Origin: Candidatus Eiseniibacteriota bacterium
Lineage (GTDB): Bacteria; Eisenbacteria; RBG-16-71-46
Reading direction: 5' to 3'
DNA length: 44,800 bases
Assembly: GCA_031370785.1 (NCBI GenBank)
Contig: JANMQY010000053.1
Location: forward strand, 1-44,800
The notes under the pieces: generated by a model
The model's database searches: none
What the model was told of the DNA's origin: nothing
The model's input: only the letters and a program-made list of their open reading frames with translations
Shown: positions 1-44,800 of the stretch, in pieces
How the letters are laid out: each line of letters begins with the position of its first letter
Numbering within the stretch: the first letter of the stretch is position 1
Program-made: the position numbers and the translations under genes

Positions 1-264
1 CGCGAACTCATCGTACGCGGTGCAGAAGATCACCGCCGGCGCCGGCTCGAGCAGCTCCAGCACCTCGAATCCGTCGAGCTTGGGCATCTGCACGTCGAGG
101 AATACCAGATCAGGGTGCAGCTCGCCGATGGTCTTGACCGCTTCGAACCCGTTCACGCATTCGGCGATGACCTGAATCGAGGAATGAGCCAGGAGGTACT
201 CGCGGATCAGCGCCCGCGCAGGCGCTTCGTCGTCCACGATCACGGCGCGCAGCGCGTCAGCCAC
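1..264 (-). CDS. LytTR/AlgR-family response regulator, N-terminal receiver domain (truncated by window edge)
   Basis: Not in ORF track; manual translation from GTG at 264: MADALRAVIVDDEAPARALIREYL...PDLVFLDVQMPKLDGFEVLELLEPAPAVIFCTAYDEFA. Receiver with DD, phospho-D and the TAYD(E)FA motif typical of LytTR regulators; overlaps the stop of the upstream LytS-type kinase. Confidence 0.9.
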   Translation of the reverse strand, partial: MADALRAVIVDDEAPARALIREYLLAHSSIQVIAECVNGFEAVKTIGELHPDLVFLDVQMPKLDGFEVLELLEPAPAVIFCTAYDEFA

Positions 265-1333
265 GGTCCACTTCCTCGCCGTCGAGCGCGGGCAGGGTCA
301 GCGTCACCCGAAACTGCCCATTGGAGCGCTCCGCATCGAGCCGGGCTTCGCGCGAGTCGAACACTTCGAGCCGGCGCCGAACGTTGGCGAGGCCGACGCC
401 TTCGCCCCTGCGCCGCGGGGCGTCCTCCTCGACCGGATTCTCGACCGACAGCCTAAGCGAGTCGCCATGTCGTTGGGTCACGAGCCGCACAGTGCCTCCC
501 GCGACACAGTCCTGGATGCCGTGCTTGATCGCGTTCTCGACCAGCGGCTGCAGCAGCAGCGGCGGCACCTGGCAGCCCGTCACCGACGGGTCGAGAACGC
601 GTTCGATGTGCAGCCGGTCGCCGAAGCGCACCTGCTCGATGTCGAGATAGCGGTCGACCAGCGCCAGCTCCTCGCCGAGCGTGACTGCGTCGCGCGCGCC
701 GAGCGCGAGCGTGCGCCGCAGGAAATCGCCGAGCCCTTCGCACATGCGCCGCGCGCCCTCGGGGTCGGGCCCGACCAGCGCGTTGATCGAGTTGAGGCTG
801 TTGAACAGAAAGTGGGGATTGAGCTGTGCGCGCAGCGCGCGCAGCTCGGCCTCGCGCGCGAAGACCTGCGAGGCGAGCACCAGCCGTTCGGCGGTGTGGG
901 ACGCTTCAAAGGCAAGCACCAGATAGTGGAGCACGACCGAGAGCAGGTAGAGCGGCAGCCCGGCGGCGAACAGGGTCACGGCGTCGCGCAGGATGTCCGC
1001 GCGATCCGGGCCAATGTGAAACCATACCGACAGCGCGACCGCGTAGAGGGTCGAGAGCGCGACCCACACCGCGCTCGACTGGGCCGCGGCCACTATCGCA
1101 TAGAGGATGGCGTTCGCCGCGCGGCTGCCATGCATCGGATGAGCGCGACACACCCACCATGCCGACAGCGCGACGAACCCGAACAGAATCGAGATCGGAA
1201 GCGCGAACACCAGCGCGTCGAACCACGGCCTCGGTGTCACGACCCGCAGCAGCCCGGCGAGCAGCACGCCGTCGGCGAGGCACGTGATCAGATACAGCGC
1301 GAGCCGCGCCGGCTTTGCGAGAAGCGGATGCAC
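257..1333 (-). CDS. LytS/YehU-family sensor histidine kinase (membrane N-terminus + His_kinase + HATPase)
   Basis: About 4 hydrophobic segments, then LRAQLNPHFLFNSLNSI, QPLVENAIKHG and GVGLANVRRRL motifs. Confidence 0.93.
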   Translation of the reverse strand: MHPLLAKPARLALYLITCLADGVLLAGLLRVVTPRPWFDALVFALPISILFGFVALSAWWVCRAHPMHGSRAANAILYAIVAAAQSSAVWVALSTLYAVALSVWFHIGPDRADILRDAVTLFAAGLPLYLLSVVLHYLVLAFEASHTAERLVLASQVFAREAELRALRAQLNPHFLFNSLNSINALVGPDPEGARRMCEGLGDFLRRTLALGARDAVTLGEELALVDRYLDIEQVRFGDRLHIERVLDPSVTGCQVPPLLLQPLVENAIKHGIQDCVAGGTVRLVTQRHGDSLRLSVENPVEEDAPRRRGEGVGLANVRRRLEVFDSREARLDAERSNGQFRVTLTLPALDGEEVDRG

Positions 1334-2182
1334 TCAGTCCTTCCTGTCCTCGGGGTGCCCGCGGCGCTCCGAGCTGCGATCGCGAAACGCGTCCGCGGGA
1401 AACACGATTCCCGCGCGTATCTTGCGGTTTCCCATTTCCTGATTGCGGATCTCGACGCCGCCCATGATCACCATGCCACGGATGACCAGCGTGGTGGTGG
1501 CGCCCTCGGAGACCGGCCGGATGATCTCCTCGACCGCGCCCATGATCGGCGTGACCTCGCAGGCCACGATCCAGTCGTCGGGAACGTAGATTTCGATGCC
1601 GCCCCACGTTGCGAACACATCGACGATCACCTCGCGCTCCGCCGCCTTCGCCCCGCGAAGGTCGAGCTCGACGCCGCCCATGACCGCGGTCACCTCGGCG
1701 CCACGAAGCTGCTGCGATTGAACGCGACGCGTCACGCCGGCCATGAACGCGAGCGCGCGCGGGTAGGGCGAAGCGTCCGACGCTCCGTCGGAACCGGCCT
1801 CTCCGGTTCCCGGCGTGCGCATGGCGCGCATCATGATCGTCACTCCGAGCCCGATCAGGAGCACCGGCCACAGCGACCACAGACCGTGGCGCACCAGACC
1901 CAGCACGCCGAGCAGCAACCACAGGCCTGCGCCCGCGAACAATGCTCCAGCGATCGGAGTGCGATGCGCTCCGATTCCGGTCAGCCGGGCGAGTCCGTAA
2001 ACCAGTAGCAGCACCGGCCACCAGCGCAGGATCGAGCTCGCGTCCAGGACGTGAAGGTTGTCGAGCGTCCACAGCGCGCCGAGGGTCACGAACACCAGAC
2101 CCATCACCAGCCGTGCGGTGAGCGGTGGACGACGGCGGTTGGTTCCGGTAGAGCCGAATCTGTATTCCTGAGCATCAGCCAC
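1334..2182 (-). CDS. LiaF-like cell-envelope stress membrane protein (DUF5668-type TM region + DUF2154-type C-terminal domain)
   Basis: Two 'WP(V)LL' TM repeats; C-terminal AVMGGVELDLR, ATWGGIEIYVPDDW, VIMGGVEIRN repeats typical of LiaF-like proteins. GTG start with GGAGG upstream. Confidence 0.85.
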   Translation of the reverse strand: MADAQEYRFGSTGTNRRRPPLTARLVMGLVFVTLGALWTLDNLHVLDASSILRWWPVLLLVYGLARLTGIGAHRTPIAGALFAGAGLWLLLGVLGLVRHGLWSLWPVLLIGLGVTIMMRAMRTPGTGEAGSDGASDASPYPRALAFMAGVTRRVQSQQLRGAEVTAVMGGVELDLRGAKAAEREVIVDVFATWGGIEIYVPDDWIVACEVTPIMGAVEEIIRPVSEGATTTLVIRGMVIMGGVEIRNQEMGNRKIRAGIVFPADAFRDRSSERRGHPEDRKD

Positions 2183-2495
2183 GGCGCACCTCCCTGCCGG
2201 CCATGTTTCCTTGCATGCGGGTGCCGCGCGCAGAATACGCCCACAGCGCCCCGACCATCAGGGCCGTGGCCAGGAACACCCACAGCCGGACACCGAACCA
2301 GAACGCCACCTTGTAGAGGGCGGCGCCCACCACCGTGACTTCCGGCGCGACGTGCCACGGGATGAACGTAAGCAGCGCCGCATTCTCGAGCACCAGCCAC
2401 ACCGCACACGCCGCCAACGCCACCTCACGCAGCCGGCGCAATCTCTGGTCGGTCGTCCGCACCGGAACTTCCGTGCGGCCGTCAAGCGTCTGCAT
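2175..2495 (-). CDS. small membrane protein of unknown function
   Basis: 106 aa with 2-3 hydrophobic helices; overlaps both neighbours; GGAGG-type RBS upstream of ATG. Confidence 0.7.
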   Translation of the reverse strand: MQTLDGRTEVPVRTTDQRLRRLREVALAACAVWLVLENAALLTFIPWHVAPEVTVVGAALYKVAFWFGVRLWVFLATALMVGALWAYSARGTRMQGNMAGREVRRG

Positions 2496-2856
2496 TGCCC
2501 GCCTCCTTCCCGTACATCACTCGCGCGGCGATCGCGCGCGCCACCATGCCCAACCCGATCGCGACGAATGCGAGCGGCCAGCTATTCATCCAGGTCAGCC
2601 CGTATGCCTCGCGCTGCGCGATCAGGAACCACAAACCGCACAACACCGTCATCACGCCCGAACCGACCCGGCGCGGCGAGCGCGCCACCACCAGCTGAAT
2701 CGCTCCGAGGGCGATGACCAGATACGGCCACCCGCTGCGCCAGAACTCGAGGGGCAGCAGTCCGAACTGGGACAGCAGGAACACCACGCCGATCGCGACG
2801 AGGGTCAGCCCTTCGAAAATGCTGACCTCAGGGTCCTTAGCGCGCTTCGACCGCAT
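2482..2856 (-). CDS. LiaI/LiaF-like (DUF5668-type) four-TM membrane protein
   Basis: GLTLVAIGVVFLL...WPYLVIALG...WPLAFVAIGLG repeated TM motif; AGGGAGG RBS upstream; first gene of the operon. Confidence 0.82.
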   Translation of the reverse strand: MRSKRAKDPEVSIFEGLTLVAIGVVFLLSQFGLLPLEFWRSGWPYLVIALGAIQLVVARSPRRVGSGVMTVLCGLWFLIAQREAYGLTWMNSWPLAFVAIGLGMVARAIAARVMYGKEAGNADA

Positions 2857-2916
2857 CTCGCTCCTCCCTTTCGCGACGTTCGGTGGCGACCCCCGCCACC
2901 TCTCTCGTCACACGGG

Positions 2917-3002
2917 AAGTTACGGGCCTGAAGCCTGCGGGTCGCGTCCGATTCGGCGAACGGCGTGCCGGCGTCGGTGAATGCCGCCGGTGGCCGGCGA
3001 GG
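2917..3002 (-). promoter_or_regulatory. candidate promoter with LytTR-type direct repeats
   Basis: Minus strand: CATTCACCGA (2974-2983) and CGTTCGCCGA (2953-2962) at 21-bp period, a weaker third copy near 2994-3002, and a -10-like TAACTT (2917-2922) with a poor -35. Confidence 0.6.
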
Positions 3003-3108
3003 CGCGCCTCGCGCTTGCGCGCCGGGGCCGCATCGCGCATTCTCTCGCGTCCATTCCACTCTTCACATTCCCTGCGGCACGTCCGCATCGACTCGAAAAG
3101 GCAGGACC

Positions 3109-4788
<1,680 letters not shown>

Positions 4789-4797
4789 GATCTGCGG

Positions 4798-6090
4798 TTG
4801 CGCGCGCCGGCGGCTGGTCGTGGGTTCGATCGCCTCGCCTACCGCGATCCCACGCCGGTCCCGTGGCTCATCCGCGCCCTCGGGCCGATCAATCGCCAGT
4901 TGGTGCTCCCGCACTGGCTGCGCATCCGCGAGATCGATCTGCCGGCTGCCGACCTCGCGCGTCTGCGCGCCGCGGTGCGGCCGGGCACGGCGGCATTCCT
5001 CGGGCCCAATCATCCCGAGTTCATGACCGACTGGATGCTCGACAAGGAGATCTCGCGCCTGGTCTCCCCGCTCATGGCGCACTGGGCCTCGTACGAGATC
5101 GTGAACGCCTCGCCCATGGCGCAGCGTTTCTGGCTCGCGAACAACCTCATCTCCAACCCGCCGGGCGGGAACGGACGCGAGTACTCGATGCGCTGGGCGC
5201 TGGCCGGCCATGGCGTGCTGCTCCACCCGGAGGGCACCGCGAGCTGGCACGCCGAGCGCGTCGGCCGGCTGCTTCCCGGCATCGTCGAGATGGCGTGGGA
5301 GGCGTGCACCCGCGCGCGAACGGCCGGCCGCGACGTTCCGGTGTTCATCGTGCCGGTGGTGTGGAAGCTCCACTTCACGCATGACGTGTCGCGCGGCCTC
5401 GCGCGCGAGATGGAGCACATCGAGCGCCGGCTCGGGTTGCCTTCGGGCGAAGGGCTGGCCCGCGAGCGCCGCTTCCTCGCATTGCAGGTGAACCTGCTCG
5501 CACGCCAGTGCGCGCGTTTCGAGATCACGGTGCGCGGACTCGGTTCGGCGATCGCGGGGCGCGACTACTTCGACGTGCAAGCCGAAGCCGCAACCCAGGT
5601 GCGACGCCGGCTCGAGGCACGCTATGCGACCGTGGAAGGCGATTTCCCGCGCTTCGAGCGCGCCACCCGGCGCGCGATCCGTGAGCGCATCGCCCATGAC
5701 CCCGAAGGCGCCCGTCGCGACCGTGCACTGCTCGGCGAGCTGCAGCGCCTGCACGGTTTCACCCGGGAGCGCTACCCGGACGAGACGCTCACCCAGGAGC
5801 AGGTCGCCGAGAATCTCAAGCGCACCCGCGCCTCGCTCGTCACCCGCGGATTCGCGGATGCGCTCCACAACACGGTGCCGGTCGCGGTCGGCCCGCGAGT
5901 CGCCCGCATCCGAGTGCCCGAGCCGATCGCGGTGCACGAAGCGTGGAGCGCCGACGCCGCGAGGGGCGAATCGCGTCGCGCCGGGCTGCTCGCCGAGGTT
6001 CACCGCCGCATGCAGCACGCGCTCGATGCGCTCACCCCCGAGATCGCGCCGGTCGTCGACCGATTCCGGATCGCGAATCGCACCGCCTGA
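4798..6090 (+). CDS. lysophospholipid/glycerol acyltransferase-family (LPLAT) protein
   Basis: Catalytic NH(x4)D motif (PNHPEFMTD) and HPEGT block; TTG start is uncertain. Confidence 0.7.
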   Translation: MRAPAAGRGFDRLAYRDPTPVPWLIRALGPINRQLVLPHWLRIREIDLPAADLARLRAAVRPGTAAFLGPNHPEFMTDWMLDKEISRLVSPLMAHWASYEIVNASPMAQRFWLANNLISNPPGGNGREYSMRWALAGHGVLLHPEGTASWHAERVGRLLPGIVEMAWEACTRARTAGRDVPVFIVPVVWKLHFTHDVSRGLAREMEHIERRLGLPSGEGLARERRFLALQVNLLARQCARFEITVRGLGSAIAGRDYFDVQAEAATQVRRRLEARYATVEGDFPRFERATRRAIRERIAHDPEGARRDRALLGELQRLHGFTRERYPDETLTQEQVAENLKRTRASLVTRGFADALHNTVPVAVGPRVARIRVPEPIAVHEAWSADAARGESRRAGLLAEVHRRMQHALDALTPEIAPVVDRFRIANRTA

Positions 6091-6158
6091 GATCGAGCAG
6101 CCTCACTTGGAGCAACAGCATCCGCCTGGGCGGCCCGGCACGACATCGCGCTGATCCG

Positions 6159-6983
6159 CTACTCGCGCTTCACGCCTTCCGCCCACGACATGCCGAACCA
6201 CAGCGCGCCGTCCGGGCGCTCTCCCCATCCGCGCAACGCGGCGACCGCGTCCTCGAAGTAGACCGGATCGAACGCACCTCCGGTCAGAATCGCGTCGCGT
6301 GCGCCTTCCAGAATGCCGGCCACGTTTTCGACGAATGCGGTGAAGCTGCGCTGACCCGAGCAGCTCCCGAAGAAGATCTGGGTGTTGCGCACGGGGCTCG
6401 CGCCGGCGGCGTGCAGCAAAGCCACCAGGCGACGTCCGACGTAGGGGTCGTTGCCGGCGCGATCGTAGGTGTGCACGTAGGCGCCCCACACGCTCATGAA
6501 TCCGGGCGGCTCCGGCCACAGGCGGAGCACGTCGTGATCGTCGTCGGCGAGCACCACGCGTCCGCCGGGGCGCACGGCCTGCACCATCTGGCGGACCACG
6601 GCCAGTGGATCGGGCACGTGCTCGAGCACGAACCGGGCGTGCGCGACATCGAACGTGTTCCATTCGTTTGCGGCGAGAGGCGGATCGAGCACATCGCCCG
6701 CGCGCAGATCCACCAGCGCCTCTTCCCCGACCTCGCGCGCCTGGCGCAGCGCCTCGGCGATCTGTTCACGACTGCGCTCGATGCCGACGACACGCTTGCC
6801 GGTCGCGCGCGCGATCGCGCGGGTGAGCTGCGCGAGGCCGGAGCCAAAATCGACCACTCGTTCGCCACTCTTCGGCGCCAGCTCACGCAGCGTCGCCTCG
6901 TTGAGCAGATCATTGAGGCGTGAGAGGCGGAACTGCTCTTCGGGCGCGGTGCCGTGGACGTATTGCGATCCGGACTCGGGCAT
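6159..6983 (-). CDS. class I SAM-dependent methyltransferase
   Basis: VVDFGSGLA motif I, VVGIERS, FDVAHARFVLEHVPDP, VRPGG. Confidence 0.9.
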   Translation of the reverse strand: MPESGSQYVHGTAPEEQFRLSRLNDLLNEATLRELAPKSGERVVDFGSGLAQLTRAIARATGKRVVGIERSREQIAEALRQAREVGEEALVDLRAGDVLDPPLAANEWNTFDVAHARFVLEHVPDPLAVVRQMVQAVRPGGRVVLADDDHDVLRLWPEPPGFMSVWGAYVHTYDRAGNDPYVGRRLVALLHAAGASPVRNTQIFFGSCSGQRSFTAFVENVAGILEGARDAILTGGAFDPVYFEDAVAALRGWGERPDGALWFGMSWAEGVKRE

Positions 6984-7007
6984 GACGAGCTTCCCCTTCG
7001 AGGCGAA

Positions 7008-7037
7008 TGGACAGCGGCGAGGGCCGAGCTATAGCAT
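7008..7037 (+). promoter_or_regulatory. candidate sigma70-type promoter for the decarboxylase
   Basis: TGGACA-N18-TAGCAT in the divergent intergenic region. Confidence 0.35.
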
Positions 7038-7097
7038 TCACGCCCTGTCGAGCCAAGTCACCCCGCGACGCTTCTTCGCCGGTTTTCGGAGAACTCC

Positions 7098-8627
7098 ATG
7101 GAGCCGCCCACCACCGTTTCCGCACCTGCCCGCGTTGCGCCGCTCGAGATGGCCCCCGATCAGTTTCGCGCGCTCGGGCATTCGCTGATCGAGCGCATCG
7201 CAGACCATCTCGCCTCCATCCCCGGCCGTCCGGTCACGCCCGGAGAATCGCCGGCGACGGTGCGCGCCGCGCTCGGCGGCGGAGCCTTGCCCGAGCGTGG
7301 CACCGACCCGGCGCTTCTGCTCGACCAGGCGGCAAAGGCATTGTTCGAGCATTCGCTGCTCAATGGCCATCCGCGCTTCTTCGGCTACATTACCTCGTCC
7401 GCGGCGCCGCTCGGCGCGCTGGGCGATCTGCTCGCGGCCGCGGTCAATCCCAACTGCGGATCGTTCGCGCTCGGGCCGATGGGCACCGAGATCGAGCGCC
7501 AGACCGTTCGCTGGATCGCGGAGCTGATCGGCTTCCCGACAAGCGGCGATGGCCTTCTGGTCAGCGGCGGCAACATGGCGAACTTCGTCTGCTTCCTCGC
7601 GGCGCGGCGCGCCCGGGCGCCGTGGAACGTGCGCGAGCAGGGCCTCGCTTCGCGAGAGGCGAAGCCGCTGCGCGTCTACGCGTCGCGAGAGACGCACACC
7701 TGGGTGCAGAAGGCGTGCGATCTGTTCGGCCTCGGTACCGATGCGCTGCGCTGGATCCCGACCGACGATGCGCTGCGCATGGATGTGGACGCGCTCGATC
7801 GCGCGATCGCCGAGGATCGCCGGGACGGTGCGGTACCGCTGCTGGTGGTCGGCACCGCGGGCACGGTGAGCACCGGCGCGATCGATCCGCTCGCGCGCAT
7901 TGCCGAGGTGTGCCGCAGTCACGGCGTGTGGTTCCACGTCGATGGCGCGTACGGCGCGCTGGCCGCGCTGCTGCCCGACGCTTCGGCGGATCTCAAGGCG
8001 CTTTCGCTCGCCGATTCGGTGGCGGTCGATCCGCACAAGTGGCTCTACGCGCCGATCGAAGCCGGCTGCGCGCTGGTGCGCGACCCGCAGGCGCTGACGC
8101 ACGCCTTCAGCTGGCACCCGCCCTACTATCATTTCGAAGACATCGACGGCGAGACGCCGGTCAACTTCTACGAGCGCGGCCCGCAGAACTCGCGTGGGTT
8201 CCGTGCGCTGAAGGTGTGGCTCGGGCTCCGCCAGGCGGGGCGCGACGGATACCGGCAACTGCTCGCTGACGACATCCGGCTCGCGCGCATTCTTTACGAG
8301 CACGCCGCCGCGCATCCCAGGCTCGAGGCGTTCACGCTCGGGCTCAGCATCGCGACGTTCCGATACGTGCCCGAAGGGGTGAAGCCCGGCGCGCCGGACA
8401 CGGAGGAGTATCTGAACCGGCTCAACACCGAGCTCCTCACCCGGCTCCAGGCCAGCGGCCGCGCCTACCCTTCCAACGCGGTGATCCGCGGCGCGTTCGT
8501 GATCCGCGCCTGCATCGTCAACTTCCGCACCACGGTCGCGGACGTCGAGGCCCTGCCCGGCATGGTGGTCGAGATCGGAGAGGCGCTCGACCGCGAGATG
8601 CGGCCGAAGGAGCTGGCGCGGAGCTGA
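7098..8627 (+). CDS. group II pyridoxal-phosphate-dependent decarboxylase (aromatic-L-amino-acid/DABA decarboxylase-like)
   Basis: HPRFFGYI, SGGNMAN, GTAGTVSTGAIDPL, WFHVDGAYG, PLP lysine motif DPHKW, SRGFRALKVW. Confidence 0.92.
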   Translation: MEPPTTVSAPARVAPLEMAPDQFRALGHSLIERIADHLASIPGRPVTPGESPATVRAALGGGALPERGTDPALLLDQAAKALFEHSLLNGHPRFFGYITSSAAPLGALGDLLAAAVNPNCGSFALGPMGTEIERQTVRWIAELIGFPTSGDGLLVSGGNMANFVCFLAARRARAPWNVREQGLASREAKPLRVYASRETHTWVQKACDLFGLGTDALRWIPTDDALRMDVDALDRAIAEDRRDGAVPLLVVGTAGTVSTGAIDPLARIAEVCRSHGVWFHVDGAYGALAALLPDASADLKALSLADSVAVDPHKWLYAPIEAGCALVRDPQALTHAFSWHPPYYHFEDIDGETPVNFYERGPQNSRGFRALKVWLGLRQAGRDGYRQLLADDIRLARILYEHAAAHPRLEAFTLGLSIATFRYVPEGVKPGAPDTEEYLNRLNTELLTRLQASGRAYPSNAVIRGAFVIRACIVNFRTTVADVEALPGMVVEIGEALDREMRPKELARS

Positions 8628-8660
8628 GCGCCGACTCCAGAAACGCAATGGCGCGATGCG

Positions 8661-8702
8661 TTCGGGCCGCGTTTGACGCGGCCCGAATGCGCCCGCTATC
8701 TT
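8661..8702 (+). promoter_or_regulatory. candidate ispG promoter overlapping a perfect 12-bp inverted repeat
   Basis: TTCGGGCCGCGT-TTG-ACGCGGCCCGAA (8661-8687); TTGACG (8673-8678)-N18-TATCTT (8697-8702). Confidence 0.55.
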
Positions 8703-8709
8703 TCGTTTC

Positions 8710-9981
8710 GTGCCTCTGATCCAGATCGACAAGACCCGCGCCAAAGGACGCCGTCCCAGCGTGACCTGCCGCATCGGCGCGGTTCCGGTGGGCGGTTCGC
8801 ACCCGGTCGTGGTGCAATCCATGACCAACACCGACACCGAGAACGCGGCGTCCACCGCCGCGCAGGTGATCGAGCTGGCGCGCGCCGGGTCCGAGCTGGT
8901 GCGCATCACGGTGAACACGCGCGAGGCCGCGGCCGCGGTGCCCGAGATGGTGCGCCGCGTGCGCGGTGAGGGTGTCGCCGCGCCGATCGTCGGCGACTTC
9001 CACTACAACGGACACACGCTGCTCACCGAGTACCCCGAGTGCGCGGTCGCGCTCGACAAGTACCGCATCAATCCGGGCAACGTCGGCGTCGGCGAGAAGC
9101 ACGACGACAATTTCCGGCGCATGATCGAGGTCGCGGTCGCGCACGCGAAGCCGGTGCGCATCGGCGTCAACTGGGGCTCGCTCGATCGCGCGCTGCTGAC
9201 CACGATGATGGACGAGAACGCGACGCGGAAGGAACCGCTCGAGGACCGCGAGGTGGTGCTCGAAGCGATGCGCGAGAGCGCGCTGCGCTCGGCCGCGCTC
9301 GCCGAGTCGTTCGGCCAGCCGCACGAGCGCATCATCCTCTCGGCCAAGGTGAGCGACGTGCGCGATCTGGTCTCGGTCTACCGCGGACTCGCCGCCGCGT
9401 GCGACTACCCGCTCCACCTCGGGCTGACCGAGGCCGGTCTCGGCACCAAGGGCATCGTCGCGACCACCGCTGCGCTCTCGATCCTGCTCTACGAAGGCAT
9501 CGGGGATACGGTGCGCACCAGTCTCACTCCCGCTCCGGGCGGCGATCGCGCGGAAGAGGTGCGCGTGTGCCAGCAGATCCTGCAGTCGCTCGGCATCCGC
9601 CACTTCACCCCGCAGGTCACGAGCTGCCCCGGGTGCGGGCGCACGACCAGCACATTCTTCCAGGAGCTGGCCCGTGATGTGACCGCTCACATCCAGCGCC
9701 GCCTGTTCGAATGGCGCGAGACCTACCCCGGCGTCGAGGAGCTGCGCGTCGCGGTGATGGGTTGCGTGGTGAACGGACCTGGCGAGAGCAAGCACGCCGA
9801 CATCGGCATCTCGCTGCCCGGCACCGGGGAAGATCCGCGCGCCCCGGTCTACGTGGACGGCCAGCTGAAGGTGACGCTCAGGGGCGATTCGATCGCCGCG
9901 GATTTCGCGAAGCTGCTCGACGAATACGTCGAGCGGCGCTACGGCGCGACGGCAAGCGAGACCCGGTCGTCCGTCACCTGA
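8710..9981 (+). CDS. ispG: (E)-4-hydroxy-3-methylbut-2-enyl-diphosphate synthase IspG
   Basis: [71 protein letters not shown]. Confidence 0.97.
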
Positions 9982-10031
9982 TCATCACCCTGCGGAACCG
10001 CACAGGGTCCAGAGTCTGCGTCTGAACCGGC

Positions 10032-11201
10032 TCAGCGCACCTTCACGAGAGTCTTCGAGAAGAGCTGTCCTCCGACGCGCAGCGCGGCAAAGTACATCCC
10101 CGGCGCGAGCGATTCCCCCGTCACCAGCGCGCTGTGATCGCCGGCCGGCAGGTTGGCGTCCACCAGCGTGCGCAGCCGCTGCCCCGTGATCGAGTACAGG
10201 CTCAGATTCACGTAGTCGGCCCGCGGCAAGGAGAAGCGCAGCGCGGATGCGATCGAGAACGGATTCGGAATTGCGCCACGGAACTCCACGCTCGCGCTCC
10301 GCGCGACCGGCGCCTGCGCGGCCGGCTCGAGCGCCGGCTGCGCGCTCGCGATCGCGCGATCGAACAGGCTGGGCCGATAGACCGGAGCGATTTCGTTGAC
10401 GCGCGCGATCTGACCGGGCGTGAATTCCGTGTAGCAGGCGTCGTCGGTGTAGTCCATGTAGTTGTGGATCGGATCGTCGCCGGGCTGCGAGCAGGTGTTG
10501 CGACCGAGCGGGCAGCCGAATGCGGGGCTGGCTTCGAACGGTGTGTCGTTGACCTCGTCTCCGGGTTCGACGCAGCCACCCTGGAACGTGTGGAGCAGTC
10601 CGAGATAGTGCCCGCTCTCGTGGACCAGCGTGCCGCCGAGATCGTACGGAGCGAGGAAGCCGCCGGGCACCGAGCCATAGTGGAACACCACGCCGTGGTA
10701 GTAGCTGTCTTCGGGCGCCGAGAATGGGAAGTACGCCCAGCCCAGCAGCCCCTTGCCGGGACTGCACGTGTACACGTTCAGGTGATGCGCGGGATCGATC
10801 GCAAGTGCCTTCTTGGCCTGCTTCTCGGATCCGGTGCCCGGCGCCATGGTGAACCAGTTCTTGTTTTCCGTGCGGTCCACCGAGGAGAGCACGAACCGGT
10901 AGCCGCTCCTCGCGTAGCCCAGATTGAGCACGCGGATCTGGTCCGAGATCTGGCGATCGGTGACGTTGCCTGCTCCGCCCGACATGATGATGTGGAACGC
11001 GACGGGAATCGTGGCGCCGGTCCCGGCTCGCACTTCTCCGGCACGCGCGCGCAGCGCCGCGCGCACTCCGCTTATGACGACGGGGTCGGGATCCGGGGTG
11101 CCACAGGCGCGCAGCAGATGTAGCGGCGCCGCCCCGGAAACGGGTGCGCACAGGCTCAAGGCCGCGAACGCGAACAGAACGGGAACGATGCGGTAACTCA
11201 T
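10032..11201 (-). CDS. secreted M43 (ulilysin/pappalysin-like) zinc metalloprotease with C-terminal FlgD-Ig/T9SS-like domain, copy 1
   Basis: Start at ATG 11201 after GGAGGT; signal peptide; Cys-switch-like CGTP; HESGHYLGLLH (HExxHxxGxxH); Met-turn NYMDY; tail with PNPF...YSITGQRLRTL...PGMYF. Confidence 0.92.
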   Translation of the reverse strand: MSYRIVPVLFAFAALSLCAPVSGAAPLHLLRACGTPDPDPVVISGVRAALRARAGEVRAGTGATIPVAFHIIMSGGAGNVTDRQISDQIRVLNLGYARSGYRFVLSSVDRTENKNWFTMAPGTGSEKQAKKALAIDPAHHLNVYTCSPGKGLLGWAYFPFSAPEDSYYHGVVFHYGSVPGGFLAPYDLGGTLVHESGHYLGLLHTFQGGCVEPGDEVNDTPFEASPAFGCPLGRNTCSQPGDDPIHNYMDYTDDACYTEFTPGQIARVNEIAPVYRPSLFDRAIASAQPALEPAAQAPVARSASVEFRGAIPNPFSIASALRFSLPRADYVNLSLYSITGQRLRTLVDANLPAGDHSALVTGESLAPGMYFAALRVGGQLFSKTLVKVR

Positions 11202-11330
11202 GGCGACCTCCGGGAAAGTTGGCACTCGATCGGGGCGGTGACGCGGCATGTTGACCCGGTCGGAATGCTTTGGTGACCACTCTATGGTCTCGCCGCGGCC
11301 GCAAGCGCGCCACTGGAAAGTCGGCGCTGC

Positions 11331-11834
11331 TCAGTTGAGCACGACCCCGCGCGCCGAGGCCGAACGCCCGTCCTGCGTGACCCGGATGAGATAGACGCCG
11401 GATCGCAATGCGACCCCGAGCGGCACCACGTGAGGCCCCGCGCCGAATGGGGTCACATCGCGATCGAGCACGCGACGTCCGACGAGGTCCAGCACTTCGA
11501 GCCTGTCGCGCGCGCGAGAGGCGAGCGAGAAGGCCACCGAACCACCACGAGCAGCGGGATTGGGACGGAACCCCACGGCCCGGAGCGGGCCGGTCGGAAC
11601 ACTCGCGGACGTCACCCCGAACGTGGAGATGGTGCCTCGCGCAGTCCAGGGCACTTCGATCCCAAGCGGCGCGGTTCTTCCGGCGAGTGTGATTCTCCGC
11701 CGCGGCTCGAAATCAGCCCCTTCGAGGCTGCCGTAGCAGCACTCAACTGTTCCGCGATCGCGGCTCGGATTCCAGCGAATAGGGCTGCACGCAAGCGGAC
11801 GCCGGGCGGCGACGCGCACAGCGGAGTGGACCAT
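11331..11834 (-). pseudogene. probable gene remnant (or small protein) retaining only a FlgD-Ig/T9SS-like C-terminal domain
   Basis: Last ~85 aa (FRPNPAARGGSVAFSL...LDLVGRRV...LRSGVYLIRV) match the tails of neighbouring secreted proteins; the upstream part has no signal peptide, clear RBS or recognisable domain. Confidence 0.5.
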
Positions 11835-12163
11835 GTCAGGGCGGATCTTCGGTGCTCGTTTATAGGTGCCAAACAGGTTTCAACCCCTCTGGAAGTCGAG
11901 AAGGCAGGCCGATTGTCAACTCTCTGACGCGCAGGTAAAGAATCCGTGACATGCGGGCTTGATGATGGTTGATTGCGGGCAGTCACGGTCGGGCCAATGA
12001 GCCCCGCCATTGCCGCCAACATCCCCTTGCTGCACGCGAAATCAACGACCGACATCGCCCCGAGTCCAAATCACCCCCTTCATCCCTCTTGGACCCCCGA
12101 GAGGCCTCGCTTCACCCGGAGTCAAATCTCCCAGGTTTCTCCCCCACTCCCCAGGAGGCAGCC

Positions 12164-15142
12164 ATGATCAGCGTTTCCCGTTTGGTGTTCCGCGCGGTCG
12201 CCCTGTGCGCCATTGCCGGAGGGGCATTCACCGCCGTGGCCGCTGCCGCGGCGCTCCAGGATCAGATCAATCCATGGCCGAACGATCTGTCACCCTCCGG
12301 GCTGCGCGCGGCGGCGTCGATCAGCAACGATCCCGCGCTACAGGCCGCGCTTCCCGAGGGCGCCCTCGAGGCGGTGCAGCGCTACGTCGCCGACACGCGC
12401 GCGCTCGGGTTCGAGCACGGCCACCGGCTCCTCTACATCCCGGGGCCGACGAACGTCATGGCGAACAATCCCGCGGGTGACAGAATCGGCGAGACCCAGT
12501 CCGAGGTCTCGGTCGCGGTGTTCCGCGACACGGTCGTCATCGGCTGGAATGACTCGAGGGGCTTCGTCGCCGGCAATACGATCTCGAGCTACGCCTATTC
12601 CACCAACGGCGGCGCCAGCTTCGTCGATGGCGGCAACGTGCCGCTCGCCCTGCCCACCGACCAGTGCTTTGGAGACACGGGCTGGGATACGGACGAGAGT
12701 GGCCACTGGTACCTGGGCCAGATCTATACGCGCACGGCGGGAAACCCCAATCCGACCGCGGAGCAGGATGTCGCTGTCCATCACGCGGGCTTCGTGGCGG
12801 GCGTGCTCGTGCTCGATCCGCCGGTCGTGGCCTCGATCGGTACGACGGCGACCGGGAATCTCGACAAGTGTCTGCTCGCCTGTGACAAGGTGACGGGCAA
12901 CGTGTACTTTGCCTACACGCGCTTCACCGCGATCCCCCAGATTGAGATCGTGCGTTCGACGACCCGGGGCACGAGCTGGAGCGCCCCGATCGTGCTCGAC
13001 AACACGACGACCCCAACCTCGTCCAAGCAGGCGGCACGACCGTTCTGCGGTCCGAACGGTGAGGTCTACGTCGTGTGGGAGAAGGGTGCAAACCTGATTA
13101 ATTGCCCGGACGGCGGGGGAAATCTCACCCCGACGCAGGCCCAGATCGCATTCACCCGCTCGCTCAACTTCGGCGCAAGCTACGACCCCCTGAGTGTCAT
13201 AGGAAACCCGTACTCCTCCTTCATGTGGTCCGGGCCGGGCGACAATCGCGAGCGCGCGAACGACTTCCCCGACATCGCGGTGGACATCTCGGACAAATGT
13301 TACAGGGGCAACATCTACGTGACCTGGCACGAGTCGGCGTTCTGGAACGCCAACGTAAGTGCCGGACCGGCGAAGGTCGAAGCCAACGACGCCGCCAACA
13401 ATAATCCGACGGGCCCCGAACTGTTCAGCGTCGGGGACGACTGCACCGGCTCGATCAGTTCGACGGGCGACTTCGACTACTGGCAGTTCAACGCCGTGCA
13501 GGGCCAGAGCTACCTCATGGTGCTCGATCCGCAAGGCTTCGTGTGCGGCCTGACCGGCACGAGCAGGGCGATGCGTATGCAGCTTTTCGCCGTCACCACT
13601 CCCTATCCCAATCCGACAGGCTTCCCGGACTCGGTGCTTGCGGCTTCAGGGCAGGGCACCTTCGAGGACCGGATCGTTTGGACCTGCCCCACCACCGGGC
13701 CCTATGTCATGCGCCTGCGGCGAGGCTCGTCCGGCACGGCGCCCTTCACGTACAATATGACCGTCCGTCCGCTGACCTTCAGCCCCGGCCAGCCACGCGA
13801 CGGGCGTGACGTCGTCCTGGTGAAGTCGTCCGACCAGGGCACCACCTGGAGCTCCGAGCAGCGCGTCAATGACGATGCTGCCGGGCTCGAGAACCGCCGG
13901 CCTTTCGTCGCCGTCAACAGCAGCGGGCAGGTCAGCATCTACTGGCACGACTCGCGGGACGCCGGCTTCGGCTCGAGCGCGTCCCTGACGAGCGTCTACG
14001 GCACGACCTCGCGCGATGGCGGCGCGACCTGGTTGGCGAATTACGCAGTGACCGACGAGCTGTCGTTCTTCTCGCTCAACTCCCTCGCGATTCCCAACCT
14101 CGGCGACTACAACCAGGCCGCCGCGCGCGGCACACCGATCTTCCATCCAGGGTGGTCGGATCAGAGGATCTCCTCGGGGGACGTGCGCACCCCCGGCACG
14201 AACACCTATACAGCCGGCCGCGGCCCCGACGCCTTCACGACCGGCATTTCGTTCTTCATGACCGCGATGTGTCCTCCGGACACGATCGGCTCGCCGGGGT
14301 CAAACGTGGTCCGGGTATTCAGGATCGTCAACAACAGCTCGGTCCCCGACGGCTACAACTACTCGATTACCGATACCGGCGGGTACATTGGCGGCCCGAT
14401 CAACGGCAGCACGACCCTGCTCGCGGCGGGCGATATCGCCTACATCTTCGTAACCGCCTTCGTGCCCGTCGACTGCAATCCCCCCCAGGATATCATCACG
14501 TTCTCGGTGCTTCCCAAGGGCGAGGGCTGCTTCGCGCCCCAGGTGTGCCAGACCAGGATTTTCTGCGACTTGGTGACCGCGACGCTGATCTCGCGCTTCG
14601 ACGCCGCACCCGCGGCGGCCGGCGTGGACCTCACATGGTCGTCGGACGCGGTGGGTCAGATCGTGGCGTGGAACGTCTACCGGACGACAACGGAAGGCGG
14701 CGCCTGGACGCAGATCAACGCTGAGCCCATCGCGATGGGAAGCGGCGGCCAGTTCCGTCTCCATGACGACGTCGTTGCGACGGGGACGCTCTTCTATCGC
14801 CTCGGTGCCGTGCTATCTGATGGCCGCGAGCGAGCCGTGGGCCTGACCCAGTTCGCCTCGGCGGCCGGACCGTTCTCGTTCGCGATCGCGGGGAGTAACC
14901 CGTTCCAGGGCAGGACCACGTTGCGCTACGCGCTGCCTTCGGCCGAACGCGTGCGGATCGACGTCTACAGCGTGAGCGGACAGCGGGTGCGCACGATCAT
15001 GGACCGGACCGAAGCCCCCGGGGTCCACACCGTGGACTTCGCGCTGCGCGGCGAGGGCCAGTCGCTCAAGCCGGGGCTCTACCTGGTGCGCATCCAGGCG
15101 GGTTCGAATCAGAAATCGGTGCGACTGATCGCTCTCGACTAG
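12164..15142 (+). CDS. large secreted multidomain protein: Asp-box (BNR/sialidase-like) propeller, inserted PPC-like domain, Ig-like region, FlgD-Ig/T9SS-like tail
   Basis: Start at ATG 12164 after AGGAGG; signal peptide; Asp-boxes STNGGASF, STTRGTSW, SLNFGASY, SSDQGTTW, SRDGGATW; GSISSTGDFDYWQF PPC-like motif; tail SNPF...YSVSGQRVRT...KPGLY. Confidence 0.82.
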   Translation: MISVSRLVFRAVALCAIAGGAFTAVAAAAALQDQINPWPNDLSPSGLRAAASISNDPALQAALPEGALEAVQRYVADTRALGFEHGHRLLYIPGPTNVMANNPAGDRIGETQSEVSVAVFRDTVVIGWNDSRGFVAGNTISSYAYSTNGGASFVDGGNVPLALPTDQCFGDTGWDTDESGHWYLGQIYTRTAGNPNPTAEQDVAVHHAGFVAGVLVLDPPVVASIGTTATGNLDKCLLACDKVTGNVYFAYTRFTAIPQIEIVRSTTRGTSWSAPIVLDNTTTPTSSKQAARPFCGPNGEVYVVWEKGANLINCPDGGGNLTPTQAQIAFTRSLNFGASYDPLSVIGNPYSSFMWSGPGDNRERANDFPDIAVDISDKCYRGNIYVTWHESAFWNANVSAGPAKVEANDAANNNPTGPELFSVGDDCTGSISSTGDFDYWQFNAVQGQSYLMVLDPQGFVCGLTGTSRAMRMQLFAVTTPYPNPTGFPDSVLAASGQGTFEDRIVWTCPTTGPYVMRLRRGSSGTAPFTYNMTVRPLTFSPGQPRDGRDVVLVKSSDQGTTWSSEQRVNDDAAGLENRRPFVAVNSSGQVSIYWHDSRDAGFGSSASLTSVYGTTSRDGGATWLANYAVTDELSFFSLNSLAIPNLGDYNQAAARGTPIFHPGWSDQRISSGDVRTPGTNTYTAGRGPDAFTTGISFFMTAMCPPDTIGSPGSNVVRVFRIVNNSSVPDGYNYSITDTGGYIGGPINGSTTLLAAGDIAYIFVTAFVPVDCNPPQDIITFSVLPKGEGCFAPQVCQTRIFCDLVTATLISRFDAAPAAAGVDLTWSSDAVGQIVAWNVYRTTTEGGAWTQINAEPIAMGSGGQFRLHDDVVATGTLFYRLGAVLSDGRERAVGLTQFASAAGPFSFAIAGSNPFQGRTTLRYALPSAERVRIDVYSVSGQRVRTIMDRTEAPGVHTVDFALRGEGQSLKPGLYLVRIQAGSNQKSVRLIALD

Positions 15143-15166
15143 GCGGGCCCGACGCGACGGCAGTTC

Positions 15167-15197
15167 AGGCTCCCCGGGGCATGACGCCCGGGGAGCC
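15167..15197. terminator. GC-rich hairpin between convergent genes
   Basis: AGGCTCCCCGGGGC-ATGAC-GCCCGGGAGCCT, bulged stem, no clear U tract. Confidence 0.4.
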
Positions 15198-15200
15198 TTG

Positions 15201-17180
15201 TCATGCGCCGCCGGGACGCAGTGCGCCCAGGGCCGCCAGTACGCGCCGCGCGAAGTCGGTGAGCGAAGGGTCGCGCGCCCCCATCACCAGCACCAGGTCG
15301 CCCTCGCGTGCCACCTCGGCGACGCGCGCGATCAGCCATTCGCGCGAAGGCGCGAACTCGGCGGCACAACCGCGCGCGGCGATCTCGCCGACCATGTCGG
15401 CTGCCGAGAAGTCACGCTGCGCGGTGCCGCCGGCGTAGAAGATCTCGAGCAGCCACAGCCGGTCCTCCGGCCCCAGGGACGAGACGAAGCTCTCGACGAA
15501 ATCGCGTCTCAGGAATCGGGTCGGCCCGTAGCCGTGCGGCTGGTAGATTGCGAGCACGCGCGCGGCGCGGCGGCGCGCAGTTTCGATTGCCGCGGTCACC
15601 TTGGTCGGATTGTGGGCGAAGTCGTCCACCACCTCGATCCCGCGCGTGCGGCCGAGTGACTGGAAGCGGCGGCCCACACCCTCGAAGGCGGCGAGCGGCG
15701 CCACCATGTCCGCGAGCGGCACTCCGACCGCACGACAGGTCGCGATCGCGGCCAGGGCGTTCTCAACGTTATACCTCCCGGGCGCAGGCAGCGTGAATCG
15801 GACTCCCCCGACCTGGAAGACGCTGCCATCCGGCCCAAGATCGACACCCTCGCCGCGCACGTCGCTGCGCGGGCCGAAGCCGAACACGGTGCCGCCGGCC
15901 GCCAGATCGGCGAGCCGCGGGTCCTCGCCCGCGACGAACGCTTCGCGCGTCCGGCGGCGCAGGGTCGCGAACATCGCGGCGACCTCGTCCATCTCGCGAT
16001 GATCGCGCTGCAGATTGAGCACCACGCCGACGGCGGGCGCGTAGCGCACCAGCGAGCCGTCGCTCTCATCGGCCTCGACCACGAGCAGATCCGATCCGCC
16101 ATACCAGGCGTTTCCCCACAGCCCCTCACGCTGCAGCATCACCAAGTCCCCGCCGGTGATCACCGACGGCTTGAGCCCGGCGCCGCGCAGGATCTCGAAC
16201 GTCATCGCGACGACCGAAGACTTGCCGCTGGTGCCGCTGATCGCGATGGTGCGGTGCCTCGCGACGAAATGCGCGAGCAGCTCGCTTCGGTGCACGACCG
16301 GCACTCCGCGCGCGCGCGCCGCGACCATGTCAGGCACTTCGGCCTCGACCGCGGTCGAGACCACGAGCGCCGCGCAATCCTCCCCGACCCCGCTTCCGTC
16401 CTGAGCGTGGATCGTGATGCCGCACTTCTCGAGCTGCGCGCGCGAAGCGGTGCGCTCGCCGCGGTCGAACGATCGATCGCTGCCGCTCGCGCGACCGCCG
16501 GTCATGCTCTGGAACTGGGCGAGCGCGCTCATGCCGCTGCCCGCGAGCCCGGCGTAGTGAAAGCGCCCGGCGCCGAGCGGATCGGGCACGCTCGCCGCAT
16601 CGTCGGGGACGATCAGAACGCGGTCACCCTCGGCGACGCGCTCGTGCAGCTCGATCACGTCGCGATTCGACAGGCGCACGCAGCCGTGCGAGTCCGGCGT
16701 GCCGAGCGCGCCCTCGTGGTTGGTGCCGTGCAGGTAGACGTAGCGCTCGAGCGAGTCCACACCCGGGCCGCGGTTGACGCCCTCCTCGAGGCCCTCGAGC
16801 GTCAGCACGCGGGTCAGGATCAGGTCTTCCTTCTGCGGCTCGCCGCGCCACACCACTCCGGTCGCGACCCGGCTCTCGAATACCGCTCCGCTGGGCGCGC
16901 CGGCCCCGATCCGCGCGTGAATGCCATGCCACCCGGGCGGAGTCCTGAGCGAGCCCGACTCGCTGCCGACGCCGGCGGCCGCGGTCGAAACCGCGTATTC
17001 GCCGATCACCTCGCCACGCTCGATCAGCGCGAGACGCTGGCGGCGAACGTCGACCAGCAACACCCGGCCAGGCGCGGACCCGACCGGAAGGCCGGTGGCG
17101 GATGCGCTCGAGGCGTGTTCGAGGGCAGCGCCGAGCAGCGCGAGGTCGCGTTCTCGGGCAAGAGCGGTGGGAACGAGCAT
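15201..17180 (-). CDS. fusion: YkuD/L,D-transpeptidase-fold domain + MurC/Mpl-like Mur ligase
   Basis: One uninterrupted ORF. N-terminal YLHGTNHEGALGTPDSHGCVRL; C-terminal GLAGSGMSALA, SGTSGKSS, EADESDGS, GRYNVEN, GVGRRF, DDFAHNP, YQPHG, MGARD. Start ATG 17180 or GTG 17198. Confidence 0.88.
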   Translation of the reverse strand: MLVPTALARERDLALLGAALEHASSASATGLPVGSAPGRVLLVDVRRQRLALIERGEVIGEYAVSTAAAGVGSESGSLRTPPGWHGIHARIGAGAPSGAVFESRVATGVVWRGEPQKEDLILTRVLTLEGLEEGVNRGPGVDSLERYVYLHGTNHEGALGTPDSHGCVRLSNRDVIELHERVAEGDRVLIVPDDAASVPDPLGAGRFHYAGLAGSGMSALAQFQSMTGGRASGSDRSFDRGERTASRAQLEKCGITIHAQDGSGVGEDCAALVVSTAVEAEVPDMVAARARGVPVVHRSELLAHFVARHRTIAISGTSGKSSVVAMTFEILRGAGLKPSVITGGDLVMLQREGLWGNAWYGGSDLLVVEADESDGSLVRYAPAVGVVLNLQRDHREMDEVAAMFATLRRRTREAFVAGEDPRLADLAAGGTVFGFGPRSDVRGEGVDLGPDGSVFQVGGVRFTLPAPGRYNVENALAAIATCRAVGVPLADMVAPLAAFEGVGRRFQSLGRTRGIEVVDDFAHNPTKVTAAIETARRRAARVLAIYQPHGYGPTRFLRRDFVESFVSSLGPEDRLWLLEIFYAGGTAQRDFSAADMVGEIAARGCAAEFAPSREWLIARVAEVAREGDLVLVMGARDPSLTDFARRVLAALGALRPGGA

Positions 17181-17212
17181 GGGCGCACACTGTGCCACAC
17201 GCCGCGCGCCGC

Positions 17213-17248
17213 GGAAAACGAACGGGGCCGGTCTTGCGACCGGCCCCG
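17213..17248 (-). terminator. rho-independent terminator of M43 protease copy 2
   Basis: Perfect 11-bp stem CGGGGCCGGTC/GACCGGCCCCG with a GCAA tetraloop on the minus strand, followed by TTCGTTTT. Confidence 0.8.
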
Positions 17249-17283
17249 CGCTGGTCCGAGACGATCCCGGATGCGGCCCGCGA

Positions 17284-18492
17284 TTATCTGACCAGAATCA
17301 CGCTGCGCACGACCTGAGCGTCGCTGCCGACGCGCAGCGCCATGAAATACATGCCGGGAGCCAGGCCATTCGCGCGGAATTCGACCGCGTGATCGCCGGC
17401 CTCTGCGTCGCGATCCAGCAACGTCGAGACCAGCTGGCCGGCGACGTTGTAGACCTTGAGCGAAACGTAATCGCTCCTGGGCAGCGAGAACCTGACGCTG
17501 GTGGCGCCCGAGAACGGATTGGGAGCCGCTCCCCGGAATGCCACGGTGCGCGAGAGCGTGGGCGTACCCGCCGTCGGCGTCGCATCGGGCTTCGCCGCCA
17601 TCTGTGGCGCGGCCGCGTTCAGCAGGCTCGGCCGGTACACCGGAACCTGCGAATCCATGCGCACGTCCTGGCCCGCGGTGAACTGCGTGTAGCAGGCATC
17701 GTCCGAGTAATCCATGTAGTTGTGGATCGGATCGAGACCGGCCGTCGGGCAGGTGTCCTTCCCGCTCGGGCAGCCGGAGGTCGAAGTCGCCTCGTCCGGC
17801 GTGTCCGCGACCTGGTCGCCGGGCGCGGTGCAGCCGTTCTGGAATGTGTGATAGAGACCGAGGTAGTGCCCCACCTCGTGATCGAGCGTGCCACCCAGGT
17901 TGTACGGGGCGAGGTATCCGCCCGGCACCGAGCCGTAGTGAAACACAACGCCGTGGTGCCAGTCACCTTCGGGATACGAACTCGGGAAGTAGGCCCAGCC
18001 GAGCAGATTCTGACCCGGCGCGCAGGTGTACACGTTCAAGCGATGGGGAATGTCGGTCGCCAGCGCCTGCTTGGCCTGCCGTTCCGAGGCCGTCCCGGGC
18101 GTCATCTTGAACCACTTGCTGTTGCTGGTGCGGCTCACGCTCGCGAGCACGAACGTGTAGCCGGTATTCGCACCGCCGTAGAAACCCGAATAGGCCTTGT
18201 TGAGCTCGGCGATCTGCGCGTCGATCTGTGACTGCGGGATGTTGCCGGTCGATCCGCTGTAGATCACGTGGAACGCGACCTTGATCTGGCCGCCCACGGC
18301 CTGCGCGCCGAACTCATCCACGTAGCGCTTCAGAGCCGCGCCCTCGGCGAACTGCTCCGAAATGCTCGGTGTGGGAGTGCCGCACACACGCTCGGGCCCT
18401 CCGCCGGCATCGGACTCGGGCAGCTTCAGCGCGAACGCCGAACCTGCGGTGCACAGCAACAGAGCGACGGGAAGGAGAAGTCTGACCTTCAT
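17284..18492 (-). CDS. secreted M43 zinc metalloprotease with C-terminal FlgD-Ig/T9SS-like domain, copy 2
   Basis: Start at ATG 18492 after GGAGGT (MKVRLLLPVALLLCTAGSAFA signal peptide); CGTP; HEVGHYLGLYH; NYMDY; PNPF...YNVAGQLVSTL...PGMYF. Confidence 0.93.
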   Translation of the reverse strand: MKVRLLLPVALLLCTAGSAFALKLPESDAGGGPERVCGTPTPSISEQFAEGAALKRYVDEFGAQAVGGQIKVAFHVIYSGSTGNIPQSQIDAQIAELNKAYSGFYGGANTGYTFVLASVSRTSNSKWFKMTPGTASERQAKQALATDIPHRLNVYTCAPGQNLLGWAYFPSSYPEGDWHHGVVFHYGSVPGGYLAPYNLGGTLDHEVGHYLGLYHTFQNGCTAPGDQVADTPDEATSTSGCPSGKDTCPTAGLDPIHNYMDYSDDACYTQFTAGQDVRMDSQVPVYRPSLLNAAAPQMAAKPDATPTAGTPTLSRTVAFRGAAPNPFSGATSVRFSLPRSDYVSLKVYNVAGQLVSTLLDRDAEAGDHAVEFRANGLAPGMYFMALRVGSDAQVVRSVILVR

Positions 18493-18728
18493 GGCCACCT
18501 CCGGGGGAAGCGCTCTTCGTGGCCCCGACCGCGCCACCCAGGAATCAGGGGGGTTCCCGTGTCCGGCCACGAACGCGGGAAACACTGTCAACATCACCCC
18601 GCGATTGCCAGCGTAAAAATCATCTGAGGTCAGAAAAATGCAAGGCGACGTCGCCCAGTTTAGTAAGTGAGAACGGGGTTTTGTCGGGCCGTACCTTGCT
18701 GCTCGCCACGCCGAACGAAGCCGCGACT

Positions 18729-19094
18729 TCAGGAGCGCGAGAAGGTCGCCCGCGCGAGCGCGAGCCAGCCGACGAGGAAGCAAACGCCCCCCAGCGGCGT
18801 GACCGCCCCGAAGAGACGCACGCCGCTGAGTGAGAGGGCATAAAGGCTGCCGGAGAACAGCAGCGTGCCGATCGAGAGCAGCCAGCCGGCAGCGCTGAGG
18901 CCCGGACGCGGCTCGCGCTCGGCGACCATCCCGACGTAGAGCAGGGCGAGCGCATGAAACATCTGGTAGCGCGCGCCGGTCTCGAACGCCTGGAGCATCT
19001 CGGGGGAGAGCTGAGCGCGCAGCGCGTGCGCCCCGAACGCGCCCGCCAGCACCGCGAGGAATCCCGAGAACGCGCCGACCCGAGTGAAGTTCAT
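18729..19094 (-). CDS. DUF423/YgdD (TMEM256-like) membrane protein
   Basis: AGAFGAHAL, FETGARYQMFHALAL, LFSGSLY, TPLGG motifs; start ATG 19094. Confidence 0.92.
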   Translation of the reverse strand: MNFTRVGAFSGFLAVLAGAFGAHALRAQLSPEMLQAFETGARYQMFHALALLYVGMVAEREPRPGLSAAGWLLSIGTLLFSGSLYALSLSGVRLFGAVTPLGGVCFLVGWLALARATFSRS

Positions 19095-19189
19095 CGGCCG
19101 AGCGTAGTGAGATTCGCGCCGGCGCACCAGCGTGCGTCGCCCACGCCGCCCGAACCACCACGATCACCCGATCACCGCGCCTTCGCCCG

Positions 19190-19233
19190 AAAAAAAGAGC
19201 CGCCCCCGCGGGCGGTCGATCGGCGGGGGCGGC
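19190..19233 (-). terminator. rho-independent terminator after tRNA-Asn
   Basis: 11-bp stem GCCGCCCCCGC/GCGGGGGCGGC followed on the minus strand by a T7 run. Confidence 0.8.
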
Positions 19234-19239
19234 GGCAAG

Positions 19240-19314
19240 TGGCTCCTCGGGTAGGATTCGAACCTACAACCCTCCGGTTAACAGCCGGATGCTCTGCCGT
19301 TGAGCTACCGAGGA
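19240..19314 (-). tRNA. tRNA-Asn (GTT)
   Basis: Reverse complement TCCTCGGTAGCTCAACGGCAGAGCATCCGGCTGTTAACCGGAGGGTTGTAGGTTCGAATCCTACCCGAGGAGCCA: 75-nt cloverleaf, GTT anticodon, TTCGAAT T-loop, encoded CCA. Confidence 0.98.
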
Positions 19315-19375
19315 ACGGATCGGGTGCGGCCGGCGCGGGATTTCTGGCTCGAGCCACGTCAAAGTCAGGCCGGGG

Positions 19376-19405
19376 ATTCTAGCCGCCACGCTCGTGCGGG
19401 GTCAA
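19376..19405 (-). promoter_or_regulatory. sigma70-type promoter for tRNA-Asn
   Basis: TTGACC-N18-TAGAAT about 60 nt upstream of the tRNA. Confidence 0.7.
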
Positions 19406-19452
19406 GGAGAGCCCGTGTGCATTGCGCCCGCTCCATTCGCGTGCGGCGCGCC

Positions 19453-20481
19453 TCAGTGCGCCTCCACGGTCCGGCCCACCGCGAGGCCGCGCTCGATCGC
19501 GCGCGTCGCATATCCGGAGTGGCTGTGAGGCGGCCGATGTTCGAGATGCCAGCGCACCACATCGGGCAGCCACTGATCGAGCGCGGTCGCGGCGAAGCCC
19601 CACTGCTTCTCGGCGCGAGCCGGGTCGAGCACGGAGGACCAGGGTCCCGAGAGCGGCGAGAAGCCGGGATCGAGTCCGGCAGTCGCGGCTTCCTCGGCAG
19701 AGAGCGTCGCGAAGCGCGGCGTGACGCCGGCCGCCCGCGCAACGCGCTCCAGAAACTCGCGCAACGTCACCACGTCCGGCTGAGCGAGGTTGTAGACGAG
19801 CTCGGAGGGGGACTCGCTCTCGAGCAGAGTGCGGAGCACCTCCGCCACGTCGCCGGCGTAGAGGAAGCGTGTCGAGCTGGCGCCGCCTTCGGGCAGCAGC
19901 AGCAGACCGCCGTCGAGCATGCGCTCGAGGTACGCCCAGAGCCGGAGCGTCGGATCGCTCTCGCCGTGAACGATCGGCAGGCGAAGCACCGTGGCGCGCA
20001 TGCCGTGAGAGGCGCGCAGCGCCAGCACCGCCGCCTCGGCGCGGCGCTTGCCCACGCCGTAACGCCACTGCGCATGATCGCGCGAGTGCTCGGCCGGCTC
20101 GGGGCGGAGCGGGAACGCACTGTCCTCCTCGCGGTAGGGCGTGCGCGGCGCCTCCGTCACCAGATAGACCTGGCCACTCGAGATGAGCACGTAGCGGCCG
20201 AGCGCGGCGCGGGGCACGAGGAGCACACCTTCGACGTCCGCGGCGTCGAAGGCGCAGAAGTCCACGGTGAAGTCGAAGCGGCGTCCGTCGAGGAGCGCGG
20301 CCAGCGCGGCCGGATCGCGGCGGTCGCCATGCAGCGCGTGGGCGATGGAGGGAACCGGGTGCGAGCCGCGCGAGAGCGTCCAGACCTCGTGGCCGGCCTC
20401 GGCCAGCATGTGCGCGGTGCGTGCCCCCATGAATCCGCTGCCGCCGAGCAGCAACACGCGAGCGCCGCTCACCGGCGGCAT
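19453..20481 (-). CDS. NAD-dependent epimerase/dehydratase (atypical SDR)
   Basis: LLGGSGFMG Rossmann motif, LHGDRRD, YVLISSGQVY, YGVGK (YxxxK). Confidence 0.88.
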   Translation of the reverse strand: MPPVSGARVLLLGGSGFMGARTAHMLAEAGHEVWTLSRGSHPVPSIAHALHGDRRDPAALAALLDGRRFDFTVDFCAFDAADVEGVLLVPRAALGRYVLISSGQVYLVTEAPRTPYREEDSAFPLRPEPAEHSRDHAQWRYGVGKRRAEAAVLALRASHGMRATVLRLPIVHGESDPTLRLWAYLERMLDGGLLLLPEGGASSTRFLYAGDVAEVLRTLLESESPSELVYNLAQPDVVTLREFLERVARAAGVTPRFATLSAEEAATAGLDPGFSPLSGPWSSVLDPARAEKQWGFAATALDQWLPDVVRWHLEHRPPHSHSGYATRAIERGLAVGRTVEAH

Positions 20482-20499
20482 TCCGCCAGTCGCACTCCG

Positions 20500-21276
20500 C
20501 TAGCTCTTGAGATTCTTCTGCAGGAAGGCGAGCGTGCGCGCCCATGCCACGCGCGCGGCGTCGGCGCGGTAGCTGGGCTTTCCCTCGTGCATGAACGCAT
20601 GACCGGCGCCCGAGTATTCGAAGATCTGGGCGGGCTTGCCAGCCTTTGCGAGCGCGCTCCGGAATGCGTTGACCCGCTCGATCGCGATCCCCTGATCCTC
20701 GGCGCCGAAATGCCCCATCAGCGGCGCGCGCAGCGAGGCCAGCTTCTCGGGATCGGTCTCGGGCGGTCCGTAGAACATCACGACCGCGGCAAGGCTCGGG
20801 GTGCGCAGTGCATAGCGCAGGCTGATGCCACCGCCCATGCAGAAGCCGATGATTCCGACCTTCGACTTCGCGGTGCGGGGCTGAGAGGCCAGCCACGAGC
20901 GCGCCGCATCGAGCTCGGAGAAGACCCGGGTGTCCTCGAGTCCGCGCATCAGCTCGTGCGCGTCCTCGGGCCCGTCCGCGACCTTGCCGTGGTACAGGTC
21001 CGGAACGATCGCGACGTAGCCCTGGCGCGCGAGCTGGCGCGCGACGTCCTGGATCTGGGCGCTCAAGCCCCACCACTCGTGGACCACGATCACCGCAGGC
21101 GCGGGACCCTCTCCTGCCGGCATGGCGACGAATGCGTCGGTGCCACCCTCGGGCGTCTGGAGATGAACGCTCGTGTGATCGGGGTTGGTCGCCTTGCTCG
21201 CGGCAGAGACGAATCCATGATGAGCGAAGAACAGAAGCGCGGCGGCCGAGAGGAGAAGCGGAATCCAGCGTCGCAC
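20500..21276 (-). CDS. dienelactone hydrolase-family protein, with signal peptide
   Basis: VHEWWGL, PDLY, nucleophile GFCMGG, GAEDQGI, AGHAF; GTG 21276 follows GGGAGGT. Confidence 0.92.
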   Translation of the reverse strand: MRRWIPLLLSAAALLFFAHHGFVSAASKATNPDHTSVHLQTPEGGTDAFVAMPAGEGPAPAVIVVHEWWGLSAQIQDVARQLARQGYVAIVPDLYHGKVADGPEDAHELMRGLEDTRVFSELDAARSWLASQPRTAKSKVGIIGFCMGGGISLRYALRTPSLAAVVMFYGPPETDPEKLASLRAPLMGHFGAEDQGIAIERVNAFRSALAKAGKPAQIFEYSGAGHAFMHEGKPSYRADAARVAWARTLAFLQKNLKS

Positions 21277-21348
21277 CGAGACACCTCCCTGGGGTCGTGA
21301 GACTGCGGAAGCGGGGTCGGGAGAGAGTTTACACCCCTGGGGCAACGG

Positions 21349-21969
21349 CTACGAGGGCTGCGAGGTGCGGCAGTCCGGGCACATGCCGTGGCTGAAGGAG
21401 GCCTGCTCGCGCGAGTCGATGTAGGCCGCGATCTCCTGCCATTCGCCGTCGGCGGCACGCACCTTCTTGCAGTGCGAGCAGACCGGCAGCAGGCCTGCCA
21501 GCCGATGGACCTCGGCGCGGCTGCTGTCCAGCTCGGCGCCCGCCACCCTCAGCTCCTCGACCGTGCGCCGCAGGTGCTGCGTGAGCCCGACGATGCGCAG
21601 CCCGGCGCGTACGCGCGCCATCAGCTCGCCCTGATCGCAGGGCTTGACCAGATAGTCGTCCGCGCCGGTCTCGAGCCCGAGCAGCCGGTCGCTGATCTCG
21701 CCCTTGGCGGTGAGCAGGATGAAGTACGGGGCCGCTTCGCGCAGACCGGTCTTGACCGACTGACACAGCTCGAGACCGTCGACCTCGGGCATCATCCAGT
21801 CCGAGATCACCAGATCGGGCTCGAACGTCACGATCGCCTTCATGCCTTCGCGCCCATCGGAGGCGGTCATGACCTGATAGCCGTCGATCGACAGCCGCTT
21901 CTGCAGCACGCGCTGGAAGAACGGATCGTCCTCGACGACGAGCACTTTCACTTCGGGCGGAGTCTTCAT
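21349..21969 (-). CDS. response regulator: receiver + coiled coil + Cys-rich C-terminal domain
   Basis: ATG 21969 overlaps the upstream stop (ATGA); VEDD, SDWMMP, LTAK, DDYLVKP; tail LLPVCSHCKKVR...FSHGMCPDC. Confidence 0.9.
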   Translation of the reverse strand: MKTPPEVKVLVVEDDPFFQRVLQKRLSIDGYQVMTASDGREGMKAIVTFEPDLVISDWMMPEVDGLELCQSVKTGLREAAPYFILLTAKGEISDRLLGLETGADDYLVKPCDQGELMARVRAGLRIVGLTQHLRRTVEELRVAGAELDSSRAEVHRLAGLLPVCSHCKKVRAADGEWQEIAAYIDSREQASFSHGMCPDCRTSQPS

Positions 21970-22367
21970 GCGGCTTCCTCGAGCATGCCGCGCACCTGTT
22001 CCACGAATGCGGCGTGGTCGATGATCGGCTTGGATACGTAATCGTCCGCCCCACTCTGGGCGAGCAGCTTCTCGGCGTCCCCGCGCATCGCGTGTGCGGT
22101 GGCGAGCATCACCGGCACGCCCACGCCTTGCGGGTCGGCCTTGATCATGCGGGTCAGATCCACTCCGCTCACCGGGCGCCCGTCGTAACTGGTGTTGCCC
22201 AGCGAGACATCCATGATCACCAGGTCCACATCGCCTCCGCATGCCAGCGCAAGGATCTCCTCCGCCGATTCGGACAGCGTGATCCGACAGCCGACGCGCT
22301 TCGACAGCAGCTTGCTGAACAGAATCGCATTGTGGGCATCGTCCTCGACCACGAGCACGTGCTTCAT
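21966..22367 (-). CDS. single-domain response regulator (DivK/CheY-like)
   Basis: VEDD, MDVSL, ATAHAMRGD, DDYVSKPI. Confidence 0.92.
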   Translation of the reverse strand: MKHVLVVEDDAHNAILFSKLLSKRVGCRITLSESAEEILALACGGDVDLVIMDVSLGNTSYDGRPVSGVDLTRMIKADPQGVGVPVMLATAHAMRGDAEKLLAQSGADDYVSKPIIDHAAFVEQVRGMLEEAA

Positions 22368-25300
22368 GCTGCCTTCTCCCCGGGCGTGTCATCTCCCAGG
22401 CCGGGCTTGGGGCCTGCGTCCCCGCCCTCATGTGCCACGTGCATCTGCCAGTCGATGACGTGCGGCAGGAGCTTCGGATTGTCGTGGATCGAGCTCTTGG
22501 GCAGCACATCGAGGACCAGCCCGTCTTCGAGCAGGCGCTTCTCCTCGTCGGTGCGCGCCTCGGGAAAATTGGTGAGCACCACCACCGGCAATTCCGGACT
22601 GGTCCCGGTGAGCGTCATCTCGCGCAGGACGTCGTAGCCGCTGACCTTCGGCATCATCAGATCGAGCAGCAGGAGATCGAAGCCGTATGGCTGGGTGCGC
22701 AGGAAGTGCAGGCACTCGTCGCCGCTGGTCGCAATCTCCAGGTGGTAGCGTTTCTCGGGCAACACCTTGCGAATGAACGCCGCCACCGTGGGATCGTCGT
22801 CGGCCATGAGCACTCGCACCGTGCGGCTGTGCAGCTGGCCGACCAGCTCCTGGATCTTCTCGAGCAGGACGCTCCCGTCGATGGGTTTCATCAGGTGCTG
22901 TGGCTTGCGCCCGAACGCGGTGGACTTGAGCTTCTCGCGCAACTCGTCGTCGAAACCGGTAACGAAGATCAGCGGGATATGCCGGGTCGAGTTGTCGGTG
23001 GTCATGCGCTCGGCGAGATCCCAGCCGGTGCGCAGATTCGCGCCCTCGTTGCAGCCGAGCGCGTAGTCGAGAACCACCACGCTCGGGCACAGGCGTCGCG
23101 CCAGTACCCAGCCGCCCTCGGCGTGACGCGTCTCGACCGTGCGGTAGCCGTTCTGATGCAGCAGTGTGGTCAGATACTTGCGGAAGATCCGGTCGTCCTC
23201 CACCACCATCACCAGCGGACCGCCGGCCGGACCGTCGATGCGATCGCCGGGCTCCTCCACCTCGACCTCGCTGCGTGCCTCGGCATTCCAGACCGGCAGC
23301 GAGAAGTACATGCGCGAGCCCTTGCCCTCACCGTCGCTGTGGACGCCGATGATGCCACCCATCAGCTCGACAAGGCTGCGCGAGATGGCCAGACCCAGCC
23401 CGGTGCCGCCGTACTTGCGCGTCGTGCTGCCGTCCGCCTGCGTGAACTTCTCGAACACCACCTTCTGCCTCTCGGGCGCGATTCCGATGCCGGTGTCCTG
23501 AACGACGAACATGAAGTGTCCGCTTTCAGGATGCTGGGTTGCGGAGAGAGTGATCGTGCCGTGCGGCGTGAACTTGAGGCTGTTCCCGACCAGATTGATC
23601 AGCACCTGCTTGACCTTGCCGAAGTCGCCGCGTGCGCGCAGCTCGCCGGATGCAGGCGCGTTGATCCTGAGCGCGATGCCGCGCTGCGCCGCCTGAACGT
23701 GAGTCAGGGTGTAGACCTCGTCGAACAGCTGCTGGACGTCGATCGGCTCGATGTCGAGCGTGAGCTTGCCCGCCTCGATCTTGGCGATGTCGAGCACGTC
23801 GTTGATCAGGCCGAGCAGATGCCGCGAGCACTGCAGCGCCTGATTGAGGAAGTCGCGCTCCTCCTCCGGTGTGTCGCACATTCCATCCAGCACCAGCTGG
23901 AGGAATCCAATCATGCCGTTGAGCGGGGTGCGGAGCTCGTGCGAGGTGTTCGCCAGGAACTCGCTCTTGAGGCGCGAGGCCTCGTCGAGCTGGGCGTTGA
24001 CCTCGGCCAGCCGGCGATTGCTGATCTCCAGCCCCTCGGCAATGCTGCGGATGCGCTTCTCGGCCTCGACCCGCTCGCTGATGTCGCGGATGAACGCGGT
24101 GAACATCGGCGTGTCCATGTTCGGCATGCGCGAGATCGAGATCTCGATCGGGATCTCGGTGCCGTCGGCGCGAATCGCGGACAGCTCGAGCCGCTGCCCG
24201 AGCACGCTGGATTCGTTCGTTCTCAGATGCCGCGCGAAACCGTGAGCGTGACGCTCGCGCATGGACTGGGGGATCAGCAGCTGGGCCATGTCGAGGCCCA
24301 GCACCGCGTCGCGCCGGTGACCGAAGATCTTCTCGGCGGAAGGGTTGAATTCGAGAATGCGGCCTTCGTGATCGATCGCCACGATTGCATCGAGCGCGGT
24401 GTCGAGCACCGACTGAACGCGCGCGGCGTGCCGCCTGGTCAGCTCCACCTCCCGCTCGGCCAGCCCGGTCGCGTACTGGCGGCGCCAGAACCACAGCGCG
24501 CCGAGCGCGAGCAACGCGGTCGACAGGTCGAGCAGCAGCAGACCGAGCAGGGTCGAGCGCATGCCCTCGTCGACTGCACGGCGGTCGTCCTGTCCGACCA
24601 GTCCCCAGCCCACTTCGGGCAGGAAGCGGGTCACGGCCCACAGATCGGCGCCGGTGGGCTGCGGGATCTCCACGCGCGATTCGGCGCCAGCCGCCGCCAT
24701 CGCCGCCCCGCGATGCAGCGGATCGACACCTGCAACTATCGACCCGCGACGCACCAGAGGATTCGAGGGCAATGAGGTGAGGAACACGACACGGTCACCG
24801 TCCTGGCGTACCAGGTAGGCCCCGGCCACGTGCCCGAACCCGGGCCAGTTGCGCAGCAGCGAGCTGGTGGCGTCGTCCACACAGACGCCGATCATCAGGA
24901 CCGGAATTCGCCCGCCGACCCCCGAGTCCACGATCGGCACGGCAACCGCGAGCTCCTCGGCGCCGTCGCTGGTTCGATGCAGATCGCCCAGCGTCGGTGC
25001 GCCGGCGCTCAGCGCGCGACGCGTTAGCCTGGCAACGTCCTCCGCGCGTTCCTGGCTCGCGCCCGAGGTTCCCACCAGAATCGTGCCTTCGGGGGACACC
25101 AGGGCGGCGAAATCCAGCTTGAAATCGCGGGCGATGCGCTCGAGCTCGGCACGAATCGACTGCTGCTCGCCTGGCGCCAGCGGAGAGGTCATCGAGTTGC
25201 GTGCCCAGGCCTTGACCACGGCCTGGCCAGCCACGAACCGCGCGTCGCGCTGGTACCCGTCGAGCAGCACCTGCACATCGTCACGGCGCTTCTCGGTGTT

Positions 25301-25534
25301 GACCTGGAGTTCACTCCAGCGCTGCCTGGTCAGCTGATTCTCGGCGTTCTGGTAGATGCCGAAGTTGAGAAGGATGACGCTCAGGAACGCGAGGACGATC
25401 AGACCGGCCGCGATGCGGCGGGACTCCTTGCGAACGTCGAGGCCTGGCGCGAGGAAGCTGCTGACCGCACCGCCCGCGGGCGGCGGCGAGTCATCCGGTA
25501 TCGCCGGATTCTGCTCCTGGGGCGTACGAAGCAC
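22364..25534 (-). CDS. hybrid sensor histidine kinase (TM-extracytoplasmic Cache-like-TM-PAS-HisKA-HATPase-REC-REC)
   Basis: FLANTSHELRTPLNG, NLVGNSLKFT, DTGIGI, GGTGLGL and two receiver domains; start moved to GTG 25534 because AGGGAGG lies 6 nt upstream. Confidence 0.93.
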   Translation of the reverse strand: MLRTPQEQNPAIPDDSPPPAGGAVSSFLAPGLDVRKESRRIAAGLIVLAFLSVILLNFGIYQNAENQLTRQRWSELQVNTEKRRDDVQVLLDGYQRDARFVAGQAVVKAWARNSMTSPLAPGEQQSIRAELERIARDFKLDFAALVSPEGTILVGTSGASQERAEDVARLTRRALSAGAPTLGDLHRTSDGAEELAVAVPIVDSGVGGRIPVLMIGVCVDDATSSLLRNWPGFGHVAGAYLVRQDGDRVVFLTSLPSNPLVRRGSIVAGVDPLHRGAAMAAAGAESRVEIPQPTGADLWAVTRFLPEVGWGLVGQDDRRAVDEGMRSTLLGLLLLDLSTALLALGALWFWRRQYATGLAEREVELTRRHAARVQSVLDTALDAIVAIDHEGRILEFNPSAEKIFGHRRDAVLGLDMAQLLIPQSMRERHAHGFARHLRTNESSVLGQRLELSAIRADGTEIPIEISISRMPNMDTPMFTAFIRDISERVEAEKRIRSIAEGLEISNRRLAEVNAQLDEASRLKSEFLANTSHELRTPLNGMIGFLQLVLDGMCDTPEEERDFLNQALQCSRHLLGLINDVLDIAKIEAGKLTLDIEPIDVQQLFDEVYTLTHVQAAQRGIALRINAPASGELRARGDFGKVKQVLINLVGNSLKFTPHGTITLSATQHPESGHFMFVVQDTGIGIAPERQKVVFEKFTQADGSTTRKYGGTGLGLAISRSLVELMGGIIGVHSDGEGKGSRMYFSLPVWNAEARSEVEVEEPGDRIDGPAGGPLVMVVEDDRIFRKYLTTLLHQNGYRTVETRHAEGGWVLARRLCPSVVVLDYALGCNEGANLRTGWDLAERMTTDNSTRHIPLIFVTGFDDELREKLKSTAFGRKPQHLMKPIDGSVLLEKIQELVGQLHSRTVRVLMADDDPTVAAFIRKVLPEKRYHLEIATSGDECLHFLRTQPYGFDLLLLDLMMPKVSGYDVLREMTLTGTSPELPVVVLTNFPEARTDEEKRLLEDGLVLDVLPKSSIHDNPKLLPHVIDWQMHVAHEGGDAGPKPGLGDDTPGEKAA

Positions 25535-25590
25535 AGACTTCCTCCCTAGAAGACTGTTCGAGTGAGTCGCGGGCATTCCCAACGCGACAG

Positions 25591-25619
25591 TCATCGGCAG
25601 TCGCCGCCCTCGACTTCAG
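25591..25619 (-). promoter_or_regulatory. candidate sigma28 (FliA/SigD/WhiG)-type promoter
   Basis: CTGAAG-N15-GCCGATGA upstream of the kinase RBS. Confidence 0.45.
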
Positions 25620-25658
25620 CCCGATCCGCTTCCCCGGTCGACACTTGGCGCCTGGACG

Positions 25659-27518
25659 CTATCCGCCTTTCTGCCAGTAGCGCGGGCGTACGTTGGCCGC
25701 CAGCACCCGCTTCCTCAGCCGCAGGCTGGTCGGGGTGACCTCGAGCAGTTCGTCCTCGCGGATCCACTCCAGGGCCTGTTCCAGCGACATCGTGTGAACC
25801 GGAAGCAGGTGGATCCCCTCGTCCGACGTCGAGGCGCGCATATTGGTGAGCTTCTTCTCGCGGACGATGTTGACGTCGATGTCCTCGGGGCGCGGATTCT
25901 CTCCAACGATCATGCCCTCGTAGACCCGCGCGCCCGGGCCCACGAACATCTCGCCGCGGTCCTGGGTGTTCTCCATCGCGTAGGCGGTCACCTTGCCCGA
26001 GCGGTCGGCAACCAGCGCACCGGTGATCCGGTGCGGGATGTCGCCCTGCCACGGCTCGTATCCGTCGAAGAGATGATTGAGCAGCCCGGTGCCCCGGGTG
26101 TCGGTGAGGAACTCACTGCGGAACCCGATCAGGCCCCGCGAAGGGATGCGGAACTCGAGGCGCACGCGCCCGGTCCCGTGATTGACCATATTGGTCATGC
26201 GGCCCTTGCGTGAGCCGATCTTCTGCGTGACCACTCCGACGAAGTCCTCGGGGGCATCGATCACCAGCTTCTCCATCGGCTCCTGGCGCGCGCCGTTCAC
26301 CGTGCGCGTGATCACCTCTGGTCGGCTGACCGCCATCTCGAAGCCTTCGCGACGCATCATCTCGATCAGGATCGCCATCTGCAGCTCGCCGCGCCCCGAC
26401 ACACGGAAGCTCTCCGGAGTCTCGGCCGGCTCGATGCGCACGCTGACGTTGGTCAGGATTTCGCGATCCAGACGCTCCCTGAGATTGCGCGAGGTGACGT
26501 ACTTGCCTTCCTGACCGGCGAACGGCGAGTTGTTCACCGAGAACATCATGCTCACGGTGGGCTCATCGATGACCGGCGCCGGCAGCGCGCGGGGATCCTC
26601 GGGATCGGTGATGGTCTCTCCGATGTTCACGACCTCGAAGCCGGCCAGTGCCACGATGTCGCCGGGCCCGGCCTCCTCCACCTCGACGCGCTGCAGTCCT
26701 TCGAACACGTAGAGATTGGTCACGCGGGTGCGCACCATGCTGCCATCGAGCCGGACCAGGCCCACGTCCTGCTTGCCGCGCAGGTACCCGTTCATCACCC
26801 GCCCGATGGCGAGCCGGCCCACGAAGTCGCTGTAGGCCAGGTTCAGCACCAGCATCTGGAGCGGCATGTTGCGGTCGTAGTCCGGCGCCGGGATGGTGCG
26901 GACGATCTCTTCGAACAGCGGCTTCAGCTTGTGGTTCTCGCCGTCTGGAGTCAGGCGGCAGATGCCATCGCGCGCGATCGTATACAGCACCGGGAAGTCG
27001 AGCTGGTCCTCGTGGGCATCGAGATCGATGAACAGGTCGTAGATCTCGTTCAGCACCTCCTGCGGCCGTGCGTCCTTGCGATCGATCTTGTTGATGACCA
27101 CGATCGGCGGCAGCCCGAGCTCGAGCGCCTTCTTGAGCACGAACCGGGTCTGCGGCAGCGGGCCCTCGCTCGCGTCCACCAGCAGCATGACGCCGTCCAC
27201 CATCTTGAGCGTGCGCTCGACTTCGCCGCCGAAGTCCGCGTGGCCCGGCGTGTCCACGATGTTGATCTTGTACTTGCCGTAGCGCACCGCGGTGTTCTTG
27301 GCGAGGATCGTGATTCCTTTCTCGCGCTCGAGATCGTTCGAGTCCATCACTCGCTCGATGACTTCCTGATTCTCGCGGAACACGCCGCTCTGCCAGAGCA
27401 TCGCATCCACCAGCGTGGTCTTGCCGTGGTCGACGTGTGCGATGATCGCGATATTCCGGATGTCGTCGCGAATCGCGGTGTCGGACCCCTTCACTGCCTT
27501 GGTCTGGCTGGGAATCAA
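25659..27518 (-). CDS. typA: translational GTPase TypA/BipA
   Basis: [59 protein letters not shown]; probable TTG start at 27518 after GAGGAGGA. Confidence 0.96.
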
Positions 27519-27531
27519 CCGGTCCTCCTCG

Positions 27532-28875
27532 TCAGGGTCGCCCGTTCTGTGCGGCGGCTTCGAGCCGCCCGCGCAGTTCGTGCCAGTAGCCGGAGCTTTG
27601 CTCCAGGGAGTCGTAGGAATAGAGCGCGAGGCGCGGGAAGCCGAGGGAGCGCGCACCGAGAATCTTCGCCGCGGCCAGCGCGGGTGAGGTGTTGTAGACC
27701 GCGATGCCGGGCACGACCCGGCCGAGCGCGCCGAATTCGGCGGAGTAGCCGACCAGCTGGTCCATGACCGTCTGCACGGTCGGGGCGTAGCACATCGCGT
27801 AGGCGCGATCGAGCAACCCTTCGCGCACCCACTCGGTCCACGGCTGGGCGTGCACGTTGCGTGCGGCCAGCGTGTCGGCCAGAACCGCGGCGCTGAGCGC
27901 GACCCCGGGGCGCGTGCGCTCGATCGAGTCGCGCACCTCGCGCACGGTGGCGGTGACCTGCGCGCGCTGGAACGAGGCCCACTCCGAGTTCACTTCGGCG
28001 CGCCGGCCGGCGGGAACCAGCGCGATGCGGCGCGGATCGACGCCGCTCTCGAGCGCGAACCGGGCGCGAGTGGTCGGATCGAATCCGACCGGGACTCCCG
28101 GCTGGCGGATGTAGTCGAGGTGGACGCCGTCGACCGGATAGCGCTCCACGATCTCCTTGACGACCCGCGCGAGCCAGGTGCGTACGCCGGGATGCGCCGG
28201 CGCGAGGAACACACCTTCGAGGCCGAGGCGCCTGCGCTCGCGCGCCCGGTACTCCGAGAGCTTGCGGCCGTCACGGGTGCGCGCGATCCATTCGGGATGC
28301 GCGTTGACAACGTGCCGCGGGTCGGACGGCCGCTGTGGCGCCGACCACACCAGCAGGCAGTTCACCCACGCGTGCACCTGGAGACCGGCCGCGTGCGCGC
28401 GTGTCAGCAGATCGCCGAGCGGATCGAAACTGGCGTCGCGCGAGCCGGGGAGCGCCTCGGCCCTCGGCAGCAGATCCGAGCGATAGTACGCATCGCCACG
28501 GCCGACCACCTGCACCAGAAGTCCGTGCACGCCCATCGACTCGGCCGCGGTGATGATGCGCGGGATGTCCGCGGGACTGAGCAGCGAAGTGCGCACCACC
28601 CACAGATCGTCCACGAGTGGGCTGCGTTCGGGCGGAGCGGCGACGATGCTGCCTGGGCCCGCGGCCCGCGCCGAGTCGACGGCGGTCCGCACGCCATCTT
28701 CGGCAGCGGTCCGCGAGGCGTCCGAGGCGCGTATCGTGTCGGTCCGCGCGTCGGCGGCGGCCCGCGACGTCACGATCCCGGCGCCCGCCGGCGCAGGCGC
28801 AAGCGCCACGGCGATCGCCAGCATCGCCGCGGTTGCGATCACCCATCTCCCTGGACACATCCTTCCAACCGACAT
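27532..28875 (-). CDS. GHL10/YddW(DigH)-like glycoside hydrolase, exported
   Basis: Signal-like N-terminus; [15 protein letters not shown]...[35 protein letters not shown]. Confidence 0.85.
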
Positions 28876-28893
28876 TTCGTCCCTTCGTGACGA

Positions 28894-28923
28894 CGCGGGC
28901 GGAAGAGTGATCTCCCGCCCGCG
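28894..28923. terminator. hairpin downstream of rplQ (no U tract)
   Basis: CGCGGGCGG...CCGCCCGCG 9-bp stem. Confidence 0.4.
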
Positions 28924-28952
28924 ACCGTGGACTTCTCCGACTCCGCGCCGCG

Positions 28953-29534
28953 CTAGCCGGTCTTGACTCCGGTCTTGCCGCGCCGCTTGGCAGGCGCAGC
29001 CGCGCCAGCCTTCTTCTTCTCTCGCGACGGCTTCTCCGCCGGCGCGTCGCCCGCTTCGGCCCTGGCCTCGCTCTTCGCCTTCTTGCCCGGCTTCTGACCG
29101 GGCTTCTGGCCCTTGAGCGCGGCTTCCTTCGCCTCGGCCGCCTCGATCCGCTTCTGGCGCTCCTGCTCCTTCTGCTCGGTCGACTTCACCAGCTCGAGGT
29201 AGGCGGTCTCGCCGGCATCGCCGAGCCGGTGCCCGAGCTTGAGGATGCGCGTGTAGCCGCCGTGGCGCTCGGTGTACCAGGGAGCGATCGTGGTGAACAG
29301 CTTGTCGGCGATGGCGGGCTTCATGACGAACTTCGCGACATGGCGACGGGCCGCGATGTCGCCCTGCTTGCCGAACGTGATCATGCGCTCGGCGTAGCGC
29401 CGGGTTTCCTTGGCCTTGGCCAGCGTGGTCTCGATGCGCTCGTATTCGAAGAGCGCGGTGACCAGATTCCTGAGCACCGCACGCCGATGAGAAGCGGTGC
29501 GGCTCAGCTTGCGATGGTCTTTGCGGTGTCGCAT
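28953..29534 (-). CDS. rplQ: 50S ribosomal protein L17 with C-terminal extension
   Basis: MRHRK..KLSRT.SHR, GGYTRILK; position after rpoA. Confidence 0.98.
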   Translation of the reverse strand: MRHRKDHRKLSRTASHRRAVLRNLVTALFEYERIETTLAKAKETRRYAERMITFGKQGDIAARRHVAKFVMKPAIADKLFTTIAPWYTERHGGYTRILKLGHRLGDAGETAYLELVKSTEQKEQERQKRIEAAEAKEAALKGQKPGQKPGKKAKSEARAEAGDAPAEKPSREKKKAGAAAPAKRRGKTGVKTG

Positions 29535-29583
29535 GTCAGCGTGTCCTTCTGTCGTTCGTCGTGGACCGGAGAGCCACTGCTTC

Positions 29584-30576
29584 CTAGCTCTCCGAGCTCA
29601 CCGGGTTCTTTTCGTAGTAGGGGCTGATGTCCATGCCGAAGACCAGGCCCATCTCGCCGAGGATGTCCTGGATCTCCTTGAGCGACTTGCGGCCGAAGTT
29701 GCGGTACTTGAGCATCTCCGGCTCGCCCTTCTGCACCAGGTCGCCGATGGTCTTGATCTCGGCGGCACGCAGGCAGTTGCTCGAGCGCACCGACAGCTCC
29801 AGCTCCTCGACGCTCTTGTCCAGCATGCGGCGCACCCGCATCAGCTCCTCGTCGACCTCCAGCTCCACTTCCTGCTCGATCGGCTCTTCGAAGTGAATGA
29901 ACAGCTGGAAGTGATCGCGCAGGATCTTGGCCGCAACCGCGACCGCGTCCGACGGCAGGATGCTGCGGTCGGTCCACACCTCGACGGTGAGCTTGTCGTA
30001 GTCGATGCGCTGGCCGAGGCGCGCGGCTTCGACCGTGTAGTTCACCTTGGTGACCGGCGAGAACATCGAGTCGATCGGAACCACTCCGATAGGCCGGTCG
30101 GTGGCCGAGTGCTGATCGGCCGAGACGTAGCCGCGGCCGCCGTTGATCTCGACTTCGGCGCGCAGGTCGCCGTCACGGTTCAGGGTCGCGATGTGCAGGT
30201 CGGGATTCAACACCTCGACCTCGGCGTCGACCTGCAGATCGCCGGCGCGCACCTCGCCCTTGCCCTTCAGCTCGAACGTGCCCTTCTTGGGCCCGTCGCC
30301 GTGCAGCTTGAGCCGCACCTGCTTGAGATTGAGGATGATCTCGGTGACGTCTTCGATCACTCCCGGGAGGGTCGAGAACTCATGGAGCACGCCGTCGATA
30401 CGCACCGCGGTGATCGCGGCGCCCTGCAGTGACGAGAGCAGGACGCGACGCAGCGAATTGCCGAGGGTCGTGCCGAAGCCGCGCTCCAGCGGCTCGATGA
30501 CGAACTTGCCGTAGCCGTCGTTGTTGCCGGCATCGGGCACGAGCTGCTTGGGCATGGTCAGATTCTTCCACTTCAT
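29584..30576 (-). CDS. rpoA: RNA polymerase alpha subunit
   Basis: [45 protein letters not shown]. Confidence 0.99.
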
Positions 30577-30622
30577 AGGCAGCCTCCGAATGAGAAGGCG
30601 ATCGGTTCGGACAAGTCGATCG

Positions 30623-31252
30623 TTACTTCGAGTAGAGCTCGACGATGAGCTGCTCGTTCACCGGCACCGGGATGGAAGCACGCGTCGGAACGTTCAACAC
30701 GCGGCCGCTCATCTTCTCGACGCTCAGATCGAGCCACTCCGGCACGCTTTGGCCCTTGCGGCCCTCGAGCGCGTTCTGCACGACTACCAGCTTGCGACTC
30801 TTCTCGCGCAGCGACACTTCGTCGCCGGCCTTGACCAGGTACGATGGAATGTCGACCGGCTTTCCGTTCACGCTCAGGTGGCCATGGCTCACCAGCTGAC
30901 GCGCGGAGGCGCGGTTCGGCGCGAAGCCCAGGCGGAAGACCACGTTGTCGAGCCGCGTCTCCAGGAACTGGAGCAGGGTCTCGCCGGTCACGCCCTTCGA
31001 AGCCGCGGCTTTGTAGAAGTAGTTACGGAACTGGCGCTCGAGCACGCCGTAGATCCGGCGCGCCTTCTGCTTCTCGCGCAGCTGCTGGCCGTAGTTGGTC
31101 TCCTTGGCGCGCCGGCTCTTGCCATGCTCGCCCGGAGCGTAGGAGCGCCGCTCCATGGCGCACTTGTCGCTCATGCAGCGCGTTCCCTTGAGGAACAGCT
31201 TCATGCCTTCGCGGCGGCACAACCGGCACTTCGCATCGTGATAGACAGCCAT
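30623..31252 (-). CDS. rpsD: 30S ribosomal protein S4
   Basis: [39 protein letters not shown]. Confidence 0.99.
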
Positions 31253-31261
31253 GGTCCTCTC

Positions 31262-31648
31262 CTAGACGCGGCGCCGCTTGGGAGCGCGGCAACCGTTATG
31301 CGGAATGGGCGTCACGTCCTTGATCGCGGAGATCTCGAGGCCGGCCGCCTGCAGCGAGCGGATGGCGGCCTCGCGACCCGCGCCCGGGCCCTTGACCCAG
31401 ACCTCGACGCGCTTCATGCCGAGATTGAGCGCCTCGCGTGCGCTCGCCTCCGCCGCGACCTGTGCGGCGAACGGCGTGCTCTTGCGCGAGCCCTTGAAGC
31501 CGACCTTGCCCGCACTGGCCCAGGTGACCACGGCCCCGTCCATGTCGGTGATGGTGACGATCGTGTTGTTGAAGCTCGCCTGCACGTGAGCGACCCCGTT
31601 GGTTCCCACCTTGCGGTCGCGCTTCTTCGTCTTTTTTACTTCAGCCAC
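31262..31648 (-). CDS. rpsK: 30S ribosomal protein S11
   Basis: [26 protein letters not shown]. Confidence 0.99.
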
Positions 31649-31711
31649 TCGAAACCTCCGTTCGGGTCGCGCCGCGGAGCCGACTCATGCGGAATCCGCG
31701 CACCCCCTCGA

Positions 31712-32149
31712 CTATGACTTCTTCGGTCCTGTCCCGGCCCCGGCACCGGCGCCTGCTCCGGCCTTCGGCGCGACGGTTGTCGCCTTCCTCGTAGCGCCCG
31801 CGGTCTTCTTCGGGCCCTTGCGCGTACGCGCGTTGGTCTTGGTGCGCTGTCCGCGCACCGGAAGCCCGCGGCGGTGACGCAGGCCGCGGTAGGCGCCGAT
31901 ATCCATCAGGCGCTTGATGTTCATGGCCATCTCGCTGCGCAGCGAGCCTTCGACCTTGTACTCGCGTTCGATCACGCCGCGCAGTTTTCCGGTGTCCTCG
32001 TCGGTGAGGTTCTTCACCCGGGTGTCCGGACTCACGCCGGTCGCGGCCAGAATGCGACGGGCTGTGGTATTCCCGATTCCATAGATGTAGGTCAGCGCGA
32101 CTTCAATCCGCTTCTCCGCCGGCAAGTCGACGCCCGCAATACGTGCCAC
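31712..32149 (-). CDS. rpsM: 30S ribosomal protein S13
   Basis: [41 protein letters not shown]. Confidence 0.99.
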
Positions 32150-32164
32150 AGGCTTCCTCCTTCG

Positions 32165-32281
32165 CTACTTCTGACGCTGCTTATGCCGCGGATTGCGCGT
32201 GCAGATCACGCGGATCACGCCCTTGCGACGCACCACCTTGCAATGCTCGCAGATCTTCTTCACCGAAGTACGAACCTTCAT
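32165..32281 (-). CDS. rpmJ: 50S ribosomal protein L36 (Zn-binding type)
   Basis: Below ORF-track cutoff; manual translation [38 protein letters not shown]. Confidence 0.98.
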
Positions 32282-32337
32282 GTTGCTCCCTCGTGCGCCG
32301 TGGTCCTGGATGCGACAGGCGCCCTTGCTGGGGACGA

Positions 32338-32556
32338 CTACTTGTACCGATAGACGATTCGGCCGCGGGTCAGATCGTAGGGCGATAGCTCGATCGTGAC
32401 CTTGTCCCCCGGCAGAATCTTGATGAAGTGCATCCGCATCTTGCCCGAGATGTGGGCGAGCACCTTGTGGCCGTTCTCGAGCTCCACGCGGAACATCGCG
32501 TTGGGAAGCGGCTCGACTACGGTGCCTTCGACCTGGATGCCTTCTTCTTTCGCCAA
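32338..32556 (-). CDS. infA: translation initiation factor IF-1
   Basis: [32 protein letters not shown] start. Confidence 0.99.
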
Positions 32557-32569
32557 ACCGACTCTCCTG

Positions 32570-33325
32570 TCACCACAGCGACGAGCCCGAGAGAATCTCG
32601 GGGCCGTCGCTTCCGACCGCCACGGTGTGCTCGAAGTGGGCGCTCAGGCTGCCGTCCTTCGTGACCACCGTCCAACCGTCCGGCTGTGTCCTCACCTCCG
32701 GACGTCCCACGTTCACCATCGGCTCGATCGCCAGCACCTGCCCGGCCATCAGCCGCGGACCCCGATCCGGCGGCCCGAAGTTCGGCACCTGCGGCTCCTC
32801 GTGCATCTGCCGGCCGATACCGTGTCCCAGAAGCTCGCGCACCACCGAGAACCCATTCTGCTCGGCGTGCGACTGGATCGCGTGCGAGATGTCGCCGACG
32901 CGATTTCCAGACTTCGCCTGCTCGATTCCCTTGCGCAGCGCCTCGCGCGTCACCGCGAGCAGCCGCTGGACTTCCTCACTCACCTCGCCCACCGGGAACG
33001 TGAATGCGGCGTCCCCGTAAAAGCCTTCCTTCTCGACACCCACGTCGATCCCGATGATGTCGCCATTCTTGAGGCGCCGCACACCCGGTATCGAGTGGAC
33101 CACTTCCTCGTTCACCGAGGGGCAGATCGTCGCCGGGAACCCGCGATAGCCCTTGAACGCGGGCCTCGCCCCATGATCCCGGATGAACGTCTCGGCAAGC
33201 CGGTCCAGATCGGCCGTGGTCACCCCCGGCTTCACTTCGCCGCCGAGCATCTCCAGCGTGCGCGCGACCAGCTGCGCGCTCGCCCGGATGCGCTCGATCT
33301 CGCTTCTGTCCCTCAGATACACCAT
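32570..33325 (-). CDS. map: methionine aminopeptidase type I
   Basis: [30 protein letters not shown]. Confidence 0.98.
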
Positions 33326-33331
33326 GTTTCT

Positions 33332-33994
33332 TCAGCCCACCCGGTCCGCGCGCGCCAGCGCGTCCTGAAGCGACCGGTAGACTTCCTCCGTCGATCCGCT
33401 GCCCGGCACCTCGATCAGGCGCCCCCGGCCGCGATAGTACTCAATCAGCGGCGAGGTCTGGTCCCGGTACACCTGCAGCCGCTTCTTCACCGTCTCCGGG
33501 GCGTCGTCCGCCCGCTGCACCAGCTCGACGTCCGGGTCGTCGTCGCATCGCCGCGGATCCTTCGACGGCGCACTCGCCTGGTTGTACGCCCGCTTGCACT
33601 TCGGGCACTCCCGGCGCGCTCCGAGTCGCCGCACCAGCTCGTCCTCGTCCACCGCCAGGCTGATCACCGCGTCCAGCTTCTTCTTCCGGCCCTTCAGCAT
33701 CGCGTCGAGCGCGTCTGCCTGCGGCACCGTTCTCGGAAACCCATCCAGCACGAACCCGCGCGCCGCATCCGGCTCGAGAGTGCGCTCGCGCACCAGCCCG
33801 ATCATCACGTCGTCCGGAACCAGCAGCCCCTGGTCCATCAGGCGCCTGGCCTTGATCCCGAGCGAGGTTCCGCGTGCACCCGCCTCGCGCAGGATCTCGC
33901 CGGTCGAGATCAACGCCCAACCATTTGCTTCAGCGAGCCGGCGCCCCTGCGTGCCCTTGCCCACTCCCGGAGGACCGAGGAGCACCAGCCGCAC
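33332..33994 (-). CDS. adk: adenylate kinase
   Basis: GPPGVGKGTQ, LDGFPRT, LID with C-x2-C-x16-C-x2-D. Confidence 0.98.
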   Translation of the reverse strand: MRLVLLGPPGVGKGTQGRRLAEANGWALISTGEILREAGARGTSLGIKARRLMDQGLLVPDDVMIGLVRERTLEPDAARGFVLDGFPRTVPQADALDAMLKGRKKKLDAVISLAVDEDELVRRLGARRECPKCKRAYNQASAPSKDPRRCDDDPDVELVQRADDAPETVKKRLQVYRDQTSPLIEYYRGRGRLIEVPGSGSTEEVYRSLQDALARADRVG

Positions 33995-33995
33995 G

Positions 33996-35315
33996 CTACA
34001 TTCTCTGCCGGCCGCGCAGTCGGCCGTGCTTCACGAACCCTTCGTAGTGCCGCATGAGCAGGTGGGACTCGACCTGCTGCAGCGTGTCGAGCGCCACGCC
34101 CACCACGATCAGAACGCTGGTGCCGCCAAAGCTCAGGTACCGCGCCCCCGAGCTGGCCATCATGATGTCGGGCAGCACCGCGATCAGCGCGAGGAAGATT
34201 GCTCCCGGCAGCGTGATCCGCGACAGCACCCGGTCGATGTATTCCGCGGTCTTGCGCCCCGGGCGGATGCCCGGCACGAAACCGCCGTACTTGCGCATGT
34301 TCTCCGCGAGGTCGTTCGGGTTGAGGACGACGGCGGTATAGAAGTAGGTGAAGAAGATGATGATCAGGCCGTACAGAATGTTGTAGACCCAGCTGGTGGT
34401 GGTGAACCACTGGCTGATCCCCGCGAACGGGCTCGACGGCGGCAGGAACTGCGCGAGCGTGGTCGGCAGGATCATGAAGCTGGACGCGAAGATGATCGGA
34501 ATCACGCCCGCGGTGTTGACGCGCAGCGGGATGTGCGTGCTCGCCCCGCCGTACATGCGCCGCCCGACGATGCGCTTGGCGTACTGCACCGGAATCTTGC
34601 GCGTGGCCTGGGTCATGACGATGACCGCGGCGACGATCGCGACCATCAGCGCCAGCACGAACACCACCGTGAACAGCGACAGCGAGCCGGCCCGGAACGT
34701 GTCGATCGCCTGCATCACCCGGTTCGGCACTCCGCCGATGATGTTCACGAAGATGATCAGCGAGATGCCGTTGCCGATACCGTGCTCCGTGATCTTTTCC
34801 CCGAGCCACATCACGAAGATGGTGCCGGTGGTCTGGGTGACGATGGTGGACAGATAGAACATCGCGTCCGGGTGCGGGACGACCGGGACGCCGGAAGTCG
34901 CGCCCATGTTCACCAGGTACACGCTGTAGGCGAACGACTGGATGATCGAGATCAGCACCGTGCCATAGCGGGTGAGCTGGGTCAGCTTCTTCTGGCCCTC
35001 CTCGCCCTCCTTGCGCAGCTTCTCGAAGTACGGCACGACCGCGCCCAGCACCTGCAGGATGATCGAGCTCGAGATGTACGGCATGATTCCAAGCGCGAAC
35101 AGCGTCGCGCGAGAGAACGCCCCGCCCACGAACAGATCGTAGAGGCCGAACAGCGTGCCGCGCTGGCTCTCGAACGCGGCGGTCAGCGCCCGGGTGTTGA
35201 CCCCGGGCGTCGGCAGGTGCTCGCCCAGGCGGTAAACGACGAACAGCGCCAGAGTAAACAGAATCCGGCGACGCAGTTCGGGAACCTGGAAGATGTTTCG
35301 GATCTTATCGAGCAT
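33996..35315 (-). CDS. secY: preprotein translocase subunit SecY
   Basis: FALGIMPYISSSII, GIGNGISLIIF, PGIRPG, GGTSVLIVVGV. Confidence 0.99.
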   Translation of the reverse strand: MLDKIRNIFQVPELRRRILFTLALFVVYRLGEHLPTPGVNTRALTAAFESQRGTLFGLYDLFVGGAFSRATLFALGIMPYISSSIILQVLGAVVPYFEKLRKEGEEGQKKLTQLTRYGTVLISIIQSFAYSVYLVNMGATSGVPVVPHPDAMFYLSTIVTQTTGTIFVMWLGEKITEHGIGNGISLIIFVNIIGGVPNRVMQAIDTFRAGSLSLFTVVFVLALMVAIVAAVIVMTQATRKIPVQYAKRIVGRRMYGGASTHIPLRVNTAGVIPIIFASSFMILPTTLAQFLPPSSPFAGISQWFTTTSWVYNILYGLIIIFFTYFYTAVVLNPNDLAENMRKYGGFVPGIRPGRKTAEYIDRVLSRITLPGAIFLALIAVLPDIMMASSGARYLSFGGTSVLIVVGVALDTLQQVESHLLMRHYEGFVKHGRLRGRQRM

Positions 35316-35321
35316 GGGTCC

Positions 35322-35771
35322 TTACGCCTTGACGGTCGGTACTTCGACCTTGCCGCCGGCCGCTTCGATCGACTTGCGCGCGCCTTCGCTCACCGCGTCC
35401 ACCTTCACCGTGACCGCCACGGCGAGCTCGCCTCCGGCGAGCAGCTTGATCGGGCCGCGACGACGCACGATGCGCTGACTGCGCAGCCACGCCGCATCGA
35501 CCACCGCGCCCGCGGGCGCCACGCCGAGGCGGCCGACCTTCACCACCTGGAATTCGACGCGGCCCGGATTCTTGAAGCCGCGCTTCGGCGTGCGCCGCTG
35601 CAGTGGCATCTGTCCGCCCTCGAACCAGGCCGGAATCTTGCCGCCGGAGCGTGCCTTCTTGCCCTTGTGTCCCTTGCCCGCGGTGCCGCCGAGTCCGGTC
35701 GCAGAGCCCTTGCCACGGCGCTTGCGCGGACGCGTCGATCCCGATGCCGGGCGAATCGTTCCGAGTCGCAT
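35322..35771 (-). CDS. rplO: 50S ribosomal protein L15
   Basis: GKGHKGKKARSG, FEGGQMPLQRR.PKRGF. Confidence 0.98.
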   Translation of the reverse strand: MRLGTIRPASGSTRPRKRRGKGSATGLGGTAGKGHKGKKARSGGKIPAWFEGGQMPLQRRTPKRGFKNPGRVEFQVVKVGRLGVAPAGAVVDAAWLRSQRIVRRRGPIKLLAGGELAVAVTVKVDAVSEGARKSIEAAGGKVEVPTVKA

Positions 35772-35780
35772 GAGTTCGTC

Positions 35781-35963
35781 CTAGGAAATTTCCTCCACCT
35801 GTACCAGGTGGCGGACCTTGAAGACCATGCCCCGAATCTGGGGCGTGTCGTTGTGTTCGACGGTGTGCTGCATGCGGCGAATGCCGAGCGCTTCGATCGT
35901 GGCGGCGTGATCCTTCTTGTGGCCGCTCGCGCTCTTCACCTGACGGATCCGGAGCTTACCCAC
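35781..35963 (-). CDS. rpmD: 50S ribosomal protein L30
   Basis: GTG 35963; LRIRQVKS...ALGIRR...[12 protein letters not shown]. Confidence 0.96.
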
Positions 35964-36516
35964 GTGGCCCCCTCGGCCCGAACATCTCTTCGAGCGTGCG
36001 GCCACGCATCGAGGCGATGTCGGCGGGACGGCGCAGATGACGCAGCCCTTCGACGGTGGCCTTGACCAGGTTGTGCGGATTGCGGCTGCCGAGGCACTTG
36101 GTGAGCACGTTCATGACGCCCGCCACCTCGAGGACCGCGCGCACTCCCGAGCCGGCGATGACGCCGGTGCCCTGCGATGCCGGCTTGAGCAGCACTTCGC
36201 CCGCGCCGAACTTTCCGATGATCTGGTGCGGGATGCTGCCACCGCGCGTCACCGGCACGGTGAACATGTTCTTCTTGGCGACGTCGCCGGCCTTGCGGAT
36301 CGCGTCCGCGACTTCATTGGCCTTGCCCAGGCCGACGCCCACGCGACCCTTCTGGTCGCCGACCGCGACGATCGCGTTGAACGAGAAGCGCCGCCCGCCC
36401 TTGACCACCTTGGCGCAGCGGTTCACCGCGATGACGCGCTCCGCGAATTCCGACTTGGGAGCATCGCCTCCACGGCCCCGGCCGTCGCCCCGACCCTGCG
36501 GATGTCCGCCTCGCAT
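35956..36516 (-). CDS. rpsE: 30S ribosomal protein S5
   Basis: [24 protein letters not shown]. Confidence 0.99.
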
Positions 36517-36526
36517 CAGAAACCTC

Positions 36527-36889
36527 CTAGAACTCGAGACCGCCGGCGCGTGCGCCGTCGGCGAGCGCCTTCACACGCCCGTGGTAGAGATAGCCGCCAC
36601 GGTCGAAGGACACCTTGCTGATGCCCTTCGCCTTCGCGCGCTCGGCGAGAAGCTTGCCGACCGCCACGCTCACCGCGGTCTTGCCCTTGCCCTCGTCCGG
36701 CTTGACGCCGTCGCGGCTCGAAGCCGCGACCACGGTGCGCCCGGAGAGGTCGTCGATGATCTGCGCGTAGATGTGGGTGTTGCTGCGGTACACCGAAAGA
36801 CGCGGGCGTTCCGCGCTACCCGTGACGCGCTTGCGGATCCGGTAGCGCCGGATCCGACGCCGTTCGTAGTTGTTGTGCTTTCCGCTCAT
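36527..36889 (-). CDS. rplR: 50S ribosomal protein L18
   Basis: [25 protein letters not shown]. Confidence 0.99.
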
Positions 36890-36890
36890 G

Positions 36891-37427
36891 TTATGCCGAC
36901 CCCGCAGCCTTCCCGGCCTTGCGGCGGATGTACTCGCCTTCGTACTTGATGCCCTTGCCCTTGTAGGGCTCGGGGGGACGGAACCCGCGGATGTCTGCGG
37001 CCACCTGGCCGACCAGGCACTTGTCGGCGCCGCTGATCGTGAGACGGGTCGGATTCTCGACCTTGATGTTGATTCCGGCAGGCGGCGTGAACTTGACCGG
37101 GTGCGAGAAGCCGAGCTGCAGGACCAGGTTCTTGCCTTCCATGTTCGCGCGGTAGCCGGTGCCCACGATCTCGAGCGTCTTGCTGAATCCCTGGGTCACT
37201 CCCAGCACCATGTTCTGGATCAGCGCGCGCATCGTTCCGAACGCGGGGTTGCGGGTGAGCTTCTCCGCGGTCACCTTCGCCTCGGCGCCCTCGACCTTCA
37301 CCGTCGTCCCGACCAGGATGTGGGTCTGCAGCTCGCCCTTCGGACCCTTCACCATGACCGCATCCTCGCCGACCGTGACCGTGACGCCGCCCGGAATCGC
37401 GACCGGAATCTTGCCGATTCTCGACAT
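36891..37427 (-). CDS. rplF: 50S ribosomal protein L6
   Basis: [25 protein letters not shown]. Confidence 0.99.
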
Positions 37428-37435
37428 GGCGCCCC

Positions 37436-37834
37436 CTACCAGACCTGGCAGATGAGTTCGCCGCCGAGACCCGCCTCGCGGGCCTCACGGTCGGTCATCA
37501 TGCCGCGCGAGGTGGAAACGATCGAGGTGCCGAGCCCGCCCATCACGCGCGGGATGCGGTCCTTGCCCACGTACACGCGACGTCCCGGAGAGCTCATGCG
37601 ACGGATGCCCGAGATGACGCTCTCGTCGTCGGCCGTGTACTTGAGGTAGACCCGCAGGATTCCCTGCTTGGTGTCCTCGATCACCTTGAAGTTGTTGATG
37701 AAGCGCTCGCGCAGAAGCACCTTCGACAGCTCGGTCTTCACGTGCGAAGCCGGCACGTCGAGCTTGCGATGCCTGGCGCGGATCGCGTTGCGCACGCAGG
37801 TCAGAAAATCTGCCACCGGGTCACTGACGGACAT
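37436..37834 (-). CDS. rpsH: 30S ribosomal protein S8
   Basis: DPVADFLT.VRNA, SSPGRRVY, STSRG, GGE. Confidence 0.98.
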   Translation of the reverse strand: MSVSDPVADFLTCVRNAIRARHRKLDVPASHVKTELSKVLLRERFINNFKVIEDTKQGILRVYLKYTADDESVISGIRRMSSPGRRVYVGKDRIPRVMGGLGTSIVSTSRGMMTDREAREAGLGGELICQVW

Positions 37835-37893
37835 GAATCACTCCATTTGGACCAGCGTCCACGCTCTCGCGTGCTGCCTGGCCCGATGCGGGT

Positions 37894-38079
37894 TTACCAG
37901 CTTGCTTTGACGACACCCGGGATCTGCCCGGACAGCGCCAGCTCGCGGAAGCAGATGCGGCACAGCCCGAAGTCCCGCAGGTACGCCCGCGCCCGGCCGC
38001 AGCGATGGCAGCGGGTGTAGGCGCGCACCTTGAACTTGGGAGTCCGCTTCCACTTCTCGATCAGCGACTTCTTCGCCAC
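37894..38079 (-). CDS. rpsN: 30S ribosomal protein S14 (type Z, Zn-binding)
   Basis: 61 aa; RCHRCGR...[17 protein letters not shown]. Confidence 0.98.
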
Positions 38080-38087
38080 GGATCCTC

Positions 38088-38795
38088 CTACTTCTGCCGG
38101 AAGGGCATGTTCATGAGCCGCAGCAGCTCACGCCCTTCCTCGTCGGTGCGCGCGGTGGTCACGATGGTCACGTCCATCCCGCGCACCTTCGCCACCTTGT
38201 CGTAGTTGATCTCCGGAAAGATGATCTGCTCGGTGAGTCCCATCGTGTAGTTGCCCCGTCCGTCGAACGAGCGCGGATTGACGCCGCGGAAATCGCGAAT
38301 GCGCGGCAGCGCGACGTTGATCAGCCGGTCGTAGAACTCCCACATCCGTGCGCCGCGCAGCGAGACGCTGCACCCGACCGGAAGCCCCGCGCGCAGCTTG
38401 AAGTTCGAGATCGCCTTCTTCGCCTTGCGAATCGCCGGACGCTGCCCCGTGATCTGGCCCAGCTCGTTGACCGCCGCGTCCATCAGCTTCTGGTCCTGCA
38501 CCGCGTCGCCGACGCCCATGTTGAGCACGATCTTGGTGAGGCGCGGCGCCTGCATGACGCTCGTGTATTTGAATTTGTCCATCAGCTGGCGGAGCACCGT
38601 CTTCTCGTAGAGCTTCGCGAGCCGCGGCTTCTCCGACGGTCCGGTGGGACGACCCTCGCTGATCGCGCCGGGCGTCGAGGGCGCGGCCTTCGAGGCCTTG
38701 CTGGCACTCTTGGTCGCACTCTTGGCTGCGCTCTTGCCGGCCTTGTCGGCGCTCTTCGCCTTTGCCGGTGCCTTTTCCTTCTTCTCGCTCGCCAT
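38088..38795 (-). CDS. rplE: 50S ribosomal protein L5 with N-terminal extension
   Basis: [36 protein letters not shown]. Confidence 0.98.
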
Positions 38796-38893
38796 GTTCG
38801 TTCATCTCTCCAGGATCTGGTCCGCGCCGCCCGCCCGACTCTCGGGCGCTTCGGGACCGCGTGCGGCGCCTTGCTCGTGCGCCTCTTGAACGA

Positions 38894-39220
38894 CTACTCG
38901 CTCTTTGCCAGCGTTTCCCCGCTGCGGCGCGAAACGCGCTCGCGGCGGCCGTCCTTCCCGATGCGCACGCCGGTGCGCGTTCCACGCCCGGCCTTCGCGT
39001 CGTAGAGCAGGACGTTCGATCGGTGCACCGGTGCTTCCTTCTCGATGATGCCGCTCTGCACGCCCTGGCGCTTCGCCTTGGTGTGGCGCTTGACCATATT
39101 CACCTTCTCGATGATCAGGCGATTCTTGGCCTCGTCGATCGAGAGCACCTTGCCGGTCTTGCCCTTGTCGTCGCCGGCGATCACCTGCACGACGTCGCCC
39201 TTGCGGATCTTCATTCCCAT
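38894..39220 (-). CDS. rplX: 50S ribosomal protein L24
   Basis: ATG overlaps the rplN stop (TGATG); KIRKGDVVQVIAGDDKGK, EAPVHRSNV. Confidence 0.98.
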   Translation of the reverse strand: MGMKIRKGDVVQVIAGDDKGKTGKVLSIDEAKNRLIIEKVNMVKRHTKAKRQGVQSGIIEKEAPVHRSNVLLYDAKAGRGTRTGVRIGKDGRRERVSRRSGETLAKSE

Positions 39221-39588
39221 CAGATCACCTCCGGCGCGAGCGAAATGATCTTCATGAACGCCTTCTCGCGCAGCTCGCGCGCCACGGGTCCGAAGATGCG
39301 GGTCCCACGCGGCTCCTTGTCGTCGTTGATGAGCACCACCGCGTTCTCGTCGAAGCGGATGTACGAGCCGTCCTTGCGGCGGCCTTCCTTCACGGCACGG
39401 ACCACGACCGCCTTCGCGACGTCGCCCTTCTTGACCGCCGCGCCGGGGATCGCGTCCTTGACCGACACCACGACGATGTCGCCGAGGCGGCCGTAGCGCT
39501 TGTGGTGGCCGCCGAGCACCTTGATGCACTGGGCACGCTTCGCGCCCGAGTTGTCGGCGACAGTCACCATGGTTCGCAACTGGATCAT
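39220..39588 (-). CDS. rplN: 50S ribosomal protein L14
   Basis: [31 protein letters not shown]. Confidence 0.99.
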
Positions 39589-39609
39589 GACCTGAGCTCC
39601 TGGTCGCGC

Positions 39610-39885
39610 CTACTTCGCGCGCTCGACGAACTCCACGAAGCGCCAGCGCTTTTCCTTCGACATCGGCCGGGTCTCCATGAAGCGGATGACATCGCCCACA
39701 TGACACTCGTTCTTCTCGTCGTGAACCTTGAACTTCGTCCGGCGACGCACGTAGCGGCCGTACGTCGGATGCTTCACGAGGCGCTCGATGGACACCACGA
39801 CCGTCTTCTCCATCCGGTCGCTGACTACCTTGCCCACCCGCACCTTCCTGCGATTGCGGTCCGTCGTCGTCGTCGTTGTCGTCAT
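39610..39885 (-). CDS. rpsQ: 30S ribosomal protein S17
   Basis: [26 protein letters not shown]. Confidence 0.98.
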
Positions 39886-39912
39886 GCGTGCACTGCCTCC
39901 GGGGCGCGGGGC

Positions 39913-40134
39913 CTACGCCTTGAGCGTGGCCTTGCGCTCCAATTCGGTCAGAACGGTCAGGAGCCGCGCCATCTCGCGTCGGCTGGTACGGATCTTCAGC
40001 GGATTGTCGAGCTGCTTCATGGAATTGCGGAAGCGGAGGTTGAACAGCTCCTCACGCAGCTCGGTCACCCGCGCGCGGATGTCGTCCGCGGTCATGTCTC
40101 GCATGCTGGTCGCCTTCGGCTGAGCCACGATCAA
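39913..40134 (-). CDS. rpmC: 50S ribosomal protein L29
   Basis: [16 protein letters not shown]; syntenic position. Confidence 0.96.
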
Positions 40135-40553
40135 TCTCCTCCCAGCTCATGACGCTCGACGAAGCGGGTGCGGATCGGAAGCTTCGATGCCCCGAGCTTC
40201 ATCGCCTCCTGCGCCGCCGTCTTCGAGATGCCTTCGAGCTCGAACATCACGCGTCCGGGCTTGACCACGGCGACCCAGAATTCCGGCGCGCCCTTGCCCT
40301 TGCCCATTCGCGTCTCGGCCGGCTTCTTGGTGACCGGCTTGTCCGGGAATACCCGGATCCACATCTTGCCCCCGCGCTTGATGCTGCGGGTGATCGCCAC
40401 GCGTGCGGCCTCGATCTGGCGGTTCGTGACCCACGCCGGCTCGAGCGCCTGCAGCCCGAACTCGCCGAAGGTCACCGAGCCGCCCCGGTAGGCCTTGCCT
40501 CGCATGCGACCGCGCTGCTGCTTGCGGTATTTGACTCGCTTCGGCATCAACAC
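40131..40553 (-). CDS. rplP: 50S ribosomal protein L16
   Basis: [21 protein letters not shown]. Confidence 0.99.
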
Positions 40554-40565
40554 GGTGGTCGGCTC

Positions 40566-41231
40566 CTACTTGTTCGATCCGGCCGCAACCGCGCCGGTCT
40601 GAGGCTTGTCGAGTACTTCGCCGTGGAACATCCACACCTTCACGCCGCACGTTCCGTAGGCCGTGTTGGCGGTGGCCCTCGCGAAATCGATGTCGGCGCG
40701 CAGCGTGTGGAGCGGAACCCGGCCTTCACGATAGGTTTCGAAGCGCGCCATCTCGGAACCGCCCAGACGACCCGAGCACGCGATGCGGATTCCCTGGGCG
40801 CCGGCGCGCATCGAGGAGGCGATCGCCTTCTTCATCGCGCGGCGGAACGAGACCCTCTGCTCGAGCTGCTTGGCGATGTGCTCGGCGACCAGCTGCGCGT
40901 CGAGGTCGGCGCGTTTGATCTCTTCGATGTTGAGCTGCACCTGCTTCTTGGTCAGCGCCTTCATCTCTTCACTGAGCTTGTCGACCTGCTCGCCCTTGCG
41001 ACCGATCACGAGGCCGGGACGCGCGGTGCGGATTCCGATCGTGACCTTCTCGCCCTTGCGCTCGATCGTGATCTTGGAGATGCCCGCCTGGTAGAGACGC
41101 TTCTTGAGGTAGCGCTTGATCAGCAGATCCTCGCGGAGCAGCTCCGGATAGTTCTTCTTGGCGAACCAGCGGGAGTCCCAGGTCTTGACGATCCCGAGTC
41201 TCAGGCCGATCGGATTGGTTTTCTGGCCCAT
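40566..41231 (-). CDS. rpsC: 30S ribosomal protein S3
   Basis: ATG 41231; [34 protein letters not shown]. Confidence 0.99.
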
Positions 41232-41572
41232 CAGAGCGACTCCCTCGTGGCCACCGTGACCGACACGTGGCTGGTGCGCTTCAGGATCGGCGTGGCGCGG
41301 CCCTGCGCACGGGGCAACCAGCGCTTCAGCGTCGGTCCCGCGCCCACGACCGCTTCCTTCACGTACAGATCCTCGAGGCGGACCTTGCCCACGTGCAGGG
41401 CATTGGCGACCGCCGACTTCAACACCTTCTGAATGATGCGCGCCCCGTTCTTGGGCGTGAACTGCAACGCGGTCGTCGCCGACTCGACGCTCTGGCCGCG
41501 AATGATCTCGAGCACCTGATTGCACTTCCGGGGCGTGATGCGCACGTAGCGCTGAATGGCTTTCGCTTGCAT
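41231..41572 (-). CDS. rplV: 50S ribosomal protein L22
   Basis: RITPRK, SAVANA, PRAQGRA, KRTSH. Confidence 0.99.
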
Positions 41573-41574
41573 GG

Positions 41575-41865
41575 CTACTTTCCTGGCACCGGGGTCTTCT
41601 CGACCGTCACCTGTCCGTGACCGCGGAACACCCGCGTAGGCACGAACTCGCCGAGCTTGTGTCCCACCATGTTCTCGGTCACGTAGATGGGAATGAACTT
41701 GTTGCCGTTGTGCACCGCCAGCGTGTGACCGACGAACTCGGGCAGGATCGTGCAGCGCCGCGCCCAGGTCTTCATCACCCGCTTCTCACCGCTGCGGTTG
41801 AGTCCCTCGATCTTCCTGACAAGGGAGTCGACGACGTACGGTCCCTTCTTGATGGAACGCGCCAT
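41575..41865 (-). CDS. rpsS: 30S ribosomal protein S19
   Basis: [20 protein letters not shown]. Confidence 0.99.
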
Positions 41866-41884
41866 GGATTCTCGATCTCCCTTT

Positions 41885-42709
41885 CTACTTCGAACGCCGG
41901 CGCACGATGAGCGAATCGCTCAGCTTGCGCTTGCGCGTCTTCAGGCCCTTGGTCTTCTTGCCCCACGGCGTCGTCGGATGACGGCCGCCCGAGGTCTTGC
42001 CCTCGCCACCGCCCATCGGGTGGTCGACAGGGTTCATCGCGACTCCCCGCACGCTGCCGAGCCGGCCCAGCCAGCGACGGCGGCCCGCCTTGCCGTACGA
42101 GATGTTCTCGTGGTCGATGTTCCCGACCTGACCGACCACCGCGCGGCAGGTCACGTGGAAGCGCCGCACCTCGCCCGACGGCAGGCGCAGCTGGGCGTAG
42201 TCGCCCTCCTTCGCCATCAACTGGCAGAAGGCACCGGCCGAGCGTGCGACGCGCGAGTGGCGGCCGGGGAACAGCTCGACGTTGTGCACGTTGGTGCCGA
42301 GCGGAATGCTCTTCAGCGGAAGGCAGTTGCCAGGCTTGATCTCGGCGTCCGGACCGGACTGCACCATCTCGCCGACCTTGAGCCCGTCGGGCGCGACGAT
42401 GTAGCGGCGCTCGCCGTCCACATAGTTCAGCAGCGCGATGCGCGCCGAACGATTCGGATCGTACTCGATGCTCGCGACCCGCGCCGGAATCCCGTCCTTG
42501 GTGCGGCGGAAGTCGATGATGCGGTAGCGCTGCTTGTGCCCGCCGCCGATGTAGCGGGACGAGATGTGGCCGTAATTGTCCCGGCCGCCGGTCTTGTACA
42601 GGCGTTCGGTGAGCGACTTCACCGGCTTCGAGCGCGTCAGCTCCTTGTAGTCCGGCATCTGCGTGTGCCGGAGCGTCGGCGTCATCGGACGGAATTTCTT
42701 CAGGCCCAT
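41885..42709 (-). CDS. rplB: 50S ribosomal protein L2
   Basis: [30 protein letters not shown]. Confidence 0.99.
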
Positions 42710-42722
42710 GGTTCGCGTTCCT

Positions 42723-43016
42723 CTAGATCTGCTCGAACAGCTCGATCTTCTGATCGGGCTGCAGAGTCACGATCGCCTTTTTCCAGTCGTTGCGACGGCC
42801 GACCCAGCGCCCCTGGCGCTTTTCCTTGCCGTGCACGTTCATCGTTCGCACCTCGGCCACCTTCACCGAGAAGATCGTCTCGATCGCGCGCTTGACGTCG
42901 ATCTTGTTCGCGGCGCGCGCCACCTCGAAGTGGTACTGGTTGCGCACCTCGCGCAGGGCCGTCCCCTTCTCGGTGATGAGCGCACGCTTCACCACACTCC
43001 GCGGATCCTTCATCAT
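42723..43016 (-). CDS. rplW: 50S ribosomal protein L23
   Basis: ATG 43016 or 43013; [19 protein letters not shown]. Confidence 0.98.
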
Positions 43017-43639
43017 TTGACGAAGACCTCCTTGACGCGCTCGAGGGCGCCCGAGGTCAGCAGCACGACCTCGCAGTCCAGCACCTCGTACGGATTGAGC
43101 TGGTGAGCCAGGCGGGTATTCAGGTTCCGAATGTTGCGGCACGACTTGACGACGTTCTCGTCGGCCAGCTCGATCACCAGCAGGGTGCGCTTTCCGGCCA
43201 GCCCGAGCTTCTGAAGCGTCTCGGCCATGGTCTTGGTCTTCGGCGCGGAGAAGGCGAGCGAATCGATCACCTGCACCGCGTTCTCGCCGGCCTTGAGCGA
43301 GAGCGCCGAGGCGAGCGCCGCGCGGCGCTGCTGCTTCGGCATCTCGGTACGGTAGTCACGCGGCTTGGGCCCGAAGGCGCGGCCGCCTCCCGGCCACAGT
43401 GGCGAAGTGTTCGAGCCCGCGCGCGCGCGCCCGGTTCCCTTCTGCTTCCACGGCTTGCGACCGCCTCCCGAGACCTCGCCTTTGGCCTTGACCTTGGCCG
43501 TGCCCTGGCGCTGGTTTCCGAGGAAGCGCTTCACCGACAGCCACAGCAGGTGCTCGTGCACCGGCTGGGCGAACAGCTCATCGGGCAGCGTCGCTACGCC
43601 CTTCTCGCTCCCATCCACCTTGAAGACTTTCGCGTTCAT
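43013..43639 (-). CDS. rplD: 50S ribosomal protein L4
   Basis: RQGT, GGGRKPWKQKGTGRAR, FGPKPR. Confidence 0.99.
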   Translation of the reverse strand: MNAKVFKVDGSEKGVATLPDELFAQPVHEHLLWLSVKRFLGNQRQGTAKVKAKGEVSGGGRKPWKQKGTGRARAGSNTSPLWPGGGRAFGPKPRDYRTEMPKQQRRAALASALSLKAGENAVQVIDSLAFSAPKTKTMAETLQKLGLAGKRTLLVIELADENVVKSCRNIRNLNTRLAHQLNPYEVLDCEVVLLTSGALERVKEVFVK

Positions 43640-43640
43640 G

Positions 43641-44264
43641 TCAGCCTTCCCGCTTCTTGATGATCACGAGTCCATTCGGCGGACCGGGGATCGCGCCGCG
43701 CACCGCGAGCACGTGCTGCTCCGCATCCACCACGACCACGCGAAGGTTCTTGATGGTCAGGTTGACCGCGCCCATGTGCCCGGGCAGACGCTTACCCTTG
43801 ATGACGCGCGACGGATAGGCCGACGAGCCGATCGAGCCGGGCTGCTTGCCGGCGGTCGGACCGTGCGAGGCGTGGCCCGCCGCGAAGCCGTGGCGCTTGA
43901 CCACGCCCGCGAAGCCGCGGCCCTTGGTCACGCCCTCGACGTCGACGTGCTGGCCCGGCTCGAAGATCGCGACCGTGACGCTCTGCCCGACCTCGAGGCC
44001 CGCCGTATCGGCGACCCGGAATTCCCTGAGGTGGCGCGCCGGCGGGAGGTTGCGCTTCTTGAACTGGCCCAGCACCGGGCGCAGGAAGCGCGACTCCTTG
44101 TTGGTGCCGTACCCGAGCTGGATCGCCGTGTAGCCGTCCCGTTCCGCGGTGCGGACTTCGGTGACGGTGCACGGCCCGGCCTGGATCAGCGTAACTGGGA
44201 CGACCTCGCCCTTCTCGTCGAAGTGCTGAGTCATCCCGAGCTTCTTGCCGATGAGTCCCATCAT
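43641..44264 (-). CDS. rplC: 50S ribosomal protein L3
   Basis: GKKLGMTQ, DGYTAIQ, KGRGFAGVVKRH, PGSIG. Confidence 0.99.
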   Translation of the reverse strand: MMGLIGKKLGMTQHFDEKGEVVPVTLIQAGPCTVTEVRTAERDGYTAIQLGYGTNKESRFLRPVLGQFKKRNLPPARHLREFRVADTAGLEVGQSVTVAIFEPGQHVDVEGVTKGRGFAGVVKRHGFAAGHASHGPTAGKQPGSIGSSAYPSRVIKGKRLPGHMGAVNLTIKNLRVVVVDAEQHVLAVRGAIPGPPNGLVIIKKREG

Positions 44265-44344
44265 GTCCTGGTTCCTCGTCGGAGGCGCACGCCGGTCACC
44301 CGTTCCTCACAGGTGAGGCGCCGTCGCTCCGCCTGACGCTTCCG

Positions 44345-44650
44345 TCAGGTCTTGATCTCGATGTCCACGCCTGCCGGGATGTCCAGCTTCTCGAGCGCTT
44401 CCATGGTCTGCGCGCTCGAGCGGATGATGTCGATCAGCCGCTTGTGAATGCGGATCTCGAACTGTTCGCGGGACTTCTTGTCGACGTGCGGGCTGCGAAG
44501 CACGGTGTAGATCGTCTTCTTGGTCGGCAGCGGCACGGGTCCCTTGGTCATTGCCCCGGTGCGCCGTGCCGTGCGCACGATCTCGGACGCCGATTGATCC
44601 AGCGTCGCGTGGTCGTACGACTTCAGCTTGATGCGGATCTTCTGAAGCAT
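44345..44650 (-). CDS. rpsJ: 30S ribosomal protein S10
   Basis: [30 protein letters not shown]. Confidence 0.99.
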
Positions 44651-44660
44651 CGTTTGGCCC

Positions 44661-44800
44661 CTAGGCGATGATGTCGGAGACGACGCCGGCGCCGACGGTG
44701 CGTCCGCCTTCGCGGATCGCGAAGCGCAGCCCCGACTCCATGGCGATCGGGGTGATCAGCTCCACCTCGACGTCCACGTTGTCCCCGGGCATCACCATCT
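44661..44800 (-). CDS. tuf: elongation factor Tu, C-terminal end (truncated by window edge)
   Basis: Manual translation [45 protein letters not shown]. Confidence 0.98.

Follow-up and report, generated by a model that had tools for sequence, protein, structure and literature searches.

The window, by which we mean the whole 44,800-nucleotide stretch of DNA that was analysed, contains on its reverse strand a single open reading frame whose product joins a YkuD domain, a linker and a complete three-domain Mur ligase in one chain (Table 1), as the earlier note had described. All four Pfam domains scored above their cut-offs. That note placed one end of the frame at 17180, which proved to be an alternative ATG; the longest version begins at a GTG at 17198, and the description as a single frame stands. 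The third-position GC content of the ORF (GC3, 0.86) matches that of the adjoining genes, which encode an M43 peptidase and a BNR/FlgD-Ig protein. The terminator-like hairpin, together with the convergent orientation of the downstream gene, suggests that the ORF may be its own transcription unit; a consensus scan of the locus returned no promoter-like sites, and no RNA runs were listed as containing the stretch.

Table 1. Coordinates of the fused gene, its domains and motifs, and the adjacent hairpin in the window
Feature	Position	Strand	Remarks
Whole ORF, 665 aa	15201..17198	-	GTG start 17198, alternative ATG 17180, stop codon 15201-15203
N-terminal 44 residues	17067..17198	-	Amphipathic helix at residues 12-31, confident in the model
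YkuD-fold domain, ElsL-like, residues 45-196	16611..17066	-	PF03734, 68.3 bits
HGT motif H157-G158-T159, YkuD active site	16722..16730	-	Invariant in 47/47 aligned fused proteins
SHGCVR motif S170-H171-G172-C173-V174-R175	16674..16691	-	C173 is the putative catalytic cysteine; SHGC part at 16680-16691
Linker, residues 197-212, includes VPDDAASVPDPLGAG	16563..16610	-	Bridged by contigs, no indels
Mur ligase N-terminal domain (UDP-sugar-binding type), residues 213-315	16254..16562	-	PF01225 (Mur_ligase), 48.6 bits
Mur ligase middle (ATPase) domain, residues 320-487	15738..16241	-	PF08245 (Mur_ligase_M)
P-loop G322-T-S-G-K326-S	16218-16235	-	Inside the Mur ligase middle domain
Mur ligase C-terminal domain (incoming amino acid or peptide), residues 510-642	15273..15671	-	PF02875 (Mur_ligase_C), 72.7 bits
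Clade signature 1, DDFAHNPT (MurC: DDYGHHPT)	15603..15626	-	Alignment to 1gqq
Clade signature 2, YQPHGYGPTR (MurC: FQPHR[YF][ST]RT)	15516..15545	-	Alignment to 1gqq
Terminator-like hairpin, 12-bp stem, 10 G-C pairs	17222..17249	-	Between the upstream M43 peptidase gene and the ORF; from a consensus scan only

The predicted structure of the protein had a mean pLDDT of 88.6 and a pTM of 0.89. Its highest Kyte-Doolittle 19-residue mean is 1.54 and lies within the ligase, so that by hydropathy the protein has no membrane segment, in agreement with the transmembrane helix having been reported as absent; on the same criterion the N-terminal 44 residues contain neither a signal peptide nor a membrane segment. 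The N-termini of relatives are rich in arginine.

Searched for as the earlier note had proposed, the architecture YkuD + Mur_ligase + Mur_ligase_M + Mur_ligase_C was present in every one of the top 120 database hits (identity 66-98%). The span 16560-16620, which crosses the linker, was bridged by contigs from 4 public runs (2 studies) with no insertion or deletion, the run that matches the stretch best possibly being the window's own source sample, and one 2310-nt contig covers 16200-17000 with two substitutions. In several relatives the YkuD and ligase parts do lie in different frames or come with a stop codon, as might be expected of an assembly or frameshift artefact or of a decaying gene. 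However, with the full architecture in all of the best hits, invariant catalytic residues, indel-free contigs across the junction, a confident predicted fold and fused forms found again in other phyla, such an origin is exceedingly improbable and for practical purposes refuted. Where relatives are split, the ligase ORF starts with an extra N-terminal stretch that corresponds to the linker.

Membership of the YkuD fold was assigned from a profile match above the gathering score together with a conserved His and Cys (an HxxxxxxxxxxxxSxGCxR-type motif): PF03734 scored well above its cut-off of 23.4 bits, and the HGT and SHGC motifs are intact and lie where the earlier note had placed them. Across 47 aligned fused proteins H157, S170, G172 and C173 are invariant and H171 and R175 are conserved in at least 90%, while the short YkuD relatives have HGT in 119/119 and SHGCxR in 119/119. 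By profile comparison this half is specifically ElsL-like, as had been surmised. The ElsL model NF040925 is the top NCBIfam YkuD-type match by a lead of about 100 bits (126.7 bits, E 7e-37, profile positions 8-158 of 164), a score below the model's curated cut-off of 270 bits, whereas periplasmic L,D-transpeptidase models (E. coli LdtA-E type) reach at most 26.5 bits, on the C-terminal catalytic motif only. It is also the sole ElsL-model match in its genome, in which the other YkuD protein scores 250.8 bits on an LdtD-type model and gives no ElsL match. The ligase-linked YkuD domains of other lineages show the same pattern, 6/6 scoring 120-136 bits on ElsL and at most 33 bits on the periplasmic models. 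We therefore regard the YkuD half as a candidate cytoplasmic L,D-carboxypeptidase, the cytoplasm being favoured by the covalent link to a ligase that needs ATP and a UDP-sugar. A structure-neighbour search with the full model had ligase structures only among the listed matches. A protein atlas search returned only generic Pseudomonadota YkuD clusters (172-178 aa, score 0.92), which we take as a lead only.

The second half belongs to the Mur ligase superfamily by its three Pfam domains, and its middle domain has the MurC-like EADESDGS. On the MurC model TIGR01082 it scored 271.4 bits, under the cut-off of 335.1, and on the Mpl model TIGR01081 103.9 bits in two pieces, against a cut-off of 388.7. 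Superposed on substrate-bound MurC (1p3d), the ligase half of the model gave a TM score on the target of 0.86-0.87 and an rmsd of 2.7-2.9 Å, at 28% sequence identity to MurC. The available part of one structural paper describes a motif (S/T)AFFDKRSK after EADE as Mpl-specific (PMC3060825); it is absent from the window's ligase, which has EADESDGSLVRY there, while E. coli Mpl has EADEYDCAFFDKRSK at this site. The same part of that paper lists Tyr346, His348, His376, Arg377 and Arg380 as lining the L-Ala pocket in H. influenzae MurC, with Arg377 and Arg380 contacting L-Ala (PMC3060825). In an alignment to 1gqq, both histidines are kept in the window's ligase, while Tyr346 is replaced by Phe, Arg377 by Gly and Arg380 by Pro, and His349 by Asn (within signature 1). 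E. coli Mpl likewise lacks both MurC arginines, having Ser and Met instead. All canonical MurC rows shown in one alignment retain Arg at the Arg380 position, and the pattern PHxxxR fits 19 of 20 canonical rows. Q553-P-H-G556 and P559-T-R561 are invariant in the 47 fused proteins, the P-loop and pocket motifs are invariant or nearly so in them, and 50 clade members share an invariant G116, G119, K120, E169, E172, D193, H194, N274, D320 and H323 (ligase-part numbering). Judged by their conserved residues, both halves look active.

In a tree rooted on E. coli Mpl, 105/105 rows of this ligase type fell into one clade (SH-aLRT 100, stem 0.69), with all 20 canonical MurC rows outside it. Both signatures (AHNP and PHG[FY]xP) were found in 136 of 150 representative hits and the canonical MurC signature in 0/150, and some clade members pass the NCBI MurC cut-off (338-352 versus 335 bits). 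On profile and tree evidence the window's ligase is neither Mpl nor housekeeping MurC; it falls within a large clade that derives from MurC and has no name of its own. Hence, of the earlier description as "MurC/Mpl-like", the MurC likeness holds (271 versus 104 bits), and the idea of an Mpl or a MurC/Mpl intermediate does not. If the clade enzyme is a peptide ligase, it would have become one independently of Mpl. Within the clade is nested a lineage of Elusimicrobiota, a phylum in which 7/26 genomes have only the clade ligase and no canonical MurC; five such ligases that were fetched combine AHNP with PHAFTS, and the group of 14 to which they belong reads PHA[FH]xS. Since the clade ligase is the only MurC in those genomes, the scaffold is presumably able to add L-Ala, and L-Ala addition by members of the clade is possible. 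In our search of the main texts of openly accessible articles, we found no published YkuD-Mur ligase fusion and no description of this clade.

Linkage between the ligase and a carboxypeptidase recurs well beyond the window's organism. At 80 ligase loci from other genomes, an ElsL-like YkuD was found at 27, in several phyla, and was fused to the ligase or directly upstream of it in 26; the in-frame fusions number 14 (8 Nitrospirota, 3 Syntrophaceae/Syntrophus/'delta proteobacterium', 1 Fibrobacteraceae and 2 uncultured). The fusion is thus not unique, being found also in Nitrospirota, Syntrophaceae and Fibrobacterota, and other lineages have it as a split gene pair, in which the YkuD is a separate ORF that in several cases overlaps the ligase start by 4-53 nt. 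A complete LdcA-type carboxypeptidase of the S66 fold, which is unrelated to YkuD, is fused to the C-terminus of the clade ligase in three protein clusters (P0254, P0401 and P0402, the last 45% identical and on a 42.5-kb contig). The other long relatives (P0270, P0197, P0127, P0133, P0130, P0128 and P0168) have no informative extra domain. No S66 gene adjoins the ligase where the two share a contig, the distances being about 54 kb (G102), 157 kb (G054) and 15 kb (G151). Apart from YkuD, conserved neighbours are few: one cluster occurs at 12/80 loci and every other at 8 or fewer, and those that were annotated, among them asd, dapB, dapA, a sigma-54 activator and an amidohydrolase, are each confined to particular lineages. 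Precursor-synthesis genes, namely dapA, dapB, asd, murD and a murF-alr fusion, stand beside the ligase in some lineages, the MurF-alanine racemase fusion being present at locus L059. FtsA, FtsZ, MraY, or segments taken as FtsW or MurG, were found beside the ligase at 0/80 loci.

Across 151 genomes of the phylum, all 104 ligase carriers have an ElsL-like YkuD or an S66 candidate, and 36 of the 47 genomes without the ligase have neither. The two partners replace one another by family: in f1, 54/59 genomes have the YkuD and 0/59 an S66 protein, and in f7 the figures are 0/32 and 31/32. These counts are drawn from related, non-independent genomes and therefore overstate the evidence. Outside the phylum the prediction was borne out in 5/5 genomes; among Nitrospirota ligase carriers, 2 of 7 (G227 and G218) have no detectable YkuD or S66. 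Ten genomes of the phylum and 5 of Nitrospirota have S66 but not the ligase. The window's genome has a canonical MurC (522.4 bits) in a dcw cluster on another contig (C102), and profile searches of it found no Mpl above cut-off, no S66 LdcA and no match to AmpG (TIGR00901) or AmpD-type Amidase_2. Genome-wide checks of PHG[FY]xP carriers found that most also have a canonical MurC, the exception being one Isosphaeraceae genome (G155), in which the clade-type ligase alone was seen. AnmK occurs in 117/151 genomes, including families without the module (7/7 in f4, 5/5 in f9 and 2/2 in f12), and in 0/10 genomes of a family that bears it (f10); it does not track the ligase-carboxypeptidase module and is uninformative either way.

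In E. coli, LdcA followed by Mpl trims and re-ligates used wall peptides, and in Acinetobacter ElsL followed by Mpl does so. We consider it fairly probable that the window's gene encodes a one-protein trim-and-religate enzyme for peptidoglycan peptide recycling, analogous to LdcA or ElsL plus Mpl, in which the first half probably trims used wall peptides and the MurC-like half probably re-attaches them to the precursor. In the proposed scheme, the ElsL-like domain (Cys173, His157) would cut the meso-DAP-D-Ala bond of a tetrapeptide brought into the cell, either free or carried by anhydro-MurNAc or UDP-MurNAc, releasing D-Ala and leaving the tripeptide. The MurC-derived ligase would then use ATP to join the tripeptide to UDP-MurNAc, and the resulting UDP-MurNAc-tripeptide would pass to MurF. 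Fusion would stop the ligase from making dead-end UDP-MurNAc-tetrapeptide. Both activities are inferred, as are which peptide is used, which step comes first and whether intermediates are channelled from one domain to the other. As far as sequence comparison goes, the earlier proposal of an ElsL-like L,D-carboxypeptidase coupled to a peptide-re-using ligase is supported: the ligase type is tied by fusion, adjacency and co-occurrence to two carboxypeptidase folds, and the window's genome has a separate MurC and no LdcA or Mpl. We also lean, if only slightly, towards the broader view that the AHNP/PHG[FY]xP ligases may be murein peptide ligases that descend from MurC and make up a family not recognised before, an independent functional analogue of Mpl in at least ten phyla or classes, paired in each lineage with the cytoplasmic L,D-carboxypeptidase available there (an ElsL-like YkuD or an S66 LdcA) and fused to each of the two separately.

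Fusions within the pathway need not join consecutive steps, as MurC-Ddl and MurF-Alr fusions illustrate, and the ligase might instead be an additional MurC isozyme, with L-Ala (or Gly or L-Ser) as the residue that it joins to UDP-MurNAc, the ElsL-like domain belonging to the same pathway without feeding it, for example by trimming or proof-reading tetrapeptide-bearing precursors. The top HMM and structure matches are indeed MurC, some clade members exceed the MurC cut-off, the clade type is the only MurC in the Elusimicrobiota genomes mentioned above, dap and mur genes adjoin the ligase in some lineages, and the fusion at L059 is itself a non-consecutive one. We nevertheless think this explanation unlikely: apart from G155, PHG[FY]xP carriers mostly own a canonical MurC as well, the arginine at the Arg380 position is lost in the clade and retained in canonical rows, and the only-MurC Elusimicrobiota differ in the second motif, and the one such genome that was searched (G152) has no S66 and no adjacent YkuD. 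Nor would a plain MurC duplicate explain why the clade is tied so tightly and exclusively to L,D-carboxypeptidases of two folds that are unrelated.

It is distinctly improbable, in our judgement, that the chemistry is of another kind, with the ligase attaching another peptide, be it a dipeptide, tetrapeptide or non-DAP stem, or using another UDP-sugar acceptor, or the YkuD domain acting as a cytoplasmic exchange L,D-transpeptidase. YkuD enzymes can perform exchange reactions, the ElsL match is under its cut-off and the ligase pocket is unlike both MurC and Mpl; however, the UDP-binding N-terminal domain and the MurC-like core are conserved, and the S66 partner comes, by its Pfam names, from a family of characterised L,D-carboxypeptidases, which points to hydrolytic trimming rather than exchange. 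Counted against the recycling reading itself are the MurC-like sequence and fold, the Elusimicrobiota only-MurC lineage and the Isosphaeraceae genome G155, G227 and G218 without a carboxypeptidase, S66 without the ligase, the lack of an AmpG or Amidase_2 match, AnmK not tracking the module and the precursor-synthesis neighbours.

The direct recycling of peptidoglycan peptides, by LdcA or ElsL followed by Mpl, has been established chiefly in gammaproteobacteria, and many lineages are thought to do without it because they have no Mpl. A preprint on Caulobacter, in its available part, takes this view of species that have neither LdcA nor Mpl (10.1101/2025.10.15.682734). The fused gene points to a way of recycling the wall that has gone unrecognised in many bacterial phyla which are themselves little studied. 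If the clade is the missing peptide ligase, recycling would reach Eisenbacteria, Nitrospirota, Fibrobacterota, Bacteroidota, Planctomycetota and others, far wider than the known distribution of Mpl, and the names MurC and L,D-transpeptidase would be wrong for thousands of database entries. In that case the window's protein would be a machine made of one chain, its two active sites set in a fixed arrangement, and the clade a natural case of a Mur ligase pocket shifting from amino acid to peptide and apparently back again in Elusimicrobiota. The two independent fusions could provide a cheap experimental handle, namely one soluble protein with two assayable activities.

Among known systems, ElsL of Acinetobacter baumannii, as described in the available part of Dai et al. 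(2021, PMC8649774; NF040925), shares with the window's YkuD half the short fold, the His/Cys motif and a genome without LdcA; it has no export signal, and the window's protein has no membrane segment by hydropathy. The window's domain matches the ElsL model along nearly its whole length, but at 126.7 bits against 270; ElsL stands alone with a separate Mpl, whereas the window type is fused to, or translationally coupled with, its ligase, and their hosts belong to unrelated phyla. With Mpl (TIGR01081; E. coli b4233; Psychrobacter structure 3hn7), as far as the available part of PMC3060825 describes it, the window's ligase shares the three Mur ligase domains, an L,D-carboxypeptidase partner, the absence of the MurC L-Ala-site arginines and the proposed reaction, ATP-dependent ligation of a stem peptide to UDP-MurNAc; unlike Mpl, it reaches 104 bits on the Mpl model, lacks AFFDKRSK and branches within or next to MurC. 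MurC (TIGR01082; 1p3d, 2f00) is nearest in sequence and fold and has in common with it the P-loop, EADESD and DxxHxP core motifs, yet the window's ligase scores below the 335-bit cut-off, falls in a separate clade and lies outside the dcw cluster in a genome that also has a canonical MurC; where MurC has GHHP and PHR[YF][ST]R the clade has AHNP and PHG[FY]xP, and the clade, in contrast to MurC, is linked to carboxypeptidases. The pair of LdcA (Peptidase S66) and Mpl in E. coli follows the same two-step logic that we propose for the window's protein, although LdcA has the S66 fold and the window's protein the YkuD fold, in a genome without S66. In sister families an LdcA-type S66 takes the place of the YkuD partner, and in P0254, P0401 and P0402 it is fused to the clade ligase.

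The YkuD-Mur ligase protein is encoded by a single uninterrupted frame, as an earlier note on this DNA had claimed, the end coordinate of that claim being that of the alternative ATG. Its proposed make-up, a YkuD domain and a full three-domain Mur ligase, was recovered as four Pfam domains, the HGT and SHGC motifs and the linker lie where they had been placed, and hydropathy gives no membrane segment, in agreement with the TM helix said to be lacking. The ORF has a GC3 of 0.86 and the same codon bias as the surrounding genes. An AlphaFold2 model based on an alignment of fused proteins (whole chain: mean pLDDT 88.6, pTM 0.89) contains a confident helix at residues 12-31, and the pTM suggests that the YkuD domain would hold a defined position relative to the ligase. 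A secreted M43 peptidase gene lies upstream and a convergent BNR/FlgD-Ig gene on the other side; there is a terminator-like hairpin just upstream, the gene looks monocistronic, and none of its neighbours is related to the cell wall. The upstream M43 peptidase and the BNR/FlgD-Ig protein carry a Por-secretion (T9SS-type) C-terminal sorting domain, the match of the latter falling below the Pfam cut-off. A LiaF/LiaI-like cluster about 12 kb away has no evident link to the fused gene.

Features of the window, of the fused protein and of related proteins and loci
Feature	Position	Strand	Remark
Fused ORF, 665 aa	15201..17198	-	uninterrupted; GTG start, alternative ATG six codons in at 17180
YkuD	residues 45-196, fused protein		Pfam, above gathering score
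Mur_ligase	residues 213-315, fused protein		Pfam, above gathering score
Mur_ligase_M	residues 320-487, fused protein		Pfam, above gathering score
Mur_ligase_C	residues 510-642, fused protein		Pfam, above gathering score
HGT motif	residues 157-159, fused protein
SHGC motif	residues 170-173, fused protein
Two M43 (pappalysin-type) metallopeptidase genes and BNR/FlgD-Ig protein	10035-11249, 12161-15139, 17287-18483	-, +, -	flank fused gene
His_kinase-domain protein and two LiaF/LiaI-like membrane proteins	260-2856	-	Pfam: cell-wall-active antibiotic response
430-aa ORF	4798-6087	+	GC3 0.87, gene-like; no Pfam family at E 0.001 or better
tRNA-Asn (GTT)	19240-19314	-
Ribosomal protein genes with secY, adk, map, rpoA	28956-44650	-	S10-spc-alpha order; ordinary
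Peptidase_S66	residues 467-584, P0254
S66C	residues 615-731, P0254
MurF-like Mur ligase-alanine racemase fusion	L059:3824-6271		816 aa
Paralog-type ligase, family f8	G013:C15:27506-28948		in-frame stops

The junction between the two halves is real. As to domain architecture, a check proposed in the earlier note, the same four domains occur in all 120 of the best hits from a search of 5.8 billion proteins (66-98% identity, 615-713 aa; mostly Candidatus Eisenbacteria where the source is named), and the linker, where coverage across 16560-16620 had been in question, is bridged without insertion or deletion by contigs from four public runs (two studies, sediment metagenomes). Against these two results, it is hardly credible that an artefact accounts for the fusion. 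One public-run contig covers 16200-17000 with two substitutions; it should be noted that the run with the best coverage may come from the same sample as the window. An alignment of 47 fused proteins shows no variation at H157, G158, T159, S170, G172 and C173, nor in the P-loop glycines of the ligase and its pocket motif Q553-P-H-G556 ... P559-T-R561.

Two familiar identities were rejected for the ligase half. The housekeeping MurC is ruled out by a canonical MurC (522 bits) on contig C102, between murD and ftsA-ftsZ, which is about 37% identical to the fused ligase as estimated via equivalent pairs in relatives, and Mpl is ruled out by a score of 104 bits on the Mpl model against a cut-off of 388.7. 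Of the MurC/Mpl-like ligase originally claimed, the Mpl part falls, as the Mpl-specific motif AFFDKRSK is absent and the MurC-like EADESDGSLVRY is found there instead; the MurC-like part stands, the ligase being MurC-like in sequence and fold. It scores 271 bits on TIGR01082 (MurC; below the cut-off of 335) and 172 bits with E. coli MurC (2f00) versus 76 with Mpl (3hn7), and the top Foldseek match of the model is H. influenzae MurC with bound substrate (1p3d; TM 0.86-0.87 on target, rmsd 2.7-2.9 Å, 28% identity), Mpl 3hn7 coming at rank 22.

The Mpl structure paper names Tyr346, His348, His376, Arg377 and Arg380 as the probable binding residues for incoming L-Ala in H. influenzae MurC (PMC3060825). 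An alignment with 1gqq puts Phe, His, His, Gly and Pro at these places in the fused protein, and Asn at that of His349. The two corresponding motifs read DDFAHNPT and YQPHGYGPTR in the window's ligase, DD[YF][GA]HHP and FQPH[RQL]xxR in canonical MurC (E. coli, this genome, Nitrospirota, Bacteroidota, Elusimicrobiota, Planctomycetota), and DDFAHHPT and LEPRSNTM in E. coli Mpl. When 1.84 billion cluster representatives were searched, the 150 best hits were mostly stand-alone proteins of about 460 aa with 34-60% identity; both signatures of this ligase type (AHNP and PHG[FY]xP) occur in 136 of the 150 (127/136 among those of 420 aa or more) and the canonical pair in none. No NCBI model is dedicated to these ligases; of 12 that were scanned, five bear the name MurC because they narrowly exceed its cut-off (338-352 bits), and seven score below it. 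The placement between MurC and Mpl raised in the earlier note came out as a separate clade outside canonical MurC: in a quick 127-row maximum-likelihood tree (IQ-TREE, LG+G4) all 105 such ligases group together (SH-aLRT 100, stem length 0.69), with 20 canonical MurC rows outside and E. coli Mpl as outgroup. At the base of this tree, beside the outgroup and outside the MurC clades, branches a Planctomycetota ligase (locus L155, genome G185) with an Mpl-like second motif, FDPRNASS; at 224 bits it is the only MurC-like hit of its genome, which has no canonical MurC at E 1e-50 or better.

The ElsL-like character claimed for the YkuD half found support. In Acinetobacter, the trimming of recycled tetrapeptides, the step before Mpl, is carried out in the cytoplasm by the L,D-carboxypeptidase ElsL (PMC8649774). 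Among named models, NCBIfam ElsL matches best by a wide margin, with 126.7 bits (E 7e-37) over positions 8-158 of its 164; models of periplasmic L,D-transpeptidases reach 26.5 bits at most, over the catalytic motif only. Since the ElsL score falls short of the narrow cut-off of 270, we do not assign this half as ElsL itself. It is the sole ElsL-model hit in the genome; for the other YkuD protein encoded there, on contig C94, an LdtD-type model gives 250.8 bits and the ElsL model no hit. For all six of the YkuD domains with a ligase link that were scored (from Nitrospirota, Fibrobacteraceae, Syntrophus, Krumholzibacteriia, Chitinispirillum and a split gene of Eisenbacteria), the ElsL model gave 120-136 bits and periplasmic models 33 or less. 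Judged from these profile scores, the ElsL similarity is specific and family-wide.

The pattern DD[FY]AHNPxK matched at least 600 stretches in species-representative genomes, of which 80 loci were kept; to judge by their titles, these 80 include Eisenbacteria, Armatimonadota, Fibrobacterota, Elusimicrobiota, Krumholzibacteriia, Bacteroidota, Nitrospirota, Planctomycetota, Myxococcota and Syntrophaceae. At none of these loci does FtsA, FtsZ, MraY, or a segment taken as FtsW or MurG lie beside the clade ligase; a true murD is near it, on the opposite strand, in four Elusimicrobiota loci, and a MurF-like hit in three Flavobacteriales loci. One Flavobacteriales MAG (L059) encodes, about 2 kb from the paralog and on the opposite strand, a MurF-like ligase fused to a complete alanine racemase. 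Whole-genome checks found canonical MurC and the paralog together in one Chryseobacterium, one Chitinophagaceae and three Nitrospirota genomes.

Of the 80 loci, 27 have an ElsL-like YkuD; in 26 of them it immediately precedes the ligase in the same orientation, and in L045 it is about 5.6 kb off. Fourteen are in-frame fusions (eight Nitrospirota, three Syntrophaceae/Syntrophus/'delta proteobacterium', one Fibrobacteraceae, two uncultured bacteria); the remainder are in another frame, seven with stop/start overlaps of 4 to 53 nt (Eisenbacteria, Fibrobacterota, Krumholzibacteriia). In locus L043, a 189-aa YkuD ORF overlaps by 4 nt a 505-aa ligase ORF whose N-terminal extension is the counterpart of the fused-form linker. 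Most genomes of the window's family have the fused form; adjacent separate ORFs occur within the phylum in genus g16 (3/3 genomes) and genomes G044, G082, G137 and G141, and where both halves were found there YkuD is always either joined to the ligase or adjacent to it, G049 and G089 being contig breaks. Stand-alone YkuD proteins in the protein collection (60-76% identity) are exactly 194 aa long in 48 of 119 listed. Fused forms imply at least three changes of state on the grouping of an earlier tree, not the 127-row one, and fusion or fission therefore happened more than once.

The cluster representative P0254 (742 aa) consists of a clade ligase (DDYAHNPE, FQPHGFAPTK) followed by a complete S66 L,D-carboxypeptidase, an architecture shared by P0401 (83% identical, 11 member sequences) and P0402 (45% identical; DDFGHNPA, FQPHGFSALR; Alphaproteobacteria MAG, 42.5-kb contig). 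Hence, this ligase type has fusion partners of two unrelated L,D-carboxypeptidase folds, one N-terminal and the other C-terminal. P0405 (1016 aa), in which an S66 L,D-carboxypeptidase is joined to glycoside hydrolase family 3 domains (PF00933, PF01915; NagZ-like), is apparently another fusion of two peptidoglycan-recycling steps.

The 151 genomes of the window's phylum, G000 included, were searched with the ligase half (at an E-value cut excluding canonical MurC), the YkuD half and Peptidase_S66. Cross-tabulated by hand, a YkuD or S66 candidate is present in 104 of 104 ligase-bearing genomes, and among the 47 without the ligase in 11 (one YkuD at a contig end, ten S66) and absent from 36; leaving out the unpublished G015 (f2) gives 103/103 with other figures unchanged. 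The family rows are the fairer count because related genomes are not independent. The f8 ligase, the only paralog-type hit in that family, has one TGA and one TAA in frame and may be a decaying copy.

Ligase paralog and L,D-carboxypeptidase candidates by family of the window's phylum (G000 left out)
Family	Genomes	Ligase paralog	ElsL-like YkuD	S66
f1	59	53	54	0
f2	6	5	1	6
f3	3	3	3	0
f5	2	1	1	0
f7	32	27	0	31
f8	5	1 (with stop codon)	0	5
f10	10	9	2	10
f14	1	1	0	1
f15	1	1	1	0
f16	2	2	2	0
f4, f6, f9, f11, f12, f13, f17	29	0	0	0

Outside the phylum, five of five genomes were as predicted. The Chryseobacterium, Chitinophagaceae and Isosphaeraceae genomes have the ligase without YkuD and an S66 protein each; the Nitrospirota genome with the fused form has no S66, and the Elusimicrobiaceae genome neither S66 nor a YkuD beside the ligase. 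Among 41 sampled Nitrospirota genomes, the ligase lies in an open frame of 643-661 aa in five; the same five, and no others, have YkuD in that frame, and none of them has S66; five others have S66 without the ligase. Two more (G227, G218) carry a true stand-alone clade member and canonical MurC with neither YkuD nor S66, and the co-occurrence rule therefore holds for five of seven Nitrospirota carriers. The window's genome, 100% complete by marker genes, has AnmK and gave no match to S66, AmpG TIGR00901 or Amidase_2; across the phylum the distribution of AnmK does not track the module.

The trim-then-ligate coupling suggested in the earlier note is the best-supported reading, and we regard it as moderately probable in view of the ElsL-like YkuD, the carboxypeptidase fusions of two folds and the co-occurrence. 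The fused protein would then be a cytoplasmic enzyme in which the ElsL-like L,D-carboxypeptidase domain removes the terminal D-Ala from recycled tetrapeptide and the MurC-derived domain rejoins the trimmed peptide to UDP-MurNAc. The main result against such a peptide ligase is an Elusimicrobiota lineage in which a clade member is the only MurC: of 26 genomes, 19 have one canonical MurC (517-546 bits), seven only a 316-331-bit ligase, and none both types at E 1e-50 or better. These seven speak for the ligase being a second MurC isozyme that adds L-Ala and is joined to a partner from its pathway, a reading which we consider unlikely for the fused protein; some other chemistry is more improbable still.

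Five of the seven were examined (L145-L147, L163 and L164; genomes G172, G161, G175, G166 and G178). Their ligases, with DDFAHNP-H and FQPHAFTSVQ, nest deep in the clade and belong to a 14-row group with HA[FH]xS throughout instead of HG[FY]xP, and the one genome of this type that was searched has no S66 and no adjacent YkuD. Because these genomes presumably make peptidoglycan, the clade scaffold is presumably able to serve as MurC in that lineage, and we infer a secondary takeover of the role, the housekeeping MurC having been replaced by the paralog. One Isosphaeraceae genome likewise showed a clade-type ligase only; among 26 Planctomycetota genomes, canonical MurC is found in 23 and both types in four.

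We found no description of a YkuD-Mur ligase fusion or of this ligase clade in the open-access literature. What is new here is the ligase lineage and the fused architecture, the reactions themselves being known: read from its sequence as a trim-and-religate enzyme, the fused protein would be a functional counterpart of LdcA or ElsL together with Mpl.
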